Shown here: positions 1-64,000 of the stretch, piece by piece | Layout: every line of letters begins with the position of its first letter | Position numbering within the stretch: position 1 is the first letter of the stretch | IMG/VR virus record: IMGVR_UViG_2882178878_000003 | Location: 21,909-85,908 of that record | Source: a virus | Lineage: Duplodnaviria; Caudoviricetes | DNA length: 64,000 nt | Direction: 5' to 3' (one strand) | The notes under the pieces: generated by a model | Told to the model about the DNA's origin: nothing | Seen by the model: the letters and a program-made list of their open reading frames with translations, nothing else | The model's database searches: none | Translations under genes and position numbers: made by a program

Positions 1-36
1 TACTTAAATCATTAAATCATATGTGGTTTTGGTCTT

Positions 37-71
37 TGTTATCATGGGTTCGAGTCCCATTAGCCACCCCA
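37..71 (+). pseudogene. 3' fragment of tRNA-His (att duplication, not an intact tRNA)
   Basis: TGTTATCATGGGTTCGAGTCCCATTAGCCACCCCA resembles the gammaproteobacterial tRNA-His 3' half. Bases 1-36 show no D-arm or anticodon arm. Confidence 0.7.
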
Positions 72-74
72 TTT
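48..74 (+). repeat. attL core (GTTCGAGTCCCATTAGCCACCCCATTT)
   Basis: Identical to 60630-60656; corresponds to the T-arm and acceptor-stem 3' end of tRNA-His. Confidence 0.92.
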
Positions 75-78
75 TATA

Positions 79-176
79 TTCCGTAATAGTCCGCCAAAGT
101 CCGTAAAAGCCTTGAAAATAAAGGCGTTCATAAAATTAATCTTCCGTTATCTTCCGTCGAAGTCCGCTGGCTTCCA
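79..176 (+). promoter_or_regulatory. 10-bp-periodic TCCG repeats in the attL arm (probable excisionase/accessory factor sites)
   Basis: TCCG starts at 80, 90, 100 and at 143, 153, 163, with TCCA at 173: one copy per helical turn. Confidence 0.5.
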
Positions 177-184
177 TTGGTTTT

Positions 185-245
185 TGTAGTACCTGTTGTA
201 GCATTTTATTCACCAAAATTTTGGTGCTAAATAAAAGGTGCTACA
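185..245. promoter_or_regulatory. Probable integrase arm-type sites (TGTAGYAYY / GGTGCTAMA)
   Basis: TGTAGTACC at 185, TGTAGCATT at 197, GGTGCTAAA at 223 and GGTGCTACA at 237. The same motif (TGTAGCACC) recurs at 60557-60565 just inside attR. Confidence 0.55.
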
Positions 246-249
246 TAAA

Positions 250-1464
250 ATGCCAAAGATCGTTAAACCCTTATCTGACGCGGAAATCAGGCGAGCCAAG
301 CCTAAGGATAAAGACTATAAACTACCTGATGGCATGGGCTTATCTGTGCTGGTGGATACCAAGGGTAATAAATACTGGCGCTTTAACTATCCTAAACCTT
401 ATACCAAGAAACGCAGCACGTTAGGCTGGGGCAGCTATCCAGATGTCACTTTAGCCGATGCACGCGAAAAGCGCGAAATTGCCCTGAAGCTATTAGAGCA
501 AAATATTGATCCGGTGGACTATAAAAAAACTGAAGCTGATAGTAATTCAGAGCTGGCCAAAAATACATTTAAACATATTGCCCTGGAGTGGCTGGATCGG
601 CAGGATAATTATGCAGATGCTACCCGTGCCAAAAGTATATATCTTCTTGAATGTGCTTTTGCGCTGATCGGTGATAAGCCTATAGCCAAAATTACGCCTT
701 TAGAAGTTCTAAGCGTATGCCGGGTTGAAGAACAAAAGGGCCTGCTAGAAAAAGCTTCAAAAATTAAATCAAAGTGCGCCCAGGTATTCCGGTATGCCGT
801 GGCCACTGGCCGTTGTGAGCGAGATCCAACGGTAGACCTACGTGGTGCACTGAAAACACCTAAAACCAAGCATCACGCTGCTGTGATTGAGCCGGAACGG
901 GTAGGTGAGCTGCTGAAGGATATTGACCAGTACAAAGGCCACATGATCACTCAGGCCGCCCTAAAAATCGCTCCATTAACATTTGTTCGCCCTGGTGAGC
1001 TTCGGTCAGCCAAATGGAGTGACATCGACCTTGATAAGAAACTGTGGACCTATACACCACGTAAAACGCAAAATTCCACCGCAGTAGATCACATTGTACC
1101 TTTGTCCACTCAGGCCGTGGCAGTGCTGTCTGATCTCAAAACACTAACTGGCCAAAGTGAGTATGTTTTCCCGTCCACCTTTTCCTTTCAAAAGTGTATG
1201 TCAGAGAACACAGTAAATCTGGCATTGCGCCGTATGGGTTGGTCTGGTGAGGAAATGTGTGGTCATGGATTCCGTGCAATGGCCCGGACAATACTGGAAG
1301 AAGTTTTGGAATACCCGATTGAAATTATTGAGCAGCAGCTGGCGCACCGGGTAAAGGATGTGCATGGCCGGGCATATAACCGAACCAAGCACTTGGCCAA
1401 ACGTACAGAAATGTTGCAGCGGTGGGCAGATTATTTAGATGAATTAAAGCAGAAATCAATTTGA
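250..1464 (+). CDS. int: Tyrosine recombinase/integrase, P4-like with N-terminal arm-binding domain
   Basis: Starts MPKIVKPLSDAEIRRAKP; catalytic R (VRPGELR), HGFR, QLAH and AYNR motifs; adjacent to att. The ORF track starts at 238, but the ATG at 250 is preferred. Confidence 0.95.
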   Translation: MPKIVKPLSDAEIRRAKPKDKDYKLPDGMGLSVLVDTKGNKYWRFNYPKPYTKKRSTLGWGSYPDVTLADAREKREIALKLLEQNIDPVDYKKTEADSNSELAKNTFKHIALEWLDRQDNYADATRAKSIYLLECAFALIGDKPIAKITPLEVLSVCRVEEQKGLLEKASKIKSKCAQVFRYAVATGRCERDPTVDLRGALKTPKTKHHAAVIEPERVGELLKDIDQYKGHMITQAALKIAPLTFVRPGELRSAKWSDIDLDKKLWTYTPRKTQNSTAVDHIVPLSTQAVAVLSDLKTLTGQSEYVFPSTFSFQKCMSENTVNLALRRMGWSGEEMCGHGFRAMARTILEEVLEYPIEIIEQQLAHRVKDVHGRAYNRTKHLAKRTEMLQRWADYLDELKQKSI

Positions 1465-1683
1465 TTTCTGCTTGATGTCAGGTTCTGGGTGTTCAGCATT
1501 TTTAATCTGCTTTTCCTGCCATGCAGTAATATCGGATTCTAGCCAGCCTACTGCACGGCCACCCAGCTGGTAATTTTTTGGAAAATCGCCAGTTTCCATA
1601 TCATCATAAATTTTTGATTTCTTGATGCCACAGCGTTCAATGACATCAGGCAACCTCAGGTATTTAAGCGCTACCGCTCCCAT
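1456..1683 (-). CDS. alpA: AlpA-family excisionase/regulator
   Basis: YLRLPDVIERCGIKKSKIY...GDFPK..LGGRAVGWLESDI is the AlpA signature; convergent with the integrase. Confidence 0.9.
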   Translation of the reverse strand: MGAVALKYLRLPDVIERCGIKKSKIYDDMETGDFPKNYQLGGRAVGWLESDITAWQEKQIKNAEHPEPDIKQKSN

Positions 1684-1747
1684 ATTATTTACCTCCTAAT
1701 CACATCCTATTTTGGCAAAGGATGCCCCGCCGTAGCAGGGCGGGTTA

Positions 1748-2905
1748 TTAAGCATTTAATTCATTCAGGCGCTTGTCGTAAACATCCCACATAGCCTGCT
1801 GGATGGCCGGGTCTAAAAACTCAATTTCAGTAGATAGTTCGCCCAGCACATCAGAGTCGTTACAAGCTTCCATACGAGCCTTTAACGATAGTTTTTCAGT
1901 AGTGGTAGGTTGTGCAGCAGCGTTCATCAGTTCGCTGGTGCGCTTTTCCCGTGCGCTCACGATAGTTTCAATGTCACTATCATTTAGTCCATTCGTGTAA
2001 CGCTGTATCATTCTGACATCAGCCGCACTATTTGCCCTGGCGATTGATTCCAGCAGTTTTGCTACGCGCTCAGGATCACCCGCCGCTTGCGCCTGTTCTG
2101 GTTCATCGTCAAACATTCCAGCAGGCTCTGGCTTGGGTTCTGGTGTGGCCTTGGCGGTTTTGGCAGGCTTAGTTTTTTCAGGTGCTGGTTCTGCAGCAGA
2201 TTCCACAACAACGGTTTCAGGCTTTGCGGTACGTGCTGGGCGTGAGTTGCGGATGTTATCAACAGTTTTTTCTACTTTTTCCACAAGCTGCTCGGACTGT
2301 GGTGTCACATCAACCAGATGTGTGTCCTGCACTTCCTCGGCAGTATGCAAGCCCATAGCCAACTCAGGCGCATAGGCACGCACCAGCCAGCTTGCAGCGC
2401 GATACATCAGCATTTGCTGTGGCATAGTTTTCCACTTGCTACCGCCTTTGCCATACCAGCCTTCAGCCTTGGCTAATGCAATAGTAATGTCACTGCCTGT
2501 AATTTTCTCACCCGTTGCAATCTCAGTAGCGTAGGCACGGCAGCCCCAAGTGTCGGTACCCTGTTCACCAAAAAATTCATAACGCAGGGCAGAGAAGCGG
2601 CCGCAGGCGTTAAAGGTGGCAATTAAGAACTGGCTGGACCAGGTAGGGCGATTATGCACAATCACAAGGTTTTGCATCACCATCAGCGGATCGGCGCCGA
2701 TGCGGCAGGCCATGTTTAAAGCGACTACGCAATTGGCAACATTGCCCTGGTATTCTTTTGGCACCAGACCAGAGCTAGCCAGCAGTTTTCCGGCACGCTG
2801 GGCCAGATCAAAGCTGTCACTGTTGGTCATACCAACTTGAGTATTACGTGGAGCAACAGCACGATTGGCGCGGATTTCTTCGGTTGTCATTACTTGTGCG
2901 GTCAT
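1748..2905 (-). CDS. RecT-like single-strand annealing recombinase
   Basis: WKTMPQQMLMYRAASWLVRAYAPE..GLHTAEE motif; Pro/Ala-rich linker; adjacent to an exonuclease. Confidence 0.7.
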   Translation of the reverse strand: MTAQVMTTEEIRANRAVAPRNTQVGMTNSDSFDLAQRAGKLLASSGLVPKEYQGNVANCVVALNMACRIGADPLMVMQNLVIVHNRPTWSSQFLIATFNACGRFSALRYEFFGEQGTDTWGCRAYATEIATGEKITGSDITIALAKAEGWYGKGGSKWKTMPQQMLMYRAASWLVRAYAPELAMGLHTAEEVQDTHLVDVTPQSEQLVEKVEKTVDNIRNSRPARTAKPETVVVESAAEPAPEKTKPAKTAKATPEPKPEPAGMFDDEPEQAQAAGDPERVAKLLESIARANSAADVRMIQRYTNGLNDSDIETIVSAREKRTSELMNAAAQPTTTEKLSLKARMEACNDSDVLGELSTEIEFLDPAIQQAMWDVYDKRLNELNA

Positions 2906-2918
2906 GATTTCTTATTCC

Positions 2919-3719
2919 TTATTTGCGAAATGGGCAAGTTTGATGCGCAGGGCAAAACTTTGCACTGCACAGGGTTGATTTTGGGTTGCCGTAGAACAGG
3001 CCATTTTTGAGGATCTGGCCAGCGTGATGCAGTAGACCATGACGGTCATCAGAGCCTAGGAGCGCGTCCATCGGGTCGGGAATTTCACCCACACCTGCAT
3101 GTTGTCCTTTGGCAGTTTTGCCTGTGGTTAGGCCATAGATACGGGCAGGGGCAAGCAATTGCTCATTTAAGGCATGTTCGGCGAGCAAGGTATAAACACC
3201 CATTTGTACGCCATGGCCAGCCGTTTTAACCGTACCATCAGCAGAGCAAGCTGTTTTGCCTGTCTTAATGTCGCCAATACCCAGTTGCCCGTTGTCGTGC
3301 TGATAAATGCGGTCAATAGTTCCAGTTAAGGTAATACCAATATCAGCCAGCGTTAGCGCCTCGGCCCTCACCTCAACACCGATATAGTGCTGAGTGCCTG
3401 CAATATCGCTGATGTACTTGCGGATCAGGGCGCGGCCTGTGGTTTCTGCGGTTTGCTGGTCGGTGTCCGTCCAGTCCACATCCTCATTCGGGTTCCAGAT
3501 GGCATCTACCAGCACGGTGTCACAGTCGTCCAGTGAAACTGTGGTTTCATTCATTACTGCATAGTCATGCAGCGTAGTGGCTTCGTGAATTGCAGTGCCC
3601 ATACGGCCAGCACCACCAATGGGCAAACGGCGGCCCAGTACGTTTTTGGTTTCCCAGCGTGCCGGGCAGTCAAATAGCTCACTAAGGGAACTTGCGCGGA
3701 TAGAAAATGGTGCGTTCAT
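2919..3719 (-). CDS. PD-(D/E)XK exonuclease, Cas4/RecB-like
   Basis: N-terminal CPARW, GTIDR, DIKTG and Q..VY motifs, and a C-terminal C-x4-C-x5-C cluster (LCSAKFCPAHQTCPF). Confidence 0.8.
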   Translation of the reverse strand: MNAPFSIRASSLSELFDCPARWETKNVLGRRLPIGGAGRMGTAIHEATTLHDYAVMNETTVSLDDCDTVLVDAIWNPNEDVDWTDTDQQTAETTGRALIRKYISDIAGTQHYIGVEVRAEALTLADIGITLTGTIDRIYQHDNGQLGIGDIKTGKTACSADGTVKTAGHGVQMGVYTLLAEHALNEQLLAPARIYGLTTGKTAKGQHAGVGEIPDPMDALLGSDDRHGLLHHAGQILKNGLFYGNPKSTLCSAKFCPAHQTCPFRK

Positions 3720-4036
3720 CAGTGTTCATCCTCCCACTGAAGAAATTCAGCCTCGCTAACTTCTTCACCATTAACGAAAAACTTGTCTGCTAGATGCGCG
3801 CCCTCGTTACTGCTTTCTAACGCATCAACCTCAGTAGCTGCCTCATCAGATAGTCGCTCAGTAACGTCAACCATCTGTTGCAGAGAGATAGTTTGAGGTT
3901 CTGGCTCATCTTTATCTGGTGATTGAAATTGCACTTTGATATCAGAAATATCAATGCCATTGCCTTCAAGGACTTTCGCTAGACTGCCAATGGTCATTTG
4001 TGAAAATGACAAATATGCTTTGATCTTTTCCATCAT
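3719..4036 (-). CDS. Hypothetical protein (acidic)
   Basis: ORF in the leftward early operon. The ATG at 4036 overlaps the upstream stop codon (TGATG). Confidence 0.6.
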   Translation of the reverse strand: MMEKIKAYLSFSQMTIGSLAKVLEGNGIDISDIKVQFQSPDKDEPEPQTISLQQMVDVTERLSDEAATEVDALESSNEGAHLADKFFVNGEEVSEAEFLQWEDEH

Positions 4037-4257
4037 CACACCCCACTGGCCGAAGCAATCAGATATTGGAAAAAGCTGACGATGATAAAAACCAACATCA
4101 GCAGACCGACAAAGCTTAAAGCCCAATCCGCAAATTTTTCACGGTGAGTTGAGTTGCCAAGCTGCGGTGTCATTTTGTCCAGCTCATTGAGGCTAGGCAC
4201 TGGTGTCACAGCGGGCGCTTGCTCGCTCTTGGTGACAAATTCTTGCATTGCTGACAT
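4036..4257 (-). CDS. Small protein with C-terminal transmembrane helix
   Basis: First gene after PL. The ATG at 4257 is preferred because the longer ORF start runs through the promoter; hydrophobic C-terminus. Confidence 0.55.
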   Translation of the reverse strand: MSAMQEFVTKSEQAPAVTPVPSLNELDKMTPQLGNSTHREKFADWALSFVGLLMLVFIIVSFFQYLIASASGV

Positions 4258-4348
4258 AATGTTTTTACTCCAGCTGGTTGGGGTCTGGCCTCCGGTAGTT
4301 GCTGCTACGCGGGGGCTTCTTTTTGCCTTTATATTGGCTTGTTGAACT

Positions 4349-4399
4349 AATGTAAGATAACTTATTTTTACTGTCAAGAATATTTATAAGTTTTCTTAT
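4349..4399 (-). promoter_or_regulatory. PL promoter with OL operators
   Basis: TTGACA (4372-4377, minus strand), 17 bp, TACATT (4349-4354). The 14-bp operators at 4352-4365 and 4386-4399 match the ATAAG-N4-CTTA(T/C) sites between cI and cro. Confidence 0.8.
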
Positions 4400-4451
4400 T
4401 TTTCTGCTATATTAAAAAAAGAAACCCAGCGCGTGGCTGGGTATAGGCAAT

Positions 4452-4472
4452 AAAAAACCCGCACGGGGCGGG
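4452..4472 (-). terminator. Intrinsic terminator ending the cI-cassette transcript
   Basis: CCCGC/GCGGG stem followed by T6 on the minus strand, just downstream of the 4497 stop. Confidence 0.6.
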
Positions 4473-4496
4473 CTGGGGATGGCTTTGAGATCGCAA

Positions 4497-5426
4497 CTAA
4501 CCAATGGGCGTTTCGTAAATGTCTTCTAAAGATATCAAGGTAAATTTGGGTCGACTATTACCCACGCGTGTTATAGTTAATTGAATAGTGACTGGCTTTA
4601 ATAACCATTCTTTATTAATTATTTCTGGATTTAAAATATCTCCGTCAATTTTACCTTTAATTAACTCGTTATCTATTGAAGTTCGAAATTCAAAAGTGCG
4701 ACTTACGGGTAAGACGCCTTCAAATTTCCCAGTGAAAGGTACTCGTTCTTCATGGATATTATCGTCCTTTAAGCGGAAGACTGCCTTTTCCAGTTGTTGA
4801 CGATCAGAAAATCTAAAAAAATGATTATTAAACTCAAGACCACACCAAGAATCCTGGTCATTAAGAAAACCAAGAAAATCGTGAACTTTTTTTATAGCTC
4901 TAGGGTTTACTTCATCTACGATATCGCTTAACTGGTCATCTGTGCCCGTAGCTGCTACCTCAAAGAGCTTTTGCGCTTCCTCAATAGCTTTCTCAACAAT
5001 TGATGGGTTAGGACATAAGTCTGTCTCATCGGCCTTAGGAAGCTCGAATTCGAAACCGAAAGAACCTATAGCTGTATTGGTAATCATGAGCTGGTTGAAT
5101 TGACTATCAGGTATCGGCCCCATGGAGTGCAGAACATTTTCAAAACTAGCAGATAGGGTGCTGATAGCTTCAGAGAATAGATAGGTGGCCTTGGCAGCAA
5201 AACGTGCAGAAATAGCTTCGCTTCCATGTACTGGGCTACCTCGGAAAGTTAATTTGGCCTTTTTGTTGATGTGATAGGGATTAACTGCATTAAGTTCTTC
5301 TTGAACTTTTCCCAATCTGTATTCCAGGCCAATCCGATCAATGACGTTTTCTTCAGGTATCTGACTTAAAAGCGTTTTTAGAGCATCTACTTCGGAAAAT
5401 AGGCGGGTGTATTGATTAGCATTCAT
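4497..5426 (-). CDS. Hypothetical protein, second gene of the cassette downstream of cI
   Basis: 309-aa ORF overlapping the preceding gene by 11 bp; AT-rich; no family recognised. Confidence 0.8.
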   Translation of the reverse strand: MNANQYTRLFSEVDALKTLLSQIPEENVIDRIGLEYRLGKVQEELNAVNPYHINKKAKLTFRGSPVHGSEAISARFAAKATYLFSEAISTLSASFENVLHSMGPIPDSQFNQLMITNTAIGSFGFEFELPKADETDLCPNPSIVEKAIEEAQKLFEVAATGTDDQLSDIVDEVNPRAIKKVHDFLGFLNDQDSWCGLEFNNHFFRFSDRQQLEKAVFRLKDDNIHEERVPFTGKFEGVLPVSRTFEFRTSIDNELIKGKIDGDILNPEIINKEWLLKPVTIQLTITRVGNSRPKFTLISLEDIYETPIG

Positions 5427-6000
5427 TTACATCTCCTCCTATATCTGTAAGTAATTTTGAAGCTACGGCATCGTCACCAGGTGACAGTGGAACATGAAAA
5501 AACCCTTTCCACATATTATCACTTTTGCGATGAGACCACATGCTATACCAGTAGGAAATAGTATTAACAGAGTACGCTGTCAAACCTTGGCCCAATACCA
5601 TTTGATATCCATCTACACTATATTTCTTCTTGGCTTCATGAGGTAAGAATAAATCGCCTGCTTTTGGCATGAAACTTCTTTGAGTCTCACCGGGCGGCAA
5701 TTCGAAGAATGTGACAGCATCAATGTCGTTAGGCGGCCTAGACTCTAAGGTTTCAATATCGGTCACGAAGCTTCCGTTAAGCCACTGAAAGCCTTCGATT
5801 ACACCGGCTTTATAAAGCTCTTGCCTATAGTTTAGTAATCCCTTCAAGATATTGATGCGTGCATGCGTAGCCGCGAAAATATCTATAAAGGCTGGCATTG
5901 TGCAAACGTAAGGAGAACGTTGGAGACTAGATCCAGACTCTCCTGGAGCTATAGGGGGAATAACGCCCGCCATATCAAACAATTGAATTTTTTTAATCAT
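5416..6000 (-). CDS. Predicted nucleotidyltransferase-fold protein (DUF6932-like)
   Basis: QWLNGSFVT...PNDIDAVTF fits the pol-beta superfamily hG[GS]..Dh[DE]h motif. Starts 16 bp after the cI stop. Confidence 0.6.
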   Translation of the reverse strand: MIKKIQLFDMAGVIPPIAPGESGSSLQRSPYVCTMPAFIDIFAATHARINILKGLLNYRQELYKAGVIEGFQWLNGSFVTDIETLESRPPNDIDAVTFFELPPGETQRSFMPKAGDLFLPHEAKKKYSVDGYQMVLGQGLTAYSVNTISYWYSMWSHRKSDNMWKGFFHVPLSPGDDAVASKLLTDIGGDVNEC

Positions 6001-6016
6001 TTCTTACTACGCTTCT

Positions 6017-6724
6017 TCAAAAAATCGTATACCGCCCCACGACCTTACCCACCAGCCTGCAGTTATGATCCACTGGCATGATCTTTTCATGCCAGTTCGG
6101 ATTTAACGCCCGTAAGTAATAACGACCACTTTCCACCACCAGTTCTTTAAACGTTGCCTCACAGTCACCGTCGCAGGCCATCACCACCAGATCCCCAGTA
6201 TTTAGCTCATCAATCTGGAAGGTAGGATTAACGTATATCCGATCATCAGGTTTAAACATCGGCTCCATGGACACGCCTTTAACGATCAAGCCAAAGCCGT
6301 TTTTACCGGCCCTAGGGTCATAAGGCAGCCATTCGATGATGTTGGATAAATCAGAGGCCATTACTGGTGTCCAGTCCCCAGCCTGCACCCATGAGATTAC
6401 CGGCATAGATGCGGGTGGCATATCAATAAGCTCGGTGCCAGTTGGTGGCAAAAAAGCTTTGCTGTTCCACTGATCTGGCGATTGTCCGGATTGAAATTGT
6501 TGTTGTGATTTAGGGCGAATTCCACCATAAAGAATATAATCAGTCGTAACACCAAAATGATCTGCTATTGCTTTTAAAGGTGCAGCTTTTGGTAAATAGC
6601 CATCCTTCTCCCATTCCGTTACGGCTGGAGCACTTACATCTGCAATTTTAGCTAACTGGGCTTGAGTTAGCTTTTTCTCTTTTCTTAGCGCACGGATGCG
6701 CTGCCCCACAGTTTGATTTTCCAT
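6017..6724 (-). CDS. cI: CI-like repressor (XRE HTH plus S24 autopeptidase)
   Basis: N-terminal HTH (IRALRKEKKLTQAQLAKIADVSAPAVTEWE); S24 motifs GVSMEP and ATFKEL; divergent from cro. Confidence 0.93.
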   Translation of the reverse strand: MENQTVGQRIRALRKEKKLTQAQLAKIADVSAPAVTEWEKDGYLPKAAPLKAIADHFGVTTDYILYGGIRPKSQQQFQSGQSPDQWNSKAFLPPTGTELIDMPPASMPVISWVQAGDWTPVMASDLSNIIEWLPYDPRAGKNGFGLIVKGVSMEPMFKPDDRIYVNPTFQIDELNTGDLVVMACDGDCEATFKELVVESGRYYLRALNPNWHEKIMPVDHNCRLVGKVVGRYTIF

Positions 6725-6786
6725 ATAAGTTATCTTACATGTTGCAAAAATAAGTTTTCTTTGATTTAATTAATAAGAAATCTTAT
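6725..6786. promoter_or_regulatory. OR operators (three) and PRM
   Basis: ATAAGTTATCTTAC at 6725-6738, ATAAGTTTTCTTTG at 6750-6763 and ATAAGAAATCTTAT at 6773-6786; minus-strand -10 TAAGAT at 6732-6737. Confidence 0.8.
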
Positions 6787-6801
6787 TTTTGAGTTATAGT
6801 T

Positions 6802-6984
6802 ATGACCAAGCAAGAAGCATTTGACTTACTTAGCTGCAATGGAAAGGAGCTGGCTGCAAAGCTCGGTATTGAACCATCCGCTGTTTATCAATGGCCAGAA
6901 ACCCAAATCCCTTTAGCGCGTGAATATCAAATTCGTGATTTGGCAGCCGGAAAGCAGCCAATTACAAAACCAGCCACCAACTAA
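6802..6984 (+). CDS. cro: Cro-like repressor
   Basis: 60-aa HTH (ELAAKLGIEPSAVYQWPE.IPLAREYQI), divergent from cI. Confidence 0.88.
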   Translation: MTKQEAFDLLSCNGKELAAKLGIEPSAVYQWPETQIPLAREYQIRDLAAGKQPITKPATN

Positions 6985-7026
6985 CCAACCACCCAAAGGA
7001 CTGGCCCAGATACCGGAATCACCACT

Positions 7027-7281
7027 ATGAGCCTTGAAAAGAAATCTACACATGTTCGCTTGTCCCCTGAAATTCATGAGCGTGCAAAAGTTTTAGCCAA
7101 CATCAAGGGTAAGGACCTTGCCCAGTACCTTGCCTTTTTGCTTGAAAAAGAAATCGTGGGTGAGTGGCATGTTTTAAATTTACAGGCAAAGTCTTTTGAG
7201 CGCTTGGGAATAGGAGCTTTGGTGCGGGACTTGTCAACCGAGGTATGGGATGGCGAGGGATTGGCAGGGAATGAGCAATAA
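7027..7281 (+). CDS. Ribbon-helix-helix regulator at the cII position
   Basis: KKSTHVRLSPEIHERAKVLA...LAQYLAFLLE has the RHH strand-helix-helix pattern. Confidence 0.6.
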   Translation: MSLEKKSTHVRLSPEIHERAKVLANIKGKDLAQYLAFLLEKEIVGEWHVLNLQAKSFERLGIGALVRDLSTEVWDGEGLAGNEQ

Positions 7282-7282
7282 A

Positions 7283-7312
7283 AAAACCCGATTGCGCAAA
7301 CAATCGGGTTTT
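7283..7312. terminator. tR1-like inverted repeat
   Basis: AAAACCCGATTG / CAATCGGGTTTT perfect 12-bp stem. Confidence 0.7.
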
Positions 7313-7364
7313 AGGTGTTCGTAATGAATTACGAACTTAAATCAAGAAATAGGATTTAAACATC

Positions 7365-7526
7365 ATGATTAAAAATAGTCAACCGCCAAAAATTACTTAT
7401 TCAAACAGTGATTTGGTTTTGCTTGAAGAAAATGAGCGCTTAAAAAGCTCACGTGACTTTTGGCGCTTTATGTTCTTTGCCGCCGTTTTTTGCTATGGCT
7501 TGGTTTTGTGGGGGCTGGGTGGATGA
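7365..7526 (+). CDS. 53-aa membrane protein (not in the ORF track)
   Basis: MIKNSQPPK...FWRFMFFAAVFCYGLVLWGLGG; its stop overlaps the next ATG. Confidence 0.5.
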   Translation: MIKNSQPPKITYSNSDLVLLEENERLKSSRDFWRFMFFAAVFCYGLVLWGLGG

Positions 7527-7702
7527 GCATAAACACGCATAGATGCCAAGGCCATCACCACAGCGCCAAGTTCGACAATATCCCTTTTGTCTGCTGCCAG
7601 CGCTGCAAGCACTACAGCACGGGTAAAGATGCACAACGGGCGCCGAGCTTGCTTAAAGAGTGGGTGGGTGGCATTTGTCCGAATGAGGAGCGCAAGTCAT
7701 GA
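7523..7702 (+). CDS. Small Cys-rich hypothetical protein
   Basis: MSINTHRCQG...CCQRCKHY...GGICPN; translationally coupled on both sides. Confidence 0.5.
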   Translation: MSINTHRCQGHHHSAKFDNIPFVCCQRCKHYSTGKDAQRAPSLLKEWVGGICPNEERKS

Positions 7703-8208
7703 AAACCTACTACATGACATGGGACATTATTGACATTACCGACAAAGTTTTGGCTGGCGAAATTGCCAATAGTTTTGAATTTTTCAAAGACAACTTTGGC
7801 GGTAATTGCTTAGAGCTGTTTTATGACCGCAATGGCAAAAAGAAGCCTGCCAAGCGTCGCGGCTGGTCAGCGACAATCACAGTTGTCGCGGTTGGTGAAG
7901 GCGGCATAAAGCATGAGCTGGTTTTGGATTACACCCCAGACCGCAAAATGTTTTTAAAAGAGTTTATGGATGGCATTACGGGCTACTGGCTTGCCGAATG
8001 CGATGCAACCTTGCCTGATACCGACTGCGAAAGTGCTACAGCTTATGCGAGCTGCAAAGCCCCAGATGCATCACCAAAAACCAAGATCAAAAAACACAAG
8101 CAACCGATGCGCAAGGTTAAGCGGCAGTCCGAAGATACGGCATTTAATGCCGTTGCTGATGCATCCGCCAATCAGCCGCGCATTCGTGTGTCGCTGGAGG
8201 ATTTGTAG
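7699..8208 (+). CDS. Hypothetical protein
   Basis: 169-aa ORF coupled (ATGA) to the upstream gene. Confidence 0.6.
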   Translation: MKTYYMTWDIIDITDKVLAGEIANSFEFFKDNFGGNCLELFYDRNGKKKPAKRRGWSATITVVAVGEGGIKHELVLDYTPDRKMFLKEFMDGITGYWLAECDATLPDTDCESATAYASCKAPDASPKTKIKKHKQPMRKVKRQSEDTAFNAVADASANQPRIRVSLEDL

Positions 8209-8251
8209 CCATGATCCACTATCAGTCACACACCAATTATGCGAGGGCGAA

Positions 8252-9148
8252 ATGAATAGCGATGTAGGCATATGGATGCCTTTATATATTGGTGACATGC
8301 TCGCAAAAGTTACCCGCTTGACCACCGAGCAGGTAGGGGCTGCCAACCTATTGATGTGGGACTATTGGAGGAATGGCAGTATTCCGGATGATAACCAGAC
8401 CGTTGCCAATATCACGCGGCTATCAGTTGCAAAGGTAAAGGGGTTAAAGCAGGTGCTGGTTAATGCAGGCCTGTTTGTTATTGCAGACGGAATGATCACC
8501 TCAACTTATTTGGACGATTTAAAAACTCAGGCAACCGATAATAAAGCTTCTAAGTCAGATAAAGCCAAGAAAGCTGCTGAAGTACGCTGGGAAAATGAGC
8601 GTAAAGCAAAGGAATTAGCAGAGCAACAAGCATTGCATGAGCATCATTCTAGCAATGCTAATGCAATGCCTGAGCATATGCAGAATGAATGCTTGGGCAT
8701 TGCTCAGGACATGCTTGGCGGATGCCCGTCACCTTCACCTTCATCTAATAATAATAACCCCCCCCAAGGCGCAAGCGCGGACACACGCGAAAAGATCCTT
8801 GTCGATACGTTTGCACCCAATCTGGCTGATGTGAATGTTCGATTAAAGAGTTCGGGGCATAAAGAAATTGATGCAACGCTGATGCTCAAAGAGTTAGCCA
8901 GATTCAAGGATGAATATTCTAAAAACTCAATTGCTTACCCTGAAAACTGGTATCTGGGCAGGTTTAGCAGCTGGATCATGACAAACCATCCCTCACGACA
9001 GCCTAGTAGTAAACCCTCAAGAGCCATTCAGGCCAAAACCAGTGGTGCAGTAAATCAGAACTGGCCAGGTCACGATACCCCACAGCCAATACAGGACTTT
9101 GACGAAGAAGCCTGGCAAGCAGGATTTGCGGAGGATGGATTGCTATGA
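8252..9148 (+). CDS. Phage replication initiator-like protein (DUF1376/YdaU-like N-terminus)
   Basis: WMPLYIGDMLAKVTRLTTEQVGAANLLMWDYW motif; precedes a DnaC-like gene. The ATG at 8252 is preferred over the ORF-track start at 7970. Confidence 0.75.
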   Translation: MNSDVGIWMPLYIGDMLAKVTRLTTEQVGAANLLMWDYWRNGSIPDDNQTVANITRLSVAKVKGLKQVLVNAGLFVIADGMITSTYLDDLKTQATDNKASKSDKAKKAAEVRWENERKAKELAEQQALHEHHSSNANAMPEHMQNECLGIAQDMLGGCPSPSPSSNNNNPPQGASADTREKILVDTFAPNLADVNVRLKSSGHKEIDATLMLKELARFKDEYSKNSIAYPENWYLGRFSSWIMTNHPSRQPSSKPSRAIQAKTSGAVNQNWPGHDTPQPIQDFDEEAWQAGFAEDGLL

Positions 9149-9900
9149 ACACCATGATTGATTTAACAGAGCTTACCCAAAAGCAAACCCGCCCAATCAA
9201 TTGCCATGAACACGGTCAGCAGCTTGAAACTGGTTACATGGGTAGATGGTTTGGTTGTCCCGTATGTGCAGACATTGCATCAAAAAAACAGCAGGAGGCT
9301 GAAAAACTGGAACAACAGCGTGAATTTTTTGCTGCCATGAATTTGCCAGAGTTATTTAAAAATTCAGGGCTTGCTGGCTACAAAATCACGGATGCCCGAC
9401 AGCAGCCTGTAATTGCCCGGTTGCGTGAGTATGTCGAAGAAATCAAAACAGGTAGTAGCAAAAACCTGATTCTGGCTGGTGCAACTGGTACCGGTAAAAC
9501 GCATTTGGCTTGTGCGATTTTGCGCAACATTGCGCATTTTAATATTCGTTGCCGCTATGTGTTTAGTGCGGATTTTTCAGCGCAGATCCGTGCAAGTTGG
9601 GATGCTAAGACCCGCACTAAATTTGAATCAGAAGTGATTGATTATTTCGGTAGTGTGCCTGTGCTGCTGATTGATGATTTTGGTGTGAATGATCTTCTGA
9701 AGTCTGATATTTGGTCGGCATTGTTTGATCAGCGTTACCGCGAGAATAAACCAACGATTATCACCACCAATCTGGATGAAGTAGAGCTGGTCAAAATGAT
9801 TGGTGATCGTGCTGCTGATCGGGTGTTGCCAAAATCGTTATGGGCTAACTGTGTATGGGGTAGTTATCGCCGTGTGTCATCCAGCATGGAGCGAATCTAA
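9145..9900 (+). CDS. DnaC/IstB-like helicase loader ATPase
   Basis: CxxH..CxxC N-terminus, Walker A GATGTGKT, Walker B LLIDDFG, IITTN. Confidence 0.88.
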   Translation: MNTMIDLTELTQKQTRPINCHEHGQQLETGYMGRWFGCPVCADIASKKQQEAEKLEQQREFFAAMNLPELFKNSGLAGYKITDARQQPVIARLREYVEEIKTGSSKNLILAGATGTGKTHLACAILRNIAHFNIRCRYVFSADFSAQIRASWDAKTRTKFESEVIDYFGSVPVLLIDDFGVNDLLKSDIWSALFDQRYRENKPTIITTNLDEVELVKMIGDRAADRVLPKSLWANCVWGSYRRVSSSMERI

Positions 9901-9902
9901 TC

Positions 9903-10325
9903 ATGCGAATGATGAGCGAAGCACAGGCCATGGTCCTACTGGGTAAGCACTACAAGAAACCACGGGATACCAAGCCTAAGGCATCCAAGTATAAAAATAC
10001 TAAGGTGAAGCTGGATGGTAAGACGTTCGACAGTCAGAAAGAGGCCAGCCGGTACCAGGCTTTAAAACTCAAAATGCAGTCTGGCCAGATCACGGATCTA
10101 AAACATCATGTGTCTTTTGAATTGCAGCCCGCGGTGAAATTTGAGAACGAAAAGCGCAAGAAGCCAGCCCTGCGATACATCGCTGATTTTGTCTATGTGG
10201 ACGTTAAAACAGGCTTGCAGGTCGTTGAGGATGTTAAGAGTGCTATGACGCGGAAGCTGGCCGCATATCGCCAGAAAAAGCATTTGATGATGTCAGTGCA
10301 TGGCATCGAAATTCAGGAGGTTTAA
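9903..10325 (+). CDS. DUF1064-family putative endonuclease
   Basis: SKY.N.KV.LDGKTFDSQKEA.RY..L, YIADFVY and VEDVKS motifs. Confidence 0.8.
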   Translation: MRMMSEAQAMVLLGKHYKKPRDTKPKASKYKNTKVKLDGKTFDSQKEASRYQALKLKMQSGQITDLKHHVSFELQPAVKFENEKRKKPALRYIADFVYVDVKTGLQVVEDVKSAMTRKLAAYRQKKHLMMSVHGIEIQEV

Positions 10326-10381
10326 GAAATTCAGGGAAATACAACAAATCGGGATGTCAAACAGAGCAGTCAGCAAATAGG

Positions 10382-10882
10382 GTGGTTAGTATGAAAAAAT
10401 CTCATGTAGAAATTGTGCTTGAAGCCATCGAGGATTTACATGCACAAGAACAGATTGTCACACGGGAAACATTGGCTGAGCTTACTCAGTTGAAATTAAC
10501 AGTTATTGATGATCGTTTGGCGTATCTGGTGGATTCTGGACAGATTCATCGGGTGCAGCGCGGTGTATTTGTGCCGGCACCAGTGCATAAGCCAGCCCGT
10601 ATCATCAGCAAGATTGTTTTGCCAGGTGGCATTGTTAAGCTGGAAATCGGTGATGACTATGTGCTGACACTCACACCACGTGAGGCACGCACACTGGGTA
10701 ACCTGATGATGGCTGATAGTTTGCAATATGCCAATATTGAGTTGGGCCATCATACTGCAGTGATGTCGAGTGAGTTTGGTGCGCAATTACGGGAAGTACA
10801 ACGTACACTGGCCAAGCTAAATGGCGACTTTAAGAAATCCCAGCAGATTGAAAACGCTGAGGCTGCTACAGAACATCTGTAA
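10382..10882 (+). CDS. Winged-HTH-like protein; candidate late-gene activator
   Basis: VTRETLAELTQLKLTVIDDRLAYLVDSGQIHRVQRGVF fits a wHTH pattern; last gene of the early rightward operon. Confidence 0.5.
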   Translation: MVSMKKSHVEIVLEAIEDLHAQEQIVTRETLAELTQLKLTVIDDRLAYLVDSGQIHRVQRGVFVPAPVHKPARIISKIVLPGGIVKLEIGDDYVLTLTPREARTLGNLMMADSLQYANIELGHHTAVMSSEFGAQLREVQRTLAKLNGDFKKSQQIENAEAATEHL

Positions 10883-11000
10883 TCCTAATAAATCATGCAG
10901 GATTGTGTTGGAAAGTGGGAGGCGCTGATTGATGAAACAATCGGCACTGAATTCTTAAGGCTCACTACAGTGGGCTTTTTGTTGCAGTAAAAAGCCTGAA

Positions 11001-11645
11001 TTAATCAGGCTGATTGTAGTTACTTGTTGATGGCTTTAATGTCCATCGCTTCCATGCTTTTGCTTTGCCTGCCTTGACATTAAGCAACCCGGCTGTAGCG
11101 TTGCAGTATTCTCCGCCCGTACCGCGCTTGCCGCCTGTGCGCTTAAATACGGTGTCAGCAGGGGCAAATAAATGTGGGTTTTGGCGTACAAACTCATATA
11201 GATTTTTAAACTTGTACTCGGTGCCATCTGGTGAGATAAGCCACCAGTCTACTGCCTGCACATTAGACGCAAACTTGCCAGCAAGTGGACTAAGTTTAGC
11301 GGCCTCAGTTGCCATAATCTGGCCTGCATTGCTGTGTGGTGCACACTGCGGCTTTTTGGTGCCGATGTCCTTGCGTTTTGCCTTGCTGGCTGCTGCTGGT
11401 GCGCCAAGCTCCCAGCGTTTTTTGGCTACTGTGTCGTAAGCCAGTCCAAGATCACGGGCCAGCTCAGTATTGTTTTTTGACCAGTCTGCCTGTGACCAAT
11501 CCACTTTGCGCGGCTTTGGTTTAACTGTCTTGCCAAGCTTGGCGCGGTAGGTGTAGATCGTATGCAGCTTAACGCCCATCTTTGCTGCTATTACATCGTT
11601 GGGCTGGCTCCAGTCAATCGCCAGCCAGTCAGATTTACTTGCCAT
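11001..11645 (-). CDS. Tandem-HTH DNA-binding protein, third gene of the acr-like operon
   Basis: Two DWS..N..(I/L)A..(M/L)G HTH-like repeats; C-terminal WWLISPDGTEYKFKNLYEFVR module; very basic. Confidence 0.6.
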   Translation of the reverse strand: MASKSDWLAIDWSQPNDVIAAKMGVKLHTIYTYRAKLGKTVKPKPRKVDWSQADWSKNNTELARDLGLAYDTVAKKRWELGAPAAASKAKRKDIGTKKPQCAPHSNAGQIMATEAAKLSPLAGKFASNVQAVDWWLISPDGTEYKFKNLYEFVRQNPHLFAPADTVFKRTGGKRGTGGEYCNATAGLLNVKAGKAKAWKRWTLKPSTSNYNQPD

Positions 11646-11658
11646 AAATACCGTCAAC

Positions 11659-12159
11659 TTAAATGTTTTTTAGTGCATAGCGCGGATGCTGACCACAGGA
11701 CAATAAAAACATGCCCCAGGTGGTCGGGTGTGGTCGTTGCTCCCCCTTTTCCCAGCGCTGCCAGTTTGAGATATTAACGCCTGCTAACTTGGCGCATTTA
11801 GCCTGAGTGCCGACTTGTTTGCGCAAGTCTTTTATTTGCTCGGGTGTGGGTGGCTCAACGGGCACGTTATCCCATATTTGCACAGGCTGGTTGTACTCAG
11901 CTGCGACTGCATTAAACATGCGCTCGGCGGCCATATCTTTGTCACCACCATTGGTCAGGTGCGCTTGATACCATGTAGCGATTAACGCGCCCACATTGTC
12001 GGGGTTGGCAAAAATAGCGCGGTCAAGCTGGTTGTGGTCTGCCAGCTCATGGATTGCTGACCAGTTAAATTGCACGTGGCCGGTGTCCTGATCGTGCCAT
12101 AAGCCTAAATCAGCAAAATCCAGATTGTCCGGCACGCTAATTTGTTTTTGTTGTTGCAT
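11659..12159 (-). CDS. AcrIC6-like domain fused to a C-terminal XRE HTH (Acr-Aca-like fusion)
   Basis: The N-terminal ~90 aa align with the AcrIC6 C-terminal domain as recalled (MQQQ, PD..F.DL.L..D.D.G.V.F.W, DNV..LI..WYQAH...GG). C-terminal PTPEQIKDLRKQVGTQAKCAKLAGVNISNWQRWEKG is an HTH. A GGAG RBS precedes the ATG at 12159. Confidence 0.6.
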   Translation of the reverse strand: MQQQKQISVPDNLDFADLGLWHDQDTGHVQFNWSAIHELADHNQLDRAIFANPDNVGALIATWYQAHLTNGGDKDMAAERMFNAVAAEYNQPVQIWDNVPVEPPTPEQIKDLRKQVGTQAKCAKLAGVNISNWQRWEKGEQRPHPTTWGMFLLSCGQHPRYALKNI

Positions 12160-12203
12160 AGGTTGCTCCAAAAGATAAGCCCCATTGCTGGGGCCTTGTT
12201 GGT

Positions 12204-12470
12204 TTATAGGACTTCGATTGATTCAGGGTTGTCCCAGTCCAGGTTGTCGTCTTCCAGGCGGCCATCTTTGTAATTTTTAAATAACCAGGTTACGCGGTAT
12301 TCATTGCCATCTTTGTCGGTTGCTAGGGCGCTAAACTCATCCCAGTACATTTCACATTCTTCACCGTCTACTTCTTCAGTCCAGCTATCGTTAAACCAGC
12401 CTGCAAATACGCGGTTGGTGCGCTCAGCTTGGTCGGTAAAGGTTAGGTCATTGATAGTAATTGCGTTCAT
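12204..12470 (-). CDS. Small acidic Trp-rich protein; candidate anti-CRISPR/anti-defence protein
   Basis: 88 aa with 23 D/E, 7 K/R and 5 W; first gene after a strong promoter with an operator; GGAG RBS. Confidence 0.6.
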   Translation of the reverse strand: MNAITINDLTFTDQAERTNRVFAGWFNDSWTEEVDGEECEMYWDEFSALATDKDGNEYRVTWLFKNYKDGRLEDDNLDWDNPESIEVL

Positions 12471-12535
12471 TTTGATTCTCCGCCCGTGTAATGCGCTGGG
12501 CTTGCGCCGACTGCGTTATCGCTGTCTATGTAGCT

Positions 12536-12564
12536 ATATTACCGCGAATTGCGGTAAGCGTCAA
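12536..12564 (-). promoter_or_regulatory. Near-consensus sigma70 promoter with internal palindromic operator
   Basis: TTGACG (12559-12564), 17 bp, TAATAT (12536-12541). Perfect inverted repeat TTACCGC-GAATT-GCGGTAA at 12539-12557. Confidence 0.85.
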
Positions 12565-12589
12565 CACCTATATTTAATTATTTACTACC

Positions 12590-12620
12590 GTTCGTCGGAT
12601 TTGATCTGATGGGCTTTTTT
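12590..12620 (+). terminator. G-U-rich hairpin plus T6 (plus-strand only)
   Basis: 11-bp stem containing four G-U pairs, 3-nt loop, then TTTTTT. Confidence 0.45.
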
Positions 12621-12651
12621 GTCGCACTTGCATGAGTGTGTGGATTGGAAG
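12621..12651 (+). CRISPR. Solitary type I-C CRISPR repeat-like unit (not an array)
   Basis: GTCGCACTTGCATGAGTGTGTGGATTGGAAG matches the recalled I-C repeat GTCGCACTCTTCATGGGTGCGTGGATTGAAAT at 26/32 positions with one gap. The 7-bp stem CGCACTT/GAGTGTG is retained. Confidence 0.6.
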
Positions 12652-12655
12652 AACA

Positions 12656-12697
12656 CCCCTGTAAGGTTCGACACCTCCATTCCTATTGCCTGATTAT
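12656..12697 (+). promoter_or_regulatory. Late promoter motif copy 1 (terS)
   Basis: CCCCTGTAAGG at 12656-12666; TCGACA at +2; GATTAT at +26. Confidence 0.75.
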
Positions 12698-12720
12698 TAC
12701 CTTGTACAGAGGTAGTATCT

Positions 12721-13419
12721 ATGGCAGACGACAAAACCACAGACTGGAAAAAGATTGAGCTGGATTATCGCGCTGGCGTTAAAAGCTTGCGTCAGATTGC
12801 CAGTGAAAATGGTATTTCGGATACCGCCATTCGGAAGCGAGCCAAAAAGGATGAATGGACTCGTGATTTATCAGCACGTATTCAAGCTAAAGCAGATGAT
12901 CTGGTTCGCAAGGATCAAGTTCGCGCTGAGGTTCGCACAAGAACCACTGTTTCAGAGCGTGAGATTGTTGAATCAAATGCTCAGGCTATTGCTACTATCC
13001 AGCTTAACCACAGGAAAGACATTCAACGTTCCAGAAACATAGCCATGAATCTTATGGCTGAACTTGAGCAGCAATCTGGCCTTGATAACGCTGATTTGCT
13101 TGAGCAGCTTGGCGACTTGATGCGCAATGAGGATGACAAAGGGCAGGATAAATTAAACGATTTGTACTGCAAGATTATTTCTCTACCTGGTCGCGCTAAA
13201 ACCATGAAGGATCTGGGCGAATCATTACGGGTTCTGATTGGCCTTGAGCGCCAGGCATTTAATATGGATTCTGCCAATATCAATGATTCAGTTGCTGGTG
13301 GTACTGGCAAGCAAATGTCAGATGCTGAAAGGGCTGTTCGCCTATCACGCTTACTTCAATCCAATCCGGATGCATACCAAGCATTATTGGCGTTAAGAAA
13401 TGGTGGCAGTAATGGCTAA
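12721..13419 (+). CDS. Terminase small subunit (probable)
   Basis: N-terminal HTH (DWKKIELDYRAGVKSLRQIASENGISDTAIRKRAKK); directly upstream of terL. Confidence 0.75.
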   Translation: MADDKTTDWKKIELDYRAGVKSLRQIASENGISDTAIRKRAKKDEWTRDLSARIQAKADDLVRKDQVRAEVRTRTTVSEREIVESNAQAIATIQLNHRKDIQRSRNIAMNLMAELEQQSGLDNADLLEQLGDLMRNEDDKGQDKLNDLYCKIISLPGRAKTMKDLGESLRVLIGLERQAFNMDSANINDSVAGGTGKQMSDAERAVRLSRLLQSNPDAYQALLALRNGGSNG

Positions 13420-14962
13420 TGAAATAGAGCTAACGACTGCTTCATTGATGGAACTGCTTCAACATTTTGATCCTAAGGCACGCCAAGAACTCGACCAGCT
13501 ATTACTTGCTGGTGATGCGCCATTATGGGTACCACAAGAAGGCCCACAACAAACGGCTTATGACTCACAGGCCGATATTGTGTTTTATGGTGGTGCTGCT
13601 GGTGGTGGTAAGACTGATTTACTGCTGGGACTGGCTTTAACATCTCAACAGCATTCTATTATTTTCCGGCGTGAAGCAGTGCAGTTGGTTGGTATTGAAG
13701 AACGCATGACGTCGATTCTTGGTACACGTAAAGGCTATAACAGTCAGTCTGGTGTTTGGCGCTTGCCCGGTAACCGGGTAATGGAATTGGGCAGCGTAAA
13801 AGAGCCGGGTGACTGGATTAAATATCAAGGCCGCGCCCATGACGCCAAGCTATTTGATGAGATATGCCACTTTGCCGAATTGCAATTTAGAACATTGATT
13901 GGCTGGTTGCGTACCGATCAACCCGATATACGGCAGCGTGTCGTTTGTGCAGGCAATCCACCCACCACTGCAGAAGGTGAGTGGGTAAAGCGTTTCTGGG
14001 CTGCATGGCTAGATCCACAACATCCAAACCCGGCAAAGCCTGGTGAATTGCGTTGGTATGTCACCAATGAGAAAGGCGAGGACGAAGAAGTCCCCGGGCC
14101 TGACATGGTGAAAGTTGGCGACGACATGATGAAGCCAAAAAGCCGGACATTTATTCCATCTTCAGTCAATGACAACCTATTTTTACTTTCCACTGGCTAT
14201 AAGGCTACCTTGCAAGCCCTGCCTGAGCCACTGCGTTCACAAATGCTACGTGGTGATTTTAATGCTGGTGCAGCAGACCCGGCATGGCAGGTTATTCCCA
14301 CAGAATGGGTGAAAGCTGCCCAGGCACGCTGGAAACCACGTGAAGTAAAAGGCCCTATGACAGCTTTGGGTTTTGATCCGGCGCGTGGCGGTATTGATAA
14401 GTCATCACTGGCCAGACGCCATGACAACTGGTTCGATGAAATGATTTCTGCACCTGGTGCAGTCACGAAAGATGGCCCTACTGCTGCTGCATTTGTTGTG
14501 CCTTACATTCGTGATGGTGCATGTGTTTGTGTCGATAGCATTGGGATTGGTTCAAGTGCACTGGATTTCCTCGTAGGCCTTAATCTCAATGTGCTGGCTG
14601 TGGTTGGTAGTGAAGCTTCGCATGTTCAAACCAAGGCTGGAAACATCCGCATGCGCAATAAACGGGCTGAAATGTACTGGCGTTTGCGTGAGGCATTAGA
14701 TCCTACAGCACCTGAACCAATCGCGCTCCCACCAGATTCCGAGTTACTGGCTGATCTTACTGCTGTCCGTTACAAGGTGGTCACTATGGGCAAAGTGGCT
14801 GCCATTCAAATGCGCGATAAAGATGAGATTCGTGAAATGTTAGGCCGTAGCCCGGATAAAGGTGACGCTGTGGCAATGACTTTTGTGGAAGGCATACCAG
14901 ATTCCAATTCAACACGTGACACTTATGAGGAAGCAGAAGCCACAGACTGGCGCTATGCCTAG
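13412..14962 (+). CDS. Terminase large subunit
   Basis: Walker A YGGAAGGGKT, Walker B KLFDE, AGNPP, and nuclease motifs GFDPARGG.D and SPDKGDA. Confidence 0.92.
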   Translation: MANEIELTTASLMELLQHFDPKARQELDQLLLAGDAPLWVPQEGPQQTAYDSQADIVFYGGAAGGGKTDLLLGLALTSQQHSIIFRREAVQLVGIEERMTSILGTRKGYNSQSGVWRLPGNRVMELGSVKEPGDWIKYQGRAHDAKLFDEICHFAELQFRTLIGWLRTDQPDIRQRVVCAGNPPTTAEGEWVKRFWAAWLDPQHPNPAKPGELRWYVTNEKGEDEEVPGPDMVKVGDDMMKPKSRTFIPSSVNDNLFLLSTGYKATLQALPEPLRSQMLRGDFNAGAADPAWQVIPTEWVKAAQARWKPREVKGPMTALGFDPARGGIDKSSLARRHDNWFDEMISAPGAVTKDGPTAAAFVVPYIRDGACVCVDSIGIGSSALDFLVGLNLNVLAVVGSEASHVQTKAGNIRMRNKRAEMYWRLREALDPTAPEPIALPPDSELLADLTAVRYKVVTMGKVAAIQMRDKDEIREMLGRSPDKGDAVAMTFVEGIPDSNSTRDTYEEAEATDWRYA

Positions 14963-14973
14963 GAGAAAATAAC

Positions 14974-17226
14974 ATGCAGACCGTCGAAGAAAGCACTGCA
15001 CCCGTAATGCCGCAGTCAGATGATGTGCTAAGCCAGTATGAATATGCTGAAATCATTGGTGAGATTGAAGAACAGCCAGCCTGGCGCCGTGTGGCTGATA
15101 AGGAAATGGATTATGCCGATGGTAACCAGCTCAATGGTGAACTGCTGAGCCGCATGGCTGAATTGGGCATTCCGCCTGCGGTTGAGGATCTGATTGGTCC
15201 GGCACTGTTATCAATTCAGGGTTATGAATCCAAAACCCGGACAGACTGGCGTGTGACCCCTAACAATGGAAGCGACGGTCAGGACGTCGCAGACGCTTTA
15301 AACTTTAAGCTCAATCAGGCTGAGCGTGAATCTAAAGCAGATATGGCCTGTGGCAAAGCATTTAGGCCACAGATTGGTTGTGGCGTTGGCTTTGTAGAAG
15401 TATCAAAGGATTCTGACCCGTTTAAGTTTCCATACCGCTGTATGGCTGTGCATCGCAACGAGATCCACTGGGATATGAAAGCGATTGAGCCAGATTTATC
15501 TGATGCGCGCTGGTTGCGTCGTCGTCGCTGGTTGCATCCAAATCGGGTGAAGCTGGTATTCCCACAGCATGCTGAGCTGATTGATAACTGTGGTAAGCAT
15601 GGCGGTTCATGGTGGAGTGATGAAACCATCAATGAAGGTGGTGTCAGTACTGGCTTGCAGAACGCATGGAATGAAGCACGTGCATGGACACAGCAGGAAG
15701 ATTACTGGTACAACCCGGCTACCAAGGAAGTCTGCTTATCTGAACTCTGGTACCGTCGGTGGGTTCAGGTGCACGTCTTAAAAACATCAGATGGCCGTGT
15801 GGTTGAATATGATGAGGATAATGTGGCGCATAATCTGGCCATTGCCAGTGGTAAGGCCGAAGTACAGCTGGCGACTGTGACCCGTGTGCGTCGTGCTTAC
15901 TGGCTTGGCGGTCATTGCCTGTTTGATGGTCCAAGCCCATACACGCACCGGCATTTTCCCTATGTGCCGTTTTGGGGATTCCGTGAGGATAATACCGGCG
16001 TGCCATATGGCTATGTGCGCGGCATGAAATATGCGCAAGATAGTTTGAACAGCAGTATCAGTAAGTTGCGCTGGGGCATGAGTGTGACCCGGATTGAGCG
16101 CACCAAGGGCGCAGTTGATATGACTGACGCCCAGTTGCGTCGTCAGGTTGCAAGGCCTGATGCAGATATTGTACTGAACGCCAGCAAGATGGCTGAGCCT
16201 GGTGCACGCTTTGACGTCAAGCGCGACTACAACCTCACCGACCAGCATTACCAGATGCTCAATGACAACCGCAGTACCATTCAGCGCGTGAGCGCAGTCA
16301 CCAGCGGCTTTATGGGTAAGGAAGGCACTGCACGCTCAGGATTGCAGGAACAAACGCAGGTTGAACAGTCGAATCAGTCACTGGCCAGCGTCATGGACAA
16401 TTTCCGCTTTGGCCGTAGCCTGGTGGGTGAATTACTGCTGGCCATGATCATTGCAGACATGGGCAATAAAACACAAAGTATCGTAATTACTGGTGATGCG
16501 ATCCGGCCAGAACGCACCGTAGTGATCAATAAGCCGGAAGTTGATGAGCAGGGTTATCCATATCTATCCAATGACCTGCAGCGTACACGCCTGAAAGTTG
16601 CCCTTGAAGATGTACCAAGCACCAACAGCTATCGTGGCCAGCAGCTTAATGCCATGTCCGAAGCGGTTAAATCCATGCCGCCACAATACCAGGCTGCTGT
16701 TCTGCCATTCCTTGTATCACTTATGGACGTTCCATTTAAACAGGAAGTGGTTGAAGCAATTCGTGCCGTGGATCAACAACAGACACCAGAAGCCTTCAAT
16801 GAAGCGGTACAAAAAGGCATTGAGGAAGCGATGGTTAAGGCTGCCCATGATCTTAAACTGCGTGAGCTTGAGCTTAAAGAGCGTGTGGCGGAAAGCGAAA
16901 TTAAAGGTTTGGATGCCAAGGCAGTACAGATTGGTGTGCAGGCTGCGTTCTCTGCCATGCAAGGCGGTGCTCAGGTTGCGCAGATGCCGATGATTGCACC
17001 GATTGCTGATGAGATTATGAAAGGTGCAGGCTATAAAAAGCCTAACCCAATGGGTGATGATCCGAGTTTCCCAATGCCGCAGAATGTACCTGTGCCTACT
17101 GGCCAGCCCGCATTAACTGATGTGCATAAAAATACCAGCCCTACCTTTCCACCAGTGCCAAGTGATGGTGTATCATCTATGAGTGGGATTGAAACAGCCA
17201 GTGCCGCTGATAATTTACCAGCCTAA
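14974..17226 (+). CDS. Portal protein (podovirus type)
   Basis: 750 aa directly after terL; HRHFPYVPFWGFR..GVPYGYVRGMKYAQD..N motif. Confidence 0.85.
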   Translation: MQTVEESTAPVMPQSDDVLSQYEYAEIIGEIEEQPAWRRVADKEMDYADGNQLNGELLSRMAELGIPPAVEDLIGPALLSIQGYESKTRTDWRVTPNNGSDGQDVADALNFKLNQAERESKADMACGKAFRPQIGCGVGFVEVSKDSDPFKFPYRCMAVHRNEIHWDMKAIEPDLSDARWLRRRRWLHPNRVKLVFPQHAELIDNCGKHGGSWWSDETINEGGVSTGLQNAWNEARAWTQQEDYWYNPATKEVCLSELWYRRWVQVHVLKTSDGRVVEYDEDNVAHNLAIASGKAEVQLATVTRVRRAYWLGGHCLFDGPSPYTHRHFPYVPFWGFREDNTGVPYGYVRGMKYAQDSLNSSISKLRWGMSVTRIERTKGAVDMTDAQLRRQVARPDADIVLNASKMAEPGARFDVKRDYNLTDQHYQMLNDNRSTIQRVSAVTSGFMGKEGTARSGLQEQTQVEQSNQSLASVMDNFRFGRSLVGELLLAMIIADMGNKTQSIVITGDAIRPERTVVINKPEVDEQGYPYLSNDLQRTRLKVALEDVPSTNSYRGQQLNAMSEAVKSMPPQYQAAVLPFLVSLMDVPFKQEVVEAIRAVDQQQTPEAFNEAVQKGIEEAMVKAAHDLKLRELELKERVAESEIKGLDAKAVQIGVQAAFSAMQGGAQVAQMPMIAPIADEIMKGAGYKKPNPMGDDPSFPMPQNVPVPTGQPALTDVHKNTSPTFPPVPSDGVSSMSGIETASAADNLPA

Positions 17227-17234
17227 TGCAGTTA

Positions 17235-17275
17235 CCCCTGTAAGGCATGATTAATAAATACCACTTCTCAATAAT
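17235..17275 (+). promoter_or_regulatory. Late promoter motif copy 2
   Basis: CCCCTGTAAGG at 17235-17245; AATAAT at +25. Confidence 0.7.
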
Positions 17276-17316
17276 TAAGGTAAGCACTAACGCTTGCCTT
17301 TTTTATTGAGTGAAAC

Positions 17317-17733
17317 ATGAGCCAGTCTGAACAACAGATCGAGCAGGAAATCCAAGCCAAAGGCTTAAATGCACCACGTTTAACGCCTGCTGATATTGAC
17401 CGCGTGATTATTGGTGAACACTACTTCACTGCGGCACAAGGCACCGCAAAAGCCATGGAAGATGCTGCTTTTGTTAATGGGTCACTAAATGGCGCAGCAA
17501 TTTTACCAATACCTGCCACTTTGAATCTGCTCACATTCTGCGTACTAACTCTTGAAAACGGCTTTACCGTTACTGGTGAATCGGCATGTGCCAGTCCTGA
17601 AAACTTCAATGAAGAAATTGGCAAAAAGATTGCCTATGACAATGCCCGCGAAAAAATCTGGGTATTGGAAGGCTATTTGCTGAAACAGCGACTTTATGAT
17701 CAGGAACTTTGGCCTGCTTCATATCAGTATTGA
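17317..17733 (+). CDS. Phage Gp49/Gp66-family protein (candidate nucleotide-signal sponge)
   Basis: APRLTPADIDRVI...LTFCVLTLENGFTVTGESACASPENFNEEIGKKIAYDNAREKIWVLEGYLLK is the family signature. Confidence 0.8.
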   Translation: MSQSEQQIEQEIQAKGLNAPRLTPADIDRVIIGEHYFTAAQGTAKAMEDAAFVNGSLNGAAILPIPATLNLLTFCVLTLENGFTVTGESACASPENFNEEIGKKIAYDNAREKIWVLEGYLLKQRLYDQELWPASYQY

Positions 17734-17743
17734 GTAATACATA

Positions 17744-17926
17744 ATGGCCTGCCGTCCTGAGTGTTGCGCATGTCTGGAAGGGCTGACCCAAGACGGGTTG
17801 GCCCTGACCAATGCTGACTATGACAAGGCTATGGCCATTATTGAACAGCGCACGGATCTCACTGAAACCCAGCGGGAACAAATGCGCATTTATGTCTGGC
17901 ATTTATTTGATGCCCATAATATTTAA
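17744..17926 (+). CDS. Small hypothetical protein
   Basis: 60-aa ORF with C-x3-C-x2-C. Confidence 0.45.
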   Translation: MACRPECCACLEGLTQDGLALTNADYDKAMAIIEQRTDLTETQREQMRIYVWHLFDAHNI

Positions 17927-17942
17927 ATGAGAGTACGGTTAT

Positions 17943-18179
17943 ATGTTTAATCCACCTCATGTTGGTGAAGTGCTGCGGGAATATATTGATCAAACGCCGA
18001 TTGAGATTGTTGCCAAAGAATCTGGCTTATCTATAGCGCGTCTTTCTGATGTACTGGCTGGAAATACTGCTATTACGCCAGATGATGCTAATGGGCTGGC
18101 AAAAGCACTTAATACATCGTCACAGTTCTGGTTAGACCTGCAAGCACAATATGAAAGCAAGCAAAGTGCAGATCTGTAG
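17943..18179 (+). CDS. higA: HigA-family antitoxin-like HTH protein
   Basis: NPPHVGEVLREY...AITPDDANGLAKALNTSSQFWLDLQAQYE. Confidence 0.8.
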   Translation: MFNPPHVGEVLREYIDQTPIEIVAKESGLSIARLSDVLAGNTAITPDDANGLAKALNTSSQFWLDLQAQYESKQSADL

Positions 18180-18453
18180 ATCAGCCAAGCGATTGCAGGC
18201 CATTCGTACTTTACCTTGCGTACGTTGTGGCAATCCGGATAGTCAGGCAGCCCATAGTAATTTTGCGGAGCATGGTAAGGGCAAAGGTATAAAAGCCAGC
18301 GATGAGTTCACCATTCCCTTATGTATTACCTGTCACCAATGGTTTGACCAGTATCAGGGCATGACTGTGGATCAGAGCAGGACATGGTTTGTGGAAATGC
18401 TGGATAAGACCAATCGTATGTTGAGTGTTGGCGATGGCCACGAAGTATTCTAA
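18151..18453 (+). CDS. DUF968-like zinc/HNH-type protein
   Basis: LPCVRCG..SQAAHSN..GKGKGIKASDEFTIPLC..CH..FD. Confidence 0.75.
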   Translation: MKASKVQICRSAKRLQAIRTLPCVRCGNPDSQAAHSNFAEHGKGKGIKASDEFTIPLCITCHQWFDQYQGMTVDQSRTWFVEMLDKTNRMLSVGDGHEVF

Positions 18454-18931
18454 AAAAACATTTATTGTCAGGTCAGAGCAGCACTTAACCAGTGCTGTTG
18501 GCCATTTGCTGCAAAACTATCAGGCTGCTATTAATGATGATAAGCCGTTGCATGTGCATGTGACCACCAAGCAGGACAGTCGCAGTGTGGCACAGAACCG
18601 CTTGTACTGGATGTGGCTTGGCCAGATTGAAAAGGAAACCGGCAATGATAAAGATGATTTGCACTTTGAGTTTAAAAAGAAATTTCTGATTGCCATTTAT
18701 GAGCGAGATGACCAGCAGTATGCAGAGATGTGCCACGCCATCAAGGCACTCAGGCAAAGTCATTCAGAACAATATGCGGCGGTGGCAGCTGGTGTAATCC
18801 GGGAAACATCAACAACCCGGATGACGCCCAAGCAGTTCACAGAATATTTAAATTCCATCCATGACTATACGCTGGTGAGGTTAGGTATTCTGCTGGCCAT
18901 ACCGGATGAGTTACGGTTTGCTTTTGAATAA
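18425..18931 (+). CDS. ninB: NinB (Orf)-family recombination protein
   Basis: RSVAQNRLYWMWLGQI and STTRMTPKQFTEYLNSI motifs. Confidence 0.8.
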   Translation: MLAMATKYSKKTFIVRSEQHLTSAVGHLLQNYQAAINDDKPLHVHVTTKQDSRSVAQNRLYWMWLGQIEKETGNDKDDLHFEFKKKFLIAIYERDDQQYAEMCHAIKALRQSHSEQYAAVAAGVIRETSTTRMTPKQFTEYLNSIHDYTLVRLGILLAIPDELRFAFE

Positions 18932-19049
18932 AATATTTAAAATTCATATGATTGTATATACAGCAAGGCTTTGAAAGCACTGCTGGTGGCTGTAGAATTA
19001 TTGATGCAACATATGATTTGATAAATAATTAAACAGGAATCTAATAATC

Positions 19050-19460
19050 ATGCCACCAGAATCAATCCTCATAACAGTCGCTCCAGAAAATGACACCAAA
19101 ATTTTTAAATGGGAAATTACAGTATCGGAACTTGAGCATAAGTACGAGATTGCTCTATTTGGATTTTTCCCCAACACCCCATTACAGCCAGATCCAATCA
19201 ACCTTAATAAATTTATTACCTCAAGAATTGAGCATGACTATAAGGAGGCTAGTTATCCAGAGTACAGAGGTACTATTCATGAGTGTCACACAATTATCTG
19301 CCGGAAAAATGCCAAGCTTTTACACCAGTTGGTTCTTGAAATTGTTGATTATATTCACTCAAAAGTTGGTGACTTCAAATCCATAGCTTATCAAGGCACT
19401 AATCATTACTTGAATTTTGATACGCTCAAGGTCAAGTTTCCTGATATTGAACGCAAATAA
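19050..19460 (+). CDS. AT-rich hypothetical protein (moron-like)
   Basis: 136-aa ORF with AT-rich upstream region and its own downstream terminator. Confidence 0.6.
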   Translation: MPPESILITVAPENDTKIFKWEITVSELEHKYEIALFGFFPNTPLQPDPINLNKFITSRIEHDYKEASYPEYRGTIHECHTIICRKNAKLLHQLVLEIVDYIHSKVGDFKSIAYQGTNHYLNFDTLKVKFPDIERK

Positions 19461-19463
19461 TCG

Positions 19464-19485
19464 GCGGCCTTCGGGCTGCTTTTTT
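19464..19485 (+). terminator. Intrinsic terminator
   Basis: GCGGCC-TTCG-GGCTGC-TTTTTT. Confidence 0.8.
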
Positions 19486-19489
19486 ATTA

Positions 19490-19530
19490 CCCCTGTAGGG
19501 TTTTACTATAAATGACGAATGACTAATTAT
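19490..19530 (+). promoter_or_regulatory. Late promoter motif copy 3
   Basis: CCCCTGTAGGG at 19490-19500; AATTAT at +25. Confidence 0.65.
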
Positions 19531-19558
19531 CAGCTTTTATCAATTTAGGTATAAAGCT

Positions 19559-20083
19559 ATGGTGGACAGTCTGGTTGCAATGAAATCGTGTGCCTCATGC
19601 AAGACACAGAAGCCATTAAGCGACTTTAGAGTGGTATCAAGTGACTATAAGCATAAATCAGGTGAAGTTGCATACTATAAAAATGCATACTCTTATTGCT
19701 CGGTATGCCACAGAGCGATAGCAAACAAGCTATACAGTGAGGCTGCTGAGCGTCTTATACAATACAGAGGTATTGACCGTTTTTTAGTGGATATGCAGCA
19801 GGCATTAAAGTCCAGAAACATGAGCCTGTATAAGTTTACCGAAATAATGGGCTTCAATAAAAAAGTAATTTATGCATGGGTTAGGGGTGAAAAAACACCA
19901 TCAAAGCCATTGCAGCGCAAAGTCTGCGATTATCTTGACCTATCATATAATGCATTGGCTTTATCCCCTAACGATGATGGTGTATACCCACGTGGCATCC
20001 GAGTTTGCAAAGCTTGCAATAATGAGTTTGCGGTATTCAAGAATCAAAATGAATGCAAAAGCTTCTGCAATGATTGCACTTAA
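19559..20083 (+). CDS. Zn-finger / XRE-HTH / Zn-finger protein
   Basis: CASC..CSVC, central HTH (LYKFTEIMGFNKKVIYAWVRGEKTP), then CKAC..CNDC. Confidence 0.65.
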   Translation: MVDSLVAMKSCASCKTQKPLSDFRVVSSDYKHKSGEVAYYKNAYSYCSVCHRAIANKLYSEAAERLIQYRGIDRFLVDMQQALKSRNMSLYKFTEIMGFNKKVIYAWVRGEKTPSKPLQRKVCDYLDLSYNALALSPNDDGVYPRGIRVCKACNNEFAVFKNQNECKSFCNDCT

Positions 20084-20094
20084 TTCTATCGCTC

Positions 20095-20135
20095 CCCCTG
20101 TAGGGTTTCTCCAGAGTTGAATTGCCCGACAAACT
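20095..20135 (+). promoter_or_regulatory. Late promoter motif copy 4
   Basis: CCCCTGTAGGG at 20095-20105; CAAACT at +25. Confidence 0.7.
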
Positions 20136-20173
20136 CGCTTCACTTTAAACCTTCCATTTATCTGGAGCGAGTG

Positions 20174-20719
20174 ATGTCCGTTATTAAACCAACCGTTGGC
20201 CGTGTAGTCCTACTTACGATTTCAGCAGGGTATGCAATTAAAAACCATCTTGCCTGTTCTGACCCCAGTCAGCCATTAGCAGCGCAAATTGCCTATGTTC
20301 ATAATGACCGCTTGGTTAATTTGACCGCATGGGATCACAATGGTAAGCAGTTTGGTGTTACCAGTGTTCGTTTACTGCAAGATGATGAGGTTGCTCCAGA
20401 ATTGACTGGTTCCTCATTTTATTGTGAGTGGATGCCATACCAGAAAGGGCAGGCTGCCAAGACTGAAGCCGCTGAAGAACTATTGAAAACTAATCAAGCT
20501 GCAACAGTGACTCCCGATCCATCTGTTCGTCTGGTATTGCCTTATGGCACGCCTATAAAAATTAATGGCATTCCACTAGCGCTTGATCATGAGGTGATGG
20601 TTACGACCCATCCAGCTAATGTGCCGTTAATTTTTCAAAAGGGTGATGAGCCAGTAGTTGGCAGTAGCGACTTGGTCGGTGCTTCAAGTGCAAGCGCAGA
20701 ATCCTACTACACCAAATAA
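20174..20719 (+). CDS. Conserved-looking phage hypothetical protein
   Basis: IKPTVGRVV...QPLAAQIAYVH...VNL...TSVRLL...CEWMPYQ; GGAG RBS before the ATG at 20174. Confidence 0.65.
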   Translation: MSVIKPTVGRVVLLTISAGYAIKNHLACSDPSQPLAAQIAYVHNDRLVNLTAWDHNGKQFGVTSVRLLQDDEVAPELTGSSFYCEWMPYQKGQAAKTEAAEELLKTNQAATVTPDPSVRLVLPYGTPIKINGIPLALDHEVMVTTHPANVPLIFQKGDEPVVGSSDLVGASSASAESYYTK

Positions 20720-20741
20720 AAGATCATGCCTTGTTCTCAAA

Positions 20742-20766
20742 AGCCTGCCATTCGGTGGGCTTTTTT
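20742..20766 (+). terminator. Intrinsic terminator
   Basis: AGCCTGCC-ATTC-GGTGGGCT followed by a T-run. Confidence 0.7.
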
Positions 20767-20785
20767 GTACCCAAAATTCCTATAC

Positions 20786-20827
20786 CCCCTGTAGGGCATG
20801 ACTCACCTTGCACATCCTTGACAAACT
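20786..20827 (+). promoter_or_regulatory. Late promoter motif copy 5 (scaffold/capsid)
   Basis: CCCCTGTAGGG at 20786-20796; ATGACT at +2; CAAACT at +26. Confidence 0.75.
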
Positions 20828-20900
20828 CAGCAGCACATGGCGCGGAGTAATCCGCATTGCAAACCCTATGGCGGCTACGGCGATATGTAGCAAGGTAAGC

Positions 20901-21881
20901 ATGACTATCACAGATCAACAATCCGAGTTTATCCAGTCGCACGATGGCGATTTAACACCTGAACAGGCAGCCGCATTATTAGATATGGCTGACGGCGATA
21001 CCGCAACTGCGGAAACTGGTAGCACGCCGGACGCTACCCCTGAACCAGACGTTACGCCACAACCCAAGCCAGCAGAACAAGTAGCTGAGCCTGATCCAGA
21101 CAACTCGGTCATTTTGGCAAAGGATGGCAAACACACCATTCCTTTTGAAAAATTGACGGAAGCGCGAAATGCTGAAAAGCACTGGAAGCAGCAGTATGAA
21201 GCCATGCAACAACAAATGGCCGACTTACAAGCGCAGGCACAGTTACGTGCTGATGCAGGTATTGCTCCAACGGTTACGGATAACCAGGTGGCAGCAGCAG
21301 AAGCGGCGATTGCAAACGGCGTAGATCCACAAATCTTTGGTGATTTTTCCGAAGAAGCGCTGGCCAAAGGCATTCAGCAGTTGATTGATCAGCAAGTCAA
21401 GGCACAGGTGGAAGCGCATTTAAGCAGTGCGTTAAAGCCCATACAGGACAAGCAGGCCCTTGATGCAGTGCAGGCACACTATCAGGCAATTTATGAAAAG
21501 CATCCCGATGCTGATTCAATTGCTGAATCTAGTGAGCTGGACAACTGGATTAAATCCCAGCCGTCCTTTGTGCAAGCTGCAACGGTGGATGTACTGCAAA
21601 ACGGTTCAGCTCAGCAGATCGTTGAGTTATTTGACCGATTCAAGCAGGACACTGGAAAAACTCAGGTTGCTGATAGTGATATTAAAGCCAAAGCACAAGC
21701 GGCCATTGCAAATACTGCCCCACAGCCACCTGCCAGCCTGTCCGACTTTCCGGCAGGTCGCCCCGGTGCTGCCGCAACCCAGCAGGAAGCAATGGCCGCA
21801 ATGGATTCTCAATCCCTACTGGATCACATGCAAGGCATGAGTCCAGAACAGATTGAGCAGTTTTTGAATCGGCGCATCTAA
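20901..21881 (+). CDS. Capsid scaffolding protein (probable)
   Basis: Acidic, Gln/Ala-rich and helical; lies immediately upstream of the major capsid gene. Confidence 0.75.
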   Translation: MTITDQQSEFIQSHDGDLTPEQAAALLDMADGDTATAETGSTPDATPEPDVTPQPKPAEQVAEPDPDNSVILAKDGKHTIPFEKLTEARNAEKHWKQQYEAMQQQMADLQAQAQLRADAGIAPTVTDNQVAAAEAAIANGVDPQIFGDFSEEALAKGIQQLIDQQVKAQVEAHLSSALKPIQDKQALDAVQAHYQAIYEKHPDADSIAESSELDNWIKSQPSFVQAATVDVLQNGSAQQIVELFDRFKQDTGKTQVADSDIKAKAQAAIANTAPQPPASLSDFPAGRPGAAATQQEAMAAMDSQSLLDHMQGMSPEQIEQFLNRRI

Positions 21882-21908
21882 TAACGCCATAAGGATTTGA
21901 GGTTTACC

Positions 21909-23195
21909 ATGACAACCAAAACCAATTCCTCTTACGGGGATAAAACCAATATGACGCAACAGGCAGTTGGCCTGTTTGCAACTCACATGCAACGCAACAG
22001 CACCATGAACCGTCTGGTCGGCAAGATGCCCAAAGGCGAAGCTGGCGCTGAAGCAACCCTGCGCAAGCAAACCACCCAGCACATGCCAATTGTGCGCTGT
22101 CAGGATCTGGGCAAGAAAATGGGCGATGAGGTGACGTTTCACCTGCTAAACCCTGTGAACGCCAAACCCATCATGGGCAGCCACAATGCTGAAGGCCGTG
22201 GCGTTGGCATGAACCTGTCCGAAGACCGTCTGCGTGTAGATCAGGCGCGTTTCCCGGTTGACCTCGGCAATGCCATGACTGACGTGCGTTCGCCCGTGGA
22301 TTTCCGCCGTCTGGGTCGCCCGGTTGCGCAAAATCTGATGGACCGCTATTGCGACCAGTCCATGCTGGTGCATATGTGCGGTGCACGTGGCTTCCAGAAC
22401 AATATTGAATGGGTCGTGCCAACCGAAAATGATGCTGATTTCTCAGAAATCATGGTCAACCCGGTTAAGGCGCCAACCAAGAACCGTCACTATCTGGCCG
22501 ATGGCACAGGTGTCCAGTTGTTTAAGGAAAATGCGGGTGAAGTGGATATTACCTCTACTGACCTGTTCAAGATGGACACCGTGGATTCCATGCGCTCCGT
22601 GCTTGACCAGATTGCATTGCCACCACCAGTGATCAAGCTGGAAGGCGATGCGGCAGCTGACGATGATCCGCTGCGGGTCTGGATGGTATCACCAGCCCAG
22701 TACAACAAGTTTGCTGCCGATCCGTCTTTCCGTACCTTGCAGGCCTCTGCACTGGCACGTGCCAATCAGGCGAAAGGACATCCATTATTCTTAGGTAGCG
22801 TAGGCCTGTGGAATGGCTTCCTGATTATGAAGATGCCACGCCCAATCCGCTTTTATGCTGGCAATACCATGAAGTACTGCGCTTCATACAGCAGCGAAGC
22901 TGAATCATCCGTGCTGGTTCCAGCAAGCTTTGGCACTCAGTTTGCCATTGACCGCTCAGTGATTCTGGGTGGACAGGCACTGGCCGAAGCCTTCGCGTCA
23001 GCACGTCAGTCCGGCATTCCATTCTTCTGGTCTGAAAAAGAGCTGGATCATGGTGATAAAGCCGAGCTGCTGATCGGTGCTATTCGCGGTGTTTCCAAAA
23101 TCCGCTTTGAAGTGGATGGCGGCAATGGCAAGGAATTCACCGATTATGGCGTGACAGTGGTTGATACCGTGGTTGATAACCTGGCTGGAACTTAA
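21909..23195 (+). CDS. Major capsid protein, N4-gp56 (DUF4043-like) family
   Basis: PIVRCQDLGKKMGDEVTFHL..P......GVGMNL, LARANQAKGHPLFLGSVGLWNG and DYGVTVVDT motifs. Confidence 0.85.
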   Translation: MTTKTNSSYGDKTNMTQQAVGLFATHMQRNSTMNRLVGKMPKGEAGAEATLRKQTTQHMPIVRCQDLGKKMGDEVTFHLLNPVNAKPIMGSHNAEGRGVGMNLSEDRLRVDQARFPVDLGNAMTDVRSPVDFRRLGRPVAQNLMDRYCDQSMLVHMCGARGFQNNIEWVVPTENDADFSEIMVNPVKAPTKNRHYLADGTGVQLFKENAGEVDITSTDLFKMDTVDSMRSVLDQIALPPPVIKLEGDAAADDDPLRVWMVSPAQYNKFAADPSFRTLQASALARANQAKGHPLFLGSVGLWNGFLIMKMPRPIRFYAGNTMKYCASYSSEAESSVLVPASFGTQFAIDRSVILGGQALAEAFASARQSGIPFFWSEKELDHGDKAELLIGAIRGVSKIRFEVDGGNGKEFTDYGVTVVDTVVDNLAGT

Positions 23196-23257
23196 TTGTT
23201 CGTTCGGGCTGCTAACCCCGGCCCGTTCCATTCATTTGTAATTAAGGAGGCCATGAG

Positions 23258-23731
23258 ATGGCTACAGTAACTAAAAACCAGTTTCGCGCCCATCAATATG
23301 GTGCGACTCCCTACGGCAATATGTCCTCACTGGCATATTCATTAAAAACCGATGCCACTGGCAAGCCACTTGAAAGTGATGCCACTGCGGCATTAGCAGT
23401 TGGTGATGTGGTGGATTTGGGTCTACTGCAAGAAGGCTGGCGCCTGGAAGATGCCAGTATTTTCATTACCACGGCAATGACTGCCTCGGTGACCGGTTCA
23501 CTGGGCTTTAAGTATGAAGATGGCGTGGATGATACCAAGGTTCCTCAGGATGCTGCCTATTTCATTTCAGGTGGAAGTCTGGCTGCCGCTGGGCGCTTGC
23601 GTGCCAATACCGGCAAGCTGGTAACCCTGCCTAAGCCTGCGCGCCTGATCCTGACCATTGCTGGTGCCACAAATGCCAAAGCCAGTGACATCAAGGTGGT
23701 GGTACAGGGCGAGATGAAAGGGCCGCGCTAA
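23258..23731 (+). CDS. Capsid decoration/cement protein (probable)
   Basis: 157 aa, beta-rich, directly after the capsid gene and followed by a terminator-like hairpin. Confidence 0.55.
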   Translation: MATVTKNQFRAHQYGATPYGNMSSLAYSLKTDATGKPLESDATAALAVGDVVDLGLLQEGWRLEDASIFITTAMTASVTGSLGFKYEDGVDDTKVPQDAAYFISGGSLAAAGRLRANTGKLVTLPKPARLILTIAGATNAKASDIKVVVQGEMKGPR

Positions 23732-23804
23732 TTTGGTTTGTGCGTTCGGGCAGGCGGGCTATCTCGGCCTGCCCATTTTTTTAAGTATTTGGAGAACAGA
23801 ACAA

Positions 23805-24680
23805 ATGAAACGCGGATTAATTGCAGCAGTTGCCTATGGGATTTTAGGGGCTTACAGCTTCTCTGTAAGTGCAGTAACAGAACCAGCGTGGGATAGTTTA
23901 ACGGATCAGGAAAAACAGCCCACTCTAGCGCGGGTCGATATGCTGCTGGCCAATCCGGATAGCACACCCGAGCAACTGCATACCTCATGGCTGGAGAAAA
24001 AGCTGGCGGATGGCTGGACTACAGGCAGCCCGTTTGATGCTCAAAAAAAGCAGCATCCATTGTGTGTGCCTTATAGTGATTTACCTCAGGAAGAAAAAAC
24101 CAAGGATTACTTGCTCTACGCTGTGGTGCAATCCTTAAAAGATTTGCCGGATGCGGAAGAAGCTGCGCTGGAAGCCGTCACCACTTATCAAAAACAGCTT
24201 GCAAGTGTGGCACAGGAAAAGGGCGCAGGTGCCAAGCAAGATCCTGCGATGGCCAGTGCCATTGCGGTTAAATATATTGGCCGCCGCCCGGACTGGCGCG
24301 ACTCCCTGTATAACACTGGCCTGTATTTCACCAGCGGTCAAACCCGTCAACTTCCAGCGGCCATTGCCCGCAAGTTGCTCAAGCATGCTGACCTGTTTAC
24401 TGAAGGTGAGCAGGACGAAGGCATTGTGATTGCTGATACCACAACGAGCACGGATGATACCGGCAAGCTGCTCGATGAGGCGGCCAAACAGTTGCAGGAA
24501 AAAACCCGCCAGCAAGAACAGATACAGGACGTGATTGACCGGCTGGGCCAAATGGATAAGGACCAGCTGGCTGATTATGCCTATGTCAACTATCAGCAAA
24601 AAGTACCCAAAACCTTGAGTGTTGAAAACATGAAAGAACGGGTCATTCAACTTGTGAATCAGTTTGGTATCGTCCCATGA
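23805..24680 (+). CDS. RyR-domain-containing protein
   Basis: H.SW...K.ADGW..G...D...K.HP..VPY..LP.EEK.KD is the RyR repeat signature; small helical C-terminal domain; GGAG RBS before the ATG at 23805. Confidence 0.7.
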   Translation: MKRGLIAAVAYGILGAYSFSVSAVTEPAWDSLTDQEKQPTLARVDMLLANPDSTPEQLHTSWLEKKLADGWTTGSPFDAQKKQHPLCVPYSDLPQEEKTKDYLLYAVVQSLKDLPDAEEAALEAVTTYQKQLASVAQEKGAGAKQDPAMASAIAVKYIGRRPDWRDSLYNTGLYFTSGQTRQLPAAIARKLLKHADLFTEGEQDEGIVIADTTTSTDDTGKLLDEAAKQLQEKTRQQEQIQDVIDRLGQMDKDQLADYAYVNYQQKVPKTLSVENMKERVIQLVNQFGIVP

Positions 24681-25345
24681 ACCTTAAAGATTTAATCAGC
24701 AGTTTCCGCGTGGATGCGGACGACAAAGTAGAGCCCTACTTTTGGACGGATGAGGATGTCACGCGCTGGTTAAATGAGGCCGTGGCAGAGGCGGCCATTC
24801 GTGGTCGCCTGATCCATGAAAGCAGCAATGCCGTTATGTGCTGCATTGCTGTTATCGCTGGCCAGTCGGTTTATCCGATCCATAGCGCCATGATTGAGCT
24901 GGACTATGTGGCATTTATGCCAACTGGTGTAAACCATGGCAATCCGATTTACCTGACCTCTCAGGAAAACCTGAACGAGGTGATGCCACGCTGGCGCACC
25001 GAAACTGGTGATCCCCGCTTTGCCATCCAGTCTGATAAAACCTTGCGTCTGGCGCCAACACCGGTACGCACTGGGGTAATAGCACTGGAAGGTTATCGCT
25101 TGCCGAAATCTGATATGGCAGACCCGGAAGATTCACCGGAAATTAACGCAGCGCATCATCGCCATCTGGTGCAATGGGCATTGGCTCGCGCATTCAAGGT
25201 GCCAGATACCGAGGTCTTTGATCCCAATCGGGCAGCAATCGCTGAGTCTGAATTTACTAAATATTTTGGTGAGCGCCCAGACGCAGATTTAAGGCGGCAA
25301 ACACGGGAAGATTTTCCCCACCACGTACTACCGTTTTGGCCATAG
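24677..25345 (+). CDS. Head-tail adaptor/connector (probable)
   Basis: FRVDADD..EPYFWTD.DV.RWLNEA and PEI...HH..LV.WAL.RAF...D.E motifs; gene position. Confidence 0.6.
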   Translation: MNLKDLISSFRVDADDKVEPYFWTDEDVTRWLNEAVAEAAIRGRLIHESSNAVMCCIAVIAGQSVYPIHSAMIELDYVAFMPTGVNHGNPIYLTSQENLNEVMPRWRTETGDPRFAIQSDKTLRLAPTPVRTGVIALEGYRLPKSDMADPEDSPEINAAHHRHLVQWALARAFKVPDTEVFDPNRAAIAESEFTKYFGERPDADLRRQTREDFPHHVLPFWP

Positions 25346-25391
25346 GTGAATCATGCCTGCAAAAATTAAATTGAATATAGCTATTGTGCTC

Positions 25392-25433
25392 CCCCTGTAG
25401 GGTATGACTCTGCAATCCCATAGCCAGCATAAT
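25392..25433 (+). promoter_or_regulatory. Late promoter motif copy 6 (tail operon)
   Basis: CCCCTGTAGGG at 25392-25402; ATGACT at +2; CATAAT at +26. Confidence 0.78.
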
Positions 25434-25463
25434 TTTTCAATCAATTGCTTTATAGACTGCAAC

Positions 25464-25658
25464 ATGAGCAAGTCAATTCACGACCTTAAACTTGGGCAGG
25501 TACTCACCATTGGTGATGTTACTGTTCGGCTTGAGAAAAAATCAGGACAACTGGCAAGGTTGGCTATAGAAGCGCCATCAACCACACCAGTCAAACTATC
25601 CAAAGAAACCAATGCGCATGAGTGCATTCCGATAAAAGAGGAATTAACTCATGGCTAA
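25464..25658 (+). CDS. CsrA-fold-like small protein
   Basis: DLKLGQVLTIGDVTVRLEKKSGQLARLAIEAP parallels the CsrA pattern (RxGExLxIGDxVxVxVLxxxGxQVRxGxxAP); lacks the HREE tail. Confidence 0.45.
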   Translation: MSKSIHDLKLGQVLTIGDVTVRLEKKSGQLARLAIEAPSTTPVKLSKETNAHECIPIKEELTHG

Positions 25659-26058
25659 TACGCTTTTCGACTTTGCCCGTCAACGCTTCCTAGAGGCACA
25701 GATCAATTGGCAAACCGATACGATCAAGGTAATTTTGGTTGATACTGGTGCGTATACGCCACAAACAGGCGTGCATCAGTATTTATCTGATATTTCAGCA
25801 TCAGCACGTATTGCAGGACCAGTAACCTTGACCGCCAAGGCAACTACTGGCGGCGCGGCAGATGCGGCAGACGTTACTTTTGCTGCGGTAAGTGGTGCGA
25901 GTATTGAGGCTATCGTAATCTATAAAGATACTGGTAGTGAAGCGACCAGCCCATTGATTGCTTTTATTGATACTGCTACTGGATTACCAATTACTCCTAA
26001 TGGTGGTGATATTATTGTGACGTGGGATAACGGCACTAACAAAATCTTCAAGGTTTGA
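25651..26058 (+). CDS. Virion structural protein (tail-associated, probable)
   Basis: 135 aa, Ala/Thr/Gly-rich and beta-rich; in the late operon. Confidence 0.6.
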   Translation: MANTLFDFARQRFLEAQINWQTDTIKVILVDTGAYTPQTGVHQYLSDISASARIAGPVTLTAKATTGGAADAADVTFAAVSGASIEAIVIYKDTGSEATSPLIAFIDTATGLPITPNGGDIIVTWDNGTNKIFKV

Positions 26059-26136
26059 GTATATAAATCAATAACTTGTGGATAGTGAAAATCCATTATC
26101 CCAAGTAACAATGGTCTTACGCATGAGTGCAAAACT

Positions 26137-26460
26137 ATGAATAAACCAAAGAAACCGCCCACACAAGGTATCGGCGTACAAGGCTTTAAAGCTGATCTGT
26201 ATGCCTCCGATATTCCACGCATTGACTGGCACAGACTAACCAATATTCCTAAGTTTCAAATGTATGCCACAGAGCATGCAGGCAAAACCTATGGCGATGT
26301 GTCTAACGTCATGGAGTGGATAGTAGGTTACGTGCAAGACCAGATTCATGCTGGCAATGAGCAACAGTTATTTGATGCTTATAGCAAATGGCATGATGAA
26401 AAGGGTTATTGGAAACAAGAAGATTATTACGGTGTATTGCTAGAGAGTCGAGGACAATAA
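26137..26460 (+). CDS. Hypothetical protein
   Basis: 107-aa ORF in the tail operon. Confidence 0.55.
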   Translation: MNKPKKPPTQGIGVQGFKADLYASDIPRIDWHRLTNIPKFQMYATEHAGKTYGDVSNVMEWIVGYVQDQIHAGNEQQLFDAYSKWHDEKGYWKQEDYYGVLLESRGQ

Positions 26461-26462
26461 AA

Positions 26463-27113
26463 ATGGAAATACTACCTTATAAATATTACAGGCTTTACAT
26501 AACCAAATCTGCTGCAGGTGGTAATGGCTATTTTTCCATGAATACTTTCAGCATGTTTGAAACAAATGAAAGCACCACTGATCTTTGTATAGGTGCAACA
26601 GCAACAGCAAGTTCAAACTATAATGCTTCTACTGATGCACCAAAGGCAATTGACAATAATGCATCGACGTACTGGGAAACAGCATCAACTTCGGGTGATA
26701 AATGGTTCAAAGTTGAGCTACCTACTGCGAGAAAAGTCCGGAAATTAATAATAACTGCAACCAATTATCAAGATGAGATGCCAAGTGCTTTCATTTTTCA
26801 GGGATCGAATGACAATATTAATTGGACTAATCTTAAAACAGTTAACAGGGGAACTTTTAATTCACCTACTTCTTACACCGAGTTATTAAGCACAGTTGTA
26901 GGTGGTAAAAGTGTGTTGGATAGTGGTGATCCAAGTTTAAAAGTGATTCTTTTCAATTGGCAGACCATGCAATACATCATTCATACAACACCTAATGCAT
27001 CGGGTGACTGGTTTATATATTTGAATGATACAAGTGATGTATTAATTACACACATAGGGCCAGCTGGATATCAGCCAATAAGTGATGGACCTATAACTCC
27101 TATGGTGTATTAA
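26463..27113 (+). CDS. Discoidin (F5/8 type C) carbohydrate-binding domain protein; candidate receptor-binding subunit
   Basis: ATASS.......AIDNN.STYW.......WFKVEL and F.FQGSND..NWT motifs; YRLYI element; AT-rich. Confidence 0.7.
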   Translation: MEILPYKYYRLYITKSAAGGNGYFSMNTFSMFETNESTTDLCIGATATASSNYNASTDAPKAIDNNASTYWETASTSGDKWFKVELPTARKVRKLIITATNYQDEMPSAFIFQGSNDNINWTNLKTVNRGTFNSPTSYTELLSTVVGGKSVLDSGDPSLKVILFNWQTMQYIIHTTPNASGDWFIYLNDTSDVLITHIGPAGYQPISDGPITPMVY

Positions 27114-30100
27114 TGCCATTTTATGCACCACCGTTATATCGTAACGTAAATGTCCGTTTAGAGGGAGGTTATATACCTCCGAACGCTGTTGGTGGGGTAA
27201 AAAATCTTTCCTCCGCAGGGAGATATGACTATAAGCCTTCACATTATAATAATGTTAATGCTCGTTTATTATCAGGATATATTTTACCCAATCCAGTTGA
27301 ACAGTCTAAAATACTGACTCGCACAGAGTACAGTGGTGCATTACCTCAAACAATTTCTGTAAGTGGTGAAGATTATTTAGAAATTGGTAACAGTCGTGCG
27401 GATCTAAAAATATTATATCTTGTGCCAATTGGAGTGGAATACCCTTCAATTGGTAGTGCGCATATTAGAAATAGATCAGAAAAAGTATATGTAAATCATA
27501 ATTACGCTCCCCCAACATCTACCCAGGTAACGCTTTCTGCTAACCACCAAACAAGCACGTCGGCCTATTTAACTCGCCCTGGCAATTATAATGTTTTCGG
27601 CTTTTTATCAATTAGTAATAAAAATAGGGTGGTTGCAACTGAGGGTAAAGACTTATCGGATTTTGGTTCACCCAAGCTCATTCTAGCTGAAAGAAAAATC
27701 GTTGCATCGGGATTTGTAGCATCAGGGATTGGTACACCTTTTGTTCAAGATACAGCGGTTAAACCATCGGGTATAGATTCTTTAATATTCAGCAAACCCA
27801 CTATTTATAATTTACGCCAATATGTAAAAAATAGAGGGATACCACCCTTTGAGCTTGGCATAGCTTATTTACAAGGTGGCGTTAAATACATTACAGCTAG
27901 TGGCTTTAGCTCTAATGTATTTGGCGCTACGACTGTTATCAACACTAGAGCAGACCAATACTTACAGCTAAGTGGCGAAGGCATCACGCCGCCATTACTA
28001 GCAAGCCCTAATGTATCACCACGGATATTGTATCCATCAGGCATTAAAGCGGATGCTTACGGCCAGCCGCTAGTGCAGCGCAACCCCAGCCCCTTGGGAT
28101 TTGTAGATACCAGTTATGGTGATGCTTGGGTTTCACATAGTCCACGTTATCTATTAGCAGGCATTGGCGATAGCTTTGTTAGTGGCTATCCACAAGTATT
28201 CGACCCAACGCGCACGATTTACTTAGCAGACAAGGGTATCGAGGGCGGTATCTTTGGCGATACTGCTGCCAAGAATACACGTAGAATAATAACGGTAGAT
28301 GGATTCCAAGACAGTCAGTTTAGTAGTTTTGCCACAATCTACAGCACACGCAGATACATTAATACCATTGGGTTTGATGCGCAAAATTTTGGCAATAGTG
28401 AGATTTACAATAAAACGCCATCACTTGCGCCTAATGGCTTTGATTCGCTGCAAGGACTTAACCCTAGTATTGGTTATGCCATACGCCATATTTACCCGTC
28501 AGGCTTTGATTTACTAAAAACTGGTAATGCAGTAGTCATAAAGACACCAGAAATTAAGCCTGGTGGCTTTAATGCTCAGGCGTTTGGTGCGCTATTCATA
28601 TCCAACTACACCAGATTGATTGAAGTTGCGGGTAAGTATTCGCAAGAGTTTGGCGAACCAGCAGCGTGGCATCGGCTACGCAAACTGCAACACGAAGGAT
28701 TCACAACAGATTCTTATGGCAAGCCGCGCATTGAGCATGGTCGCAGAACGCTACTTGCATTAGGTAGTAATCATTCACTGTATGGCCAACCATGGCTATC
28801 TTATGCGATACGCAGCATAGCCGTTAGATCAATCTATACTGAGTTTGCCAGTAACCACAATGTTGGTGGTTTGCAGTTTATTGATGCACAAGGTTTTATT
28901 GCTACTGAGTTCGGCACGCGAATCATTCCAGAAGTCCAGTCACTAGCGCCATTTGGGTTTAGCAATAGCTATGGCCTTGCTACCATTGACTTAAAGACCA
29001 AGTACATCGCACCACAAGGCTTTAAAACCAGTATTCAGGAATCCTTGCGCTTTGGTACGCCGAAGTTTTACAACCTCGTTCAATACATCACACAAAATTA
29101 TGACGCTGGTAGTGGCTTGGTTCCACCACAATGGCCGCAGTGGACTGCCATTGAAAATAGAAACAAGATCATTGGTGCGATTGGCAGTAACTTTACCAAG
29201 GTCGGAGAGCCAAACCTTTATAATAATGCGCGACTGATTGAGCCAAGCGGCATTGACAGCTTCAAGCATAGTGGCTTGCTGATAGCGGATCGTATTCGCT
29301 ACTTGCGCCTAGAGGGTATGGAACCACCGTATATTAGTGGTTGGTCAAACGTCCATAATGATGCGCGAGTAATACAGGTTGGTGGATTTAGTACGCAAGT
29401 ATTTGGCAGTGCAACTATAGAGAATACAAGGCGCTACTACCCAAGAGTGGGTAATTGGGAAAGCCTAGAATTTGGCACACCGATGGTTGCAGATGCAATC
29501 CGAACCATTGATATTGAATCGCGCTATGGCATTAACCCGCCGTACATACCAGTGCCAGATATTCAACTACGGCGCAGATACCTTGATGAAGTTGGCAAGG
29601 ATGATCATTTACGCATGGGTGAGCCGTCACTAATCATTCACTTTAATATCATTGCGCCACGATGGTCACAGGTTGACCGCTTTGGTGAGCCGCGCCTAGT
29701 AAATGTCACGCCAGAAGTGCATACCTACGGCCATAACAGCGAACTATTTGGCAATGCCAGTGCGCGCACTTCATTTAGAGTGGTTGAGCCAGACGGCAGC
29801 CTAATGGAATTGTTTGGCTTGACTGGTATTGCTGATCGGAATCGCGCAGTTATCGTAAGTAGTTTTAATGCTGGCGCGATTGGCAGTGCTATAAAAGTTA
29901 TTAAGACTGGACAGCCGCCTTATACGCCGCAATACATTTGGCTTGATGAGGCTGAGATTGATGGGGTTTCTAGTGGTGGGTATGGCATTGACGTGCCAAA
30001 GACACAGGTTTCCAATCCTTTCGTGCGTAGTAATGTAATTAGTCCTGAAGGCTTTGTTGCTACAAGATCGGGCAGTCATCACTTGCAGTCAAACGGAATT

Positions 30101-31039
30101 ATTGTGGATATTGGTGTTCCGTCAGCGCCATTCGGCAGCGCAAACGTAGGATTAAAAAACAGGCCATTTTCTATAGGAACAATAGGCGATTCAATGTTAT
30201 TTGGTTTCCCATCGCTATCTCCGCACACAATATACGCAACAAAGGATGTTACACAGCAGGCAATCACAAACCACCCTTTAAGTAGTATATTTTACGATGT
30301 TGGCTCAAGCCCAGGTATTTCGCCAGCAGGAGAGAGGTTTGGAAATATCACTCTTACGCTTCAGCACCGCACTATTTTAAGGTGTGGCGCAGGCAGTCAA
30401 TTAAGTATTGGCAGTGCTAACATTAGACTAACAAAGCGATTAATTGACCTAAATAACAATGGCTTTAGGTCGTACCGAACTGGATTCCATTCAGTTGGAC
30501 CATTTGAGCTAACTTTAATCCAATACGACTCTATAGATTCGGCAGCGTTTGGCGCGACAAGCATTATTCAGCCGACAGCCACGAAAACAGTAAGAGCAAT
30601 TGGCGGCTATTCTCAGCTATTTGGGATATGTTCGCTTCAGTCAACAAGGATGGAATTGAAGCCACAAGGATTTGATGCGCAAGGCTTTGGTAAAAATGCA
30701 CCACCTAATAATCCGTTTATGTGGCAAGGCATGCGCATTGGCGAGCGCGTACTAGGCAACTATGGCGGATTTGATGCGCTCGGTATTGGCGATATATTTA
30801 TTTCAAACAGAGTGCGTGGCATAGACCCAGCAGGGTTTGATGCGTTCATTTGTGACTATGACTACACTAACTTCAACAAGCGCATGCGTGTAACAAAATC
30901 AGTGATTGAAAAGCCAAAACAATACGTCAGTGCTGTAGGGTTTGTGACTGATGATATGGGAGTGCCTAATATCAGGCCAGCAGCGCATTACATCAGACCG
31001 GATGGTAATGCTGATCAATATCGCAAGGGGGCATGGTGA
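27113..31039 (+). CDS. Large tail/fibre-like structural protein
   Basis: 1308 aa with a recurring GF....FG...I motif; translationally coupled in the tail operon. Confidence 0.6.
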   Translation: MPFYAPPLYRNVNVRLEGGYIPPNAVGGVKNLSSAGRYDYKPSHYNNVNARLLSGYILPNPVEQSKILTRTEYSGALPQTISVSGEDYLEIGNSRADLKILYLVPIGVEYPSIGSAHIRNRSEKVYVNHNYAPPTSTQVTLSANHQTSTSAYLTRPGNYNVFGFLSISNKNRVVATEGKDLSDFGSPKLILAERKIVASGFVASGIGTPFVQDTAVKPSGIDSLIFSKPTIYNLRQYVKNRGIPPFELGIAYLQGGVKYITASGFSSNVFGATTVINTRADQYLQLSGEGITPPLLASPNVSPRILYPSGIKADAYGQPLVQRNPSPLGFVDTSYGDAWVSHSPRYLLAGIGDSFVSGYPQVFDPTRTIYLADKGIEGGIFGDTAAKNTRRIITVDGFQDSQFSSFATIYSTRRYINTIGFDAQNFGNSEIYNKTPSLAPNGFDSLQGLNPSIGYAIRHIYPSGFDLLKTGNAVVIKTPEIKPGGFNAQAFGALFISNYTRLIEVAGKYSQEFGEPAAWHRLRKLQHEGFTTDSYGKPRIEHGRRTLLALGSNHSLYGQPWLSYAIRSIAVRSIYTEFASNHNVGGLQFIDAQGFIATEFGTRIIPEVQSLAPFGFSNSYGLATIDLKTKYIAPQGFKTSIQESLRFGTPKFYNLVQYITQNYDAGSGLVPPQWPQWTAIENRNKIIGAIGSNFTKVGEPNLYNNARLIEPSGIDSFKHSGLLIADRIRYLRLEGMEPPYISGWSNVHNDARVIQVGGFSTQVFGSATIENTRRYYPRVGNWESLEFGTPMVADAIRTIDIESRYGINPPYIPVPDIQLRRRYLDEVGKDDHLRMGEPSLIIHFNIIAPRWSQVDRFGEPRLVNVTPEVHTYGHNSELFGNASARTSFRVVEPDGSLMELFGLTGIADRNRAVIVSSFNAGAIGSAIKVIKTGQPPYTPQYIWLDEAEIDGVSSGGYGIDVPKTQVSNPFVRSNVISPEGFVATRSGSHHLQSNGIIVDIGVPSAPFGSANVGLKNRPFSIGTIGDSMLFGFPSLSPHTIYATKDVTQQAITNHPLSSIFYDVGSSPGISPAGERFGNITLTLQHRTILRCGAGSQLSIGSANIRLTKRLIDLNNNGFRSYRTGFHSVGPFELTLIQYDSIDSAAFGATSIIQPTATKTVRAIGGYSQLFGICSLQSTRMELKPQGFDAQGFGKNAPPNNPFMWQGMRIGERVLGNYGGFDALGIGDIFISNRVRGIDPAGFDAFICDYDYTNFNKRMRVTKSVIEKPKQYVSAVGFVTDDMGVPNIRPAAHYIRPDGNADQYRKGAW

Positions 31040-32265
31040 TGGCAACACGCTTATTTCCATTGGCAGGCATAAATAATGTGGTGCATGACGATCAGTTGCA
31101 GCAGGGCGGCGATAATCCAAAGCTGTTTGTGCGTGATGCAGTCAATGTCGATATCAGCGTAACCGGACGGCCATCCCTGCGCAAAAGTGGCGAGCAGGTG
31201 ACTACCCTTAATTATAAAAACCTATGGCAAAGCTCACTGCATCGGGACGTATTTGCTAGCCTCAATAATCAGGTTGTGAAAGTGAATCCCGATACATGGG
31301 ATTATGAGGTGATCCTGGACAATGTAGATACAGTCATTGTCTGTTTTGAGCTGGTCAATAATGCAGTATTTATCTCAACATCAGATGGTATTTTTATTTA
31401 TACCGGTGGTGAGAAGGCTCAAGCTTTAGTAATTGATACGCCAGCTCAGCCACAAGCTGGGTTCACAACAGGTGGAATGCTCTACGGCGGCACCTACGTG
31501 ATTGCAATTTCATGGCTGCGTGGTCAGATAGAATCAGGGCTGTCAGAAAGCACAAAAGTTATGATTGCAAACGCAATTGGAAGTGACCAATTTGATGGTA
31601 GCTATGCTGCTATCCATGTGAACTTGCCCTATTGCCTTGATGGCACAGTAACAGGTGTCCGGGTATACATCACTACAAGAAACGGTGCTGCGTTGCTCCA
31701 TTTTGCTGACTATCCCATTACAGATACCACTATTGTGATTAATGATGTAGACCAGCTTGGCATGACTGCCAAGTTCGAATATTTGTCACCCATGCCGTCA
31801 GGGAAAATAATGCGCTATTGGCAGGGTCGTTTACTGTGTGCTGATAAAAATATAATCCGCTTTTCCCAGCCAATGGCTTATCACCTGCATGATGAGCGTC
31901 ATGATTTTGTGATGATGCCGCAACGTATTACTTTTTTAGTGCCGGTTGATGGGGGCTTATGGGTTGGCCAAGTGGATCATGTTGTATTTTTAAGTGGCAG
32001 TCAGCCAAGCGACATGCGTTTTGTTAAAAAAACCAGTCGGCCGCCAGTACCCAATAGCGCAATTTCCCTTGATGCCCAGCAGGTGGGTAGTGAGATTTCG
32101 CAAGGTGGCGGAAAAACGGCATTATGGCTGGCCGAAAATGGCTATGTACTGGGAACGTCAAGCGGGCAAGTCATTGAGTTGCACGCTGGCATCATGAAGG
32201 GAATTAGCGCAAAATCTGGCACCTCTGTAGTGCTTGATCGGCGCATACAAACTGCCGTAATTTAA
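31039..32265 (+). CDS. Tail nozzle/stabilisation-like protein (probable)
   Basis: ~408 aa, beta-rich, coupled to the previous stop (TGATG). Confidence 0.5.
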   Translation: MATRLFPLAGINNVVHDDQLQQGGDNPKLFVRDAVNVDISVTGRPSLRKSGEQVTTLNYKNLWQSSLHRDVFASLNNQVVKVNPDTWDYEVILDNVDTVIVCFELVNNAVFISTSDGIFIYTGGEKAQALVIDTPAQPQAGFTTGGMLYGGTYVIAISWLRGQIESGLSESTKVMIANAIGSDQFDGSYAAIHVNLPYCLDGTVTGVRVYITTRNGAALLHFADYPITDTTIVINDVDQLGMTAKFEYLSPMPSGKIMRYWQGRLLCADKNIIRFSQPMAYHLHDERHDFVMMPQRITFLVPVDGGLWVGQVDHVVFLSGSQPSDMRFVKKTSRPPVPNSAISLDAQQVGSEISQGGGKTALWLAENGYVLGTSSGQVIELHAGIMKGISAKSGTSVVLDRRIQTAVI

Positions 32266-32323
32266 ATTTTTATTTCGTAACACGGTGCGCATGAGTGCGC
32301 CATAGGATTAAGAGGATATTCCT

Positions 32324-32905
32324 ATGTCTGCACAATTGCGTAAAGAGCTGGCGCAAGCCTTAAATAAAGACCAATATGACATGACCGGGCAGGGACTTTA
32401 TTTCCCGCGTCAGGGCATTATGGCGATGGGTCAATATTTTGACCGAATCAATGGCGGGGAATGGCAGGAAACCCCAAATCTGGTGGTCACTGAAGGGTTG
32501 GCGCACATCCTGAACGTGGCTCTCGGTAGCAAAGTTAAATCAAGCGGCTATTATCTGGCGCTGTTTAGTGGTGCAACTGCCCCTGCTGCTAACTGGACAG
32601 CAGCAAACTTTGCATCAGTGGCATCAGAAGTGATTAGCTTAACCGAAGGTTATTCAGGTGCGACCCGTCCGCAATGGAATCCAGTAGATACCGCAACGAA
32701 CTCCATTGACAACATGACTGCCACCGCATCAGTCACCATTGCAACATCGTCTACCTTGAATGTGACAGGTGCGGCGTTACTCACCAACAGCACGCGCGGC
32801 GGCACGACTGGCACGTTGATTTCAGCGACCAAGTACGCAGCAGCACGCACGTTCCAAAATGGTGACGTATACGATATTGGTTATCGCTTAAGCCTCACGG
32901 TTTAA
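32324..32905 (+). CDS. Virion structural protein (tail-associated)
   Basis: 193 aa, Thr/Ala/Gly-rich; NLVVTEGLAHILNVAL motif. Confidence 0.55.
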   Translation: MSAQLRKELAQALNKDQYDMTGQGLYFPRQGIMAMGQYFDRINGGEWQETPNLVVTEGLAHILNVALGSKVKSSGYYLALFSGATAPAANWTAANFASVASEVISLTEGYSGATRPQWNPVDTATNSIDNMTATASVTIATSSTLNVTGAALLTNSTRGGTTGTLISATKYAAARTFQNGDVYDIGYRLSLTV

Positions 32906-32906
32906 G

Positions 32907-35504
32907 ATGTACGCACCGCGCCCATACGGACTGTTTGTAGATGGTGGCGAACTCACTGAGCGAGATAAAACCTTTATCTCGCATCAGATGCGCAAGCTCA
33001 CCAATACCATTCAGACTGAGGAAGTAACCAGTTACCGCCACGAGTACGAGTTGCCCGATGGCGGTTACGTTATTGTTCAGGATATGGGCGGCATTTTTAA
33101 GGCCATTGCCCGCAAAAAAGAGAAGTTTGAGAGTTTTGAGCCTGATGGGTTTGCAAGGTTGTACGTGCCAATGCTGTTTAGTGGCGTGATAACTAATGCC
33201 AGGCCGCGAAAGCCAGATCAGGAGAAGTATGGGCAGGGCGTTGGCTTTAAAATCACTGAGCAATGCCGCAACAGATTAAGAAACTACAATCCAAAAATCG
33301 AAAGACCAGCAAAACAATTAGAGTTGCAGCGATTTATCATTAAGCCAAACCAGATCACGGTGCCTGAGTTTGAGCCAAAAGATGATAATAGCAATTTCAT
33401 CACTACGCAATACGTGCAGCAGCGACCTACATGGTATAGCGGCGCAATGGTTGAGGTGATGCAGATTGTTGGTGGGTATGGCAGGCAAGATTTTAATGAG
33501 CTACCCAATAATGATATAGAGCGCGTGCGGTTTTTAATTCCAGATAAATATATCGTTGATATAGCCGACAAACTAAAAGGCTATCGCTTGCCTGCTTACA
33601 CGGGTATCCCGCCGATTGACGGCAAGTATCAGTATGACTATAAATTTAATAGCACCAATAGTATTAGCTTTGATTCAAGTGGTAAGCCGTGGTTGTTACG
33701 CATTAGACCAACAGGCATTTATGCCATGCCGCTACCCATTGTACCAGCGACCACAACGCCTGAGTTCAAGCAGTACGTGGAAGAAATTGGCGATGATGAA
33801 TTGCTTAAGATACTAGAGCGATTTGGTGGTATGCCAAGTGGTGAAGGCATGCCAGTAGGGAATGATTTTGAAGCATGGCGCAGAGCTGGTGTAATTATTA
33901 AAGTATGTGATACTTCTGATTTTTATAGTGGCATTGCGTATACCAGTGCTTGTGGATGGAGCTTCAACCTAAATGGTAGTGAGGGTTTTAATACATGCTA
34001 CACATTTGATAATGACGGCATTATTGTGGGTAATGCTTACGCAGCAAAACTGGAGCTTGCAGCCGCAGCCAACCATGGCTGGTTAAAAACAGAGTGGGTA
34101 TTTAAGAATCAAACAGAAACAACAATAGTAAATAATTATCTGCAATCCTTATTTGGCCTAATGGATGTGCCAAGACAAAGGGAACTTGCTATACGGTATA
34201 AGATTGGCAGGCAGAATACAGAGCAGATACTAAATCGCGCATTAGCAAATCCCACAATGGACAGAAAAGAGATTTTATACTGGGATAATCTGGAGTTAGA
34301 GCCTATTGCTGCGCACAAAGGCTCAGTTAAAAAAGTAAGTAGTGGGTTTTTATACCATCACGGCAATCCAAAATTTCACCCACAAATTAAGTTCCCATCG
34401 GTTGAGGCATCAGCCTGTATATCTTTTGATTTTTCCCCGCAAGGGCTTTACTTGTCCTCAAGTTACATCATTAGATGCGATACTATTATGTACGGATATT
34501 ATGCGGGAAATACACTTAAGGTTGTAAAATACTTCCTCGATACAAGATGGCACTATGCCGAGGTTGATAGCAATTTCGAGGAGATGATGACGGTTGGGCA
34601 GTGGCAGGAGGTGCGGCAGTCAGGACAATCGTCATTGTGGGGGAATTTTTATACAACTGATTTAGACTTTAGGGATTCGTTTGCCCCAACCATCACAACA
34701 ACAACAATTAAAGGCGAAGATAAGGGGTTCGATAGCAAGCCAAGATTTGCACAGGATTTTATTTTTTTCAGAGCGGGGACGGTATTTAGATATAGGTACT
34801 ACACACATCAAACCAGCATAACCAAAACAGAAGGAAGGAACCTATCAATAACGGCATGTATTCCATATATGATGCGTGACGCATTGATACTAGGTGAGGC
34901 AAGAGGTACATCGGGAACAGAAAAAACAGAAGGTATCGCCTTGCGTGCTATGCGCGACCCAACATCATACCGCTATTGGACAAATGATTTTCTTTTTGCT
35001 TTTATAGGAGGTTTGGAGAAAATGACTGGATTGCCAACGCCAAAAAATGGCGATCCTGTTTGGGTTGAAATTGAGAATTATGAGCCATCTGAATATTCTG
35101 ATTTTGCAGACCAAGGATCGTGGTTGCCTGATCTTCCTTATGATATTACGTGGCTAATTCACCCCGTAAGGAATGAATGGCTTGGCGGTGGTGGTGCCCC
35201 AAAAATACAGGAATACTCACATACAACAAAGACTGATGGTGAAAAATATGGTTCTCTCTACTTTAGTGTGAGCGAAAACCCATACAAGATAAACTCCAAG
35301 CCTCCCGATAATGCGTATTTTCTATCGTCACCCTCGCAGTACGGCGACCTGTTTTATCGGGATGGCTGTAGGGTTGGTTTTGGTGACTCTGAGTATGTCA
35401 ATATTTCAGAATCGGGAAATAATAACTTGCGCAAGTCATGGGGCTATAGCGCATTAGTGGACCATAAATCAGCGCATCATTTTATTGGGGTAATCAATGA
35501 GTAG
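32907..35504 (+). CDS. Large hypothetical tail protein
   Basis: 865-aa ORF coupled within the tail operon. Confidence 0.55.
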   Translation: MYAPRPYGLFVDGGELTERDKTFISHQMRKLTNTIQTEEVTSYRHEYELPDGGYVIVQDMGGIFKAIARKKEKFESFEPDGFARLYVPMLFSGVITNARPRKPDQEKYGQGVGFKITEQCRNRLRNYNPKIERPAKQLELQRFIIKPNQITVPEFEPKDDNSNFITTQYVQQRPTWYSGAMVEVMQIVGGYGRQDFNELPNNDIERVRFLIPDKYIVDIADKLKGYRLPAYTGIPPIDGKYQYDYKFNSTNSISFDSSGKPWLLRIRPTGIYAMPLPIVPATTTPEFKQYVEEIGDDELLKILERFGGMPSGEGMPVGNDFEAWRRAGVIIKVCDTSDFYSGIAYTSACGWSFNLNGSEGFNTCYTFDNDGIIVGNAYAAKLELAAAANHGWLKTEWVFKNQTETTIVNNYLQSLFGLMDVPRQRELAIRYKIGRQNTEQILNRALANPTMDRKEILYWDNLELEPIAAHKGSVKKVSSGFLYHHGNPKFHPQIKFPSVEASACISFDFSPQGLYLSSSYIIRCDTIMYGYYAGNTLKVVKYFLDTRWHYAEVDSNFEEMMTVGQWQEVRQSGQSSLWGNFYTTDLDFRDSFAPTITTTTIKGEDKGFDSKPRFAQDFIFFRAGTVFRYRYYTHQTSITKTEGRNLSITACIPYMMRDALILGEARGTSGTEKTEGIALRAMRDPTSYRYWTNDFLFAFIGGLEKMTGLPTPKNGDPVWVEIENYEPSEYSDFADQGSWLPDLPYDITWLIHPVRNEWLGGGGAPKIQEYSHTTKTDGEKYGSLYFSVSENPYKINSKPPDNAYFLSSPSQYGDLFYRDGCRVGFGDSEYVNISESGNNNLRKSWGYSALVDHKSAHHFIGVINE

Positions 35505-37182
35505 TTATCGGGACGATACCCAAGAAACAGCAACAGCCAGCGATGATACTTATGGTCGCATGCGAACCATTGCAGAAGAAGTCGTAACAGCCACCACCGC
35601 GCTACTGTTTGGTTTAACGGTGCTTACTACTGATACTGCTATTGCATCAGATAGCGTGACCGATAGCCGCTATCAGCTTATCCATGAATCCGCGCAGATC
35701 AGCGATAGCCTACTTGGTGGCAATAGTACACAAGCAACAATCAATGAATCAGCGCGTATTCGTGATACAGCCATTGCCAAACTACATGCGCGAACTGATG
35801 TGGTTGAGCAGGCGGCGGCTAGTGATATTGTCTTTGATAAGCAGATTCTATTTATATCTGATGCCGCCACGATTAGTGATAGCGTAGTTGCAAATAATCG
35901 CACTACAAATAATATTGTAGAAAAAATTAAGCTAAAAGATAGTTTATTTGGCTTTGCTAGAAAGCTAACCAGCATCACTGATACCGCAGCAGTTAGCGAC
36001 TATCTAAGTGGTCGCATCACGATCACATCACAAGATAACGCTACTGCGGCTGATTTTACAAGCAGCATTAATCACGCATCAGTATTAATCAGGGAATCAG
36101 CAAAAGCAGCAGATGTAGTAATTGGCGGCACGCATAAAAGAACATTGGTGGAAGACAGCTTATCTATCAGTGATACTACTACCTATGCACTAACCACACT
36201 AACAAATGAAAGTGTGGCTATATCAGACTACCAAACTTCAAAATTAAGCGCATCGGTATTAATCAAGGAATCCGCAAAAGCAGTAGATAGTACGACTGGC
36301 ACCATACACAAAGTATCGAACATTGATGAATCTTTTACGATTGGTGAAACCTTAACGCATCGCTTGCGTGGGCTAATAATTGATACTGCCGTTGCATCGG
36401 ACGCATGGACTAACCAACGGACTAGCACTGTACTCATTACTGAGCAAGCGCGTATTCGTGACCGCCTTGTCGGTGTAGCCAGTGAATTAATCCAAGACAG
36501 CTTAAGCATTAGTGATGGCACCACAGGCAAACTACGCGCCACAACTAAAATTATTGATAGCCTTGTCATTAGTGACTTACTACAACAACAAGTCACATAC
36601 AGGCAGACATTAAGCGACAGCCTGGTTATTAGCGATACCGTTACAGACCATCTATTTGCTAAGACCTTATTCAGTGATTTGTTATTCATTGAAGATAGCG
36701 TGATTGATAATGCTGCCACTGGTTTTGCATGGACAGCCAATAGTGATACCTGGGCAATGAGCCGCTACCAGGATTATCAGTATGACCAAATTAGTGTGAT
36801 TAATGGTGTCCTGTATGGCGTTAACGATAAAGGGGTTTATCGCATCGATAGTCAAAAGCCTGTAGCTGGGCATATCAAAACTGGCAAGCTGGATCTAGGG
36901 CAGGGCAATTTAACCCATCCATTGGCAGCTTACCTTGAATACGAATTTTCTGGGGAAAGTAAATCCATGCAGATTGGAGTTACTACCACACAAACCGGAA
37001 GCAGGCAGACTTTTTATTACCCCCTATCCGTTAAGTCAAATGGTGAGACTGTCAATGGCCGAGTGCTATTTGGGCGCGGCTTGCGCGGACGGCACTTTGC
37101 TTTTGAAGTGAACATGACTGCGGCCTATTGCTATATAAATGATTTAAGTATTGAGCTGGCGGCCAGCAAGCGGAGAGTATGA
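35497..37182 (+). CDS. Repetitive beta-rich virion protein
   Basis: Recurring (E/D)S..ISD motif over about 400 aa. Confidence 0.55.
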   Translation: MSSYRDDTQETATASDDTYGRMRTIAEEVVTATTALLFGLTVLTTDTAIASDSVTDSRYQLIHESAQISDSLLGGNSTQATINESARIRDTAIAKLHARTDVVEQAAASDIVFDKQILFISDAATISDSVVANNRTTNNIVEKIKLKDSLFGFARKLTSITDTAAVSDYLSGRITITSQDNATAADFTSSINHASVLIRESAKAADVVIGGTHKRTLVEDSLSISDTTTYALTTLTNESVAISDYQTSKLSASVLIKESAKAVDSTTGTIHKVSNIDESFTIGETLTHRLRGLIIDTAVASDAWTNQRTSTVLITEQARIRDRLVGVASELIQDSLSISDGTTGKLRATTKIIDSLVISDLLQQQVTYRQTLSDSLVISDTVTDHLFAKTLFSDLLFIEDSVIDNAATGFAWTANSDTWAMSRYQDYQYDQISVINGVLYGVNDKGVYRIDSQKPVAGHIKTGKLDLGQGNLTHPLAAYLEYEFSGESKSMQIGVTTTQTGSRQTFYYPLSVKSNGETVNGRVLFGRGLRGRHFAFEVNMTAAYCYINDLSIELAASKRRV

Positions 37183-40100
37183 ACATGACATTGTTTATTC
37201 CAAACATGAAAGCCATGGATGAGTCGATTGATCAAGTTAACGACAAAATGAAATATTTTGAGGGGAAGGCAAATAGCTTTTCGGCCGCCCTTGCCAAAGA
37301 ACTAAGTAATATTTCAAATATCCAGTTTGATGAGATTGGCGATGCACCTTCGCTCACTCCAAATAATGGCCTTGATTCCCTGAGTCCAGTGGTTCTCCCG
37401 GAGCTTTCTGCGCCCGACATTGCACCCCCTGTGCTTGACCGACAGGATGTGGTTGCATTATCAACACCCGCGCCGCTTGATATTGCGCCACTAAATCTAA
37501 CTATTGAGCAGCCCGTATTGCCCAATCTGGATAATACATTTAATCCGGTAAGTTACACGCCGATTGATGACATTAATCGGATTCAGGCACCTGAAATAAT
37601 TGGCGACATCAAAGCTCCAGTAATGGAGTTGCCAGACTTAAAATCCCCACAAGCACCCGCTCTTGTCAATAAGCCAACTATTAATCTAGATATCGCTGCA
37701 CCCGTATTGCCCAATCTGGATAATGCATTTAATCCTGTTGGCTACACAGCCATTAGTGATATCGCTGGCCTGGAAGCGCCAAGAATTGACACGGAAATTA
37801 AGGGAAGTCATCTAGAGTTGCCGGAATTCAAGACGACACAAGCACCTGCACCACTACAAAGACCAAATGTTAATCTGGATATTGATATCCCAGTGTTACC
37901 TGATCTTCCTAGTCAATTTGCAGAAGTAGCTGAGGATTTTAGCTATGATGCACCATCCATTGAATTTGACACTATTCCTGCCCCACTTAATGACGATGTG
38001 AATTTTACCAGTAAGTTGCCCACACTGGATATTTCAAATTTGATGGGTGCACTGGATTTTACCCTGCCTGACATGCCGGACGTGCCAGTTGGTTTTGATA
38101 TTGCGATGCCAGCTGTGCCAGATATTAATACAGGATCTGCGCCTTTAGCTCCGGCCATTGATACAACCATTAATCTGCCCAGCGCACCTGAACTCAACCT
38201 ACCTGAAATGGAGGCACTTGAGGCAATTGAGTTACCCTCTTTTGAGTTTGAGGGAGTGCCTGAGTTTGATGAGGAAGCACCTGTCTTTGAGATTGATGCA
38301 TCTGTATTTAGTGATATTGACCAGGCGCTGACTGATGCGGTTGAGGTACTATCCAAAGACTACTTTGAGCACAATAAAGATTCAGTCATTAGTCCGTTGA
38401 TGACTGAGATTAAAAATTGGCTTGAAGGTGGTCACCCGGGAACAGGATTGCCTGCATCTGTGGAATCCGCATTATTCAACCGGGCTGTTGACCGCGAAAG
38501 CCAGCAAACCAGACGTGCAGTAAGTGAAGCTGTTAATGAGTGGGCAGCACGTGGTTTCTCTATGCCGCAGGGAATGTTGCAAAAGCAGATTAGCGCTATC
38601 CGTGATGACGCCAGATTAAAATCGGCTGACTTAAACCGTGAAATTATGGTGCAGTCGTTTGACAAGCAGCTTGAACATATTCGCTTCTTAACCACCCAAG
38701 GTATGGCGCTGGAAAAAATGCGTATTGATTTGTGGACTGCCTACACAGCCAACATGATGCAAGTGGTGCAGCTTCAAGTAGAAAGCAAGATAAATATGTT
38801 AAATGCACAAATCAGTTTATTCAATGCTCAAGCCAGTGCATTTGAAACACTGGTGACGATATATAAAACCAAAATCGAAGGAGCAATTGCCAAAATTACA
38901 GCGTATAAAGCGCAGGTTGATGCACAAATGGCAATTGGGCAAATCAACCAGCAAAAAATAGAGATATTCAAAGGCAAAATCGAAGTGGTATTGGCCAATG
39001 TGGACGTTTACAAAGCTTTGATCCAGGGTGAAAGCGCTCGGTCTGATGCGATTAGGAATCAGATTGATGTTTATAAAACTGAAGTATCTGCATATGCCGA
39101 GGAGATGTCCGCCCAAAAGGCCAGAATTGATATTTTTAATGCTCAGGTCAATGCAGAAACTGCCAGAGTGGGCATGTTTGAATCAATATCAAGAAACTAT
39201 GCCACAACTATCCAGGGAATTGGTGTGCAAGCTGATGTCAAGAATAAGCAGCAGGGGCTAATTATGGAGGAGGCGCGGCTAAAATTACAGGAATTTAGCG
39301 CACTCATGGATCTTGAAAAGTCGGAAATATCAACCCGACTGGCGATTGCCCAGAACAATACCAATAATTTTGTCAGGCAGGTCGAGTGGGTTAAGGCGGT
39401 TAGCGATCAAAAGTCAAGGAAGGCCGATCTTGAAATGAAGTCACTGGATGCCAAGCAGCGTACAGTCATTGCCAATGCTGATTTACGCGGCAAGTACGCG
39501 GATATCAATTCTAGAATTATTCTTGCCAATGCAGACATGCAGGGCAAGTACATGGATATTAAGTCGCGTTCTGCAATGGCCAAGCTTGATAGTGAAATGA
39601 AGTACGTCGATATCCAGTCACGTATTGATCTGAGTAACGCTGAAATTGAGGCGAAATATGCAGGCATGGATGTACAGGTCAAGACAGCCAAGCTGGATGC
39701 AGACAGTAAAGCACTGGATGCACAAATCAGGGTGGCTACGGCTAATGCTGATTTACAATCTCGTCACTTGGATAATCTGACTAAAGTTGGGATTGCCAAT
39801 GCCGATGCAAACATCAAAGTCAGTATGGCCAACGCAGAAATGCAGGGTAAATATGCAGATATCAATTCCAGAATGGTGATTTCAGGGGCAGAGTTGCAGG
39901 GCAGGTTTGCCGAGATTCAATCAAGAGTAGCAATGGCCAAGCTTGATAGTGAAATGAAGTACGTCGATATCCAGTCACGTATTGATCTGAGTAACGCCGA
40001 GATTGCAGCCAAGTATGCCGATATGGATATCAAGGCTAAAACTGCCAAGCTGGATGCTGATGGCAAGGTATTGGAGGCCAATGTACGCATTGCAACTGCC

Positions 40101-40793
40101 AATGCTGATGTGCAGGCACGCCATCTGGACAATATCACCAAGGTAGGCATTGCTAATGCCGATGCAGCAGTGAAGGTTGGGGTTGCCAATACTGAGTTGC
40201 AGGGCAAATACGCTGATATTAATGCAAAAATGGCAATGGCTAATATGGACGCACAAAGCCGGTTTGCTGACACCCAATTACGTGCTGCCACAGCACAACT
40301 TGATGCTGATGTTAAATATGCCGATATGGTTAGTCGCGCCAATATTAGTAACGTAGAGGTATCGGCACGGGTGGCAGAAGCCAATTCACGGATTAGTATT
40401 GCCCATACTGATGTGCAGGCTCGTTTTGCTGACATGAAAGCACGTACGAATATTGCTCAGGCTGATACACAGGCCCGGTATGCCGATATGACGACTCGTA
40501 CCGCTATTGCCAATGCAGATATGCAGGCACGTCATAGCGAGGCTAACGCACGTATTAATATTGCCAATGCCGAGATGGCGCTTAAGCAGTGGGATATCAA
40601 GTCACAGCGTTCATTCCAGAAAACCCAGTTGGCTATTGAAGCAGCCAAGGCCATGGGGCAGTATACGGCACAGCTTGCCGCAGGTGCTATGTCTGCTATG
40701 CATGTATCAGCCAGCATTAGTAGTAGTGCCTCACAATCACAAAGCTTAAGCAGCAGCTCATCCGAAAGCGAAAGCCATAACTATAATTACTAA
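37179..40793 (+). CDS. Pro-rich plus long coiled-coil virion/ejection protein
   Basis: 63-aa Pro-rich repeats, then 18-residue helical repeats with a 119-aa duplicated unit. Confidence 0.65.
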   Translation: MNMTLFIPNMKAMDESIDQVNDKMKYFEGKANSFSAALAKELSNISNIQFDEIGDAPSLTPNNGLDSLSPVVLPELSAPDIAPPVLDRQDVVALSTPAPLDIAPLNLTIEQPVLPNLDNTFNPVSYTPIDDINRIQAPEIIGDIKAPVMELPDLKSPQAPALVNKPTINLDIAAPVLPNLDNAFNPVGYTAISDIAGLEAPRIDTEIKGSHLELPEFKTTQAPAPLQRPNVNLDIDIPVLPDLPSQFAEVAEDFSYDAPSIEFDTIPAPLNDDVNFTSKLPTLDISNLMGALDFTLPDMPDVPVGFDIAMPAVPDINTGSAPLAPAIDTTINLPSAPELNLPEMEALEAIELPSFEFEGVPEFDEEAPVFEIDASVFSDIDQALTDAVEVLSKDYFEHNKDSVISPLMTEIKNWLEGGHPGTGLPASVESALFNRAVDRESQQTRRAVSEAVNEWAARGFSMPQGMLQKQISAIRDDARLKSADLNREIMVQSFDKQLEHIRFLTTQGMALEKMRIDLWTAYTANMMQVVQLQVESKINMLNAQISLFNAQASAFETLVTIYKTKIEGAIAKITAYKAQVDAQMAIGQINQQKIEIFKGKIEVVLANVDVYKALIQGESARSDAIRNQIDVYKTEVSAYAEEMSAQKARIDIFNAQVNAETARVGMFESISRNYATTIQGIGVQADVKNKQQGLIMEEARLKLQEFSALMDLEKSEISTRLAIAQNNTNNFVRQVEWVKAVSDQKSRKADLEMKSLDAKQRTVIANADLRGKYADINSRIILANADMQGKYMDIKSRSAMAKLDSEMKYVDIQSRIDLSNAEIEAKYAGMDVQVKTAKLDADSKALDAQIRVATANADLQSRHLDNLTKVGIANADANIKVSMANAEMQGKYADINSRMVISGAELQGRFAEIQSRVAMAKLDSEMKYVDIQSRIDLSNAEIAAKYADMDIKAKTAKLDADGKVLEANVRIATANADVQARHLDNITKVGIANADAAVKVGVANTELQGKYADINAKMAMANMDAQSRFADTQLRAATAQLDADVKYADMVSRANISNVEVSARVAEANSRISIAHTDVQARFADMKARTNIAQADTQARYADMTTRTAIANADMQARHSEANARINIANAEMALKQWDIKSQRSFQKTQLAIEAAKAMGQYTAQLAAGAMSAMHVSASISSSASQSQSLSSSSSESESHNYNY

Positions 40794-40835
40794 CCCCTGT
40801 AAGGCTGGTCACGGATCAGCCTTCTGCGCAAGCAT
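40794..40835 (+). promoter_or_regulatory. Late promoter motif copy 7
   Basis: CCCCTGTAAGG at 40794-40804; AAGCAT at +26. Confidence 0.7.
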
Positions 40836-40868
40836 ACGGCATTGTAATTATCAACAGAGTCGTATGCC

Positions 40869-42887
40869 ATGCGTGGATTTCAGCCTAAAAACAAGCGCAA
40901 TCAGGAAGCGGAGCAACCACAACCCGGGCTGGGTATGATCCGTGGTAAAGGTACGGGTACTTCCGATAGTATTAAAGCGCAGGTACCAACAGGCAGCTAT
41001 ATTATGCCTGCCGATTCCACGGAACAGATTGGTGGTGAGAATCTGGCAGGCCTCGGATTTAAGCCACGTAATGTGCCGGTCAATGTCAGTAATGGTGAGT
41101 TTGGCCTATCGCCTGAGCAGGTACATGCGGTAGGTGTGCAGGCACTGGATCAAATGAAAGATGCCACGCACACGCCAGTTGCTAAAGGGTTCAGCCCACA
41201 ACGGGAAGATGCGTTATTTTTTGCTGATGGTGGGTTGGTTGATCCGAATGACCCAAGATATAAGCAACAAATGACGTTGCGAAATAATCAGCAAATGACG
41301 TTGCGAAATAATCAGCAAATGGCGTTGCGAAATAATCAGCAAATGGCGACACGACAAGCACTCGCAACAACCAACCCTGTCCAGCCAAATACCATGCGAA
41401 CTGTGACACCACTTCCCAATCCGCCAACCCCCAGCTTACCGCCACCTCAGGCGCAAGTAGCGGCACAAACTGCAACCCAAGGTTCAAATGCGGCCACAGC
41501 AAGTGGTGGATTTGGAACCAGAACACTAGGACGCATTGCAAGTGGTGCAAAAGGCCTAGGCGCCTTTCATTTAGCAGCATCCGGACTGGGTGGGGCGATT
41601 GCAGGCTTTGATACCCCAACTTCACAATATGCTGAGCGTATGGGGCTAGATCCCAATAAAGACTATGGCACAGCGGCAGAGCTTGGAATCCGGGCTGCAG
41701 GCGTGATGTCAGATGTGGGCAATGCAGCATCTTTTGGCATATTGGGACGCAGGTTCCCTGATAAACAGCGCATTGAAGCCCAGAATGAAGGCTTGGCACA
41801 GCAACAACGCTATGCTGCATGGAACGCCGCCAAAACCAATGCAGGTGGATCAGATAAAACCACTTCAAATCCTTTTGATCAGCCAGCTACAGGGCAGCCA
41901 GCAACCCAGTCCGTTCAAGCGCCTACTGGTACACCACAGGCGCGCGACAATAATGTCACGAAAGTGGGTAATAGCTATTCTGGCAATAATATTAGCAATG
42001 GCTTTACGGTGAATGGCCAGGTATTTGATCCTGCTAAGGGTAGTTTAAATCCACAAGCCAACAGTCCGCAAAATCAGCAGGCCGTAAAAAACCTGTTGGA
42101 CAGAACGCCAGAATTTGGTGGCGGGTTTAGCACTGAATCTTATCAGCAATCCCTGCGGAATGCCGCAGCGCAGGCCAGTCAAATTAATGCAGCCCAGCAA
42201 CTACAGGCGCGACAGTACGATGAGCGCCAGCGCATTGAAAACGACCTGCGTATGGCGCAGGCCAAGGCGGGATTTTACTCACAAGGCAGAGGACCTACAA
42301 AAGCTGAACGTGATGAAATTGCTGGGCTTCGCGGGCAACTCGCTGGTGTGGCTGCTCAGGGTTACGATCAGTTCAAGAACGAGGCCAACAACAACGCGGC
42401 ATTGCAGCGTCAACAATCGCAGGATCAGGCAGCACTGGAAAGAGTTAATGCACAGGAGCAAGGCGCCAATTATCGTAACGATACCAGCAACATGACCGAA
42501 CGCGAGAAATTCTTGGCGAATAATGATCTGGAAAACCGCAAGTTTGCCAGTGATGAGCAAGCGCGGGCGGGGCAGGTTGCGCAGCAACAGCGAATGGCTA
42601 GGTTGTATCAGCAATATGACGCTGCAAAAACCCCTGAGGAAAAGAGCGCCGCCCTCAAAGAGTTGCAGGCCATAACCGGACAAGGCAGTTCCAAGGATCG
42701 CTACATGACGGTGGCAGGTGGCCAAACTGCTGACATCAATGGCGTTACCAGAAATCCGGATATATTGTTTGATACACAGACTGGCCAGCCGGTACAAATG
42801 CAGCAGCAGGGCTTGCCTGTAGGAACCGTTTCAACAGTAGGGAATAAGAAGGCTATTTGGGATGGGTCAAAGTGGATTCCACAATAA
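40869..42887 (+). CDS. Internal virion/ejection protein (probable)
   Basis: GKGTGTSDSI...NVSNGEF motif; Gln/Ala-rich; upstream of the giant injected protein. Confidence 0.6.
   Translation: MRGFQPKNKRNQEAEQPQPGLGMIRGKGTGTSDSIKAQVPTGSYIMPADSTEQIGGENLAGLGFKPRNVPVNVSNGEFGLSPEQVHAVGVQALDQMKDATHTPVAKGFSPQREDALFFADGGLVDPNDPRYKQQMTLRNNQQMTLRNNQQMALRNNQQMATRQALATTNPVQPNTMRTVTPLPNPPTPSLPPPQAQVAAQTATQGSNAATASGGFGTRTLGRIASGAKGLGAFHLAASGLGGAIAGFDTPTSQYAERMGLDPNKDYGTAAELGIRAAGVMSDVGNAASFGILGRRFPDKQRIEAQNEGLAQQQRYAAWNAAKTNAGGSDKTTSNPFDQPATGQPATQSVQAPTGTPQARDNNVTKVGNSYSGNNISNGFTVNGQVFDPAKGSLNPQANSPQNQQAVKNLLDRTPEFGGGFSTESYQQSLRNAAAQASQINAAQQLQARQYDERQRIENDLRMAQAKAGFYSQGRGPTKAERDEIAGLRGQLAGVAAQGYDQFKNEANNNAALQRQQSQDQAALERVNAQEQGANYRNDTSNMTEREKFLANNDLENRKFASDEQARAGQVAQQQRMARLYQQYDAAKTPEEKSAALKELQAITGQGSSKDRYMTVAGGQTADINGVTRNPDILFDTQTGQPVQMQQQGLPVGTVSTVGNKKAIWDGSKWIPQ
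41265..41348 (+). repeat. 24-bp tandem repeat (3.5 copies; QQM(T/A)LRNN)
   Basis: CA(A/G)CAAATG(A/G)CGTTGCGAAATAAT starts at 41265, 41289 and 41313, with a partial copy at 41337. Confidence 0.9.
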
Positions 42888-42933
42888 CCAGATACCTATT
42901 ATGTGGATTGATTATAGCTACCACTCAAAGTGG

Positions 42934-43260
42934 CTATAATCCCCATTTTTCCCATGCTTTATTTGAAATCAAACCGTGATCAAGAATTTTAATGGAGCTG
43001 GTCTTTTTCATTTCTTCCAAATTTTTTCTATATAAACTCATATATTTAAAATATTCAAGCACCTGCCTATCACCATCAATATAATCTATGTAGTAATCAC
43101 CGTGTCCTTTAATTGTTAAATGAGGGTGAGTGATTCTCTGTAAGTGATTTCTAACTAAATGGAAATCGCGTGGTGTATTTCTACGGTCAAACCAGAAAAT
43201 AATATAAAACGCTGTGGCTGTCAGGCTAATTAGCCCCAGATTATATAAAAGTTCATGCAT
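42934..43260 (-). CDS. Small membrane-anchored protein, antisense to the late genes
   Basis: 108 aa with an N-terminal TM segment (LGLISLTATAFYIIFWF); AT-rich. Confidence 0.65.
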   Translation of the reverse strand: MHELLYNLGLISLTATAFYIIFWFDRRNTPRDFHLVRNHLQRITHPHLTIKGHGDYYIDYIDGDRQVLEYFKYMSLYRKNLEEMKKTSSIKILDHGLISNKAWEKWGL

Positions 43261-43273
43261 GTCAGACCTCTAT

Positions 43274-43315
43274 CCCCTGTAGGGTTAGACCTCCATGTGT
43301 TGGTAATAGCAATAT
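43274..43315 (+). promoter_or_regulatory. Late promoter motif copy 8
   Basis: CCCCTGTAGGG at 43274-43284; TAGACC at +2; CAATAT at +26. Confidence 0.75.
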
Positions 43316-43339
43316 ATGACATATCTTTAGGAGTATGTC

Positions 43340-46300
43340 ATGTCTGATTCTAAAATTGACTGGAGCAAGGGCACTTTAACTCAACCAGCAAACCCCGAAA
43401 ATAATAATGAAGCCATTGATTGGAATAACGGCACTTTAACCCATCCTGATGAGATCCCAGTAAAAAAGAATAAGGGTATAGTTGGTCATCTTCAAGATAC
43501 TGCCGCTTCCCTTGCTTCGGGTCTGGCATCAGTGCCAGATATGGCTGTTGGCGTTGCCGATATGTACACCGAAGGGCGTGCAGGCAAGGCAATAGATGAT
43601 ACTGGCGTTTATAAAATGGGTGAAGCCAGTAAATACTGGCAGGACAAAAAAACCGATATTGCCAAAGAACAGGATATAACCCGCCAAAGCACCGAGGGGA
43701 TCTGGAACAAAACCAAATATGTTTTGGAAAACCCCTCACAAATTACCAATGCAGTAGTGGAGTCAGCACCTTCAATTCTGGCAGGTGGGGTTGCCGGGCG
43801 CATATCCAAAATTGCCAATCCGTTGGTGGCTGGTGCAGTTGGCGAAGGGATAGTGGGCGCCGGTGCACAGGCCGAAAATATCCGGCAACAAACCAATGAC
43901 GGCTTGCTGGATAATGGCCAGCAAGCCGCTGCTGCGGGAACTGGCGCTTTAACGTCCCTGTTTAGCATGGCTGGCGGTAAGCTGGCGCAAAAAATGGGGA
44001 TTGGTGATGTTGATACTTTGCTAACCCGAGGTCATGCCACACCAGCACAAGTTGCAGGTGAAATCGCATCCATGCCTGCAAAGAGTTTACCGCGTAAAGT
44101 GATTGAAGGTGCAATCTCAGAAGGCTTTTTGGAAGAATTGCCGCAGTCAGTATCTGAGCAGATCATTCAAAATCTGGCACTAGATAAGCCATGGCATGAA
44201 GGGGTTGAAGATGCTGCCGTCATGGGAACACTGGCAGGCATGGCAATGGGTGGCGGTATCGCACCTTTCCATGGCAACCCACCCACCAGCCCATCTGGAC
44301 AGGACAATAGTCTGCCACCTGAAAACCCTAATAATCCATTAGCACCATTACCAGCACCAGCAGGAAATGATCTTGGCAGCACCCCCATGGAAGGTGAATA
44401 TATTCCCAGGCCCAATAGCCAAGATCCAGCACAGGCGGGGCGCACACCAGAAACGGTAGACGGAACAGCAACAGAATGGTTTGACCGTGAGCGCCTGCAA
44501 AATGCACCAGCCAATACCTCACCTGATTTACTGACTGGTATTGAAAACCAGCCTGAGGCATTTGATGCACCAGCAAATCCAGCCTTGCCAGCCCCATCAA
44601 TTGAGCCAGCCAAACCCTCAGAACAATTAGGCCTTGACCCCAATGCAGGTTCACTATCCGCTGCTGCTGCTTTGGCCGTAGATAGTGGCGCTTCACCACA
44701 TATTACTAACCCAGATACAGCAATCAATCAGGTGGATGAGTCGGCACAGGCAGCGGGTGATCTCACAAAACCACGCACCACTGCTGATGACATCAAGAAT
44801 GGCTTTAACGCTTTGGCTGGTGGCGCTGTTGATGCCATGGTGGAACGCACCAGTGATTTATTGCAAGCGGGGCAAGATGTAACCTTTTACAAGCCTGATT
44901 CCATTGCCAGCGCCCTGCAAAATCCCAACTATCATGTACAGCAAAATGAGGACGGTTCAGCAACAGTGCTAGGCGCACTTGATCCACGCACGAATGAATG
45001 GATAGGTCAGGCACCAGCCCAGCCAGATACATCACAACAAATTACCCCAGCGGATAATGGTCAGGACATTAATACTTCTCGACAGCGCAGCAATACGAAC
45101 CGAACTAACGAGCAGGTAATGGATGATGCATTGGCTGCGGTGCAACGAACCAAAGATAAATTAAATGATCCTTCTCGCTATCCTGAACTGCATACCGAGC
45201 AAGCAATCAATGAGCGCAAGGACTATGAACTGCCCGGTGGCTATGTACGCTCGCTTGCAGATCAGCTATCTAGTGGTGAGGCAGTTGAGGCGAATAATAG
45301 CCGCCGCGCCAATATATTTTTAAATAATCCAAATTTTAATGCTGCCAAGAATGAAGATGGCGTAGTAGCTGTTCTAGGGATTAAGCATCCTGATACCGGT
45401 GAATGGGTAGGTCGGGCACCCGAGCAGACCACCACAAGCAATCCGGCTGCTGCAGCGCAATCACCAGCAGCACAGGAGCAATCCCCGCAAGCACCAACAC
45501 TCACCAGCGAATACGCCCCCGGTTCTGTACCGCATGCGCGTGATATTGCCACACAAGCATTAGAGCAATACAGCGGCGATACCACAGGTTTAACTGACAA
45601 AGGCCAGTCATTAACCAGCCATAGCCCTGCTGCTGATCTTATTTACTACAAAAATTCCCCATCCTTTAGCAATGTAGAAGTGCAGGATGCTGGTGATAAG
45701 GCAGTCGTGCAACTAACCAATGCCAAAACCGGTGCAGTTGAAACCCGTGACTATCCGCAAAGTCTGGTTGGCTTTAATCAGTTTTTAGATGGCGGTCAGG
45801 CTGAAACTACCCCCGCACAGGCAAGCAGTGCAACTACTGCACAGCCAACAGAAAGCAATCAGGTTGAGCAGCTAGAACAGCAGCTTGCTGATACTAAAAA
45901 CGTGGCGCAAAAGGCACAGCTACGCAAACAGATTAATGAATTAAAGGTACAGCAGGGTGAGCAGGCTGCACCGGTACTTGGTGCTGATGGCAATAATAAA
46001 TGGTTTGGAAGCCAGCAAAAGGCACAAGGCTTTATTGATAAAAATAAACTTGATGATACTCACCAGGTTGTACAGACTGAAAAGAACCGTTTTGAGATTC
46101 AGCCTAAACAGCCTGCTACGCAGAACGTACAAGATGCGCCGCAGAGTGTAGAGCCAGCAGTACAACAGCAAAATGCAGAAGTACCAAACCCGTATAAAGA
46201 GAATCAATTACGGGCCAATGTGCGAAACATTAACACCCAGGTAAGCAGCAATGCGAAAGATGCTACTACAAGACCACAAGCCTTTAACCAGGAAGTGCAG

Positions 46301-49300
46301 AAGCAATACCCAGGTCTATATGCACGCGCAGAAGCATTAGCTAAAACAGCAAAGACCACGCCAGCAGGCCGCCGTGGTAATACTCAATTTTCAAGTCTAA
46401 GTTTTGATGGTGATAAAACATATCAATCTGGCGACCCGTACCCAAAAAAGCCAACAAAAGACGAAGTTTTACAGCAAGCAATCTGGCATCTGTCACAAGA
46501 TGATAAAAACAATGAATCTCATGCTTGGGATAATTTAGATGAACAGCAAAAAACCGAAGTTTTAAAGCGTGCTGGTTGGAAAACTAACGCAGGCGGCCTA
46601 AATGTTATCGGTAAGAAATTACTGAAACAAAATTCTACTGCTGTTAATACTGAAACAATGAAAATCATTGAACGCAATATGCCTGGGAACCAGGGAGTAC
46701 AGCAGCAGTCAGTCAAGCCAGCATCTACCGATGCCAAGTCGATGACAGAAGCCGAATTTGATCAGGCTATGAACAGCGAGGCTGGTGCAAGGTCATTAGT
46801 CGATAAGGGTATCAGTGCCGGGTTATTCACCCAGCAGGATATAGATACCGTTACCAATGGAAACTTTGCAGCAGGCTGGACACAGCTAGACCAAAACGAC
46901 AGTCTTAAGTCCCTGTTTAAATCCAAAGGGCTGATTCAAGGGCAGGCACAGCAACCCGCCCAACAAGGTACAGCTAAACCCAAGACCGTCACCACCTCAT
47001 CTGGCAAACAGATTGAGGTGCGCTTCAAGGTGGTGGAGGCATCAGAGCTTGGCACGTCACACACTGGCAATGGTGCAATCAATCCGGCATACCCACAGGA
47101 ATTACAGCCGCGTGACCGTTCACGTTCAGCATCCATCAACCAGATTAATGACATTGCCGCCAACCTAAACCCGCACATGCTTGGCGATAGCCCCACGGTG
47201 ACTGATGGCGCCCCAATTGTATCGAGTGACAATATCGTAGAAAGCGGCAACGGACGCACCCTGGCAATTACCAAAGCCTACCAGACTGGACGCGGCGAAG
47301 CATACAGACAGCATTTGCGTGATGCGGGTTATGACGTTAACGGTATGCAGCAGCCGGTGCTGGTGCGCGAGCGCGTCACTCCCATGACCATGCAGGAGCG
47401 TATTGAGTACACCGGCGAAGCCAATCAGCGCAACACATTGGGGTTAAGCGTATCTGAGCAAGCCGAACAGGATGCCAAGAAGTTAAGCAGCCGTGTGACC
47501 AGCCTGTATCGCGGCGGGGATATTAATTCACCCACCAATACGCCATTCATTAAGGCGCTGATGAATGAAGTGGTACCGCAGTCCGAGCATGGCAACATGC
47601 AACAAAAGGACGGACAGCTATCACAAGATGGTAGGCGTCGGATTCAAGCGGCGCTACTGCAAAAAGCCTACGGCGATTCTGCCTTAGTGACCGAAGTATT
47701 TGAAAGCACTGATACCGAGATTGCTTCCATTGGTAAAGCCTTGCTGGATGTGGCCGGCGAATGGGCATTGATGCGTGATGGCGTGCAAAATGGCGAGCTG
47801 CTACAGGACGTTGATGTTACCGCTAACCTGATGGAGGCAGTGCGTATTGTGCAAAAAGCGCGAGCCGAGCGCCGTTCAATTGCCGAAGTAGCAAGACAGG
47901 ATGATATATTTAGTGGCACTATTGACCCGGTAACAGAGGGCTGGTTGTCGGTATTTTATCGGGGCGATCATTTCAACAGAGCCAGAAGCCGCGAGAAGGT
48001 ATCAGGTGCTCTGTCTTATTATGTAGGTCAGGCCAGCCTATCAACCAAGGGTGAGAATCTGCTGGGTGAAACCGCCCCCGGTGGACGTGAAATTTTAGGA
48101 GCGACCAATGAGCGAACCAGAAAGCAAGAACAAGACACGCAACAAGACATCTTCAGCAGCCCGCGAGCTAATGAATCGAACCCTGCTGAATCTGGCAGAG
48201 CAGGACAAGGACGTACCACTGAAAAACAGAATGAAGAAGCAGCTAAGCCAGAAGTAGGGCGGGAAAAATCTGATGTTCAGGTAATGTCAGAAAATAAAGG
48301 GGATATTGCAGAGGATATTGCCAGAGAAATCCAGCGCGTCAATCGGCTAAAGCAGTCGATAAGAAAGCAAGGCAAGCAAACATCATTACAAGCAGACAGA
48401 AGTAAAGTAGCTAAAAAGTGGGGGTTAAATCCTGTAGGTTGGGGTAAGTTCGATATTGTTTTTGGTGCAGCAGTATTAGCTGACGTGGCTGCTGGCTTTG
48501 ATTCAAATGCGAGTTTTGAGCAGTTAAAGGCTGCTGCAATCAAAAAAATTGATGAGCTTGTTGAAGCTAAAGCAAAAGAGGGAGTCGCCGTTAAAGCGCC
48601 CGATACACATGCAGGCGTTAGTCCTGCCTCATTTAAGGCACTGCAAGACTTGCGACTGGCACCGCACCCTAAAACCCTCGAGGGACTGCTGGAACAGTAT
48701 GAACAAACTCGTGATGCTGCCAATCAGATAGCCGCCGAAGCCACTGATCCGGCAGTAAGCAAGGCGTATAGACAGCAAGCCGATATGTATGAGGCAGAAG
48801 CTCGAATCGTAAGGAGTGAGCTGGGCACAAAAAAACAGGAACAAACTGAAAACAGTAAGCCAGACCTGGTAGAAGAAATCCAGTCGATGAGCCTGGATGA
48901 TATTTCTGCCTTGTTTGATGAAGTGGCGCAGGAAAATAACGCGGTTGAAACCAGTAAGCCAAAAGCTAAACGTAGCACTAAAGGCAAAACTGCTACAGGC
49001 AAACCACGGCCAAAGCCAAAGGAAGCCCAAGCTGAAAAGATTGATCCTGAAAACAAAGAGGACACCAAGCGTACCGCAAGCGCGATTGCAAAAGACATTG
49101 GTGCAAACCTAAGTGACGCTGGTTTAAATGCGCTGGATGGCTTAGCCAAGCTGTTTGGTGGCAATGGCAAGATGAATAGCGGCCTATCATTTGATGAGGA
49201 CACCTACGCCAAAGCCAAGCCGCATTTTGTGCAATCAGCCAAAAGCACCATTGAGGCAGGCAAGAACCTAAAAGACTTAATCCGCGCCCTGATTAATGCG

Positions 49301-52300
49301 TTTGGTGATGGCATTAAACCCTATGTGATGCGCTTTGCGTCCGAGGTGCAAAACGGTGAGATTAATCTAAAAGATGATGATGCTGTTAAGCAGCAGGACA
49401 GCACCACAGAATCACGCCGACCTAAGTTCGGTGATGAGGATTATACACTTGCGCATGCTAAGGCAGATTTAAAAGAGCTTCGTGATAAAGCGGCAGGATT
49501 AAGAATAGGTGACGCAGACCTTGATCGCCGCGTTAAACTGTTTGAAGATATTGTTGAATCAATGCAGGAGCAAGGCAATGACACCACACCGCAACTGGGT
49601 ACGGATGGCAAAGGAACACTGGAAGGAGTTTCGACCCAGGATGTATCAGGATTATCTGAGGCGGGGGATACTGGACCAAAAGGCCGAGGAAGCAGCGGAA
49701 CTAACGTACAAGGAAGTGGACGCACTGGAACAGCAGGGATTCCAGCCCCACGAGGCATGGGAGATGGTGCGGGAGAAGTACATCATCCTGCCGGAGAGCA
49801 AGGACTAATCAAGGCCAATGGCGGCATCAAGCCTGAACAGGCCGTAGTCGCTACCAACACCCCCGACAGCGCCTTTAATATCACCGCAGAGGATAACATT
49901 GGCGCTGGCGGTAAAAAAACCAAGTACCGCAACAACGTAGAGGCCATACGCCTGCTAAAGCAGCTTGAGCAGGAAGGACGTCAGGCCACAGCAGCAGAAC
50001 AAAAAGTCTTAGCCAAGTTTGTTGGCTGGGGCGGATTAGCCGAAGCCTTTAAACGCGACAATGGCGCAGTCACCAAAGGCTGGGAAAAAGAAGTTGCCGA
50101 ACTTGAGCAACTACTTGCCGCTGATGAAATGAAAGCAGCGGTTGATTCATCCAACGCGGCCCACTACACCAGCCCTGAGATTGTCACCGCCCTATGGGAT
50201 GCCATTAAGCAGTTTGGTTTTGTGCAAGGTCGTGTGCTTGAGCCGTCTGTAGGTGTGGGTAACTTCTTTGGTTTAATGCCAAAAGGCATGCGCAGCAAGA
50301 GCGCATTGCATGCCGTAGAGCTTGATACCATTACCGGCGGCATTGCCAAGCAGTTATACCCTGCTGCCAACATCAAGGCGCCAATGGGCTTTCAGGACTA
50401 TCAGACCATTGATGGTTATTTTGATGTGGCGATTGGCAACCCGCCATTTGGCCGCCTGCAAATTACCGATGCGGTGCGCCGTGAAATCAGCGGCATGAGC
50501 ATTCACAACTACTTCTTTGCCAAGTCCATTGACAGCTTAAAGCCTAATGGCGTACTGGCAATGGTGGTCACTAACCGTATGCTTGACACCCCTAACGACA
50601 AGGCGCGGCAATACATGGCCGAGCGTACCGAGTTTCTAGGGGCAATTCGTCTGCCTAATGATGCGTTTTTAGCAAATGCCGGCACCCAAGTCACCACCGA
50701 CCTGATCTTTTTGCGTAGGCTGGGCGAGGATGAGCAGCCCACTGGCCATAGCTGGACACAGGTTAAGGATTACCGCGACAAGAACGGCAATGTTGTTCCG
50801 CTAAACGAATACTTTGTGAAAAACCCGCAAAACATGCTGGGTGATTTTGGCATGTATGGCAGCATGTATAGTGCTGAGGATAGTGCCTTGGTCAAGCGTG
50901 ACGGCCAGGATACCAATGCCCTGTTAAAAGAAGCCATTGGCAACCTGCCTAAAGATGTGTTCAGGGCCGAGCCATCAAAAGCTGAAGAAACCAATGCTGC
51001 ATTAACCCGCGACATTAGCGAAGTCAAAGTCGGCGCCATGTTTGTTGACGGTGATCGCATCATGGAGCGCACGCCTGATGTGATGGGCGAGCAGCAAGCG
51101 GCACCGGTTGAACTGGCAAACAACAAGGCGGTTGAGCGCGTCACTGGCATGATTGGCGTGCAGCAGGCGCTTGCCGATGTGCGCACCTTGCAGTTAAGCC
51201 ATACCGCAACTGAGGCGCAGATTGAAAAGGCACGTAAGGCATTAAATCAATCCTACGATGCCTTTGTTAAAGAAAACGGTTTTATTAATAGTGACGCCAA
51301 CAAGCGGCTAATGCGGGATGACCCCAACTGGCCGCAGTTATCCGCCCTTGAAGATCGTTACGATGCTGGCGTATCGGTTGCTGTATCGAAAAGAACCGGC
51401 GAGCCTACCCGCAAGCCAAGCGCACACAAGGCAGCGATTTTCAGCACCCGCACCCAGTCACCTGTGACCGTAGTCACCAAAGTCAATAGCGCCAAAGACG
51501 CGCTGGTTGAATCCATGAACCGGCATGGCGCGGTACAGATGGACACCATGACCAAACTGTACGGGAAAAGCGAACAGGAGATTATCAGTGAGCTTGGTGA
51601 TCTGGTCTTTAATGATCCTGAGCATGGGCTGGTGACTAAAGATGCTTACCTGTCCGGTAACGTCAAAAAGAAACTGGCACAAGCCAAAGAGGAAGCCAGC
51701 AAAGATCCTGCCTTTGAGCGCAACGTGGTGGCACTGGAACGGGTAATTCCTGCTGACATTGAAGCCATTGATATTGAGGTGCGACCTGGTGCGCACTGGA
51801 TTCCTGCGAGTGATGTGGCTGATTTTATCAACCATGTGCTAAGCACAACCGGTAGCAAGGCAAACTATAGCGGCTATGATTCTGCCTGGTCTGTTGCAGC
51901 AGGTATGCCCAGTGCATCAGCCAACGCCCAGTATTCAACTGAAAGGGTTAAGGCATCAGCCATTGTTGCTCATGCGCTAAATGGCAGCAAGCCTGTAGTG
52001 CGCGATAAGGTAGATGAGCATACTACGGTTATTAACCAGGAGGAAACCGCCCATGCTGGCAAGAAAGTTGATGATGTTAAGCGGGCATGGAAAGACTGGA
52101 TCTGGGAGAGTGACGAGCGCCGTACCCGCCTAAGCCGCCTGTATAACGACACATTCAATACGGATGTGACCCGCACCTATGACGGTTCACACTTAAAGCT
52201 GGAAGGCAAGGTAGACGATAGCGTCATCCGCCTGCGTCCGCACCAGCTTAATGCGGCATGGCGCATCATTCAAAACCCATCCACTCTGGCGGACCATACG

Positions 52301-55300
52301 GTAGGTGCTGGCAAAACCTTTACCTTAATTGCTGCCACAATGGAATTGCGCCGCATGGGGATTGCCAAAAAACCGATGCTGGTAGTACCAAACCATCTGG
52401 TGGGGCAATGGGCGGCTGACTTTACCAAGCTATATCCCAATGCCAATATTTTAGCGGCAACCAAGCGCGACTTTGAAAAAGGCAACCGCAAGCGCTTCTT
52501 TGCCCGCATTGCCAATGGTGATTATGACGCGGTGATTGTGGCGCATTCATCGTTTGGCAGATTAGCCGTTGATCCTAATGCTGAGTCAACTTTCATTCAA
52601 AATGAAATTGATAAGCTGATGGCATTTGAAGCCGAGGCCCGCGAGGGAGAGGGCAAGGATTCGCGCAATGCCAAAAAGATTGCGGATCGCCGCCTGGCGC
52701 TGCAAGAAAAACAGAAAAAGCTATCTGCCGAGCAAAATAAGGACACTGACAACATTTACTGGCATGAGCTTGGCGTAGATACCATCATGGTTGACGAAGC
52801 GCACGAGTTTAAAAATCTGTACTTTGCCAGCAAAATGCAAAACGTGGCCGGCCTGGGCAATGGCAAGGGTTCGCAAAAAGCCAGTGACCTGTACATGAAA
52901 ACTAACATGCTGCAGAAGAATAACCCCAACGCCAAAGTAGTGTTCGCAACCGGTACGCCGATCAGCAACACAATGGCCGAAATGTTTACCATGCAGCGCT
53001 ACCTGGATGGGCAACGACTGGCAGAACAGGGCGTTGAGCATTTTGACGCATGGGCAAAAATGTTTGGTGAAGTGGTGAGTGACTGGGAACTGTCGCCATC
53101 AGGCAAGTACAAGCTGACCAACCGGTTTGCCAAGTTTAGCAATATGCCTGAGCTGATGCAGCGCTACCTGTCCTTTGCTGATGTGATTAACCGCGATGAC
53201 ATTAACCGGCAACTGGCCGAGCGCGGCGAAACCCTGGGCACGCCCAAGATTAAAACCGGCAAGCCCATTAATACCGTAGTTGAGCGCAGTGATGTGCAAG
53301 CGGAATATATTGGCGTGCCATCGGTTGATGAGCATGGTGTTGAGCATTACCCGGAAGGATCGCTGGTACATCGCTCTGAAAACCTGCCGACCAAGCCAGA
53401 AAAAGGCGCAGACAACATGCTTAAGATTATGTCTGACGCGCGTAAGGCGGCACTGGACATGCGCCTGATTGACCCAGCAGCAGCCGATTATGAAGGCTCT
53501 AAAGTCAACGTAGCAGCAGACAACATCATGGCCGACTATCACAAGTGGGCCGATAAAAAAGGCACGCAACTGGTATTTTGTGACCTGTCCACGCCAAAAG
53601 GCGCAGTCGCCAAAGAGCGGGCACGGATTGATGATTTAATGCAGCGTGCCGATCAGGGCGATGAGGACGCGCAAACTGAACTCGACAAAATCAGCCCTGA
53701 TGATTTAGAGGCATTGACCAGCAGCTTTAGTGTGTACGATGACCTAAAAGCCAAGCTGATCGCCAAAGGCATTCCTGAAAATGAAATCGCTTTTATCCAT
53801 GATGCTAATACCGACCTGCAAAAACAGGAGCTTTTTGGCAAGGTTCGTTCCGGCCAGATTCGCGTACTGATTGGCTCAACCTCCAAGATGGGCGCGGGCA
53901 TGAACGTGCAGGATCGCCTGGTTGCCTTGCACCATCTGGATGCACCGTGGCGGCCGTCGGACCTTGAGCAGCGCGAAGGGCGTATCATCCGGCAGGGCAA
54001 TATGCACTACAAGGCTGATCCTGATGGCTTTGAAGTGGGTATTTACCGCTATGCCACCAAGCAAACCCTTGATAGCCGCATGTGGCAAACCCTTGAAACC
54101 AAGGCGCGCTTTATTGAGCAGATTCGCAAGGGTGATTCCAAAGCGCGTGTGGTTGAGGATGTGGGTAGTGAAGCCGCCAATGCTGCAGAAATGAAGGCAG
54201 CATCAAGTGGTGATCCGCGTATCCTGCGTGAAATGGAATTGAAAAAACAGCTCCGCGACATGCAGGAAGAACACGATTCATTCCGCCGCGATAAATTCCG
54301 CGCCGCCGACATGCTCAAGCGTTTAAATCAGGATATTGAAACCCTGCCTGAATTGATTGCCAATATTGAGCAGGACCTACAGATTAAGCAGCCAGAAAAA
54401 TACCGCTATCAAAGCGCCAGCGGTCAGGTGATTCAGCAGGGCGATGAAAAAGCCCGCGAAGTGATTGGCAACAAGCTGGCTTCACTGGCACATAAGGTAG
54501 CTGGTGATAAAAAAGCGGCGTCTGCTGGTGAGATTAATGGCTTTGCGATTGAGATTAAGCCGGTAGAAAATCAAAGCAATATTGTTGAATTTGAGCTAAC
54601 CGGCAAGTCAGGCGAGCCATACAGCACAACCTTTAGCCTTGAACAAGATTCCACTGACTATCTGGTACAGCGCCTAACCAACCTAGTTAAGAAGCTGCCG
54701 GATACGCTACGCCAGGCAAAATCCAGTCTGGACTACGCCAAAACCGAAGCACCCAAGCTGCAGAAAAAAGCCGAAGCCAAATGGGATAGGCAGGCTGAAA
54801 TGGGCCGTTTGCAGCAAGAGCATGAAGCCTTGATTGATGAGCTTAAGCCCAAGAAAAAGGACGACAGCAACGATGCTGGCAAGCCACTACACAGCCGCCA
54901 GCAGGAACAGCAGCGCACCAATACCACGACCAAGCAGGTACGTGACAAGCTGGTCGAGAAGTTTGGCGAGGATGTTATCCAGTCACTTGAGCAGCAAGGC
55001 TTGCTTGAGATCGTGGATACTCATTCTGAAGCAGGTGTTGAGGGCTTTTATCACAACGGCAAGGTCACATTAGTCGCTGATGGCTTAACCGCTGATACCA
55101 TCATTCCCACATTCCTGCATGAGCTGGGCGGGCATGGCGGAATGCAGGGCTTGATGAAGCCATCCACCTACAATGAGCTCATGCGCGGTTTTGAGGCTAT
55201 GGTGAAGTCTGGCAACCCACTGGCACTGGAAGCTAAACGCCGCGCAGAGGTGGAAACAGATCCAGCAGTACAACAGCAGGAATACTTGCCTTACCTGATT

Positions 55301-58279
55301 TCGGTAGCCAGTGAAGCTCAGGCGGCAGGTGAGAAAAGTGGGGCATTACAGGCAATACAGCGCTTCATTCAGCGTGTGATCAGTGCAATCAAGGCTTGGG
55401 CAGTTGATAAACTTGGCGTACCGCTAAACCTTAATCCTGATGACGTGGTGGCATTGGCTGAACGGATGGTGCAGCGTGTTGCCAGAGATAAAAGTCAGTC
55501 TGCAAATGCTACGCTTCCCCACTCCCCAGGACAGTCAAAGACTGGCCATGGGGGAGTAGTAGGCAATAGAACCTCTGAACAAAATACACTCAAACCTGAG
55601 GATATTGTCAAGAAGATGGGGGATAAGCCCTTATTCAGCCGTCGTGCACCTGGTGCGTTTGCGCAAGGCATCAAGGCAGCTACAGTGCAAAATATCAAAG
55701 ACCAGACCAGCTATAAGTTTAAGGACTGGCTGGGAGTGGGCTTGCAGGTACTGGGACGCCGCCAGTTAGTTGATATTTACCATAAACTGCTGCCACAGCT
55801 CACCCAGTACAATAATCTGGCTGCACAAATGGACGCCGACAAGAATGACGCCGGCGCCAAGGCGGATGAACTGGCGCAGCGCTGGGCGAAGGTCAAAGAC
55901 CATGAGGCACTGGCCAACCTGATGCATGATGCCACATTGTCCGGTTTTGATCCGGCATTGCCATATAGTCAGGGCGATCGCTTCAAATATCAGCAATTAC
56001 GCAGAGCATATGATGCTCTAACCCCTGAAGCCAAAGCCTTATATGCCGATGTGCGTGATGCCTATACCGACCATCAAAAGGCAGTAATGTACGCCATCAA
56101 GCAACGCATCATGCGCAGTGAACTTAGTAACCAGAAAAAGGCCGAGCTGCTTAAAAACATGGACAGCAACTTTTTCCATAAACGAAAAGGCGTGTATTTT
56201 CCGCTGGCTCGTTTTGGCAAATATGTGGTGGTGGTTCGCAACAATGCAGGCGTGGTTGAAAGCGTCAGCCGGGCAGAAACCATGGGCGAGGCGCAGGCCA
56301 TGCGTAAAGAGCTGCTGGATCAGTTCCCGCAAAATCAGGGCTTTGCCATTAGTGAAGTGAGTAAGGACAAGGCGTTTGTGGCATCACGCGATATGGTAGG
56401 CCGTGGCTTTATGACCGAGCTGTATGCTGAACTGGACAAGCAAAACATTCCAGCCAGCCAAAAGGCCGAACTGGAAGATACCTTGGGTCAGTTGTATTTA
56501 TCCTCCTTACCAGATTTGTCTTGGGCAAAGCATGGTATTCATCGTAAAGGCACTGCCGGGTTTAGCCAGGATGCACGCCGGGCTTTTGCACAGCACATGT
56601 TCCATGGTGCAAGCTATCTGGCAAAGCTGCGTTATGCTGACCTACTTGCCAGTGAGCTGGATGCCATGCAGAAGTACAGCGACCAGCAAAAAAACAATCC
56701 GGATTTTGACCAGCCCACTGCCCAGAGCGTGATTGATGAAATGAACGTGCGGCATGAATCCCTAATGAATCCTAAAGGGCATCCGTTATCCAGTGCCTTA
56801 ACCAGCCTTGGCTTTATTTATCACTTAGGCTTATCGCCAGCATCAGCCATTGTGAATTTACTGCAAACCCCGTTGGTGGCTTATCCCATTCTAGGAGCCA
56901 AGTGGGGCTTTGATAAGGCAGCTACGGCACTCACCCGCGCATCTGCTGAAGCCATGAAACACAAGAATGAGCTGGACAAGGGGTTACAAGGTGATGAATT
57001 ACGTGCCTACAAGGAAGCCGTTCGCCGTGGCGTGATTGATGTCACCCAGGCACATGACCTTGCTGGGATTGCGCAAGGCGAAGACAGTGCGGTGATGTGG
57101 AAAATGCGCCCAGTCATGCGCTGGGCCAGCGTTCTGTTCCACCATGCCGAGCGCTTTAACCGGGGCGCAACCTTTTTGGCAGCGTACCGGTTGGCGCGTG
57201 CAGCCAATACCAATCATGCCGATGCCTTTGATCAGGCAGTAGAAGCAACCTATGCTGGCCACTTTGACTATTCTGCGGGTAACCGGGCTAGAATCATGCA
57301 GGGCAATACTGCCAAGGTCATATTACTGTTCAAGCAATTTAGCCAGAACATGATTTACACCATGGCTCGTAATGCCCAGCAGGCCATCATGGCCACTGAT
57401 CCAGCCAAGCAAAAGGAAGCGCGCCGGATAATTCGTGGAATGCTGATTACACATAGCCTTGCCGCGGGAATCTACGGGCTGCCAATGGTGACCGTACTTC
57501 TGGCCGCTGCGTCCATGCTAGGCAGTGATGATGACGAGCCATGGGATGCGGAAACGGCATTTAGAAACTATCTGGCTGATACATTTGGCGCAACCGCAGC
57601 CAATGTCATGACACGTGGTGTGTCCCGTGCAACCCCATTTGATATTTCAGGCCGTGTGGGGCTGGATCACATGATCTTTCCGGATACGCAAGAAGGGCTG
57701 GAAGGCCAGCGCTGGGCAGAATCTTTTGCGTCAGGTGCATTGGGGCCAGTCGCTGGTATTGGCATGAATCTGGCCAAAGGGGCAAGCCAGATTGCCGATG
57801 GTGACTGGGCGCATGGTTTAGAGAGTATGGCGCCGGCTGCACTACGTGGACCATTAAAGGCATTGCGCTATGAGCAGGAAGGTGCAATTGATAAGTCTGG
57901 CGTCTCCATTCTGGATGAAGTTAGTCTACCTAGTATTGTGGGGCAGGCCGCAGGTTTCTCACCGTCCAGCGTACGCACGGCAACTGAAGGCAAGTCAGCC
58001 ATTTTGAGCATGGAACGTAAAGTAGCATCGCGCCGCAGTGACCTACTGAATGATTTCTCACAGGCCGCCATTAAGGGTGATACCGAAAAAATGAATGAGA
58101 TCCGTGCAGAAATTGCCACGTTTAATCAGGCACAGCCTACACATCGCATTCAAGCCAACCACTTAATGCAAAGTGTCCGGCAAAAGCGCAAACGCATTAA
58201 TCAGGCTGAGCACGGGGTATATCTACCGCGTGGCAAGCGTGAATTGCTGGATGAGGGCCGCTTTGCCTTTGATCAATAG
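43340..58279 (+). CDS. Giant polyvalent injected protein: ParB-like, N6-adenine methyltransferase, SNF2 helicase (DarB-like), zincin-like peptidase and PLxRFG domains
   Basis: ESGNGRT (~47246), VLEPSVGVGNF and NPPF (50438), GAGKT (52304), DEAH (52793), WRPSDLEQREGRIIRQGN, HELGGH (55118), PLARFG (56201). Confidence 0.85.
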   Translation: MSDSKIDWSKGTLTQPANPENNNEAIDWNNGTLTHPDEIPVKKNKGIVGHLQDTAASLASGLASVPDMAVGVADMYTEGRAGKAIDDTGVYKMGEASKYWQDKKTDIAKEQDITRQSTEGIWNKTKYVLENPSQITNAVVESAPSILAGGVAGRISKIANPLVAGAVGEGIVGAGAQAENIRQQTNDGLLDNGQQAAAAGTGALTSLFSMAGGKLAQKMGIGDVDTLLTRGHATPAQVAGEIASMPAKSLPRKVIEGAISEGFLEELPQSVSEQIIQNLALDKPWHEGVEDAAVMGTLAGMAMGGGIAPFHGNPPTSPSGQDNSLPPENPNNPLAPLPAPAGNDLGSTPMEGEYIPRPNSQDPAQAGRTPETVDGTATEWFDRERLQNAPANTSPDLLTGIENQPEAFDAPANPALPAPSIEPAKPSEQLGLDPNAGSLSAAAALAVDSGASPHITNPDTAINQVDESAQAAGDLTKPRTTADDIKNGFNALAGGAVDAMVERTSDLLQAGQDVTFYKPDSIASALQNPNYHVQQNEDGSATVLGALDPRTNEWIGQAPAQPDTSQQITPADNGQDINTSRQRSNTNRTNEQVMDDALAAVQRTKDKLNDPSRYPELHTEQAINERKDYELPGGYVRSLADQLSSGEAVEANNSRRANIFLNNPNFNAAKNEDGVVAVLGIKHPDTGEWVGRAPEQTTTSNPAAAAQSPAAQEQSPQAPTLTSEYAPGSVPHARDIATQALEQYSGDTTGLTDKGQSLTSHSPAADLIYYKNSPSFSNVEVQDAGDKAVVQLTNAKTGAVETRDYPQSLVGFNQFLDGGQAETTPAQASSATTAQPTESNQVEQLEQQLADTKNVAQKAQLRKQINELKVQQGEQAAPVLGADGNNKWFGSQQKAQGFIDKNKLDDTHQVVQTEKNRFEIQPKQPATQNVQDAPQSVEPAVQQQNAEVPNPYKENQLRANVRNINTQVSSNAKDATTRPQAFNQEVQKQYPGLYARAEALAKTAKTTPAGRRGNTQFSSLSFDGDKTYQSGDPYPKKPTKDEVLQQAIWHLSQDDKNNESHAWDNLDEQQKTEVLKRAGWKTNAGGLNVIGKKLLKQNSTAVNTETMKIIERNMPGNQGVQQQSVKPASTDAKSMTEAEFDQAMNSEAGARSLVDKGISAGLFTQQDIDTVTNGNFAAGWTQLDQNDSLKSLFKSKGLIQGQAQQPAQQGTAKPKTVTTSSGKQIEVRFKVVEASELGTSHTGNGAINPAYPQELQPRDRSRSASINQINDIAANLNPHMLGDSPTVTDGAPIVSSDNIVESGNGRTLAITKAYQTGRGEAYRQHLRDAGYDVNGMQQPVLVRERVTPMTMQERIEYTGEANQRNTLGLSVSEQAEQDAKKLSSRVTSLYRGGDINSPTNTPFIKALMNEVVPQSEHGNMQQKDGQLSQDGRRRIQAALLQKAYGDSALVTEVFESTDTEIASIGKALLDVAGEWALMRDGVQNGELLQDVDVTANLMEAVRIVQKARAERRSIAEVARQDDIFSGTIDPVTEGWLSVFYRGDHFNRARSREKVSGALSYYVGQASLSTKGENLLGETAPGGREILGATNERTRKQEQDTQQDIFSSPRANESNPAESGRAGQGRTTEKQNEEAAKPEVGREKSDVQVMSENKGDIAEDIAREIQRVNRLKQSIRKQGKQTSLQADRSKVAKKWGLNPVGWGKFDIVFGAAVLADVAAGFDSNASFEQLKAAAIKKIDELVEAKAKEGVAVKAPDTHAGVSPASFKALQDLRLAPHPKTLEGLLEQYEQTRDAANQIAAEATDPAVSKAYRQQADMYEAEARIVRSELGTKKQEQTENSKPDLVEEIQSMSLDDISALFDEVAQENNAVETSKPKAKRSTKGKTATGKPRPKPKEAQAEKIDPENKEDTKRTASAIAKDIGANLSDAGLNALDGLAKLFGGNGKMNSGLSFDEDTYAKAKPHFVQSAKSTIEAGKNLKDLIRALINAFGDGIKPYVMRFASEVQNGEINLKDDDAVKQQDSTTESRRPKFGDEDYTLAHAKADLKELRDKAAGLRIGDADLDRRVKLFEDIVESMQEQGNDTTPQLGTDGKGTLEGVSTQDVSGLSEAGDTGPKGRGSSGTNVQGSGRTGTAGIPAPRGMGDGAGEVHHPAGEQGLIKANGGIKPEQAVVATNTPDSAFNITAEDNIGAGGKKTKYRNNVEAIRLLKQLEQEGRQATAAEQKVLAKFVGWGGLAEAFKRDNGAVTKGWEKEVAELEQLLAADEMKAAVDSSNAAHYTSPEIVTALWDAIKQFGFVQGRVLEPSVGVGNFFGLMPKGMRSKSALHAVELDTITGGIAKQLYPAANIKAPMGFQDYQTIDGYFDVAIGNPPFGRLQITDAVRREISGMSIHNYFFAKSIDSLKPNGVLAMVVTNRMLDTPNDKARQYMAERTEFLGAIRLPNDAFLANAGTQVTTDLIFLRRLGEDEQPTGHSWTQVKDYRDKNGNVVPLNEYFVKNPQNMLGDFGMYGSMYSAEDSALVKRDGQDTNALLKEAIGNLPKDVFRAEPSKAEETNAALTRDISEVKVGAMFVDGDRIMERTPDVMGEQQAAPVELANNKAVERVTGMIGVQQALADVRTLQLSHTATEAQIEKARKALNQSYDAFVKENGFINSDANKRLMRDDPNWPQLSALEDRYDAGVSVAVSKRTGEPTRKPSAHKAAIFSTRTQSPVTVVTKVNSAKDALVESMNRHGAVQMDTMTKLYGKSEQEIISELGDLVFNDPEHGLVTKDAYLSGNVKKKLAQAKEEASKDPAFERNVVALERVIPADIEAIDIEVRPGAHWIPASDVADFINHVLSTTGSKANYSGYDSAWSVAAGMPSASANAQYSTERVKASAIVAHALNGSKPVVRDKVDEHTTVINQEETAHAGKKVDDVKRAWKDWIWESDERRTRLSRLYNDTFNTDVTRTYDGSHLKLEGKVDDSVIRLRPHQLNAAWRIIQNPSTLADHTVGAGKTFTLIAATMELRRMGIAKKPMLVVPNHLVGQWAADFTKLYPNANILAATKRDFEKGNRKRFFARIANGDYDAVIVAHSSFGRLAVDPNAESTFIQNEIDKLMAFEAEAREGEGKDSRNAKKIADRRLALQEKQKKLSAEQNKDTDNIYWHELGVDTIMVDEAHEFKNLYFASKMQNVAGLGNGKGSQKASDLYMKTNMLQKNNPNAKVVFATGTPISNTMAEMFTMQRYLDGQRLAEQGVEHFDAWAKMFGEVVSDWELSPSGKYKLTNRFAKFSNMPELMQRYLSFADVINRDDINRQLAERGETLGTPKIKTGKPINTVVERSDVQAEYIGVPSVDEHGVEHYPEGSLVHRSENLPTKPEKGADNMLKIMSDARKAALDMRLIDPAAADYEGSKVNVAADNIMADYHKWADKKGTQLVFCDLSTPKGAVAKERARIDDLMQRADQGDEDAQTELDKISPDDLEALTSSFSVYDDLKAKLIAKGIPENEIAFIHDANTDLQKQELFGKVRSGQIRVLIGSTSKMGAGMNVQDRLVALHHLDAPWRPSDLEQREGRIIRQGNMHYKADPDGFEVGIYRYATKQTLDSRMWQTLETKARFIEQIRKGDSKARVVEDVGSEAANAAEMKAASSGDPRILREMELKKQLRDMQEEHDSFRRDKFRAADMLKRLNQDIETLPELIANIEQDLQIKQPEKYRYQSASGQVIQQGDEKAREVIGNKLASLAHKVAGDKKAASAGEINGFAIEIKPVENQSNIVEFELTGKSGEPYSTTFSLEQDSTDYLVQRLTNLVKKLPDTLRQAKSSLDYAKTEAPKLQKKAEAKWDRQAEMGRLQQEHEALIDELKPKKKDDSNDAGKPLHSRQQEQQRTNTTTKQVRDKLVEKFGEDVIQSLEQQGLLEIVDTHSEAGVEGFYHNGKVTLVADGLTADTIIPTFLHELGGHGGMQGLMKPSTYNELMRGFEAMVKSGNPLALEAKRRAEVETDPAVQQQEYLPYLISVASEAQAAGEKSGALQAIQRFIQRVISAIKAWAVDKLGVPLNLNPDDVVALAERMVQRVARDKSQSANATLPHSPGQSKTGHGGVVGNRTSEQNTLKPEDIVKKMGDKPLFSRRAPGAFAQGIKAATVQNIKDQTSYKFKDWLGVGLQVLGRRQLVDIYHKLLPQLTQYNNLAAQMDADKNDAGAKADELAQRWAKVKDHEALANLMHDATLSGFDPALPYSQGDRFKYQQLRRAYDALTPEAKALYADVRDAYTDHQKAVMYAIKQRIMRSELSNQKKAELLKNMDSNFFHKRKGVYFPLARFGKYVVVVRNNAGVVESVSRAETMGEAQAMRKELLDQFPQNQGFAISEVSKDKAFVASRDMVGRGFMTELYAELDKQNIPASQKAELEDTLGQLYLSSLPDLSWAKHGIHRKGTAGFSQDARRAFAQHMFHGASYLAKLRYADLLASELDAMQKYSDQQKNNPDFDQPTAQSVIDEMNVRHESLMNPKGHPLSSALTSLGFIYHLGLSPASAIVNLLQTPLVAYPILGAKWGFDKAATALTRASAEAMKHKNELDKGLQGDELRAYKEAVRRGVIDVTQAHDLAGIAQGEDSAVMWKMRPVMRWASVLFHHAERFNRGATFLAAYRLARAANTNHADAFDQAVEATYAGHFDYSAGNRARIMQGNTAKVILLFKQFSQNMIYTMARNAQQAIMATDPAKQKEARRIIRGMLITHSLAAGIYGLPMVTVLLAAASMLGSDDDEPWDAETAFRNYLADTFGATAANVMTRGVSRATPFDISGRVGLDHMIFPDTQEGLEGQRWAESFASGALGPVAGIGMNLAKGASQIADGDWAHGLESMAPAALRGPLKALRYEQEGAIDKSGVSILDEVSLPSIVGQAAGFSPSSVRTATEGKSAILSMERKVASRRSDLLNDFSQAAIKGDTEKMNEIRAEIATFNQAQPTHRIQANHLMQSVRQKRKRINQAEHGVYLPRGKRELLDEGRFAFDQ

Positions 58280-58286
58280 TCCGCAC

Positions 58287-58328
58287 CCCCTGTAGGGCTG
58301 GTCACATATCAGCCTTCTGCAAGAAACT
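58287..58328 (+). promoter_or_regulatory. Late promoter motif copy 9 (lysis)
   Basis: CCCCTGTAGGG at 58287-58297; GAAACT at +26. Confidence 0.75.
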
Positions 58329-58412
58329 CTGTCCATTGGCCGACCCCAAGGACGGAGTTTAAGAAGCTCTGAACTTTATAAGTCAGGGCTTTCTTATTTG
58401 TGGAGATGAACA

Positions 58413-58787
58413 GTGAACGATCCAATCAGCAGCTCGGCCTTGCCGTGGTTTTTAAAAGTTTTTGTGGCCGTAGTCGGAGCAATCTTTGCCCTAGTGCTTT
58501 CGGGTGATATTGACCAGAACGGTAATTTTAAAGTCAGTATCAAGCTGATTGCAAACCTTGCCTTTAGCGTGTGCTTTAGCCTGTCAGGTGGTAGTGCCTT
58601 TATTGAGTACTATGATCTTGGTCATAAAAGCCTGATGACCCATGGTTTTATCATGCTGATGTGCGCGGTGTTTGGCATGCTGGTGGTCGGTATCTTGTAT
58701 CAGGCGGTTGCACTGTATAAGGGTAGATCCTTGGGTGAGATTGTGACCGAAGTGAAACGCGCTTTTGCGGCCATAGTAGGGAAGTGA
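58413..58787 (+). CDS. Holin (probable)
   Basis: 124 aa with three hydrophobic segments; directly before the endolysin. Confidence 0.7.
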   Translation: MNDPISSSALPWFLKVFVAVVGAIFALVLSGDIDQNGNFKVSIKLIANLAFSVCFSLSGGSAFIEYYDLGHKSLMTHGFIMLMCAVFGMLVVGILYQAVALYKGRSLGEIVTEVKRAFAAIVGK

Positions 58788-58793
58788 AGCATC

Positions 58794-59492
58794 ATGGACG
58801 TTAAACAGTTACAACAATGGCTTAATGATCATGGTGCCAGCCCTAAGCTGGTTATCGATGGGCAGGGTGGTGCACTAACCCGTGCAGCCATTATCAATGT
58901 ATTCGTCAACAAGCAGGCGACTCCCATCACACCCGCTGAAGTACTGGCCATTGCAACCCGGCTGGGCGATACCAATGACCGCCGTATCCGGGCCGTTGCC
59001 AGTGTTGAAGCCAAAGGCTCAGGCTGGTTCACCAGTGGCTTGCCTAAAATCCTGTATGAGCGTCATTACTTTTATCGTTTAACCCGCGGGAAGTTCGGTA
59101 TTACCTGGTATAGCAATTCTAAAGCCGGTGATTATACGCAGGACAAAAACGATAATGATGTGATTGATAGTTGGGAAAAGCTGGCTTATGCAGCATGCAA
59201 GGATCCTGATGCCGCTTTCCAGTCCATTAGTATCGGTAAGTTTCAAGTCATGGGCGTGCATTACAAGATGCTTGGCTATAGTCACCCAATTGAAATGCTT
59301 TGGGCGGCGCGTAACAGTGAATTAACACACTATGAAATGCTGGCAGGTTATATCAAGTCATTTGGACTGCAAATGGCATTCTTGAAGCTATCCAGCACTC
59401 CTAAGGACTGTATCCCCTTTGCTTCAGGTTACAATGGCCCTAAATATGCCGATTATGATTATCACATTGAATTGGCCAAAGCGCTGAAATAA
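58794..59492 (+). CDS. Endolysin: PG-binding domain plus N-acetylmuramidase (DUF3380-like)
   Basis: VKQLQQWLN..G..L.IDG..G..T, AVASVEAKGSG, KILYERHYF, SIGKFQVMG.HY and YNGP motifs. Confidence 0.88.
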   Translation: MDVKQLQQWLNDHGASPKLVIDGQGGALTRAAIINVFVNKQATPITPAEVLAIATRLGDTNDRRIRAVASVEAKGSGWFTSGLPKILYERHYFYRLTRGKFGITWYSNSKAGDYTQDKNDNDVIDSWEKLAYAACKDPDAAFQSISIGKFQVMGVHYKMLGYSHPIEMLWAARNSELTHYEMLAGYIKSFGLQMAFLKLSSTPKDCIPFASGYNGPKYADYDYHIELAKALK

Positions 59493-59534
59493 CCTGGTAA
59501 AAAGAGCGGCAACTTTAAAGCTTGCTACTCTTTT

Positions 59535-59765
59535 TTAATTAAAAATGGGGCAGAATGGCAGCGCGTTAAGCATGGATTGCTGACAGACATTTCTCAAAAT
59601 AAAATACATGAAAATCCCTGCAATTAATAAAAAGGGAATCAAAATTTTCAGGGTAAGTGACCAGTTTACCAGTTCCTGATTGCCGCATCTACAATACCAA
59701 AAATAGTGTTTTACGGGTCGGCCACAAGCTGGGCAGCGTGAATGGTTGATTGTGTATTTACTCAT
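59535..59765 (-). CDS. Zn-ribbon plus transmembrane small protein
   Basis: CPACG..CRCG followed by a hydrophobic helix. Confidence 0.5.
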   Translation of the reverse strand: MSKYTINHSRCPACGRPVKHYFWYCRCGNQELVNWSLTLKILIPFLLIAGIFMYFILRNVCQQSMLNALPFCPIFN

Positions 59766-59777
59766 TATTAATCCTTC

Positions 59778-60068
59778 TTACTGACAATCTTTGTCACAGG
59801 CCACGCCATCGTTATCCCGATCCAGCCGTGTTATGCCACAGCGTAGGGCACGTTGGGCATCGGCACAGTCGGCAATATCAGCACACCGGGTCGGCAGGTT
59901 AGAGCAGCTCTCTGTCTTTTTAGCCTTTTGGCTTTTAGTCGTTTTGGCCACTGATTTTTTAGAAGTCTGGTCGGTGGTGCCAAACGGATTGGATGTTTCG
60001 GCATAAGCGGGACTAGCAAAGAGGCTTAAGATCATTAATAACCGAATAAGCATAGTATTCCTCGGCAT
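59778..60068 (-). CDS. Exported Excalibur Ca-binding domain protein
   Basis: Signal peptide (LLMILSLFASPAYA); C....C..A...L.CG..RLDRDNDGVACD. Confidence 0.8.
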   Translation of the reverse strand: MPRNTMLIRLLMILSLFASPAYAETSNPFGTTDQTSKKSVAKTTKSQKAKKTESCSNLPTRCADIADCADAQRALRCGITRLDRDNDGVACDKDCQ

Positions 60069-60124
60069 TTATTATTTACCGTTTGGCTATTTATACACGG
60101 ACCGTTAAAATCAGCAAGCACTAG

Positions 60125-60376
60125 ATGACAATCAGTAGATTAAAAATGCGCATTACAACACTTATTTTATTTATTCTTGGCTTTTTCTTGGCAACACTTG
60201 TCCCGATGCTTATTGTTGACTATTTACCCTGGGAAGCGGGCTATAAGCAGGGTACAGGGGAGTATTCTGGCCATTCCAGTGCCCGATTTATGAAGTCAGC
60301 CAGGGAATGTACGCTTGATCCGGACGTGGCCAATGATGAGGCTTTTCAGCGAGGATGCAGGGCTTTTTTTGACTAA
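60125..60376 (+). CDS. Small membrane protein
   Basis: 83 aa with a hydrophobic N-terminus. Confidence 0.45.
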   Translation: MTISRLKMRITTLILFILGFFLATLVPMLIVDYLPWEAGYKQGTGEYSGHSSARFMKSARECTLDPDVANDEAFQRGCRAFFD

Positions 60377-60629
60377 AGATTATTCGTCATCATGCGCTGG
60401 CATTTCAACTTTGCCATCTAAAAAATCAGCATACCATTGAAGCATATCACTTCTTTTTTTAACCAAGGGCGGAATAAAAAAGCACCCTAGATAGGGTGCT
60501 AATTTAGGGGGAAAGGTCAGCTTCAGCACAACCCCCTAAGACTATGTTTTAATTTATGTAGCACCTGTTTTAACATTACGGTCTGGATTGTTTGATTAAA
60601 AGTATAAATAACAATTACTTATCTTTATT

Positions 60630-60656
60630 GTTCGAGTCCCATTAGCCACCCCATTT
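60630..60656 (+). repeat. attR core
   Basis: Identical to 48-74. Confidence 0.92.
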
Positions 60657-60848
60657 CCTTTTCTAAATTTCAAACAATAAAAAAACGATTATTTTTGCTA
60701 TCTATTTAATCGCTTTCTCCGGTCAATTCTGTTCTTTACTTTTTAGTTAACACTTCTACCACTAACCGCACTTTTATTCGCTTTTGCACCTCATTTATCT
60801 TTCAGATACAATTTAATCAACATTTCATGATGGCTGAAATCCCTAGCA

Positions 60849-61235
60849 ATGATGCCAACCTTTCGCCAACAGCTTGTATAGCGGCGTACCTTACTGGGTG
60901 CAGTCACTTTATTGTGTTTGCTATGGCACATCTTGCTACCTACTTTAGTGTATGTAGGGATGGTGCTAGCATTATTTGCTTTTCCAAGCCATTGTCAGCC
61001 AGCTGTGTTTAGCAATGGGTATTCTGTTATCGATGCAAATAATGCTCTGGAACAATCTATAGTATGGGACCATTCCAGAACAGATGGCCTTATGCAGCAT
61101 CAGATGCCAATGCCTGCTTCCACACAGCAATTCATGACTGCATCAGCCAGTGATACTTTTCATACGCAGCATGCCCATGAAGTATTTACCCTGGCTTCTA
61201 AAATTATGAAGCACTGTCCCCTGTGTCGATATTGA
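60849..61235 (+). pseudogene. Possible DUF2946-like gene interrupted by an in-frame TAG
   Basis: MMPTFRQQLV*RRTLLGAVTLLCLLWHILLP... with TAG at 60879-60881; His-rich, ending HCPLC. Confidence 0.3.
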
Positions 61236-61256
61236 GCTAACTACTATAAAAATAAA

Positions 61257-61291
61257 ATGCCTGTTTTCTATTCATTATAGAAAACAGGCAT
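61257..61291. terminator. 14-bp inverted repeat downstream of proS
   Basis: ATGCCTGTTTTCTA / TAGAAAACAGGCAT with a 7-nt loop. Confidence 0.65.
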
Positions 61292-61368
61292 GAGTCGCTT
61301 TGTAATCAATCATCCTGCTTTTAATTCTGGTTCAACGCAGGATTAAGCTGGTAACAATCCGGCAGATA

Positions 61369-63087
61369 TTAACCCTTTAACACCGCCAGTAATTCATCCT
61401 TGCTGAGTTCGCGGGCATCGCTATCACGGCGGCCTTTATATTCAAACGTGCCAGCATCCAGACCACGTTCAGACACCACGATACGATGCGGAATACCAAC
61501 CAGCTCAAGGTCAGAAAACTTCACACCCGGACGTTCATTGCGATCATCCAGCAGCACATCAAACCCGGCACCCAGCAATTCGTTATACAACTCCTCGGCA
61601 GCGGCAACCGCACGTGGCGATTTGGCCTGATTCATAGGCACAATCGCTACTGAAAATGGTGCAATGCTTTGTGGCCAGATAATACCCTTGTCATCAAAAT
61701 TTTGCTCAATGGCAGCGGCTACCACACGTGTCACGCCAATGCCATAACAGCCCATGGTCACCACAAATGGCTTGCCATCTTCACCCAGCACCTTGCAATT
61801 TAAGGCTTCGGAGTATTTCTGACCCAACTGGAAAATATGGCCCACTTCAATACCGCGCTTAATGTTAATCACCCCTTTTCCATCAGGCGAAGGATCACCA
61901 TTCACCACGTTGCGGATGTCCGCCACTAGCGTAATTTGTGCATCACGCTCCCAGTTCAGGCCAGTCCCATGCTTGCCTGCCTGATTAGCGCCTGCGACAA
62001 AATCAGCCAGCACTGATGCTGCACGATCCACAATCACCGGAATGTTTAAGCCTTGTGGGCCAATGGAACCCAATTCCAGACCCAGCGCTTTCACTTCATC
62101 CTCACTGGCAAAGGTGAGCGGTGCGGCTACTTGGGGCAGTTTTTCAGCCTTAATGTCGTTTAGCTCATGGTCACCACGTAGCACCAGTGCCACCAGACTA
62201 TATTTGCCCTTGCTGTTGGGATCAGAATCATCCGCCACACCACGCACTATTAAGGTTTTGACTGTCTGGCTTGGACTTACATTTAAGAAATTGCTCACTT
62301 CGTCAATGGTTTTTGCATTAGGAGTATCGACAACCTGCATGGCCTGCGCTGGGGCAGGGCGTGTACCTGTAACCACGGCTTCGGCCATTTCAACATTCGC
62401 TGCAAAGTCAGATTCTGTTGAAAATGCAATGTCATCTTCACCGCTGTCAGCCAGTACATGAAACTCATGCGAGCCATTACCACCAATCGAACCCGTATCG
62501 GCCTGCACGGCACGGAAATTCAGTCCCAGCCGGTTAAAAATGGCATGATAAGTGTCATACATGCCCTGATAGGTTTCTTCCAGAGATGCCTGATTGGCAT
62601 GGAAAGAATAGGCATCTTTCATGATAAATTCGCGCGAACGCATCACCCCAAAACGTGGACGGATTTCATCACGGAACTTGGTTTGCACCTGATAAAAATT
62701 CACTGGCAATTGCTTGTAGCTTTTTAGCTCCTGACGGGCCAGGTCAGTAATGACTTCTTCATGCGTTGGGCCAAGCACAAACGGGCGGTCATGGCGATCA
62801 CGGAAGCGCAGCAGTTCCGGGCCATAGGCCTGTGCACGGCCAGATTCTTCCCATAGCTCAATCGGCTGGGTGACCGGCATCAGCACTTCCATGGCACTTT
62901 TATTCATTTCTTCACGAATAATGGCCGTTACTTTATTTAGCACTCGCACACCCAGCGGCAGCCACGTGTACAGACCGGTAGCCAGTTTACGAATCATGCC
63001 CGCACGGAGCATGAGCTGGTGCGAAATCACCTCGGCATCACCGGGGGTTTCGCGTAAAGTAGCAAACATTAAGCGGCTGGCGCGCAT
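61369..63087 (-). CDS. proS: Proline--tRNA ligase
   Basis: [46 protein letters not shown], an INS editing domain, and [11 protein letters not shown] motifs. Confidence 0.98.
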
Positions 63088-63557
63088 GGATATATGTCCT
63101 AAAGCAAAAATCTAAACTGAAAAAATCATCAATATTGAAAGAAACCAACAATTGCCGATGGCATGTCTGGTTACATCGCAGAATGTCGGATCGTTAACTG
63201 ACGATGTATATGGCGATATTCTAGCGTTTTTTAGGGATGGCTCACCATAAAAATTATAGGCTTTTTAACGAAGCACTGATTAATAATTTTCCTTATAACT
63301 CCAAGAATTATTACTGCATAATTTATTAAATTAAGCTATTAATTTTTAATATTTTATGAATGGATGAAATTAAATTAAAGGAGAAGTATAACGGGTGCTT
63401 TTATCTAGAGATGGTAATGCTAAAAGCCCCATTGAAAGTCTAGCAAACTGATAAATCAATGTAGCAAATAATGATCTGGTGAACCCATGGGTAAAATGAT
63501 GATTGATAGTGTCTCTAATAAAGATCAATTAGAAAATAAATCGCCTAACGCGACATC

Positions 63558-63800
63558 ATGTTTTGTGAAGGGCACATTATTTCAGAAGTACATGGTCTTC
63601 TAAATGGCGCAGTAGAAGAGCTGGATTATAGAATATTTTTAGATGACGTTAAGAGTTTCGGAAACACAGAGGGCGTTTATATTTATGATTACACTAAGTT
63701 AAATCCACCAGAAATTAATCGCTTGATGAATCTTGGAGAAGGGTCTACAACGATTGGCGAATTTTGTAATAGTGGTGCCTGCTTAGCCCCATTTAAATAG
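63558..63800 (+). CDS. Hypothetical protein (AT-rich)
   Basis: 80-aa ORF; no family recognised. Confidence 0.35.
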   Translation: MFCEGHIISEVHGLLNGAVEELDYRIFLDDVKSFGNTEGVYIYDYTKLNPPEINRLMNLGEGSTTIGEFCNSGACLAPFK

Positions 63801-63808
63801 GGAATCTC

Positions 63809-64000
63809 ATGATGAAATCAGAACGAACTTATTGTGTAAAAGTGTGGAATCCCATCACAGAAGAAGAAAGACAGAAATTAACCAAACAGGAAATTAGAAA
63901 GCTAGACTATCATAGACGCAATTATGAGTTTATTTACGAAGAATTTTTAGCATATGATCTTTTTGATGCTACAGATAAAGTAATTAAAATATGGAAATAA
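63809..64000 (+). CDS. Hypothetical protein (AT-rich)
   Basis: 63-aa ORF with a GGGA RBS-like sequence; no family recognised. Confidence 0.35.
   Translation: MMKSERTYCVKVWNPITEEERQKLTKQEIRKLDYHRRNYEFIYEEFLAYDLFDATDKVIKIWK

Follow-up and report, generated by a model that had tools for sequence, protein, structure and literature searches.

The lysogen examined here carries a CRISPR array with spacers against its own prophage, which raises the question of what allows it to survive and whether a small operon beside the prophage replication genes may have a part in this. The DNA analysed, hereafter the window, is a stretch of 64,000 nucleotides from a 113-kb contig that contains the prophage and reaches 21.9 kb and 27 kb past the window ends. 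An earlier note on this DNA had described a three-gene minus-strand operon between early genes and terS, and such an operon is indeed present: its three genes occupy 11001-12470, flanked by prophage replication genes and terS, in a neighbourhood that comprises an integrase, a CI-like repressor, a DnaC-like loader, a resolvase, terS, terL and a portal gene. The genes and their outer borders are as follows.

12204-12470, minus strand: g1, 88 aa, very acidic and all-beta, in a variable slot; candidate new type I-C anti-CRISPR
11659-12159, minus strand: g2, 166 aa, with a C-terminal HTH
11001-11645, minus strand: g3, 214 aa, last gene of the operon
10993-11011, minus strand: intrinsic terminator closing the operon (-11 kcal/mol, z about -5.0), followed by UUUUU
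12590-12620, plus strand: terminator-like hairpin with U6 (-12.2 kcal/mol, z -2.9), bordering the cassette upstream

The upstream hairpin includes, in reverse complement, the conserved motif ATCCGACGAACGG, which is also kept in five related loci (L001, L004, L005, L020 and L035). Comparison with known phages revealed no DNA-level similarity to the prophage except for a 111-bp stretch in an inovirus, and none of the public sequencing runs held more than one third of the sampled words of the locus or could serve as RNA evidence.

Promoter, leader and intercistronic hairpin

The promoter and the RNA features that go with it lie upstream of g1 and between g1 and g2.

12559-12564, minus strand: -35 hexamer TTGACG; relatives keep a -35 element in this position
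12536-12541, minus strand: -10 hexamer TAATAT, with a 17-nt spacer to the -35
12539-12557, no strand assigned: candidate operator TTACCGC-N5-GCGGTAA, a perfect 19-bp palindrome (TTACCGC-AATTC-GCGGTAA)
12471-12529, minus strand: 5' leader of about 59 nt with a sequence conserved between loci; it ends in the g1 Shine-Dalgarno GGAG
12177-12196, minus strand: GC hairpin and U tract in the g1-g2 gap (-14.2 kcal/mol, z -2.7)

The combination reported earlier, TTGACG-17-TAATAT with a spacer that holds the perfect palindrome TTACCGC-N5-GCGGTAA, is thus found as described, and the corresponding -35 hexamers of relatives read TTGATA, TTGACC, TTTACA or TTGACG. The promoter had also been called strong. 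In this respect the promoter itself stands but its consensus score is ordinary: it matches 9 of 12 positions, and five such sites were seen in 3.5 kb against 5.2 expected, so that the word 'strong' would have to rest on position, on the 17-nt spacing, on the AT-rich upstream tract and on conservation in relatives. An exact-pattern scan for promoter plus leader in viral and metagenome contigs gave no match. The leader folds weakly (RNAalifold -4.1 kcal/mol, a single compensatory pair) and we make no claim for it as an RNA element. The hairpin between g1 and g2, located directly 5' of the g2 Shine-Dalgarno, resembles a leaky terminator, and its GCCCC/GGGGC stem recurs in L001, L020, L021 and L036 with different loops.

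The g2 protein and its proposed operator

Downstream of g1, two HTH proteins had been proposed. This holds for g2, which has a genuine C-terminal HTH, but not convincingly for g3, whose HTH amounts to sub-threshold Pfam matches (HTH_29, HTH_36 and HTH_23; E 0.006-0.04) together with weak protein-atlas leads. As judged from its sequence, g2 is the sole convincing HTH regulator in the operon. The g3 protein is basic (pI 9.9) and has weak HTH-like repeats at its N-terminus; its C-terminal domain shows homology to PDB 9KJA, and an 84%-identical homologue is the last gene of a similar operon in L035. These features are those of a basic DNA-binding-like protein, and g3 is not conserved along with the module.

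Two regions of opposite charge can be distinguished in g2.

11896-12159, minus strand: AcrIC6-like domain, g2 residues 1-88, acidic (pI 4.4 over residues 1-100)
11692-11859, minus strand: Aca10-family HTH, g2 residues 101-156, basic (pI 9.7 over residues 101-166), proposed autorepressor

According to these sequence matches, g2 is a fusion of an AcrIC6-like and an Aca10-like domain, both of types found in anti-CRISPR loci. For the C-terminal part, residues 103-155 match Aca10 (PDB 7XI5) with an E-value of 4.5e-8 in phmmer, and the HTH is 43% identical to the Aca10 encoded in L017 (BLASTP, E 6e-13). The AF2 model of g2 (pLDDT 94.9) placed Aca10 at rank 1 in Foldseek, with a TM-score of 0.86 (by target) and an rmsd of 1.0 A; VIA-align superposed the model and Aca10 over 56 residues at Z 9.3 and an rmsd of 1.3 A, other XRE domains reaching 7.5 at most. 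Both the sequence comparisons and the predicted structure support placing the g2 HTH in the Aca10 family.

PDB 7XI5 is Aca10 of Pseudomonas citronellolis, for which Q22, Q37 and R44 were determined to be DNA-binding residues, R44 being the most critical, and G49 to belong to the dimer interface (PMC9410881). The alignments retain Q22 as Q119 and Q37 as Q134 of g2. Two changes count against the proposed reading: R44 is replaced by Q141, the adjacent R142 being kept, and the dimer-interface G49 is replaced by T146. As the operator of g2 differs from that of Aca10, altered contacts are expected.

The N-terminal residues 1-88 share 38% identity with the acrIC6 gene in L017 over 91 residues (E 9e-19), this comparison being with the middle gene of the L017 operon and not with the reference accession WP_080050315.1. 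L017, a locus from IMG/VR, has precisely the promoter and IR2 that were published for acrIC7-acrIC6-aca10. Elsewhere the AcrIC6-like core is fused to an Aca2/YdiL domain (P0103) or to an N-terminal HTH_31 (P0085), and as stand-alone proteins of about 100 aa it is widespread, in many clusters. The match lists contained no solved structural analogue of the N-terminal domain, although these lists were filled by the HTH domain. In the literature on AcrIC6 that was surveyed, mostly by title and abstract, no AcrIC6::Aca10 fusion was found.

The palindrome fills the promoter spacer and extends over the first three positions of the -10 hexamer. It occurs once in the window, against 0.12 occurrences expected when up to 2 mismatches are allowed, and once in the 3.06-Mb genome, against 0.13 expected for its 12 core bases. 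In the window as well as in L004, L005, L020 and L025, TACCGC-N5-GCGGTA with a variable centre is located in the promoter spacer, and the 15-nt core ACCGC-N5-GCGGT is also found in L033 and in L036-L040. Altogether, ten other loci whose regulators have the same HTH recognition region share the half-sites and the promoter position. In the P0008 group (L036-L040), whose regulators combine a different N-terminal domain with the same recognition region, the palindrome was predicted beforehand and then found, the full palindrome being read in L036 and the 15-nt core across the group. Regulators that are only 53-56% identical (L001, L021) go with another palindrome at the same position, GACAYGCT-A-AGCATGTC, also written GACATGCT-A-AGCATGTC, and L035, which has a different regulator, has TGTCGCA-CTTA-TGCGACA instead. 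Such covariation supports the view that the palindrome behaves, across related loci, as the putative operator of the g2 HTH. With three operator-regulator variants on the same promoter scaffold, these loci provide a natural series for the study of how Aca specificity changes.

Host self-targeting and the proposed role of the operon

The host genome, estimated to be 100% complete with 0.02% contamination, contains a complete type I-C cas operon (cas3, cas5c, cas8c, cas7, cas4, cas1 and cas2) in which all seven genes are open and give full-length profile matches. Cas5c, Cas8c, Cas7, Cas4, Cas1 and Cas2 score above their own NCBIfam cut-offs, and Cas3 above those of the generic HD and helicase-core models. 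The array (61 repeats) has 60 spacers, ten of which are directed against the prophage; a 5'-TTC PAM accompanies each of the ten protospacers, and all of these are on one strand. Five of these matches are perfect, including that of the newest, leader-proximal spacer.

49139-49173, minus strand: protospacer of spacer 60 (leader-proximal, newest), perfect, 5'-TTC PAM
47207-47239, minus strand: protospacer of spacer 55, perfect, TTC PAM
45476-45508, minus strand: protospacer of spacer 16, perfect, TTC PAM
39923-39955, minus strand: protospacer of spacer 15, perfect, TTC PAM
38999-39029, minus strand: protospacer of spacer 33, perfect, TTC PAM
starts at 13293, 17811, 17947, 18410 and 38158: five protospacers with 1-2 mismatches, TTC PAM

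The perfect match of the newest spacer and the location of all ten protospacers on one strand suggest that an inhibitor may block interference while acquisition from the prophage continues. It is improbable, in our estimation, that self-targeting is instead tolerated for other reasons, such as a CRISPR-Cas system that is silent or has a subtle defect, or a mixture of strains, and that the operon is a generic autoregulated moron or regulatory module. CRISPR activity is not readable from sequence and an assembly of a mixed population would allow array and prophage to come from different strains; moreover, Cas8c is not matched in relatives sharing the HTH, since none of eight other same-family genomes matching the g2 protein query gave such a match against a background of 26 in 200, although only two of the eight are close (75-79% identity, both MAGs), most are weak, and they are too few to weigh. 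Against this stand the seven open cas genes with full-length profile matches, the perfect prophage match of the newest spacer, the correct PAM at every protospacer, the position of the prophage inside its long contig in a genome with the above estimates, and the union in g2 of two domains known only from anti-CRISPR loci.

An RNA anti-CRISPR in the form of a solitary repeat unit was also considered, at 12621-12651. This unit is the best non-array match to the host repeat in the genome, but at 23 of 32 positions, against four sites at 22, it is unsupported beyond chance; its hairpin has a z of -0.01, no Rfam CRISPR-DR match was obtained at E <=10, and the unit is missing from L001 and L035, the two relatives with comparable upstream sequence.

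The product of g1 answers to the very acidic 88-aa protein described previously, with a pI of 4.05, a net charge of -16, 23 D/E against 7 K/R, and 5 Trp. A search of 5.8 billion proteins gave a single homologue. A 36%-identical ORF is carried by Paenibacillus phage BN12 in a lysogeny and accessory region, where the neighbourhood is uninformative. Searches of Pfam, PHROGs, NCBIfam, PADLOC, PDB sequences, Foldseek, VIA-align and the protein atlas gave no match above noise, and similarity to known Acrs was undetectable. A resemblance to the small anti-Cas9 protein 7JTA (Z 5.3) is within the noise range of the tool, and the identification of g1 as AcrIC7 was discarded, since BLASTP against the promoter-proximal gene of L017 gave 0.69 as its best E-value.

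Across loci, the slot between promoter and regulator is occupied by seven unrelated small genes, coding for proteins of 88, 102/104, 121, 81, 97 and 63 aa and, in L025, for a DUF3560 protein of 215 aa; the six genes other than g1 come from L001, L004/L005, L020, L021, L025 and L036. We tentatively propose, with somewhat less than even confidence, that g1 represents a new type I-C anti-CRISPR family and that the scaffold is a plug-in cassette marking at least seven undescribed anti-defence genes. Such a cassette may, with the same reserve, be defined as an AT-rich tract, a promoter with swappable operator, a conserved leader of 59 nt, a slot for cargo, a GC hairpin with U tract, and a regulator of the type X::Aca10.

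A small gene followed by an HTH gene, with a palindrome in the promoter, also fits a toxin-first toxin-antitoxin module of the MqsRA/HigBA kind, with g1 cast as toxin and g2 as an HTH antitoxin that would repress through the palindrome. The g2 HTH does resemble MqsA weakly (Pfam E 0.003, PDB 3FMY 1e-4, NCBIfam TIGR03830 1.8e-6, all below cut-off), but Aca10 is clearly the better match, and the N-terminal domain is AcrIC6-like, unlike the zinc-binding domain of MqsA. The acidic, all-beta g1 has no toxin family match in Pfam, NCBIfam or PADLOC, and a co-evolving toxin-antitoxin pair would not tolerate the exchange of seven unrelated first genes beside the same regulator. We therefore regard this explanation as highly improbable.

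A further alternative retains the autoregulated anti-defence cassette and directs g1 against another defence system or host function, inhibition of type I-C being exerted only by the AcrIC6-like domain of g2 or by another locus of the prophage or genome. The lack of resemblance between g1 and known Acrs is in its favour, as is the DUF3560 protein in the slot of L025, which indicates that slot genes are not necessarily all anti-CRISPRs. Pseudomonas AcrIC6 inhibits type I-C, weakly, and type I-E (PMC7913775), its effect on type I-C in P. aeruginosa corresponding to an EOP of ~0.01 (PMC7913775), whereas five perfect self-targeting spacers demand solid protection. Furthermore, g1 is promoter-proximal and the best-placed gene, it is small and acidic as are most AcrIC proteins (PMC7913775), and no second Aca10-like or AcrIC6-like gene was found in the host genome. 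This alternative appears unlikely, though worth keeping in mind.

Given an apparently intact host type I-C system, ten spacers against the prophage and a g2 protein that is AcrIC6-like and Aca10-like, the operon very probably protects the lysogen. The acr-aca reading of the earlier note, drawn from architecture and made before the AcrIC6/Aca10 identity and the self-targeting were seen, is thus supported by the Aca10-family HTH, in sequence and predicted structure, by the AcrIC6-like N-terminal half, by an operator that tracks the HTH, and by self-targeting by the host type I-C system. The timing proposed in that note, with expression on entry of the DNA and repression afterwards, is hypothetical. 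We consider it likely, in its fuller form, that a self-repressed prophage operon blocks the host type I-C CRISPR and so keeps the lysogen alive. A sigma-70 promoter with its AT-rich upstream tract would transcribe g1, g2 and g3; the C-terminal HTH of g2, presumably dimeric, would then bind the 19-bp palindrome between -35 and -10 and hold promoter activity at a low maintenance level. The inhibitor, acting on Cascade or Cas3, could be the acidic g1, as a new family in the variable slot, or the likewise acidic AcrIC6-like N-terminus of g2, or the two together. Owing to the GC hairpin and U tract, more g1 than regulator would probably be made. Low, ongoing expression from the prophage would allow the lysogen to survive five perfect and five near-perfect spacers.

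The promoter-leader-slot-hairpin-regulator scaffold is a search handle, and it exposed seven unrelated cargo genes that may be new inhibitors. The locus provides in g1 a directly testable candidate for a new type I-C anti-CRISPR, together with a natural AcrIC6::Aca10 fusion, in an unusually clean setting: a lysogen with an apparently intact type I-C system in which ten spacers, all PAM-flanked, target the prophage. Since long-range genome editing makes use of type I-C systems, new off-switches for them have practical value.

Comparison with known systems

The closest known arrangement occurs in Pseudomonas citronellolis, in the operon acrIC7-acrIC6-aca10 described by Leon et al. (2021, PMC7913775) and Lee et al. 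(2022, PMC9410881). The order is common to both operons, namely a small acidic first gene, an AcrIC6-type domain and an Aca10-type HTH, and both are carried by a mobile element. At 19 bp, the palindrome is as long as the minimal Aca10 site and lies at the corresponding point of the promoter (PMC9410881); its sequence differs, TTACCGC-N5-GCGGTAA here against ATACGCTCA-T-TGAGCGTAT in P. citronellolis. The AcrIC6-like and Aca10-like parts, separate genes there, are united in a single polypeptide here; g2 lacks the RHH-like N-terminal extension of 40 residues present in the Pseudomonas AcrIC6 homologue and does not keep R44 and G49 of Aca10. The first gene is unrelated to AcrIC7, and a third gene and an intercistronic hairpin are additional features of the present operon. 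The hosts also belong to different families, the relatives here being Moraxellaceae MAGs, and the present host has type I-C whereas P. citronellolis encodes only I-F (PMC7913775).

Proteins in which an Acr and an Aca are fused include AcrIIA1, AcrIIA13, AcrIIA15 and AcrIF24 (PMC9410881). Like them, g2 joins a candidate inhibitor domain to an HTH predicted to autoregulate the acr promoter. Its domains are different, namely an AcrIC6-like core and an Aca10-like HTH.

Birkholz et al. (2024, cited in PMC12248084) reportedly described control of acr operons by Aca2 at both the DNA and the RNA level. An HTH autorepressor, proposed in the present case, and a conserved leader between promoter and first gene are common to both systems. 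Unlike in the Aca2 system, the operator lies here upstream of the predicted transcription start, and consequently outside the mRNA, and the structure of the leader is weak. That g2 might bind RNA would be pure speculation.

Self-targeting lysogens have been a route to Acr discovery. AcrIC1, for instance, originates from Moraxella bovoculi prophages (cited in PMC7913775). As in such lysogens, perfect spacers of an apparently intact CRISPR-Cas system of the host hit the resident prophage, which implies a resident inhibitor. What distinguishes the present case from M. bovoculi-type lysogens is a candidate inhibitor, g1, without known relatives, and the large number of self-targeting spacers, 10 of 60, directed at one strand and including the newest of the array.

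The operon and its promoter

Three minus-strand genes (g1, g2 and g3) with the promoter TTGACG-17-TAATAT and a perfect palindrome in its spacer had been described in the earlier note, and all of these elements were read in the window as listed below. The operon is carried by a prophage whose genes on one side code for an integrase, a CI-like repressor, a primosomal protein, a DnaC-like loader and a DUF1064 resolvase, and on the other for terS, terL and the portal protein.

Features of the putative acr-aca operon (window positions)
12564-12559, minus: -35 box, TTGACG, 17 nt from the -10 box
12541-12536, minus: -10 box, TAATAT, 17 nt from the -35 box
12539-12557: putative operator, perfect palindrome TTACCGC-AATTC-GCGGTAA, filling the promoter spacer and covering the first three -10 bases
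Between promoter and g1, minus: leader, about 59 nt
12204-12470, minus: g1, 88 aa, pI 4.05, 23 D/E against 7 K/R, 5 Trp
12196-12177, minus: GC hairpin with U tract in the g1/g2 gap, -14.2 kcal/mol, z -2.7
11659-12159, minus: g2, 166 aa, GGAG six bases 5' of the ATG
11001-11645, minus: g3, 214 aa, pI 9.9, starting 13 nt past the g2 stop
11011-10993, minus: terminator after g3, z -5.0

The promoter had also been called strong; its presence and 17-nt spacing stand, but its score is ordinary for this DNA (9 of 12 consensus positions; 5 such sites in the 3.5 kb scanned against 5.2 expected). The palindrome is found once in the window when up to two mismatches are allowed (0.12 expected), and once in the whole 3.06-Mb genome when its 12 core bases are searched (0.13 expected).

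At the cassette border, a plus-strand terminator-like hairpin with U6 lies at 12590-12620. Read as its reverse complement, the 5' arm of this hairpin is ATCCGACGAACGG, a motif kept 5' of the promoter in five related loci (L001, L004, L005, L020 and L035). The hairpin may protect terS and the acr promoter against read-through, or it may be a boundary at which the cassette recombines.

The proposed g2 regulator and its putative operator

The C-terminal third of g2 matches PDB 7XI5 (E 4.5e-8), which is Aca10, the repressor of the Pseudomonas citronellolis acrIC7-acrIC6-aca10 operon (PMC9410881). A scan of IMG/VR with the published 21-bp operator retrieved an operon of this type (L017), whose promoter is identical to the published one (TTGCAA-N16-TATTCT, IR1, IR2) and is followed by genes of 94, 144 and 65 aa. 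Residues 104-153 of g2 are 43% identical to the 65-aa Aca10 of this locus (E 6e-13), and residues 1-88 are 38% identical to residues 41-130 of its middle gene product, AcrIC6 (E 9e-19). For g2, AlphaFold2 with an alignment of 77 sequences gave a confident two-domain model (pLDDT 94.9), and among solved structures the closest to its C-terminal domain is again Aca10 (Foldseek TM 0.86, rmsd 1.0 A; VIA-align Z 9.3, other XRE domains scoring no more than 7.5). These matches in sequence and structure therefore identify g2 as a fusion of an AcrIC6-like domain with an Aca10-like HTH. The earlier claim that the operon encodes HTH proteins is thus borne out for g2. Among the Aca10 residues known to be important from experiments, Q22 and Q37 are retained in g2, whereas R44 is replaced by Q141 (the R next to it is kept) and G49 by T146. 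The L017 AcrIC6 homologue (L017:8264-8698, minus) carries a 40-residue N-terminal extension that is missing from g2; it looks ribbon-helix-helix-like by eye and has no Pfam match.

An exhaustive HMMER search gave 448 matches, in which the g2-type fusion forms a separate family of several clusters (26-53% identity), while the AcrIC6-like core also stands alone in proteins of about 100 aa and the HTH in proteins of 63-80 aa. In P0103 (325 aa) the core is fused to an Aca2/YdiL domain (PF08965, 1e-14), and in P0085 (164 aa) the order is reversed, with an N-terminal HTH_31; the core therefore has at least three different regulator domains as partners, and either component can come first. The g2-type HTH is in turn joined to an unrelated N-terminal domain in P0005-P0011. 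Apart from g2, no gene of the host genome is Aca10-like or AcrIC6-like.

In L004, L005 and L020, where g2 homologues are 72-87% identical, the -35 and -10 spacing is unchanged and the half-sites TACCGC and GCGGTA are retained around five variable bases. The same arrangement is found in another genus of the same bacterial family (L025/L033), in which the regulator is a stand-alone HTH (75% identity including the linker). The same site was predicted beforehand for the group of P0008, which has a different N-terminal domain and a nearly identical recognition region, and the 15-nt core ACCGC-N5-GCGGT was indeed present in all five loci (L036-L040), the L036 promoter reading TTGACG-TTACCGCAAGTTGCGG-TAATAA. 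Where the regulators are only 53-56% identical to g2 (L001 and L021), the operator position is occupied by GACA(C/T)GCT-A-AGCATGTC, and in L035, which has yet another regulator, by TGTCGCA-CTTA-TGCGACA. Operator and HTH thus vary together on a constant promoter scaffold, as expected for a repressor-operator pair, and the palindrome is, on this sequence evidence, a putative operator of the g2-type HTH.

Two loci have a second ACCGC-N5-GCGGT core (L038:1057-1071 and L039:954-968), which lies some 900 bp 5' of the acr-type promoter and ahead of genes for a 133-aa protein and an HTH_17 protein; in these phages a second promoter may be under the control of the regulator.

The variable slot and the accessory gene g3

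Different loci have different genes in the slot that separates the conserved leader from the regulator.

Slot genes of the window and related loci
Window: 88 aa (g1)
L004 / L005: 102 / 104 aa
L020: 121 aa
L001: 81 aa
L021: 97 aa
L036: 63 aa
L025: 215 aa, DUF3560 protein

The six small slot genes gave no Pfam match above threshold (for the 63-aa gene of L036, among precomputed matches); the DUF3560 protein is the only one with a family match. Ahead of the regulator Shine-Dalgarno sequence, the window, L001, L020, L021 and L036 have a GCCCC/GGGGC hairpin with a U tract, its loop differing between loci. Classically, acr loci are recognised by small variable genes lying 5' of a conserved HTH. Among 5.8 billion proteins, the near-orphan g1 has one homologue (58% identity), and Paenibacillus phage BN12 has an ORF 36% identical to g1 in its accessory region. 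The model of g1 is all-beta (pLDDT 81), and comparison with solved structures gave no match above noise.

Weak MqsA matches would fit a toxin-antitoxin module, but this is unlikely: Aca10 matches better, the N-terminal domain of g2 is AcrIC6-like, g1 is acidic and not toxin-like, and the first gene is replaceable across loci.

The basic g3 (pI 9.9) had been counted as a second HTH protein, a description that its sub-threshold N-terminal HTH matches leave doubtful. Its C-terminal 100 residues (11001-11330, minus) match PDB 9KJA, named 'HNH endonuclease' (E 3e-27); no nuclease motif was seen by eye in this domain, and protein-atlas leads point weakly to DNA-binding modules of homing endonucleases. 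The family comprises about 90 clusters, all annotated as hypothetical, from Pasteurellaceae, other Proteobacteria and an inovirus, the human-saliva Inovirus D_HF2_82, which carries a full-length homologue (L019:2851-3507, 47% identity). Most related operons lack g3, although a copy (84% identity) is the last gene of the L035 operon; g3 is treated here as an accessory, putative DNA-binding protein.

Self-targeting of the prophage by its host

Contig C12 of the host genome carries a complete type I-C locus (cas3, cas5c, cas8c, cas7, cas4, cas1 and cas2, all open). Cas3 (761 aa, HD and helicase) scores above the cut-offs of generic HD and helicase-core models, and the six other proteins each exceed their own NCBIfam cut-off. 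The array 3' of the cas genes (C12:6866-10804) has 61 repeats and 60 spacers; its degenerate repeats lie at the cas2-distal end, and therefore the leader adjoins cas2 and spacer 60 is the newest. Ten spacers match the prophage and nothing else in the genome, five perfectly (15, 16, 33, 55 and 60) and five with one or two mismatches, and all ten protospacers lie on one strand with the type I-C PAM 5'-TTC. Were its I-C system active, a lysogen would need an inhibitor to survive such targeting.

The protospacers fall within 13293-49173, three of the five perfect ones (45476, 47207 and 49139) in a single 4979-aa ORF of the late region (43340-58279, plus). The matching spacers are clustered in the array (11, 13-16; 28, 29, 33; 55, 60), which, with the single strand, is reminiscent of primed acquisition; as the leader-proximal spacer is perfect, this phage may have been a source of new spacers recently or may still be one.

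At 12621-12651 (plus), directly 3' of the plus-strand terminator and upstream of the only plus-strand promoter-like site, lies a unit similar to the host I-C repeat, with which it has the 5' GTCGCAC and most of the 3' handle (TGGATTG.AA) in common. As a solitary repeat it is no better than chance, and these tests lend no support to a role as an RNA anti-CRISPR: no site outside the array scores higher in the genome, but its 23/32 compares with 22 for four unrelated sites, its hairpin has z ~0, and it has no match to Rfam CRISPR-DR. The operator variant of L035 (L035:290-320, TGTCGCACTTATGCGACA) shares GTCGCAC(C)TTAT with this unit and the start of the repeat, perhaps by chance.

As rivals to the anti-CRISPR reading of the operon, the host CRISPR system may be silent, or the inhibitor may be encoded at another locus. 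Array and prophage may also derive from different strains in a mixed sample; against this, the prophage lies inside a 113-kb contig extending 21.9 kb and 27 kb past the window, and the genome is estimated to be 100% complete with 0.02% contamination. Cas8c occurs in 26 of 200 genomes of the same bacterial family and in none of the eight matching the g2 query, which is weak evidence as only two of the eight are close; Acr-bearing elements are often found in hosts without the target system (PMC7913775).

For the acr-aca operon, we infer that the unrepressed promoter would fire until g2, presumably as a dimer, binds the palindrome and throttles transcription to a maintenance level. The g1 protein and/or the acidic AcrIC6-like domain would bind Cascade or Cas3, and the g1/g2 hairpin would reduce synthesis of the regulator relative to g1. 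Because AcrIC6 is a weak I-C inhibitor in Pseudomonas (PMC7913775), g1 is the likelier main inhibitor, a guess that could fall either way.

The acr-aca assignment, made earlier from the architecture of the operon, gains support from the AcrIC6 and Aca10 homologies, the operator-HTH link, the variable slot and the self-targeting. A fusion of AcrIC6 and Aca10 was not found in the literature matching the term AcrIC6, mostly titles and abstracts, and is regarded as new. Also new are the sequences of the operator and of its variants, g1 as a candidate inhibitor, the scaffold that can be reused through its cargo slot, and the heavily self-targeted host. The acr-aca operon as a type of system and both domains of g2 are already known, and the palindrome has the 19-bp length of the minimal Aca10 site and the same position in the promoter (PMC9410881).

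Follow-up and report, generated by a model that had tools for sequence, protein, structure and literature searches.

Results

A three-gene operon with a palindrome in its promoter

The window under analysis, 64,000 nucleotides in length (positions 21,909 to 85,908 of the IMG/VR virus record IMGVR_UViG_2882178878_000003), holds an integrated prophage with an integrase gene at its left end (238-1464), an S24-type repressor gene (6017-6724) and a P22-like portal, and extends on the right into the host gene proS (61369-63087). On the minus strand it carries an operon of three genes, the features of which are collected in Table 1. The second gene encodes the subject of this study, to which we refer as the fusion protein: its frame of 166 codons runs from the ATG at 12159 and gives a product of 166 aa, a GGAG stands 6 nt upstream of the ATG, and the start position is the same in four orthologues. 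The product of the first gene, an acidic protein of 88 aa (P0002), gave no match in Pfam, PHROG, NCBIfam or the PDB and has one homologue among 5.8 billion proteins; it was also considered as a form of AcrIC7 and rejected, there being no sequence similarity between the two. In the product of the third gene (P0003), residues 109-209 match a PDB chain named 'HNH endonuclease' (9kja, E 2.2e-26).

The inverted repeat that the preliminary description had proposed as the binding site of the fusion protein is real (TTACCGC-N5-GCGGTAA). It fills the spacer of the promoter and overlaps the -10 element, and no second copy of the perfect palindrome exists in the 3.06-Mb genome. Folding of the 5′ UTR of the operon gave an RNA structure not better than that of shuffled sequences (z -1.1). 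Hairpins of the form GCCCC-loop-GGGGC, similar to the one between gene 1 and the fusion gene, stand before the fusion gene in two other loci (L018 and L020). Near the promoter lies a solitary unit resembling a type I-C repeat, which from its sequence could possibly be an RNA anti-CRISPR; it is absent from the related metagenomic locus L023, described below.

Table 1. Positions in the window of the operon features, the domains of the fusion protein and the protospacers matched by the host array
Feature	Position	Strand	Remarks
Solitary I-C-like repeat	12621..12651	+	about 24 of 31 positions shared with the host repeat; GTCGCAC and GTGGATTG ends conserved
Sigma-70-like promoter	12536..12564	-	-35 TTGACG (12564-12559), 17-nt spacer, -10 TAATAT (12541-12536); consensus scan 9/12
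19-bp palindrome, putative operator	12539..12557	.	TTACCGC-GAATT-GCGGTAA; 7+7 nt inverted repeat, 100% complementary
Gene 1, 88-aa acidic orphan P0002	12204..12470	-	candidate new anti-CRISPR; translation
GC-rich hairpin between gene 1 and fusion gene	12177..12196	-	terminator-like scan hit; possibly attenuator
Gene 2, fusion gene	11659..12159	-	second of three operon genes
AcrIC6-core domain, residues 1-90	11890..12159	-	acidic, net charge about -9; helical; pLDDT >90
Linker, residues 91-103	11851..11889	-	low pLDDT, about 58 at residues 91-100
Aca10-type HTH domain, residues 104-166 + stop	11659..11850	-	four helices modelled over 104-155
Gene 3, 214-aa P0003	11001..11645	-	two weak HTH-like repeats and C-terminal HNH-like domain
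Terminator-like hairpin + T-run, operon end	10993..11011	-	scan
Protospacer of spacer 15	39923..39955	-	perfect, TTC
Protospacer of spacer 16	45476..45508	-	perfect, TTC
Protospacer of spacer 33	38999..39029	-	perfect, TTC
Protospacer of spacer 55	47207..47239	-	perfect, TTC
Protospacer of spacer 60 (nearest cas2)	49139..49173	-	perfect, TTC
Protospacer of spacer 11	13293..13326	-	1 mismatch, TTC
Two further protospacers	17811-17842, 17947-17978	-	1 mismatch each, TTC
Two further protospacers	18410-18441, 38158-38189	-	2 mismatches each, TTC

The operator and the HTH recur behind different first genes

The promoter, the half-sites TACCGC-N5-GCGGTA and the 5′ UTR of about 70 nt are conserved in two further loci, L023 and L025, so that three operator-bearing loci could be compared, and they carry three different first genes. 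At L023, on a metagenomic contig, a distinct 104-aa acidic gene is followed by a fusion gene with 87% identity to ours, and at L025, in a genome of the host's family, a gene for a DUF3560 protein is followed by one for a free-standing protein of 78 aa. The latter is 75% identical to the linker and HTH of the fusion protein and begins with the linker sequence, its start reading MYPVQIWNNLPTEPP. Since the window, L023 and L025 differ in gene 1 and share operator and HTH, the first slot is swappable while operator and HTH travel together, as is the pattern in acr-aca operons. A search of 200 genomes of the host's family found no other full-length fusion; a DNA search of a phage collection with the operon gave as its sole match 111 bp of an inovirus, inside gene 3, and none of the sequencing runs searched held more than one third of the sampled words.

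The fusion protein consists of two conserved domains

An AlphaFold2 model of the fusion protein, built from 71 aligned sequences, showed two domains joined by a linker (mean pLDDT 87). The two-domain protein announced by the preliminary description at 11659-12159 is thus borne out by a real ORF, by the homologies of both halves and by the modelled fold. Compared with the L023 orthologue, from which it is separated by a dS of about 1-2, the gene is under strong purifying selection in both domains, with dN/dS of 0.08 in the N-domain and 0.05 in the HTH.

The N-terminal domain belongs to the AcrIC6 family

As a reference for AcrIC6 we used a 144-aa gene of Pseudomonas citronellolis LMG 18378 (L009:3001-3432), which was identified by its position in a published operon and stands in place of WP_080050315.1, the published AcrIC6 of 144 aa (PMC7913775). 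The 144-aa family member P0180 led to this locus, where the published Aca10 operator ATACGCTCATTGAGCGTAT is present at L009:2582-2600 and is followed in order by a 94-aa gene, the 144-aa gene and the exact 7XI5 sequence. This arrangement identifies the locus as the published acrIC7-acrIC6-aca10 operon (León et al. 2021, PMC7913775; Lee et al. 2022, PMC9410881). Its acrIC6 and aca10 genes are adjacent and overlap by ATGA.

BLASTP aligned residues 1-88 of the fusion protein with residues 41-130 of P. citronellolis AcrIC6 at 35/91 identities (38%, E 9e-19), a significant match that confirms the AcrIC6-like nature proposed for residues 1-90. AcrIC6 residues 1-40 had no counterpart in the alignment, so the absence of an N-terminal segment, suggested earlier, also proved right. 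The peptide given for AcrIC6 in the preliminary description (DNVASLIIGWYQAHRADGG) reads DNVAGLVISWYQAHRQRGG at the corresponding place of the P. citronellolis protein. Alignments with the family (A1 and A3) showed that all its invariant residues (IP, F, L, L, WY, H, GG, D) are kept in the fusion protein, among them P10, F15, L18, W63, Y64, H67 and G71/G72. The C-terminal tail GQxxSHxPGRA of most free-standing members has no counterpart, and the fusion protein accordingly departs from the full 144-aa layout of AcrIC6, in which an RHH-like N-terminal segment, the core and the C-terminal tail follow one another. The N-terminal segment is missing from many free-standing members of the family as well.

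When 1.84 billion representatives were searched exhaustively with phmmer, 163 clusters matched the core at E <= 1e-3, among them 144-aa proteins of the AcrIC6 type. Most clusters are free-standing proteins of 90-110 aa, several have 140-148 aa with the domain C-terminal, and the family as a whole is found mostly as free-standing proteins of about 100 aa on plasmids and phages. A word-indexed homologue search with the N-domain returned the three closest fusions only. The domain found no match in the family libraries (Pfam, PHROG, NCBIfam) and nothing meaningful in a Foldseek search of the PDB (best E 1.7); a wide VIA-align comparison reached a best Z of 3.7, with the Cse2/CasB entries at Z 2.6-3.2 in the range of noise. 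Nor was a meaningful relative found in BFVD, in the ESM Atlas by shape (TM <= 0.39) or by features, or in a profile search of the PDB.

Members with other domain combinations indicate how the core may be used. P0103 and P0131 consist of an N-terminal Aca2 domain (PF08965, E about 1e-14) and the AcrIC6 core, P0015-17 and P0144 of the core and a C-terminal HTH. Residues 3-41 of AcrIC6 itself match residues 9-47 of AcrIF25 (PDB 8JDH, E 2e-8). AcrIF25 is reported to contain an RHH that is dispensable for Acr activity and probably serves as a built-in regulator, and that is replaced by an HTH in one homologue (bioRxiv 10.64898/2026.07.27.740549); its activity resides in the C-terminal domain (PMC13131331). 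The AcrIF25-matching stretch of AcrIC6 is probably this RHH and, if so, AcrIC6 would be RHH plus core, and the window protein core plus Aca10-type HTH. The core thus behaves as a portable effector module that has repeatedly been paired with Aca-type DNA-binding domains, and its recurrent pairing with Aca2, an Aca10-type HTH and an RHH-like segment fits an effector under built-in regulation.

The C-terminal domain resembles Aca10

The C-terminal half is an XRE-type HTH, as had been read from the sequence alone. Pfam HTH_31 matched it with an E of 1e-4, below the gathering score; the best sequence match in the whole PDB was 7XI5 (E 4.5e-8, residues 103-155), a crystal structure of Aca10 (PMC9410881). 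Residues 104-153 share 43% identity with residues 6-56 of Aca10 (E 6e-13), and Foldseek placed 7xi5_A at the top of the matches of the modelled HTH, with a target-normalised TM of 0.90, an rmsd of 1.0 Å and 39% identity. Aca10 R44, which is critical for DNA binding, aligns to Q141 of the fusion protein and is followed there by R142; the orthologues carry ERRP or DRRP at this place.

The next PDB match of the HTH was MqsA (3fmy, E 1e-4), and two further models responded to it far below their cut-offs, namely TIGR03830, on the HTH only (E 1.8e-6; score 27.7 bits, cut-off 61.8), and PF15731 (E 0.003). These matches would suit an MqsA-like antitoxin, which regulates its own expression through the C-terminal HTH and counteracts, through the N-domain, the toxin product of a gene next to it; in MqsA, too, the HTH is C-terminal and the gene comes after that of the partner. 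We consider this very improbable, however, because Aca10 is the better match by both sequence and fold and because residues 1-100, inspected for the CxxC-CxxC zinc domain of MqsA, contain no Cys pair, the N-domain being AcrIC6-like instead. Furthermore, the neighbours match no toxin family, the upstream gene product is acidic, and the upstream slot is swapped among loci while operator and HTH stay.

Since residues 1-88 match AcrIC6, residues 104-153 match Aca10, and the two genes are adjacent in P. citronellolis, the fusion protein is collinear with this pair of neighbouring genes. The preliminary description had spoken of an Acr-Aca fusion with a rearranged architecture: the AcrIC6-type domain with its own HTH stands, and 'rearranged' is better replaced by a swap of the DNA-binding module, in which the protein has lost the N-terminal segment that aligns with the start of AcrIF25, probably its RHH, and has acquired an Aca10-type HTH at the C-terminus.

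The host carries an intact type I-C system that targets the prophage

The host genome is an 88-contig draft in which the array and the prophage lie on separate contigs that we assume to come from the same cell. Its type I-C operon (contig C12; cas3-cas5-cas8c-cas7-cas4-cas1-cas2) has seven full-length Pfam matches and adjoins an array with 60 spacers, in which the 61 repeats have a sequence typical of I-C. Matches to the prophage were found for ten of these spacers, five of them perfect (15, 16, 33, 55 and 60), three with one mismatch and two with two, and each of the ten protospacers is flanked by the canonical 5'-TTC PAM. All ten lie on one strand, and spacer 60, the nearest to cas2, is probably the newest; same-strand protospacers together with a perfect cas2-proximal spacer form the pattern that primed acquisition would be expected to give.

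In bioinformatic work, perfect PAM-flanked self-targeting beside intact cas genes is the usual indication that an inhibitor is at work. The intact cas operon and the five perfect PAM-flanked spacers support the view that the prophage encodes a type I-C anti-CRISPR somewhere. One way in which the fusion protein might provide this protection is by binding DNA in or before the cas genes and silencing the host cas operon, in the manner of CasPR, rather than by acting on Cas proteins. There are published examples of Acrs that bind DNA and block the transcription of cas genes (bioRxiv 10.64898/2026.02.23.707548); the fusion protein contains an HTH, and self-targeting is tolerated in the lysogen. Yet the sole perfect operator of the genome is the one in the promoter of the operon itself, and the contig with the cas genes holds just two of the 125 genome-wide sites with two mismatches, which is not beyond chance; we therefore give this explanation hardly any credence.

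Discussion

On balance, and with moderate confidence, we favour the interpretation that the fusion gene encodes a bifunctional, self-repressing Acr-Aca protein. There is good support for its role as a repressor; its role as an inhibitor is inferred. In the mechanism that we envisage, the C-terminal Aca10-type HTH, presumably dimeric like Aca10, would bind the 19-bp palindrome in the promoter of its own operon and would thereby repress the 88-aa orphan, the fusion gene and the gene for the 214-aa HTH/HNH-like protein. The acidic AcrIC6-core domain would most likely bind a type I Cascade (I-C, perhaps also I-E) and contribute to keeping the host I-C system from cutting the resident prophage. Because of the fusion, a single autoregulated transcript would then yield inhibitor and repressor at a constant ratio of 1:1. 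The case for an Acr-Aca protein is strengthened by the specific likeness of the HTH to Aca10 and by a host I-C system with five perfect PAM-flanked spacers, and self-regulation, proposed from the outset, agrees with the HTH homology, the fold model, the position of the operator and its conservation across loci. Dimerisation and binding to DNA are inferred from these data, and so, most of all, is the inhibition of I-C by the fusion protein.

Several observations weigh against the bifunctional interpretation. AcrIC6 itself is a weak I-C inhibitor, the fusion protein lacks the 40 N-terminal residues and the GQxxSHxPGRA tail of AcrIC6 and has only 38% identity to it, and Aca10 R44 aligns to Q141, although R142 comes next. 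In addition, the tolerance of self-targeting could be explained without the fusion protein, by the 88-aa orphan, the solitary repeat, another prophage gene or a transcriptionally silent cas operon. The 88-aa orphan is a candidate I-C inhibitor equally good as the fusion protein or better, either the orphan or the solitary I-C-like repeat could be the main inhibitor, and the data do not mark out the fusion protein among these candidates. To our knowledge, nobody has mapped the part of AcrIC6 that carries the inhibition. In the study that reported it, AcrIC6 was the weakest of the I-C inhibitors, with an EOP of about 0.01, its homologues had weak I-C activity and activity also against I-E, and AcrIC6 blocked I-E CRISPRi (PMC7913775).

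It is possible, though in our judgement less likely, that the fusion protein is a repressor (Aca) only, its N-domain being a non-inhibitory accessory or oligomerisation domain and the real inhibitor being the 88-aa orphan, the RNA of the solitary repeat and/or a gene elsewhere. Acr genes occupy the first position behind the operator in acr-aca operons. Here that slot holds swappable cargo, with an acidic 88-aa protein in the window, an acidic 104-aa protein at L023 and a DUF3560 protein at L025, and the 88-aa protein is an acidic near-orphan. The weakness of AcrIC6 and the lack in the fusion protein of its N-terminal segment and tail point the same way, as does the repeat-like unit at 12621-12651, which agrees with the host repeat at about 24 of 31 positions. 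On the other hand, Acr activity has been shown experimentally in the family of the N-domain, and the domain has kept every invariant residue at a dN/dS of 0.08. The same HTH exists without it as the 78-aa gene of L025, which argues that the N-domain is not needed for the predicted repression, and the occurrence of the family mostly as free-standing plasmid and phage proteins of about 100 aa fits an effector better than an accessory of a regulator.

A further reading, which we hold to be quite unlikely, would make the fusion protein a target-sensing switch, in which Cascade bound to the AcrIC6-type domain pulls or holds the repressor off the operator. If so, expression of the operon, and with it of the orphan inhibitor encoded upstream, would rise in proportion to the Cascade that is free and cease once all of it is neutralised, a feedback loop by which the prophage could withstand the five perfect self-targeting spacers at very little cost.

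Returning to the bifunctional Acr-Aca protein that we favour, its closest known counterparts are the two P. citronellolis proteins. AcrIC6 shares with it a homologous core with all invariant residues and the acidic character, and both are encoded on mobile elements, in operons under repressor control; it differs in having about 40 N-terminal residues like the start of AcrIF25 and the GQxxSHxPGRA tail, whereas the fusion protein, of which inhibition is putative, has a C-terminal HTH. Aca10 (WP_074980464.1, 7XI5) has 43% identity to the fusion HTH and the same fold (TM 0.90), is encoded directly after an AcrIC6-type sequence, as the HTH is in the fusion, and has a 19-bp palindromic operator within its own promoter (PMC9410881), like the window palindrome, where binding is predicted. 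The operators themselves differ, reading ATACGCTCA-T-TGAGCGTAT for Aca10 and TTACCGC-N5-GCGGTAA in the window, and Aca10 is a protein of 65 aa, whereas its counterpart here is a domain of a 166-aa protein that stands free, at 78 aa, in L025.

Dual-function Acr-Aca proteins are already known in AcrIF24, AcrIIA1 and AcrIIA13-15 (PMC9410881). In each of these a single polypeptide is both a CRISPR-Cas inhibitor and an HTH that represses its own operon, as we propose here; their inhibitor domains, however, are unrelated to that of the fusion protein and their targets are I-F and II-A. AcrIF25 (8JDH/8JDI) offers the same kind of module swap, its RHH being replaced by an HTH in a homologue, but its effector domain is unrelated: the C-terminal domain strips Cas7f from I-F Cascade, whereas AcrIC6 is not known to act in this way. 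MqsA (3GN5/3FMY) is likewise built of two domains, and its C-terminal HTH falls in the same subfamily; its zinc-binding N-domain and MqsR-type toxin are absent here, and its match is weaker than that of Aca10. In the searched literature mentioning AcrIC6 or Aca10 we found no description of a fusion of the two. Acr-Aca fusions, AcrIC6 and Aca10 are thus known already, and what is new is the joining of the AcrIC6 core to an Aca10-type HTH, an event that can be traced because in P. citronellolis each half has a gene of its own and the two genes lie side by side.

The fusion ties the poorly understood and weak AcrIC6 family functionally to Aca-type regulation. The lysogen is a natural test bed, with an intact I-C system, five perfect self-targeting spacers and a compact locus that holds three candidate anti-I-C factors, namely the fusion protein, the orphan acidic protein and the solitary repeat. 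Dissection of this locus could locate the active part of AcrIC6 and show whether an inhibitor-repressor fusion controls dosage, and it could yield a stronger I-C inhibitor, which is relevant as type I-C serves for large-deletion genome editing.

Fusions of AcrIC6-type and Aca-type domains

The N-terminal 40 residues of AcrIC6, as encoded at the Pseudomonas citronellolis acrIC7-acrIC6-aca10 locus (L009:3001-3120) and also present in the 144-aa AcrIC6-type protein P0180, share homology with AcrIF25 over its residues 9-47 (E 2e-8). Since AcrIF25 has been reported to carry an RHH domain that is dispensable for Acr activity (bioRxiv 10.64898/2026.07.27.740549), AcrIC6 itself looks like a fusion of an RHH domain with an effector. 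In two metagenomic proteins, P0103 and P0131, an N-terminal Aca2/YdiL domain (PF08965, E ~1e-14) is joined to the AcrIC6-core domain, and they are a second, independent type of Aca-AcrIC6 fusion. The metagenomic proteins P0008-P0014 (160-173 aa) carry an HTH of the fusion protein's Aca10-like clade (~60% identical) behind an unrelated N-terminal domain of ~110 aa that matched no family; they could be additional effector-Aca fusions. Nine conjugative plasmids from Nitrosomonas, Delftia, Cronobacter, Marinobacter and others (records include AP019756.1, CP078109.1 and NZ_CP065697.1) carry free-standing homologues of the AcrIC6 core, 30-41% identical, and all of these homologues are annotated as hypothetical.

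Elements and genes of the putative acr operon

The features are listed in the table. The repeat-like unit, located 57 bp past the acr promoter, resembles the host type I-C repeat at ~24 of 31 positions, with both ends conserved (GTCGCAC and GTGGATTG); it is a candidate RNA anti-CRISPR. No counterpart was present in the upstream region of the metagenomic fusion locus L023, although that region is otherwise similar. The hairpin is present in three of the four fusion loci (the intergenic regions of the window, L018 and L020), and in L020 it is followed by a T-run; it may act as an attenuator that limits transcription through to the repressor gene. The C-terminal domain of the third gene's product matches PDB 9kja ('HNH endonuclease', E 2e-26), and 111 bp of the DNA encoding this domain match an inovirus record. 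In L023 a different 141-aa gene takes this place, and the ending NQPD is common to both.

Features of the prophage, its host and a related locus
Feature	Location	Strand	Basis or position
Solitary repeat-like unit	window 12621-12651	+	likeness to host type I-C repeat
GCCCC-loop-GGGGC hairpin	window 12177-12196	-	directly 5' of the fusion gene's ribosome-binding site
Third operon gene, two HTH-like repeats and C-terminal domain	window 11001-11645	-	PDB match
Single 4979-aa ORF, prophage late region	window 43340-58279	+	open reading frame
Type I-C cas operon and 61-repeat array	host G000 contig C12:6866-10803 and 10999-18951		cas genes intact
DUF3560 gene, then free-standing 78-aa Aca10-like gene	L025:724-1752		identical operator and promoter

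Self-targeting by the host and a related operon

All ten prophage-matching spacers of the host array have a TTC PAM and target the same strand, and their protospacers are grouped into three clusters on the prophage; this pattern suggests primed acquisition. The 4979-aa ORF contains the protospacers of spacers 16, 55 and 60, which are three of the five that match the prophage perfectly. The five array repeats most distant from cas2 are a sequence variant.

At L025, in a genome of the host's family, an operator and promoter identical to those of the window lie upstream of a DUF3560 gene that is followed by an Aca10-like gene, and DUF3560 is therefore, judging from this arrangement, a candidate anti-defence cargo.

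Follow-up and report, generated by a model that had tools for sequence, protein, structure and literature searches.

One of the closest described systems is the acrIC7-acrIC6-aca10 operon of Pseudomonas citronellolis, in which Aca10 acts as a dimeric repressor by binding a palindrome of 19-21 bp that overlaps the promoter, the minimal site of Aca10 being ATACGCTCATTGAGCGTAT (PMC9410881). Fusions of anti-CRISPR (Acr) and Aca proteins are known as well (PMC9410881). Seven of eight AcrIC proteins have a high acidic content and several block DNA binding by Cascade; AcrIF2 comprises 96 aa with 24% acidic residues and a pI of 4.0 (PMC7913775).

Here we describe a prophage locus in a stretch of 64,000 nt (hereafter the window), whose first gene encodes a small acidic protein, ORF88. 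The locus and the acrIC7-acrIC6-aca10 operon share a homologous HTH in the regulator and a 19-bp palindrome within a strong promoter ahead of a small cargo gene; an association with type I-C inhibition is shared as well. In contrast to acrIC7-acrIC6-aca10, the cassette of the window holds a further cargo gene 3' of the regulator. Moreover Aca10 has 65 aa and no N-terminal domain, whereas the regulator of the window, ORF166, has 166 aa including an extra N-terminal domain of ~95 aa.

A three-gene cassette between replication and packaging genes

The window contains a lambdoid-type prophage extending from the integrase to lysis genes near 59 kb. Its landmarks are as follows.

238-1464: integrase
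6017-6724: cI-like S24 repressor
up to 10882, plus strand: replication module (DUF1376 protein, DnaC/IstB-like ATPase, DUF1064)
12721: terS (phrog_1206, 1.7e-70)
13400: putative terL
14974: putative portal
near 58.4-59.5 kb: probable lysis genes, assigned from position and sequence
61369: host proS

Between replication and packaging, a block of three genes is found on the opposite strand, in the order promoter, ORF88, hairpin, ORF166, ORF218 and terminator.

12536..12564, minus strand: sigma-70-like promoter TTGACG (12564-12559)-N17-TAATAT (12541-12536), from a consensus scan
12539..12557: putative operator, a perfect 19-bp palindrome TTACCGC-N5-GCGGTAA, in the promoter spacer and overlapping the -10 element
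12204..12470, minus strand: ORF88, 88 aa, acidic, Trp-rich, predicted all-beta; cargo of slot 1 and candidate anti-CRISPR
12177..12196, minus strand: GC-rich hairpin and weak T tract separating ORF88 from the regulator gene, a possible partial terminator
11659..12159, minus strand: ORF166, the regulator, composed of an N-terminal domain (~1-95) followed by an Aca10-like HTH at the C-terminus (103-155)
11001..11657, minus strand: ORF218, cargo of slot 2, with two HTH-like repeats and weak HTH matches only
10993..11011, minus strand: intrinsic terminator closing the three-gene cassette

ORF88 is the first ORF 3' of the minus-strand promoter-like site. Its start codon is ATG, and a GGAG Shine-Dalgarno sequence is located 7 nt upstream; the promoter-like site is found ~58 nt further upstream than this GGAG. 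An earlier note on this DNA had described ORF88 as the first gene behind an operator-bearing promoter, and with the two hexamers and the 19-bp palindrome located this description holds. Even with 2 mismatches allowed, the window has no second copy of the operator. The fold of the leader RNA is not significant (z -1.1), and a scan with the leader sequence returned three GC-rich chance matches from metagenome contigs and none from viral contigs. A mobile element, a small gene product (88 aa), an adjacent aca-like HTH gene and a palindrome in the promoter are hence found together at this locus.

Family scans of ORF166 return a C-terminal XRE-type HTH with weak matches to HTH_31 and MqsA. By a wide margin the best PDB chain is 7XI5_A, which is Aca10 of P. 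citronellolis: residues 103-155 of ORF166 align with residues 5-58 of 65 at E 4.5e-8 as a single sequence, and the profile search yields E 1.7e-8, while the MqsA HTH is reached at 1e-4. Covering 54 of the 65 residues, the HTH belongs to the Aca10 family by homology. The size of ORF166 does not fit the single-domain Aca10 of ~65 aa, owing to the extra N-terminal domain, which is conserved and acidic. Outside the HTH, ORF166 has no sequence match in the PDB. R44 of Aca10 aligns with a Q, the neighbouring R being invariant. An alternative TTG start of ORF166 is located at 12171. Elsewhere in the host genome no other Aca10-like or Aca2-family gene was found.

The 19-bp palindrome of the cassette corresponds in size and promoter position to the Aca10 operator (PMC9410881), and its arms are kept in homologous loci. 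The outer bases of the half-sites look similar, with ATACGC... in IR2 of Aca10 and (T/A)TACCGC... in the cassette of the window. Like the Acr-Aca fusions AcrIIA1, AcrIIA13-15 and AcrIF24, ORF166 joins an Aca-type HTH and another domain in one polypeptide, the other domain being acidic in ORF166. Unlike in those fusions, the extra domain is N-terminal and, as far as tested, unrelated, and a separate small cargo gene precedes the regulator.

Close homologues of ORF166 are found on short metagenome contigs with 87, 79, 72 and 56% identity. The comparison of the window with one of these contigs (L014) is given from upstream to downstream.

150 nt upstream of the cargo start: 90.7% of nucleotides identical
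first 20 nt of the cargo gene: 18/20 identical, both proteins starting with MNAITI
remainder of the cargo gene: unalignable
regulator gene: 80.6% identical in nucleotides, 87% in amino acids
gene(s) 3' of the regulator: unalignable
last ~30 nt and terminator: identical

Three unrelated cargos occupy slot 1, namely ORF88 in the window, an acidic protein of 102-104 aa (pI 4.1-4.2) in L014 and L015, and a basic, Cys-rich protein of 81 aa in L016 and L017. Slot 2 of L014 and L015 contains genes unrelated to ORF218. The same two contigs retain the operator arms with a varying centre (TACCGCG-N3-CGCGGTA); the arms are altered in L016, whose regulator is only 56% identical. A hairpin comparable to that behind ORF88 follows the unrelated cargo gene in L016. 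Such a constant promoter, operator and regulator combined with an interchangeable small cargo represents the architecture that is used for the discovery of Acrs by association.

The ORF88 protein family

ORF88 contains 12 D and 11 E as opposed to 3 K and 4 R, i.e. 23 acidic (26%) and 7 basic residues, as well as five Trp, and its computed pI is 4.05. The earlier note had reported an acidic, Trp-rich ORF of 88 aa at 12204-12470 with 23 D/E, 7 K/R and five Trp, and position and counts are confirmed. Neither Pfam nor PHROGs nor NCBIfam yields a match above noise (DUF6006 at E 0.088, two PHROGs at ~0.2).

An exhaustive HMMER search of 1.84 billion representatives revealed 30 relatives of ORF88 at E<=1e-3. 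The family size of ~30 clusters refers to representatives at this threshold; 29 members entered the alignment. A word-indexed search of 5.8 billion proteins returned one relative with 58% identity, so that the family becomes visible by exhaustive search where the word-indexed search showed a single relative. The alignment defines a domain of ~78 residues with the motif ..ERTNRVF.GW..DA.EGE.Y.DEWSA.A.D..GN.Y.V.WQF...KG.E.EDD.L.WDD. in which the invariant or nearly invariant positions Y42, E45, W62, F64 and W79 are aromatic or acidic. Conserved basic or catalytic-looking residues do not occur in the alignment. All 29 aligned members are acidic (domain pI <=4.28, with 14-23 D+E and 2-9 K+R) and all 29 keep 2-6 Trp. 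Based on these data we consider ORF88 a real gene and not a chance reading frame, because 30 representative relatives exist and the acidic, Trp-rich character is kept. The alignment also argues for charge and Trp content as selected traits; selection would act on the surface charge, because the acidic composition is kept across ~30 divergent clusters.

Some members have N-terminal extensions and reach 146-236 aa. Those derived from NCBI include proteins of Aeromonas caviae, A. hydrophila and A. veronii, and gp31 of Paenibacillus phage BN12 is a distant member. Relatives that were looked up in a collection of 15 billion proteins are without exception called "hypothetical protein" or unnamed, with no Acr name among them. 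The statement of the earlier note that ORF88 is not a named Acr thus holds as far as tested. A family scan of all 29 members gave no family in common. Against all PDB chain sequences the family profile produced two chance rows only (E 0.036 and 0.093), a comparison that reached the named AcrIC families having solved structures. A search of 400 further genomes sampled from the same order detected no member of the family. Alignments of the ORF88 family or the regulator had no relatives in IMG/VR and gave one weak HTH match only in GTDB genomes. Taken together, the sequence data describe the ORF88 family as rare, unnamed and uniformly acidic.

The structure of ORF88 was predicted using AlphaFold2, reaching a pLDDT of 81 with 2 sequences and 83 with 29 sequences (all five models 79-83). 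Both models consist mainly of antiparallel beta-sheet. They were used for fold searches against the PDB by Foldseek, against BFVD and, twice, VIA-wide, and nothing beyond E 0.37 or Z 5.3 was obtained. The best VIA scores (Z 4.5-5.3) are level with those of unrelated beta proteins. A row for 7jta ("anti-Cas9 nuclease") was discarded, as it tied with unrelated beta proteins and dropped to Z 4.0 with the better model. Known DNA mimics (Ocr, ArdA and others) did not rise above background in the Foldseek or VIA searches, and the Atlas feature matches of ORF88 are unnamed with scores below 0.9. The structure prediction that the earlier note had proposed as a check therefore provides a mainly antiparallel beta fold, and no known mimic or Acr fold above background.

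The earlier note had further suggested inspecting the neighbourhoods of homologues. The contexts available are mostly short contigs. They place the relatives of ORF88 on phages, often in separate or inverted transcription units, and often followed by small DNA-binding genes that are unrelated to each other. In L006 a gene for a 54-aa LuxR/GerE HTH protein overlaps the end of the relative. In L041 the relative stands alone as an inverted unit located among three DNA methyltransferase genes, with its own TTGATA-N17-TATACT promoter and followed by an uncalled RHH-like ORF of 55 aa and a terminator. A P22-like phage encoding the member P0011 has a two-gene inverted unit between the DUF1064 replication module and terS, as in the window, and here the family member is located beside DNA methyltransferase genes, as in L041. 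In L040 the relative opens a long early operon composed of small genes. One cargo family beside different DNA-binding partners is the pattern of Acr families.

In L010-L012 the relative is located 3' of a tail gene, recognised by eye from the translation as P2 gpD-like, and is followed by genes for a 72-aa acidic protein, a 144-aa protein and a KorA-like HTH. In P2 this position is a site of defence cargo as well. The N-terminal domain of ORF166 is 39% identical (BLASTP 2e-18) to the C-terminal part of the 144-aa protein, which is fused to an RHH. Hence the domain is found together with the ORF88 family in two highly divergent loci, and its recurrence near a distant relative of ORF88 hints at a specific partnership beyond the simple acr-aca model. 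The domain is carried on different DNA-binding domains, an HTH in ORF166 and an RHH in L010-L012.

Type I-C system of the host and self-targeting spacers

The host genome is a draft of 3.06 Mb in 88 contigs (100% complete, 0.02% contamination), with the prophage on contig 77. Contig 12 contains 61 copies of a 32-nt repeat, the reverse complement of which ends ...GTGGATTGAAAC, and 60 spacers of 31-41 nt. Seven cas genes adjoin the array in the order cas3-cas5-cas8c-cas7-cas4-cas1-cas2, on a strand that fits the repeat orientation, and all of them are full length with strong Pfam matches.

cas3: 761 aa, with HD, DEAD and Cas3 C-terminal domain
cas5: cas5d
cas8c/Csd1: 614 aa, Pfam 1e-181
cas7: Pfam 6e-110
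cas1: Pfam 3e-103
cas4 and cas2: also present

Judged by sequence, the type I-C locus of the host is complete. Such a Cas8c was detected in only 16 of the 401 genomes sampled from the order, the 11 others of the same family yielding none.

Ten of the 60 spacers match the prophage, five perfectly over their full length and five with 1-2 mismatches, all on one strand; nothing else of note in the genome was matched by these ten. All ten protospacers are preceded by 5'-TTC in crRNA orientation, the consensus PAM of type I-C (PMC7913775), which cannot be chance. Their positions in the window, each with a TTC PAM, are:

13293..13326: spacer 11, 1 mismatch, TTC PAM, in terS
17811..17842: spacer 29, 1 mismatch, TTC PAM
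17947..17978: spacer 13, 1 mismatch, TTC PAM
18410..18441: spacer 28, 2 mismatches, TTC PAM
38158..38189: spacer 14, 2 mismatches, TTC PAM
38999..39029: spacer 33, perfect, TTC PAM
39923..39955: spacer 15, perfect, TTC PAM
45476..45508: spacer 16, perfect, TTC PAM, in an ORF of 4979 aa
47207..47239: spacer 55, perfect, TTC PAM, in the 4979-aa ORF
49139..49173: spacer 60 (presumed leader-proximal), perfect, TTC PAM, in the 4979-aa ORF

The end of the array with spacer 60 is adjoined by cas2. An apparently functional cognate CRISPR-Cas system and self-targeting spacers thus occur in one host, as represented by a draft assembly. A cell with this array, the cas genes and the prophage should destroy its own chromosome, and its survival needs a system that is inhibited or silent. 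The cas genes may be silent, and array and prophage may stem from different cells if a population was assembled. Solitary copies of the I-C repeat are absent from the genome outside the array at up to 7 mismatches, and the idea of an RNA anti-CRISPR was dropped for this reason.

Possible functions of ORF88

Judged from sequence, the locus combines all context features by which anti-CRISPRs are nominated, and the host supplies a specific target. ORF88 is probably an anti-defence protein of some kind. The more specific reading as a new type I-C anti-CRISPR, most likely binding Cascade, is that of a candidate to which we give even chances. This assignment is derived from the context, since ORF88 resembles no solved Acr or named protein in either sequence or fold. 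Of the two suggestions made in the earlier note, the candidate new Acr gains from the Aca10-family HTH, the swapping in slot 1 and the intact I-C system with its ten TTC-flanked self-targeting spacers. The DNA mimic does not gain as a mechanism; the fold searches gave no match and the charge (pI ~4.05) is the one mimic property found.

With ~90 aa, about one quarter acidic residues, a pI of ~4, a location on a mobile genetic element and the first position in an aca-controlled operon, ORF88 is like the acidic type I Acrs that block DNA binding, such as AcrIF2, AcrIC4 and AcrIC5, and its size and charge are also those of the majority of characterised AcrIC proteins. It differs from them by lacking sequence similarity to solved chains and any fold match above background, and by being almost all beta according to the prediction. 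Ocr and ArdA resemble ORF88 in their strong negative charge and in early, promoter-proximal expression from the phage, which for ORF88 is read from the position of the gene. However, ORF88 is smaller and predicted all-beta, with no sequence or fold similarity to them detected; the DNA mimics Ocr and ArdA are largely helical.

Under the preferred reading, ORF88 would be the first, exchangeable cargo of an acr-aca operon in a lambdoid-type prophage. Upon infection or induction the strong promoter would fire and ORF88 would be made first. The acidic beta-sheet protein would then bind I-C Cascade (Cas8c/Cas5/Cas7) and block binding of target DNA, in the manner of most acidic AcrIC proteins known, or, less likely, the recruitment of Cas3. 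Co-transcribed ORF166 would dimerise via its Aca10-like HTH on the palindrome and reduce expression of the operon to a low maintenance level. Such a low level of ORF88 may be what keeps ten prophage-matching crRNAs from killing the lysogenic cell. Inhibition, target subunit and repression are steps which we infer here. Most uncertain is the identity of the I-C inhibitor among the prophage products; the N-terminal domain of ORF166, ORF218 or genes outside the cassette could play this role as well. A P2-like prophage on the same contig as the prophage is another possible source of an I-C inhibitor.

The most serious alternative, which we regard as rather unlikely, is that ORF88 acts on a non-CRISPR defence, e.g. 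as an Ocr/ArdA-like decoy of type I restriction-modification or BREX, while another product inhibits I-C. Aca-type regulators control non-CRISPR anti-defence genes too. The methyltransferase gene clusters beside the family members in L041 and the P0011 phage suit anti-restriction, and slot 2 is variable cargo as well. Many anti-restriction decoys are extremely acidic (PMC7913775). The extra conserved domain of ORF166, RHH-fused elsewhere, would fit another product as inhibitor, given that Acr-Aca fusions are known (PMC9410881). However, the sole homology found for the regulator is to an Aca linked with AcrIC genes, and the need of the host for I-C inhibition is demonstrable. The fold searches also yielded no likeness to Ocr, ArdA or further mimics above background, which may point in the same direction.

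We consider it improbable that ORF88 is a moron unrelated to defence (host take-over, superinfection exclusion or a partner of ORF166) and that I-C is silent or the assembly mixes strains. The function of ORF88 is read from context only, the cargos of the cassette are very different in character and include basic proteins, one relative is located just 3' of a P2 gpD-like tail gene, and the genome is a draft of 88 contigs. In contrast, Aca10 homology, operator layout and first-gene position suit acr operons, the host has seven intact cas genes and, in its newest spacer, a perfect match to the prophage, and the acidic composition is kept across ~30 divergent clusters.

A toxin-first type II toxin-antitoxin pair of HigBA/MqsRA layout, with ORF88 as toxin and the HTH protein as antitoxin and autorepressor, would suit the order of small protein and HTH protein, the operator in the promoter, the weak MqsA similarity of the HTH and the recurrence of the ORF166-like domain near a distant ORF88 relative, but we reject it as very improbable, because regulators of 79-87% identity with the same N-terminal domain are paired with wholly unrelated upstream proteins and one antitoxin could not neutralise three unrelated partners, and also in view of the extreme acidity of ORF88, its conserved Y, E, W and F positions, the lack of any match to RelE, MqsR or other toxin families (Pfam, NCBIfam, PHROG and fold search) and family members without an adjacent partner of the same kind.

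An acr-aca operon with a small acidic inhibitor is a well-known kind of element. New are the unnamed protein family without a known fold match, the Aca10 HTH with an extra domain and the cassette with two slots. The lysogen, with a type I-C system that targets it by ten spacers, is new as well and offers a ready genetic test. To our knowledge few inhibitors of type I-C exist; the type itself is a compact Cas3 system in development for large-deletion genome editing. The locus represents a concrete candidate on which all three standard lines of Acr discovery meet, namely the anchoring by an aca gene, a lysogen that targets itself and a small acidic protein of a mobile genetic element. The alternative cargos (102-104 aa acidic, 81 aa basic) and ORF218 are further anti-defence candidates, because the cassette has two exchangeable cargo slots.

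A wider reading, which we hold only tentatively, sees in ORF88 the founder of a new and widely distributed family of all-beta, Trp-rich, acidic inhibitors of type I-C Cascade, with members in this genome, in Aeromonas and in a Paenibacillus phage. It would be delivered by a two-slot cassette with exchangeable cargo, the repressor of which is an Aca10 HTH fused to the domain that accompanies the ORF88 family. This domain may sense or bind the inhibitor, or may itself be a second inhibitor. If this holds true, the cassette would possess a layer of feedback that is not described for acr operons.

A short motif near the cassette promoter

An exact 13-nt motif, CCGACGAACGGTA, is found just 5' of the promoter of the three-gene cassette and is common to otherwise divergent loci (L numbers denote comparison loci, mostly short metagenome contigs):

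window 12586-12598, minus strand, exact match
L007 311-323, exact match
L008 117-129, exact match
L014 51-63, exact match
L016 540-552, exact match
L017 67-79, exact match

In the GC-rich L007 the motif lies immediately next to a TTGACG -35 and a palindrome with 10-bp arms, and the whole group is located upstream of another member of the family of ORF88, the acidic, Trp-rich candidate anti-CRISPR of the cassette. In the window it overlaps a terminator-like hairpin on the plus strand. The motif could mark a recombination joint, serve as a second protein site or belong to a terminator.

Possible partners of the ORF88 family and the second variable slot

The N-terminal domain of the Aca10-like regulator ORF166 (residues 1-95; window 11659-12159) has a counterpart in a metagenomic operon (L011 608-1042, also L010 1415-1801) whose first gene is an ORF88-family member. 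The domain is marked by the motifs PD..DFADL.L, F.W and DNV..L...WYQAH..GG. Its copy in the operon is fused to an RHH domain, not to an HTH, and the two versions share 39% identity (BLASTP 2e-18). The recurrence of the domain in an operon with an ORF88-family gene suggests that it is functionally linked to this family.

An uncalled 55-aa ORF with RHH-like sequence (..GRKKQQFYITDEENILLRQYL..) is located at L041 8295-8462. Together with a terminator it directly follows the ORF88 relative P0008 on the 3' side. The two genes form an acr-aca-like inverted unit amid DNA methyltransferase genes.

ORF218 (window 11001-11657), which contains two HTH-like repeats and follows the regulator gene, occupies a second variable slot. 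Unrelated genes take its position in L014 and L015, while the final ~30 nt and the terminator (window 10993-11011) remain identical. Since the slot is exchanged while its end and terminator are constant, ORF218 and the alternative cargos are further anti-defence candidates.

The host type I-C locus and its targets

Outside the window, contig 12 of the own genome (the draft genome of the host) carries a complete type I-C CRISPR-Cas locus, whose array has 60 spacers:

about 6866-10804, CRISPR array
about 10999-18950, cas2 to cas3

The longest cas5d ORF (L022 5292-6044, own genome) has a GTG start, encodes 250 aa and runs 26 residues past all homologues; the true start is likely the ATG at residue 27 (MARKRVILKVWGD...).

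Three perfect, TTC-flanked spacer matches, including that of the newest spacer of the array, fall into a 4979-aa ORF (window 43340-58279) at 45476, 47207 and 49139. Two mismatched spacers target (at 17811 and 17947) an HTH gene, which follows a 138-aa ORF within window 17317-18179. If the two are Gp49-family and HigA-like, they look like a HigBA-type pair (Gp49/DUF891 is HigB-like) and not like an acr-aca unit.

Among the spacers that match the prophage, 11 and 13-16 form a run; the ten protospacers all fall on one strand. These features resemble primed acquisition directed at this phage lineage.

Follow-up and report, generated by a model that had tools for sequence, protein, structure and literature searches.

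The stretch of prophage DNA analysed here (64,000 nucleotides, hereafter the window) carries, beside an operon of anti-CRISPR architecture, one solitary unit that, to judge from its sequence and predicted fold, is a real but diverged type I-C CRISPR repeat. The reading preferred here, and held tentatively, is that this repeat was captured from a type I-C array and works as a decoy of the RNA anti-CRISPR (Racr) type. The argument starts from features that were observed directly, namely the identity and geometry of the repeat, its subtype match to the only CRISPR-Cas system of the host, the targeting of the prophage by that system and the acr-aca architecture of the adjoining operon. Transcription of the unit, its binding and cleavage by Cas5c and the inhibition of type I-C activity are predicted from these features.

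Sequence, fold and identity of the solitary repeat unit

The unit lies in a 250-nt gap between a minus-strand operon and the terminase small subunit gene (terS), in a region that holds replication, terminase and portal genes.

12621-12651, plus strand: solitary type I-C repeat-like unit (SRU), a single intergenic unit of 31 nt

The RNA of the unit is predicted to fold into a 2-nt overhang, a 7-bp stem that includes two G-U pairs, a 4-nt loop and an 11-nt tail, with a free energy of -7.0 kcal/mol, which is weaker than the value of -10.6 kcal/mol for the host repeat hairpin. The complement of the same stretch gave no fold. The tail starts with UGG and ends in GGAAG where GAAAC is canonical. Three bases are altered at columns that are invariant across 11 array repeats of the family: a C to T change in the stem, which yields a G-U pair, and an A to G and a C to G change in the tail, these last two lying in the 11-nt handle. 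In its layout the unit departs from a canonical I-C repeat solely by the tetraloop, and genuine 31-nt tetraloop I-C repeats are present in arrays from the same bacterial family as the host. Cas5c chiefly reads the base of the stem and the adjoining UGG, and tolerates variation in the loop and the 5' overhang (PMC8524198). In silico, the unit retains these determinants, that is, the 7-bp stem, the stem base and the UGG.

Comparison with real repeats showed 23/32 identical positions with the main host repeat and 26 with the distal variant of the host repeat, while between 24 and 28 of the 31 bases are identical in genuine Bacillota I-C array repeats that have the same stem. The match of 26/32 given in an earlier note on this DNA is fair in view of these values. 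That note had described a solitary I-C repeat with its 7-bp stem preserved through G-U pairs, and both points were upheld by the analysis: the unit is single, intergenic, on the plus strand and non-random, and the computed fold contains the stem. Its two caveats also stand, in that a T6 tract precedes the unit and the tail ends in GGAAG. With a match to a known repeat, an intergenic position on a mobile element and no neighbouring full or partial repeat, the unit corresponds to a solitary repeat unit as defined for SRUFinder (PMC10651486).

A search of the 64-kb window at up to 3 mismatches returned one copy of the unit. Neither this search nor a covariance model found a second unit or an array in the window, as the earlier note had stated, and no degenerate repeat was seen one spacer length from the unit on either side. 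Assignment as a CRISPR array or mini-array, which takes at least two repeats with an intervening spacer, was rejected. A permissive Rfam scan of the 2 kb around the unit yielded chance hits only and no CRISPR-DR family.

That the unit resembles an I-C repeat by chance is barely conceivable. A geometry score that had been set beforehand (13 overhang bases plus 7 stem pairs, with a loop of 4 or 5; maximum 20) reached at least 18/20 outside the array at 3 sites in the whole 3.06-Mb genome, a search space of 6.1 Mb. One of these is the phage unit, the second a CreR-like pseudo-repeat within the cas locus and the third a chance hit; only the first two have a stem that begins with the invariant CGC. 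The estimated number of chance hits per 64-kb window is ~0.005 without the CGC criterion and ~1e-4 with it, and the extent of base identity to real array repeats likewise argues against chance. The covariance model built from the 11 family array repeats was less favourable, scoring the unit at 14.4 bits (E of ~0.1 per window), and it scored an unrelated 10-nt handle match in the portal gene slightly higher. The low score of the unit arises because the model penalizes the three changes at invariant columns.

The portal-gene sequence ATGAGTGGGATTGAAAC (window 17179-17195), which lies in the last codons of that gene, resembles the 3' half of an I-C repeat. Its handle-like 10-mer (17186-17195) is an exact 10-nt match to the handle, has no stem and sits 40 nt before a late box. 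As a candidate second repeat, this 10-mer was judged to be a chance occurrence, given its lack of a stem, its position in coding sequence and the ~0.12 such matches expected per window.

The host type I-C system and the adjoining operon

The window corresponds to positions 21911-85910 of contig C77 of the host assembly (G000), and the CRISPR-Cas locus lies on contig C12 of the same genome. This contig carries an intact cas3-cas5c-cas8c-cas7-cas4-cas1-cas2 set, in which each gene scored above the type I-C model cut-off where one exists, and an array of 61 repeats (60 spacers) downstream of cas2. The genome contains a single Cas1 locus, and its sole CRISPR-Cas system is of type I-C, the subtype of the unit. 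Comparison with the repeats and cas subtype of the host, which the earlier note had proposed as a check, thus revealed one system, type I-C and intact, that targets the prophage.

This targeting is extensive. Five of the 60 host spacers match the window perfectly, and 6 more match with one or two mismatches. All 11 protospacers in the window have a 5' TTC PAM and lie on the same (minus) strand. The perfect matches, and one near match located inside terS, are as follows.

49139-49173, minus strand: protospacer of host spacer 1 (leader-proximal), perfect, TTC PAM
47207-47239, minus strand: protospacer of host spacer 6, perfect, TTC PAM
38999-39029, minus strand: protospacer of host spacer 28, perfect, TTC PAM
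45476-45508, minus strand: protospacer of host spacer 45, perfect, TTC PAM
39923-39955, minus strand: protospacer of host spacer 46, perfect, TTC PAM
13293-13326: protospacer of host spacer 50, inside the terS gene, one mismatch, TTC PAM

Given five perfect and six near protospacers with a TTC PAM, some inhibitor of the I-C system must therefore act, as spacers of this kind should be lethal to a lysogen in which I-C interference is not blocked. This argument is weaker if the assembly represents a population bin rather than a clone.

The placement of all eleven protospacers (window 13293-49173) on the minus strand has a chance of ~0.1% if strands are random, and the newest host spacer is among the perfect-match set. 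The single-strand protospacers and the perfect newest spacer suggest that spacers against this phage family were gained by primed acquisition. For host spacer 46 there are two matching sites, separated by 357 nt: the match is perfect at 39923-39955 and covers the first 26 nt of the spacer at 39566-39598. The phage sequence is therefore repeated internally there, within or between genes.

To the left of the unit lies a minus-strand operon of three genes, encoding proteins of 88, 170 and 218 aa.

12536-12564, minus strand: operon promoter, TTGACG and TAATAT with a 17-nt spacer, conserved in related loci L025, L026, L027, L017, L061 and L063
12539-12557, palindromic: operator, a perfect 19-bp palindrome (TTACCGC-N5-GCGGTAA) inside the promoter, covering most of the spacer and overlapping the -10
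12204-12470, minus strand: operon gene 1, an 88-aa acidic, Trp-rich protein of no known family, Acr candidate
11659-12171, minus strand: operon gene 2, a 170-aa protein with an N-terminal domain (residues 1-100) and an Aca10-like HTH (residues 107-159)
11001-11657, minus strand: operon gene 3, 218 aa, weak HTH hits only
11011-10993, minus strand: terminator

The distance from the unit to the -35 of this divergent promoter is 57 bp, in agreement with the earlier note. The HTH of the 170-aa protein has Aca10 (PDB 7XI5), which represses the acrIC7-acrIC6-aca10 operon (PMC9410881), as its closest match in sequence and fold. A phmmer search against this entry gave E 4.8e-8. The best Foldseek match of the 170-aa structure model was also to this protein (7xi5_A, TM 0.87 by target, 41% identity), with the model being of modest confidence (pLDDT 64) and the HTH half alone finding a match. 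The locus thus has an Aca10-homologous HTH together with a palindromic operator that overlaps a strong promoter and is conserved in relatives, where the operator half-sites are retained; these are features of an Aca10-type acr-aca operon.

Three homologues of the 170-aa protein (87, 79 and 72% identity) are encoded downstream of the same promoter, operator and 5' leader. The first genes of these three loci encode 104, 102 and 121 aa, respectively, and have only the first six codons in common with the 88-aa gene. At the level of sequence comparison, this replacement of the first gene between relatives is the cassette-swapping pattern of acr loci. The earlier note had placed the unit beside an operon of anti-CRISPR architecture, and the variable first gene, the Aca10-like HTH and the palindromic operator in the promoter bear this out.

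The promoter, the operator, a long 5' leader and the first six codons (MNAITI) are conserved at the DNA level (window 12471-12590; the six related loci named above) despite the unrelated first genes. In several loci with this promoter module, a plus-strand terminator is directed away from the operon, formed by another hairpin in L027 and L063. A terminator that points away from the operon possibly serves a short divergent or antisense RNA.

The 88-aa protein had no match in Pfam, PHROGs, NCBIfam, PDB or the Atlas, and a single distant homologue was found for it. For residues 1-100 of the 170-aa protein, the searches likewise gave no matching family, structure, Atlas cluster or fold. This N-terminal domain is conserved across five homologues, with invariant NGG, AERM and EPPTPEQI motifs, and could be an inhibitor domain or a sensor.

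Transcription context, relatives and competing readings

If a plus-strand RNA were to cross the unit, the host Cas5c would be expected to recognize its stem-loop and UGG. Cas5c and Cas7 would then be tied up on an RNA that is unable to form a working Cascade, the predicted defects of this RNA being the single repeat, the want of a defined spacer length and the two altered handle bases, which might prevent assembly of the complete complex. As the I-C nuclease remains on the downstream handle, the sequestering product may be the RNA 3' of the cut. The decoy effect would add to that of the protein inhibitor or inhibitors expected from the adjoining operon, and the combination of RNA and protein would allow the prophage to persist despite the five perfectly matching spacers of its host. 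Clustering with acr genes and a subtype match to the host are known for Racrs, among them an I-C example that has been validated (PMC10651486). The canonical geometry, the Cas5c determinants, the position close to an acr-type -35 and the swapped first gene make the decoy reading plausible.

Whether such an RNA is produced depends on the signals that flank the unit.

12590-12620, plus strand: intrinsic-terminator-like hairpin with T6 (T6 = 12615-12620), 11 pairs, -12.2 kcal/mol, z -3.8, ending where the unit starts
12656-12666, plus strand: late-promoter box CCCCTGTAAGG, 4 nt after the unit
12668-12697, plus strand: terS late-promoter hexamers, TCGACA and GATTAT with an 18-nt spacer, downstream of the unit
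12721-13419, plus strand: terminase small subunit gene (terS)

The terminator-like hairpin folds on the plus strand only. In L025 it is retained through three changes, all of them pair-preserving in plus-strand RNA, which supports a role in plus-strand RNA, namely predicted termination just before the unit. The earlier note had taken the strand-specific fold to imply transcription of the unit; the fold was reproduced, and the implied transcription was not sustained, since the hairpin and its T6 end at the start of the unit. A separate terminator, near 10959-10985, serves the early rightward operon. No plus-strand sigma-70-like promoter was found by strict and relaxed consensus scans of positions 12471-12625 or in the 240 nt upstream of the unit, with the qualification that such scans can miss an unusual promoter. 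A sense promoter within ~250 bp upstream, a feature used to select Racr candidates, was accordingly lacking in these scans. No plus-strand promoter uses the Aca operator, and the suggestion that the unit might share that operator with the operon was not supported.

The late box CCCCTGTAAGG is present as nine exact plus-strand copies in the window, against approximately one expected. All but the last lie 55-72 nt before a start codon, often after a terminator, and are followed by a -35-like TGAC; the box is probably the binding site of a late-gene activator. The nine boxes (CCCCTGTARGG, plus strand) begin at window positions 12656, 17235, 19490, 20095, 20786, 25392, 40794, 43274 and 58287. The unit lies outside the late transcript. 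It is situated between a terminator and the next promoter, and sense transcription could therefore occur only by read-through, from which the dose of the decoy RNA may be low or limited to a stage.

Relatives were compared on both sides of the unit. In L025, the left flank is shared up to and including the T6 and then runs directly into a ribosome-binding site and start codon. In L012, the late box and terS are shared and coding sequence extends up to the box; the genome that L012 comes from is 80% complete and yielded no I-C repeats. The unit is absent from both, and conservation of the unit in related prophages, which the earlier note had named as a check, was thus not seen where either flank is common. 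The relatives compared are distant and none has both modules adjacent; therefore, the absence means that the unit belongs to neither module, and does not mean a lack of function. On these comparisons, the unit is lineage-specific junction material between two mosaic modules.

Wider searches gave a similar picture. The unit was not found in the other loci with the acr promoter module, in nine IMG/VR terS relatives or in 400 genomes of the host family, where arrays occurred in about a dozen genomes and solitary hits at the rate of a reversed-pattern control. Exact and degenerate patterns of the unit had 0 hits in IMG/VR, and the stem pattern in 185,579 species genomes returned genuine Bacillota arrays and a few single hits. 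Searches of a phage database by blastn and tblastn gave distant terS matches only. The conserved acr promoter pattern had 0 hits in IMG/VR and 3 among metagenome loci, none with the unit, and the sequence of the unit is absent from the supplements of the Racr paper (PMC10651486). Two single hits were set aside: a solitary hit with a similar tail in host-family genome G091 lies on the chromosome across a gene start and lacks a stem, and the only covariance-model hit over 26 related loci (L028) is a coincidence in coding sequence.

The absence of a promoter, the upstream terminator, the three changes at invariant positions, the weaker hairpin and the absence from relatives that share a flank tell against the decoy reading, and the protein genes next door could alone explain survival of the lysogen. 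A silent relic is nearly as likely as a working decoy. The unit would then be a captured I-C repeat, or what is left of a phage mini-array or Racr gene after its collapse, that is now untranscribed, decaying junction DNA, with protection afforded by the operon protein or proteins. Such decay would account for a position between a terminator and the next promoter, the changes at family-invariant positions, the weak covariance-model score and a location at the exact junction of two mosaic modules. The intact stem is itself weak evidence of selection, as one stem substitution separates the unit from natural repeats with the same stem. However, a functionless 31-nt insert in the compact gap of a phage should be lost or degraded, whereas the unit still has its seven stem pairs, its UGG and the full 11-nt length of its tail. 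Furthermore, a location within 60 bp of an acr-type promoter, on a self-targeted prophage in an I-C host, is the setting reported for working Racrs.

An element that acts at the level of DNA is very unlikely. The unit precedes the inferred late start by ~50-85 nt, lies immediately ahead of the activator box and marks the exact junction of two modules, as might an upstream element of the terS promoter, a scar of recombination with a CRISPR array or an off-target site of the Cas1-Cas2 integrase. However, none of the eight other late promoters has a similar upstream sequence, and L012 has the same box and terS without the unit. Homologous recombination would need longer identical stretches than the 7 and 8 nt shared with the host repeat, no leader-like sequence is present, and the G-U pairs render the fold specific to one strand, which is what an RNA structure would be expected to show.

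It is highly improbable that the unit and the sequence downstream of it form a guide of the Cracr type, which would steer host Cascade to a cas or toxin promoter or to a phage late promoter and repress it without cleavage. Viral single-repeat crRNA-like anti-CRISPRs exist, including ones for type I-C (bioRxiv 10.1101/2024.10.29.618823), and the host itself provides an example of a lone repeat that can give a usable guide in this system. The host element, a pseudo-repeat with the exact 11-nt handle, is located between cas3 and cas5c (G000:C12:16563-16594, equivalent to L010:11563-11594, minus strand). Its pseudo-spacer runs into the start of cas5c, and its sole TTC-flanked target genome-wide, matched at 13/14 positions, lies ~50 nt upstream in the same region (G000:C12:16641). 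By its sequence, this element is taken to be a CreR-type cas autorepression element, a known kind. RNAs of the CreR type, which regulate cas genes, are reportedly the subject of work by the Li laboratory.

When the pseudo-spacer of the phage unit was searched with a TTC PAM and no more than 2 mismatches in the first 14 nt, no target was found anywhere in the host genome, the prophage being part of the search. As a positive control, the one target of the host CreR-like element was recovered in the same way. A match of at least 9 PAM-proximal nt, with PAM, to a cas or creT promoter was likewise not found in the host genome. The phage pseudo-spacer is unlike the host CreR pseudo-spacer or any cas sequence, and is accounted for by the late box, one of nine copies. 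The other eight boxes are without seed and PAM; this, together with the lack of a TTC-flanked target, disposes of the alternative raised in the earlier note that the unit yields a guide against the terS late promoter.

In relation to the properties expected of a Racr, the sequence analysis therefore points to a decoy by subtype match, structure and acr neighbourhood, and away from one by the lack of a promoter. The earlier note had proposed a paired attack on type I-C by protein and RNA. The solitary unit, the acr-type operon and the match to the host I-C system are in keeping with this proposal; a plus-strand promoter and conservation in relatives were not found. In a more specific and unlikely version of the decoy reading, the unit is a gated Racr with an altered handle, silent behind the terminator in the lysogen and made upon read-through, for example early in induction or infection. 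Cas5c would cut this RNA and remain bound to the altered handle, which would form the 5' end of a product extending into the late leader. There it would seed dead-end Cas5c-Cas7 filaments, and it would also relieve the CreR-type autorepression of the host. If true, the gated Racr would be the first I-C decoy to act via its downstream product, with a dose set by termination and not by a promoter.

Comparison with known RNA and protein anti-CRISPR systems

The closest parallel to a decoy is RacrIC1 of a Bifidobacterium pseudocatenulatum prophage (PMC10651486), which is also a solitary I-C repeat on a prophage that matches the host subtype, forms a stem-loop and has acr-type neighbours. RacrIC1 follows acrIC5 at a distance of 11 nt and shares its transcript from the acr promoter, whereas the unit described here is divergent, behind a terminator and without a detectable promoter. 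The handle of the unit is, unlike that of RacrIC1, changed at two family-invariant positions, and its activity is putative, whereas that of RacrIC1 has been demonstrated. RacrIF1 of a Pectobacterium atrosepticum prophage (PMC10651486), for which the mechanism has been established, shares the decoy logic, in which the nuclease and Cas7 are sequestered on an RNA that is unable to form full Cascade. In RacrIF1, a strong promoter drives the RNA, and the inhibitory part is the piece 5' of the cut, which Cas6f retains. By contrast, the I-C Cas5c stays with the downstream handle (PMC8524198), and the active product of the unit could be the downstream RNA.

Viral Cracr RNAs (Liu et al., bioRxiv 10.1101/2024.10.29.618823) resemble the unit in that one phage pseudo-repeat can suffice and in that I-C cases are known, often beside acr genes. 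Their defining feature, partial PAM-proximal complementarity to a cas/creT promoter, is not found in the unit. The host CreR-like element has the same single-repeat layout but is chromosomal, with a target in its own promoter region and a canonical handle; the unit has neither of these. Identification of the unit as a Cracr or as a mini-array was rejected, there being no target for the former and no second repeat for the latter.

The operon is best compared with acrIC7-acrIC6-aca10 of Pseudomonas citronellolis (PMC9410881; PMC7913775), to which it is related by the Aca10-like HTH (41% identity over 54 residues) and by the 19-bp palindromic operator over the promoter core, where a bound regulator would block RNA polymerase. 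Unlike the situation in P. citronellolis, the HTH here makes up the C-terminal half of a 170-aa protein, and no match was found for the first 100 residues of that protein. The operator sequence also differs, and the upstream genes are, as far as compared, unrelated to named Acr proteins.

The principle is not new, as RNA anti-CRISPRs, and the fact that they cluster with acr genes, have been on record since 2023. The present locus adds a caution, in that a repeat match beside acr genes does not alone show a Racr, because the unit here sits in a transcriptional dead zone. What it brings together in one genome is an intact I-C system, a CreR-like autoregulator, 11 spacers against the resident prophage (5 of them perfect), an Aca10-type operon with candidate inhibitors and a lone I-C repeat. 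Operon and repeat form a testable pair, in which the cooperation of protein and RNA, the handle positions tolerated by Cas5c and the response of the cas autoregulatory loop to inhibition can be addressed.
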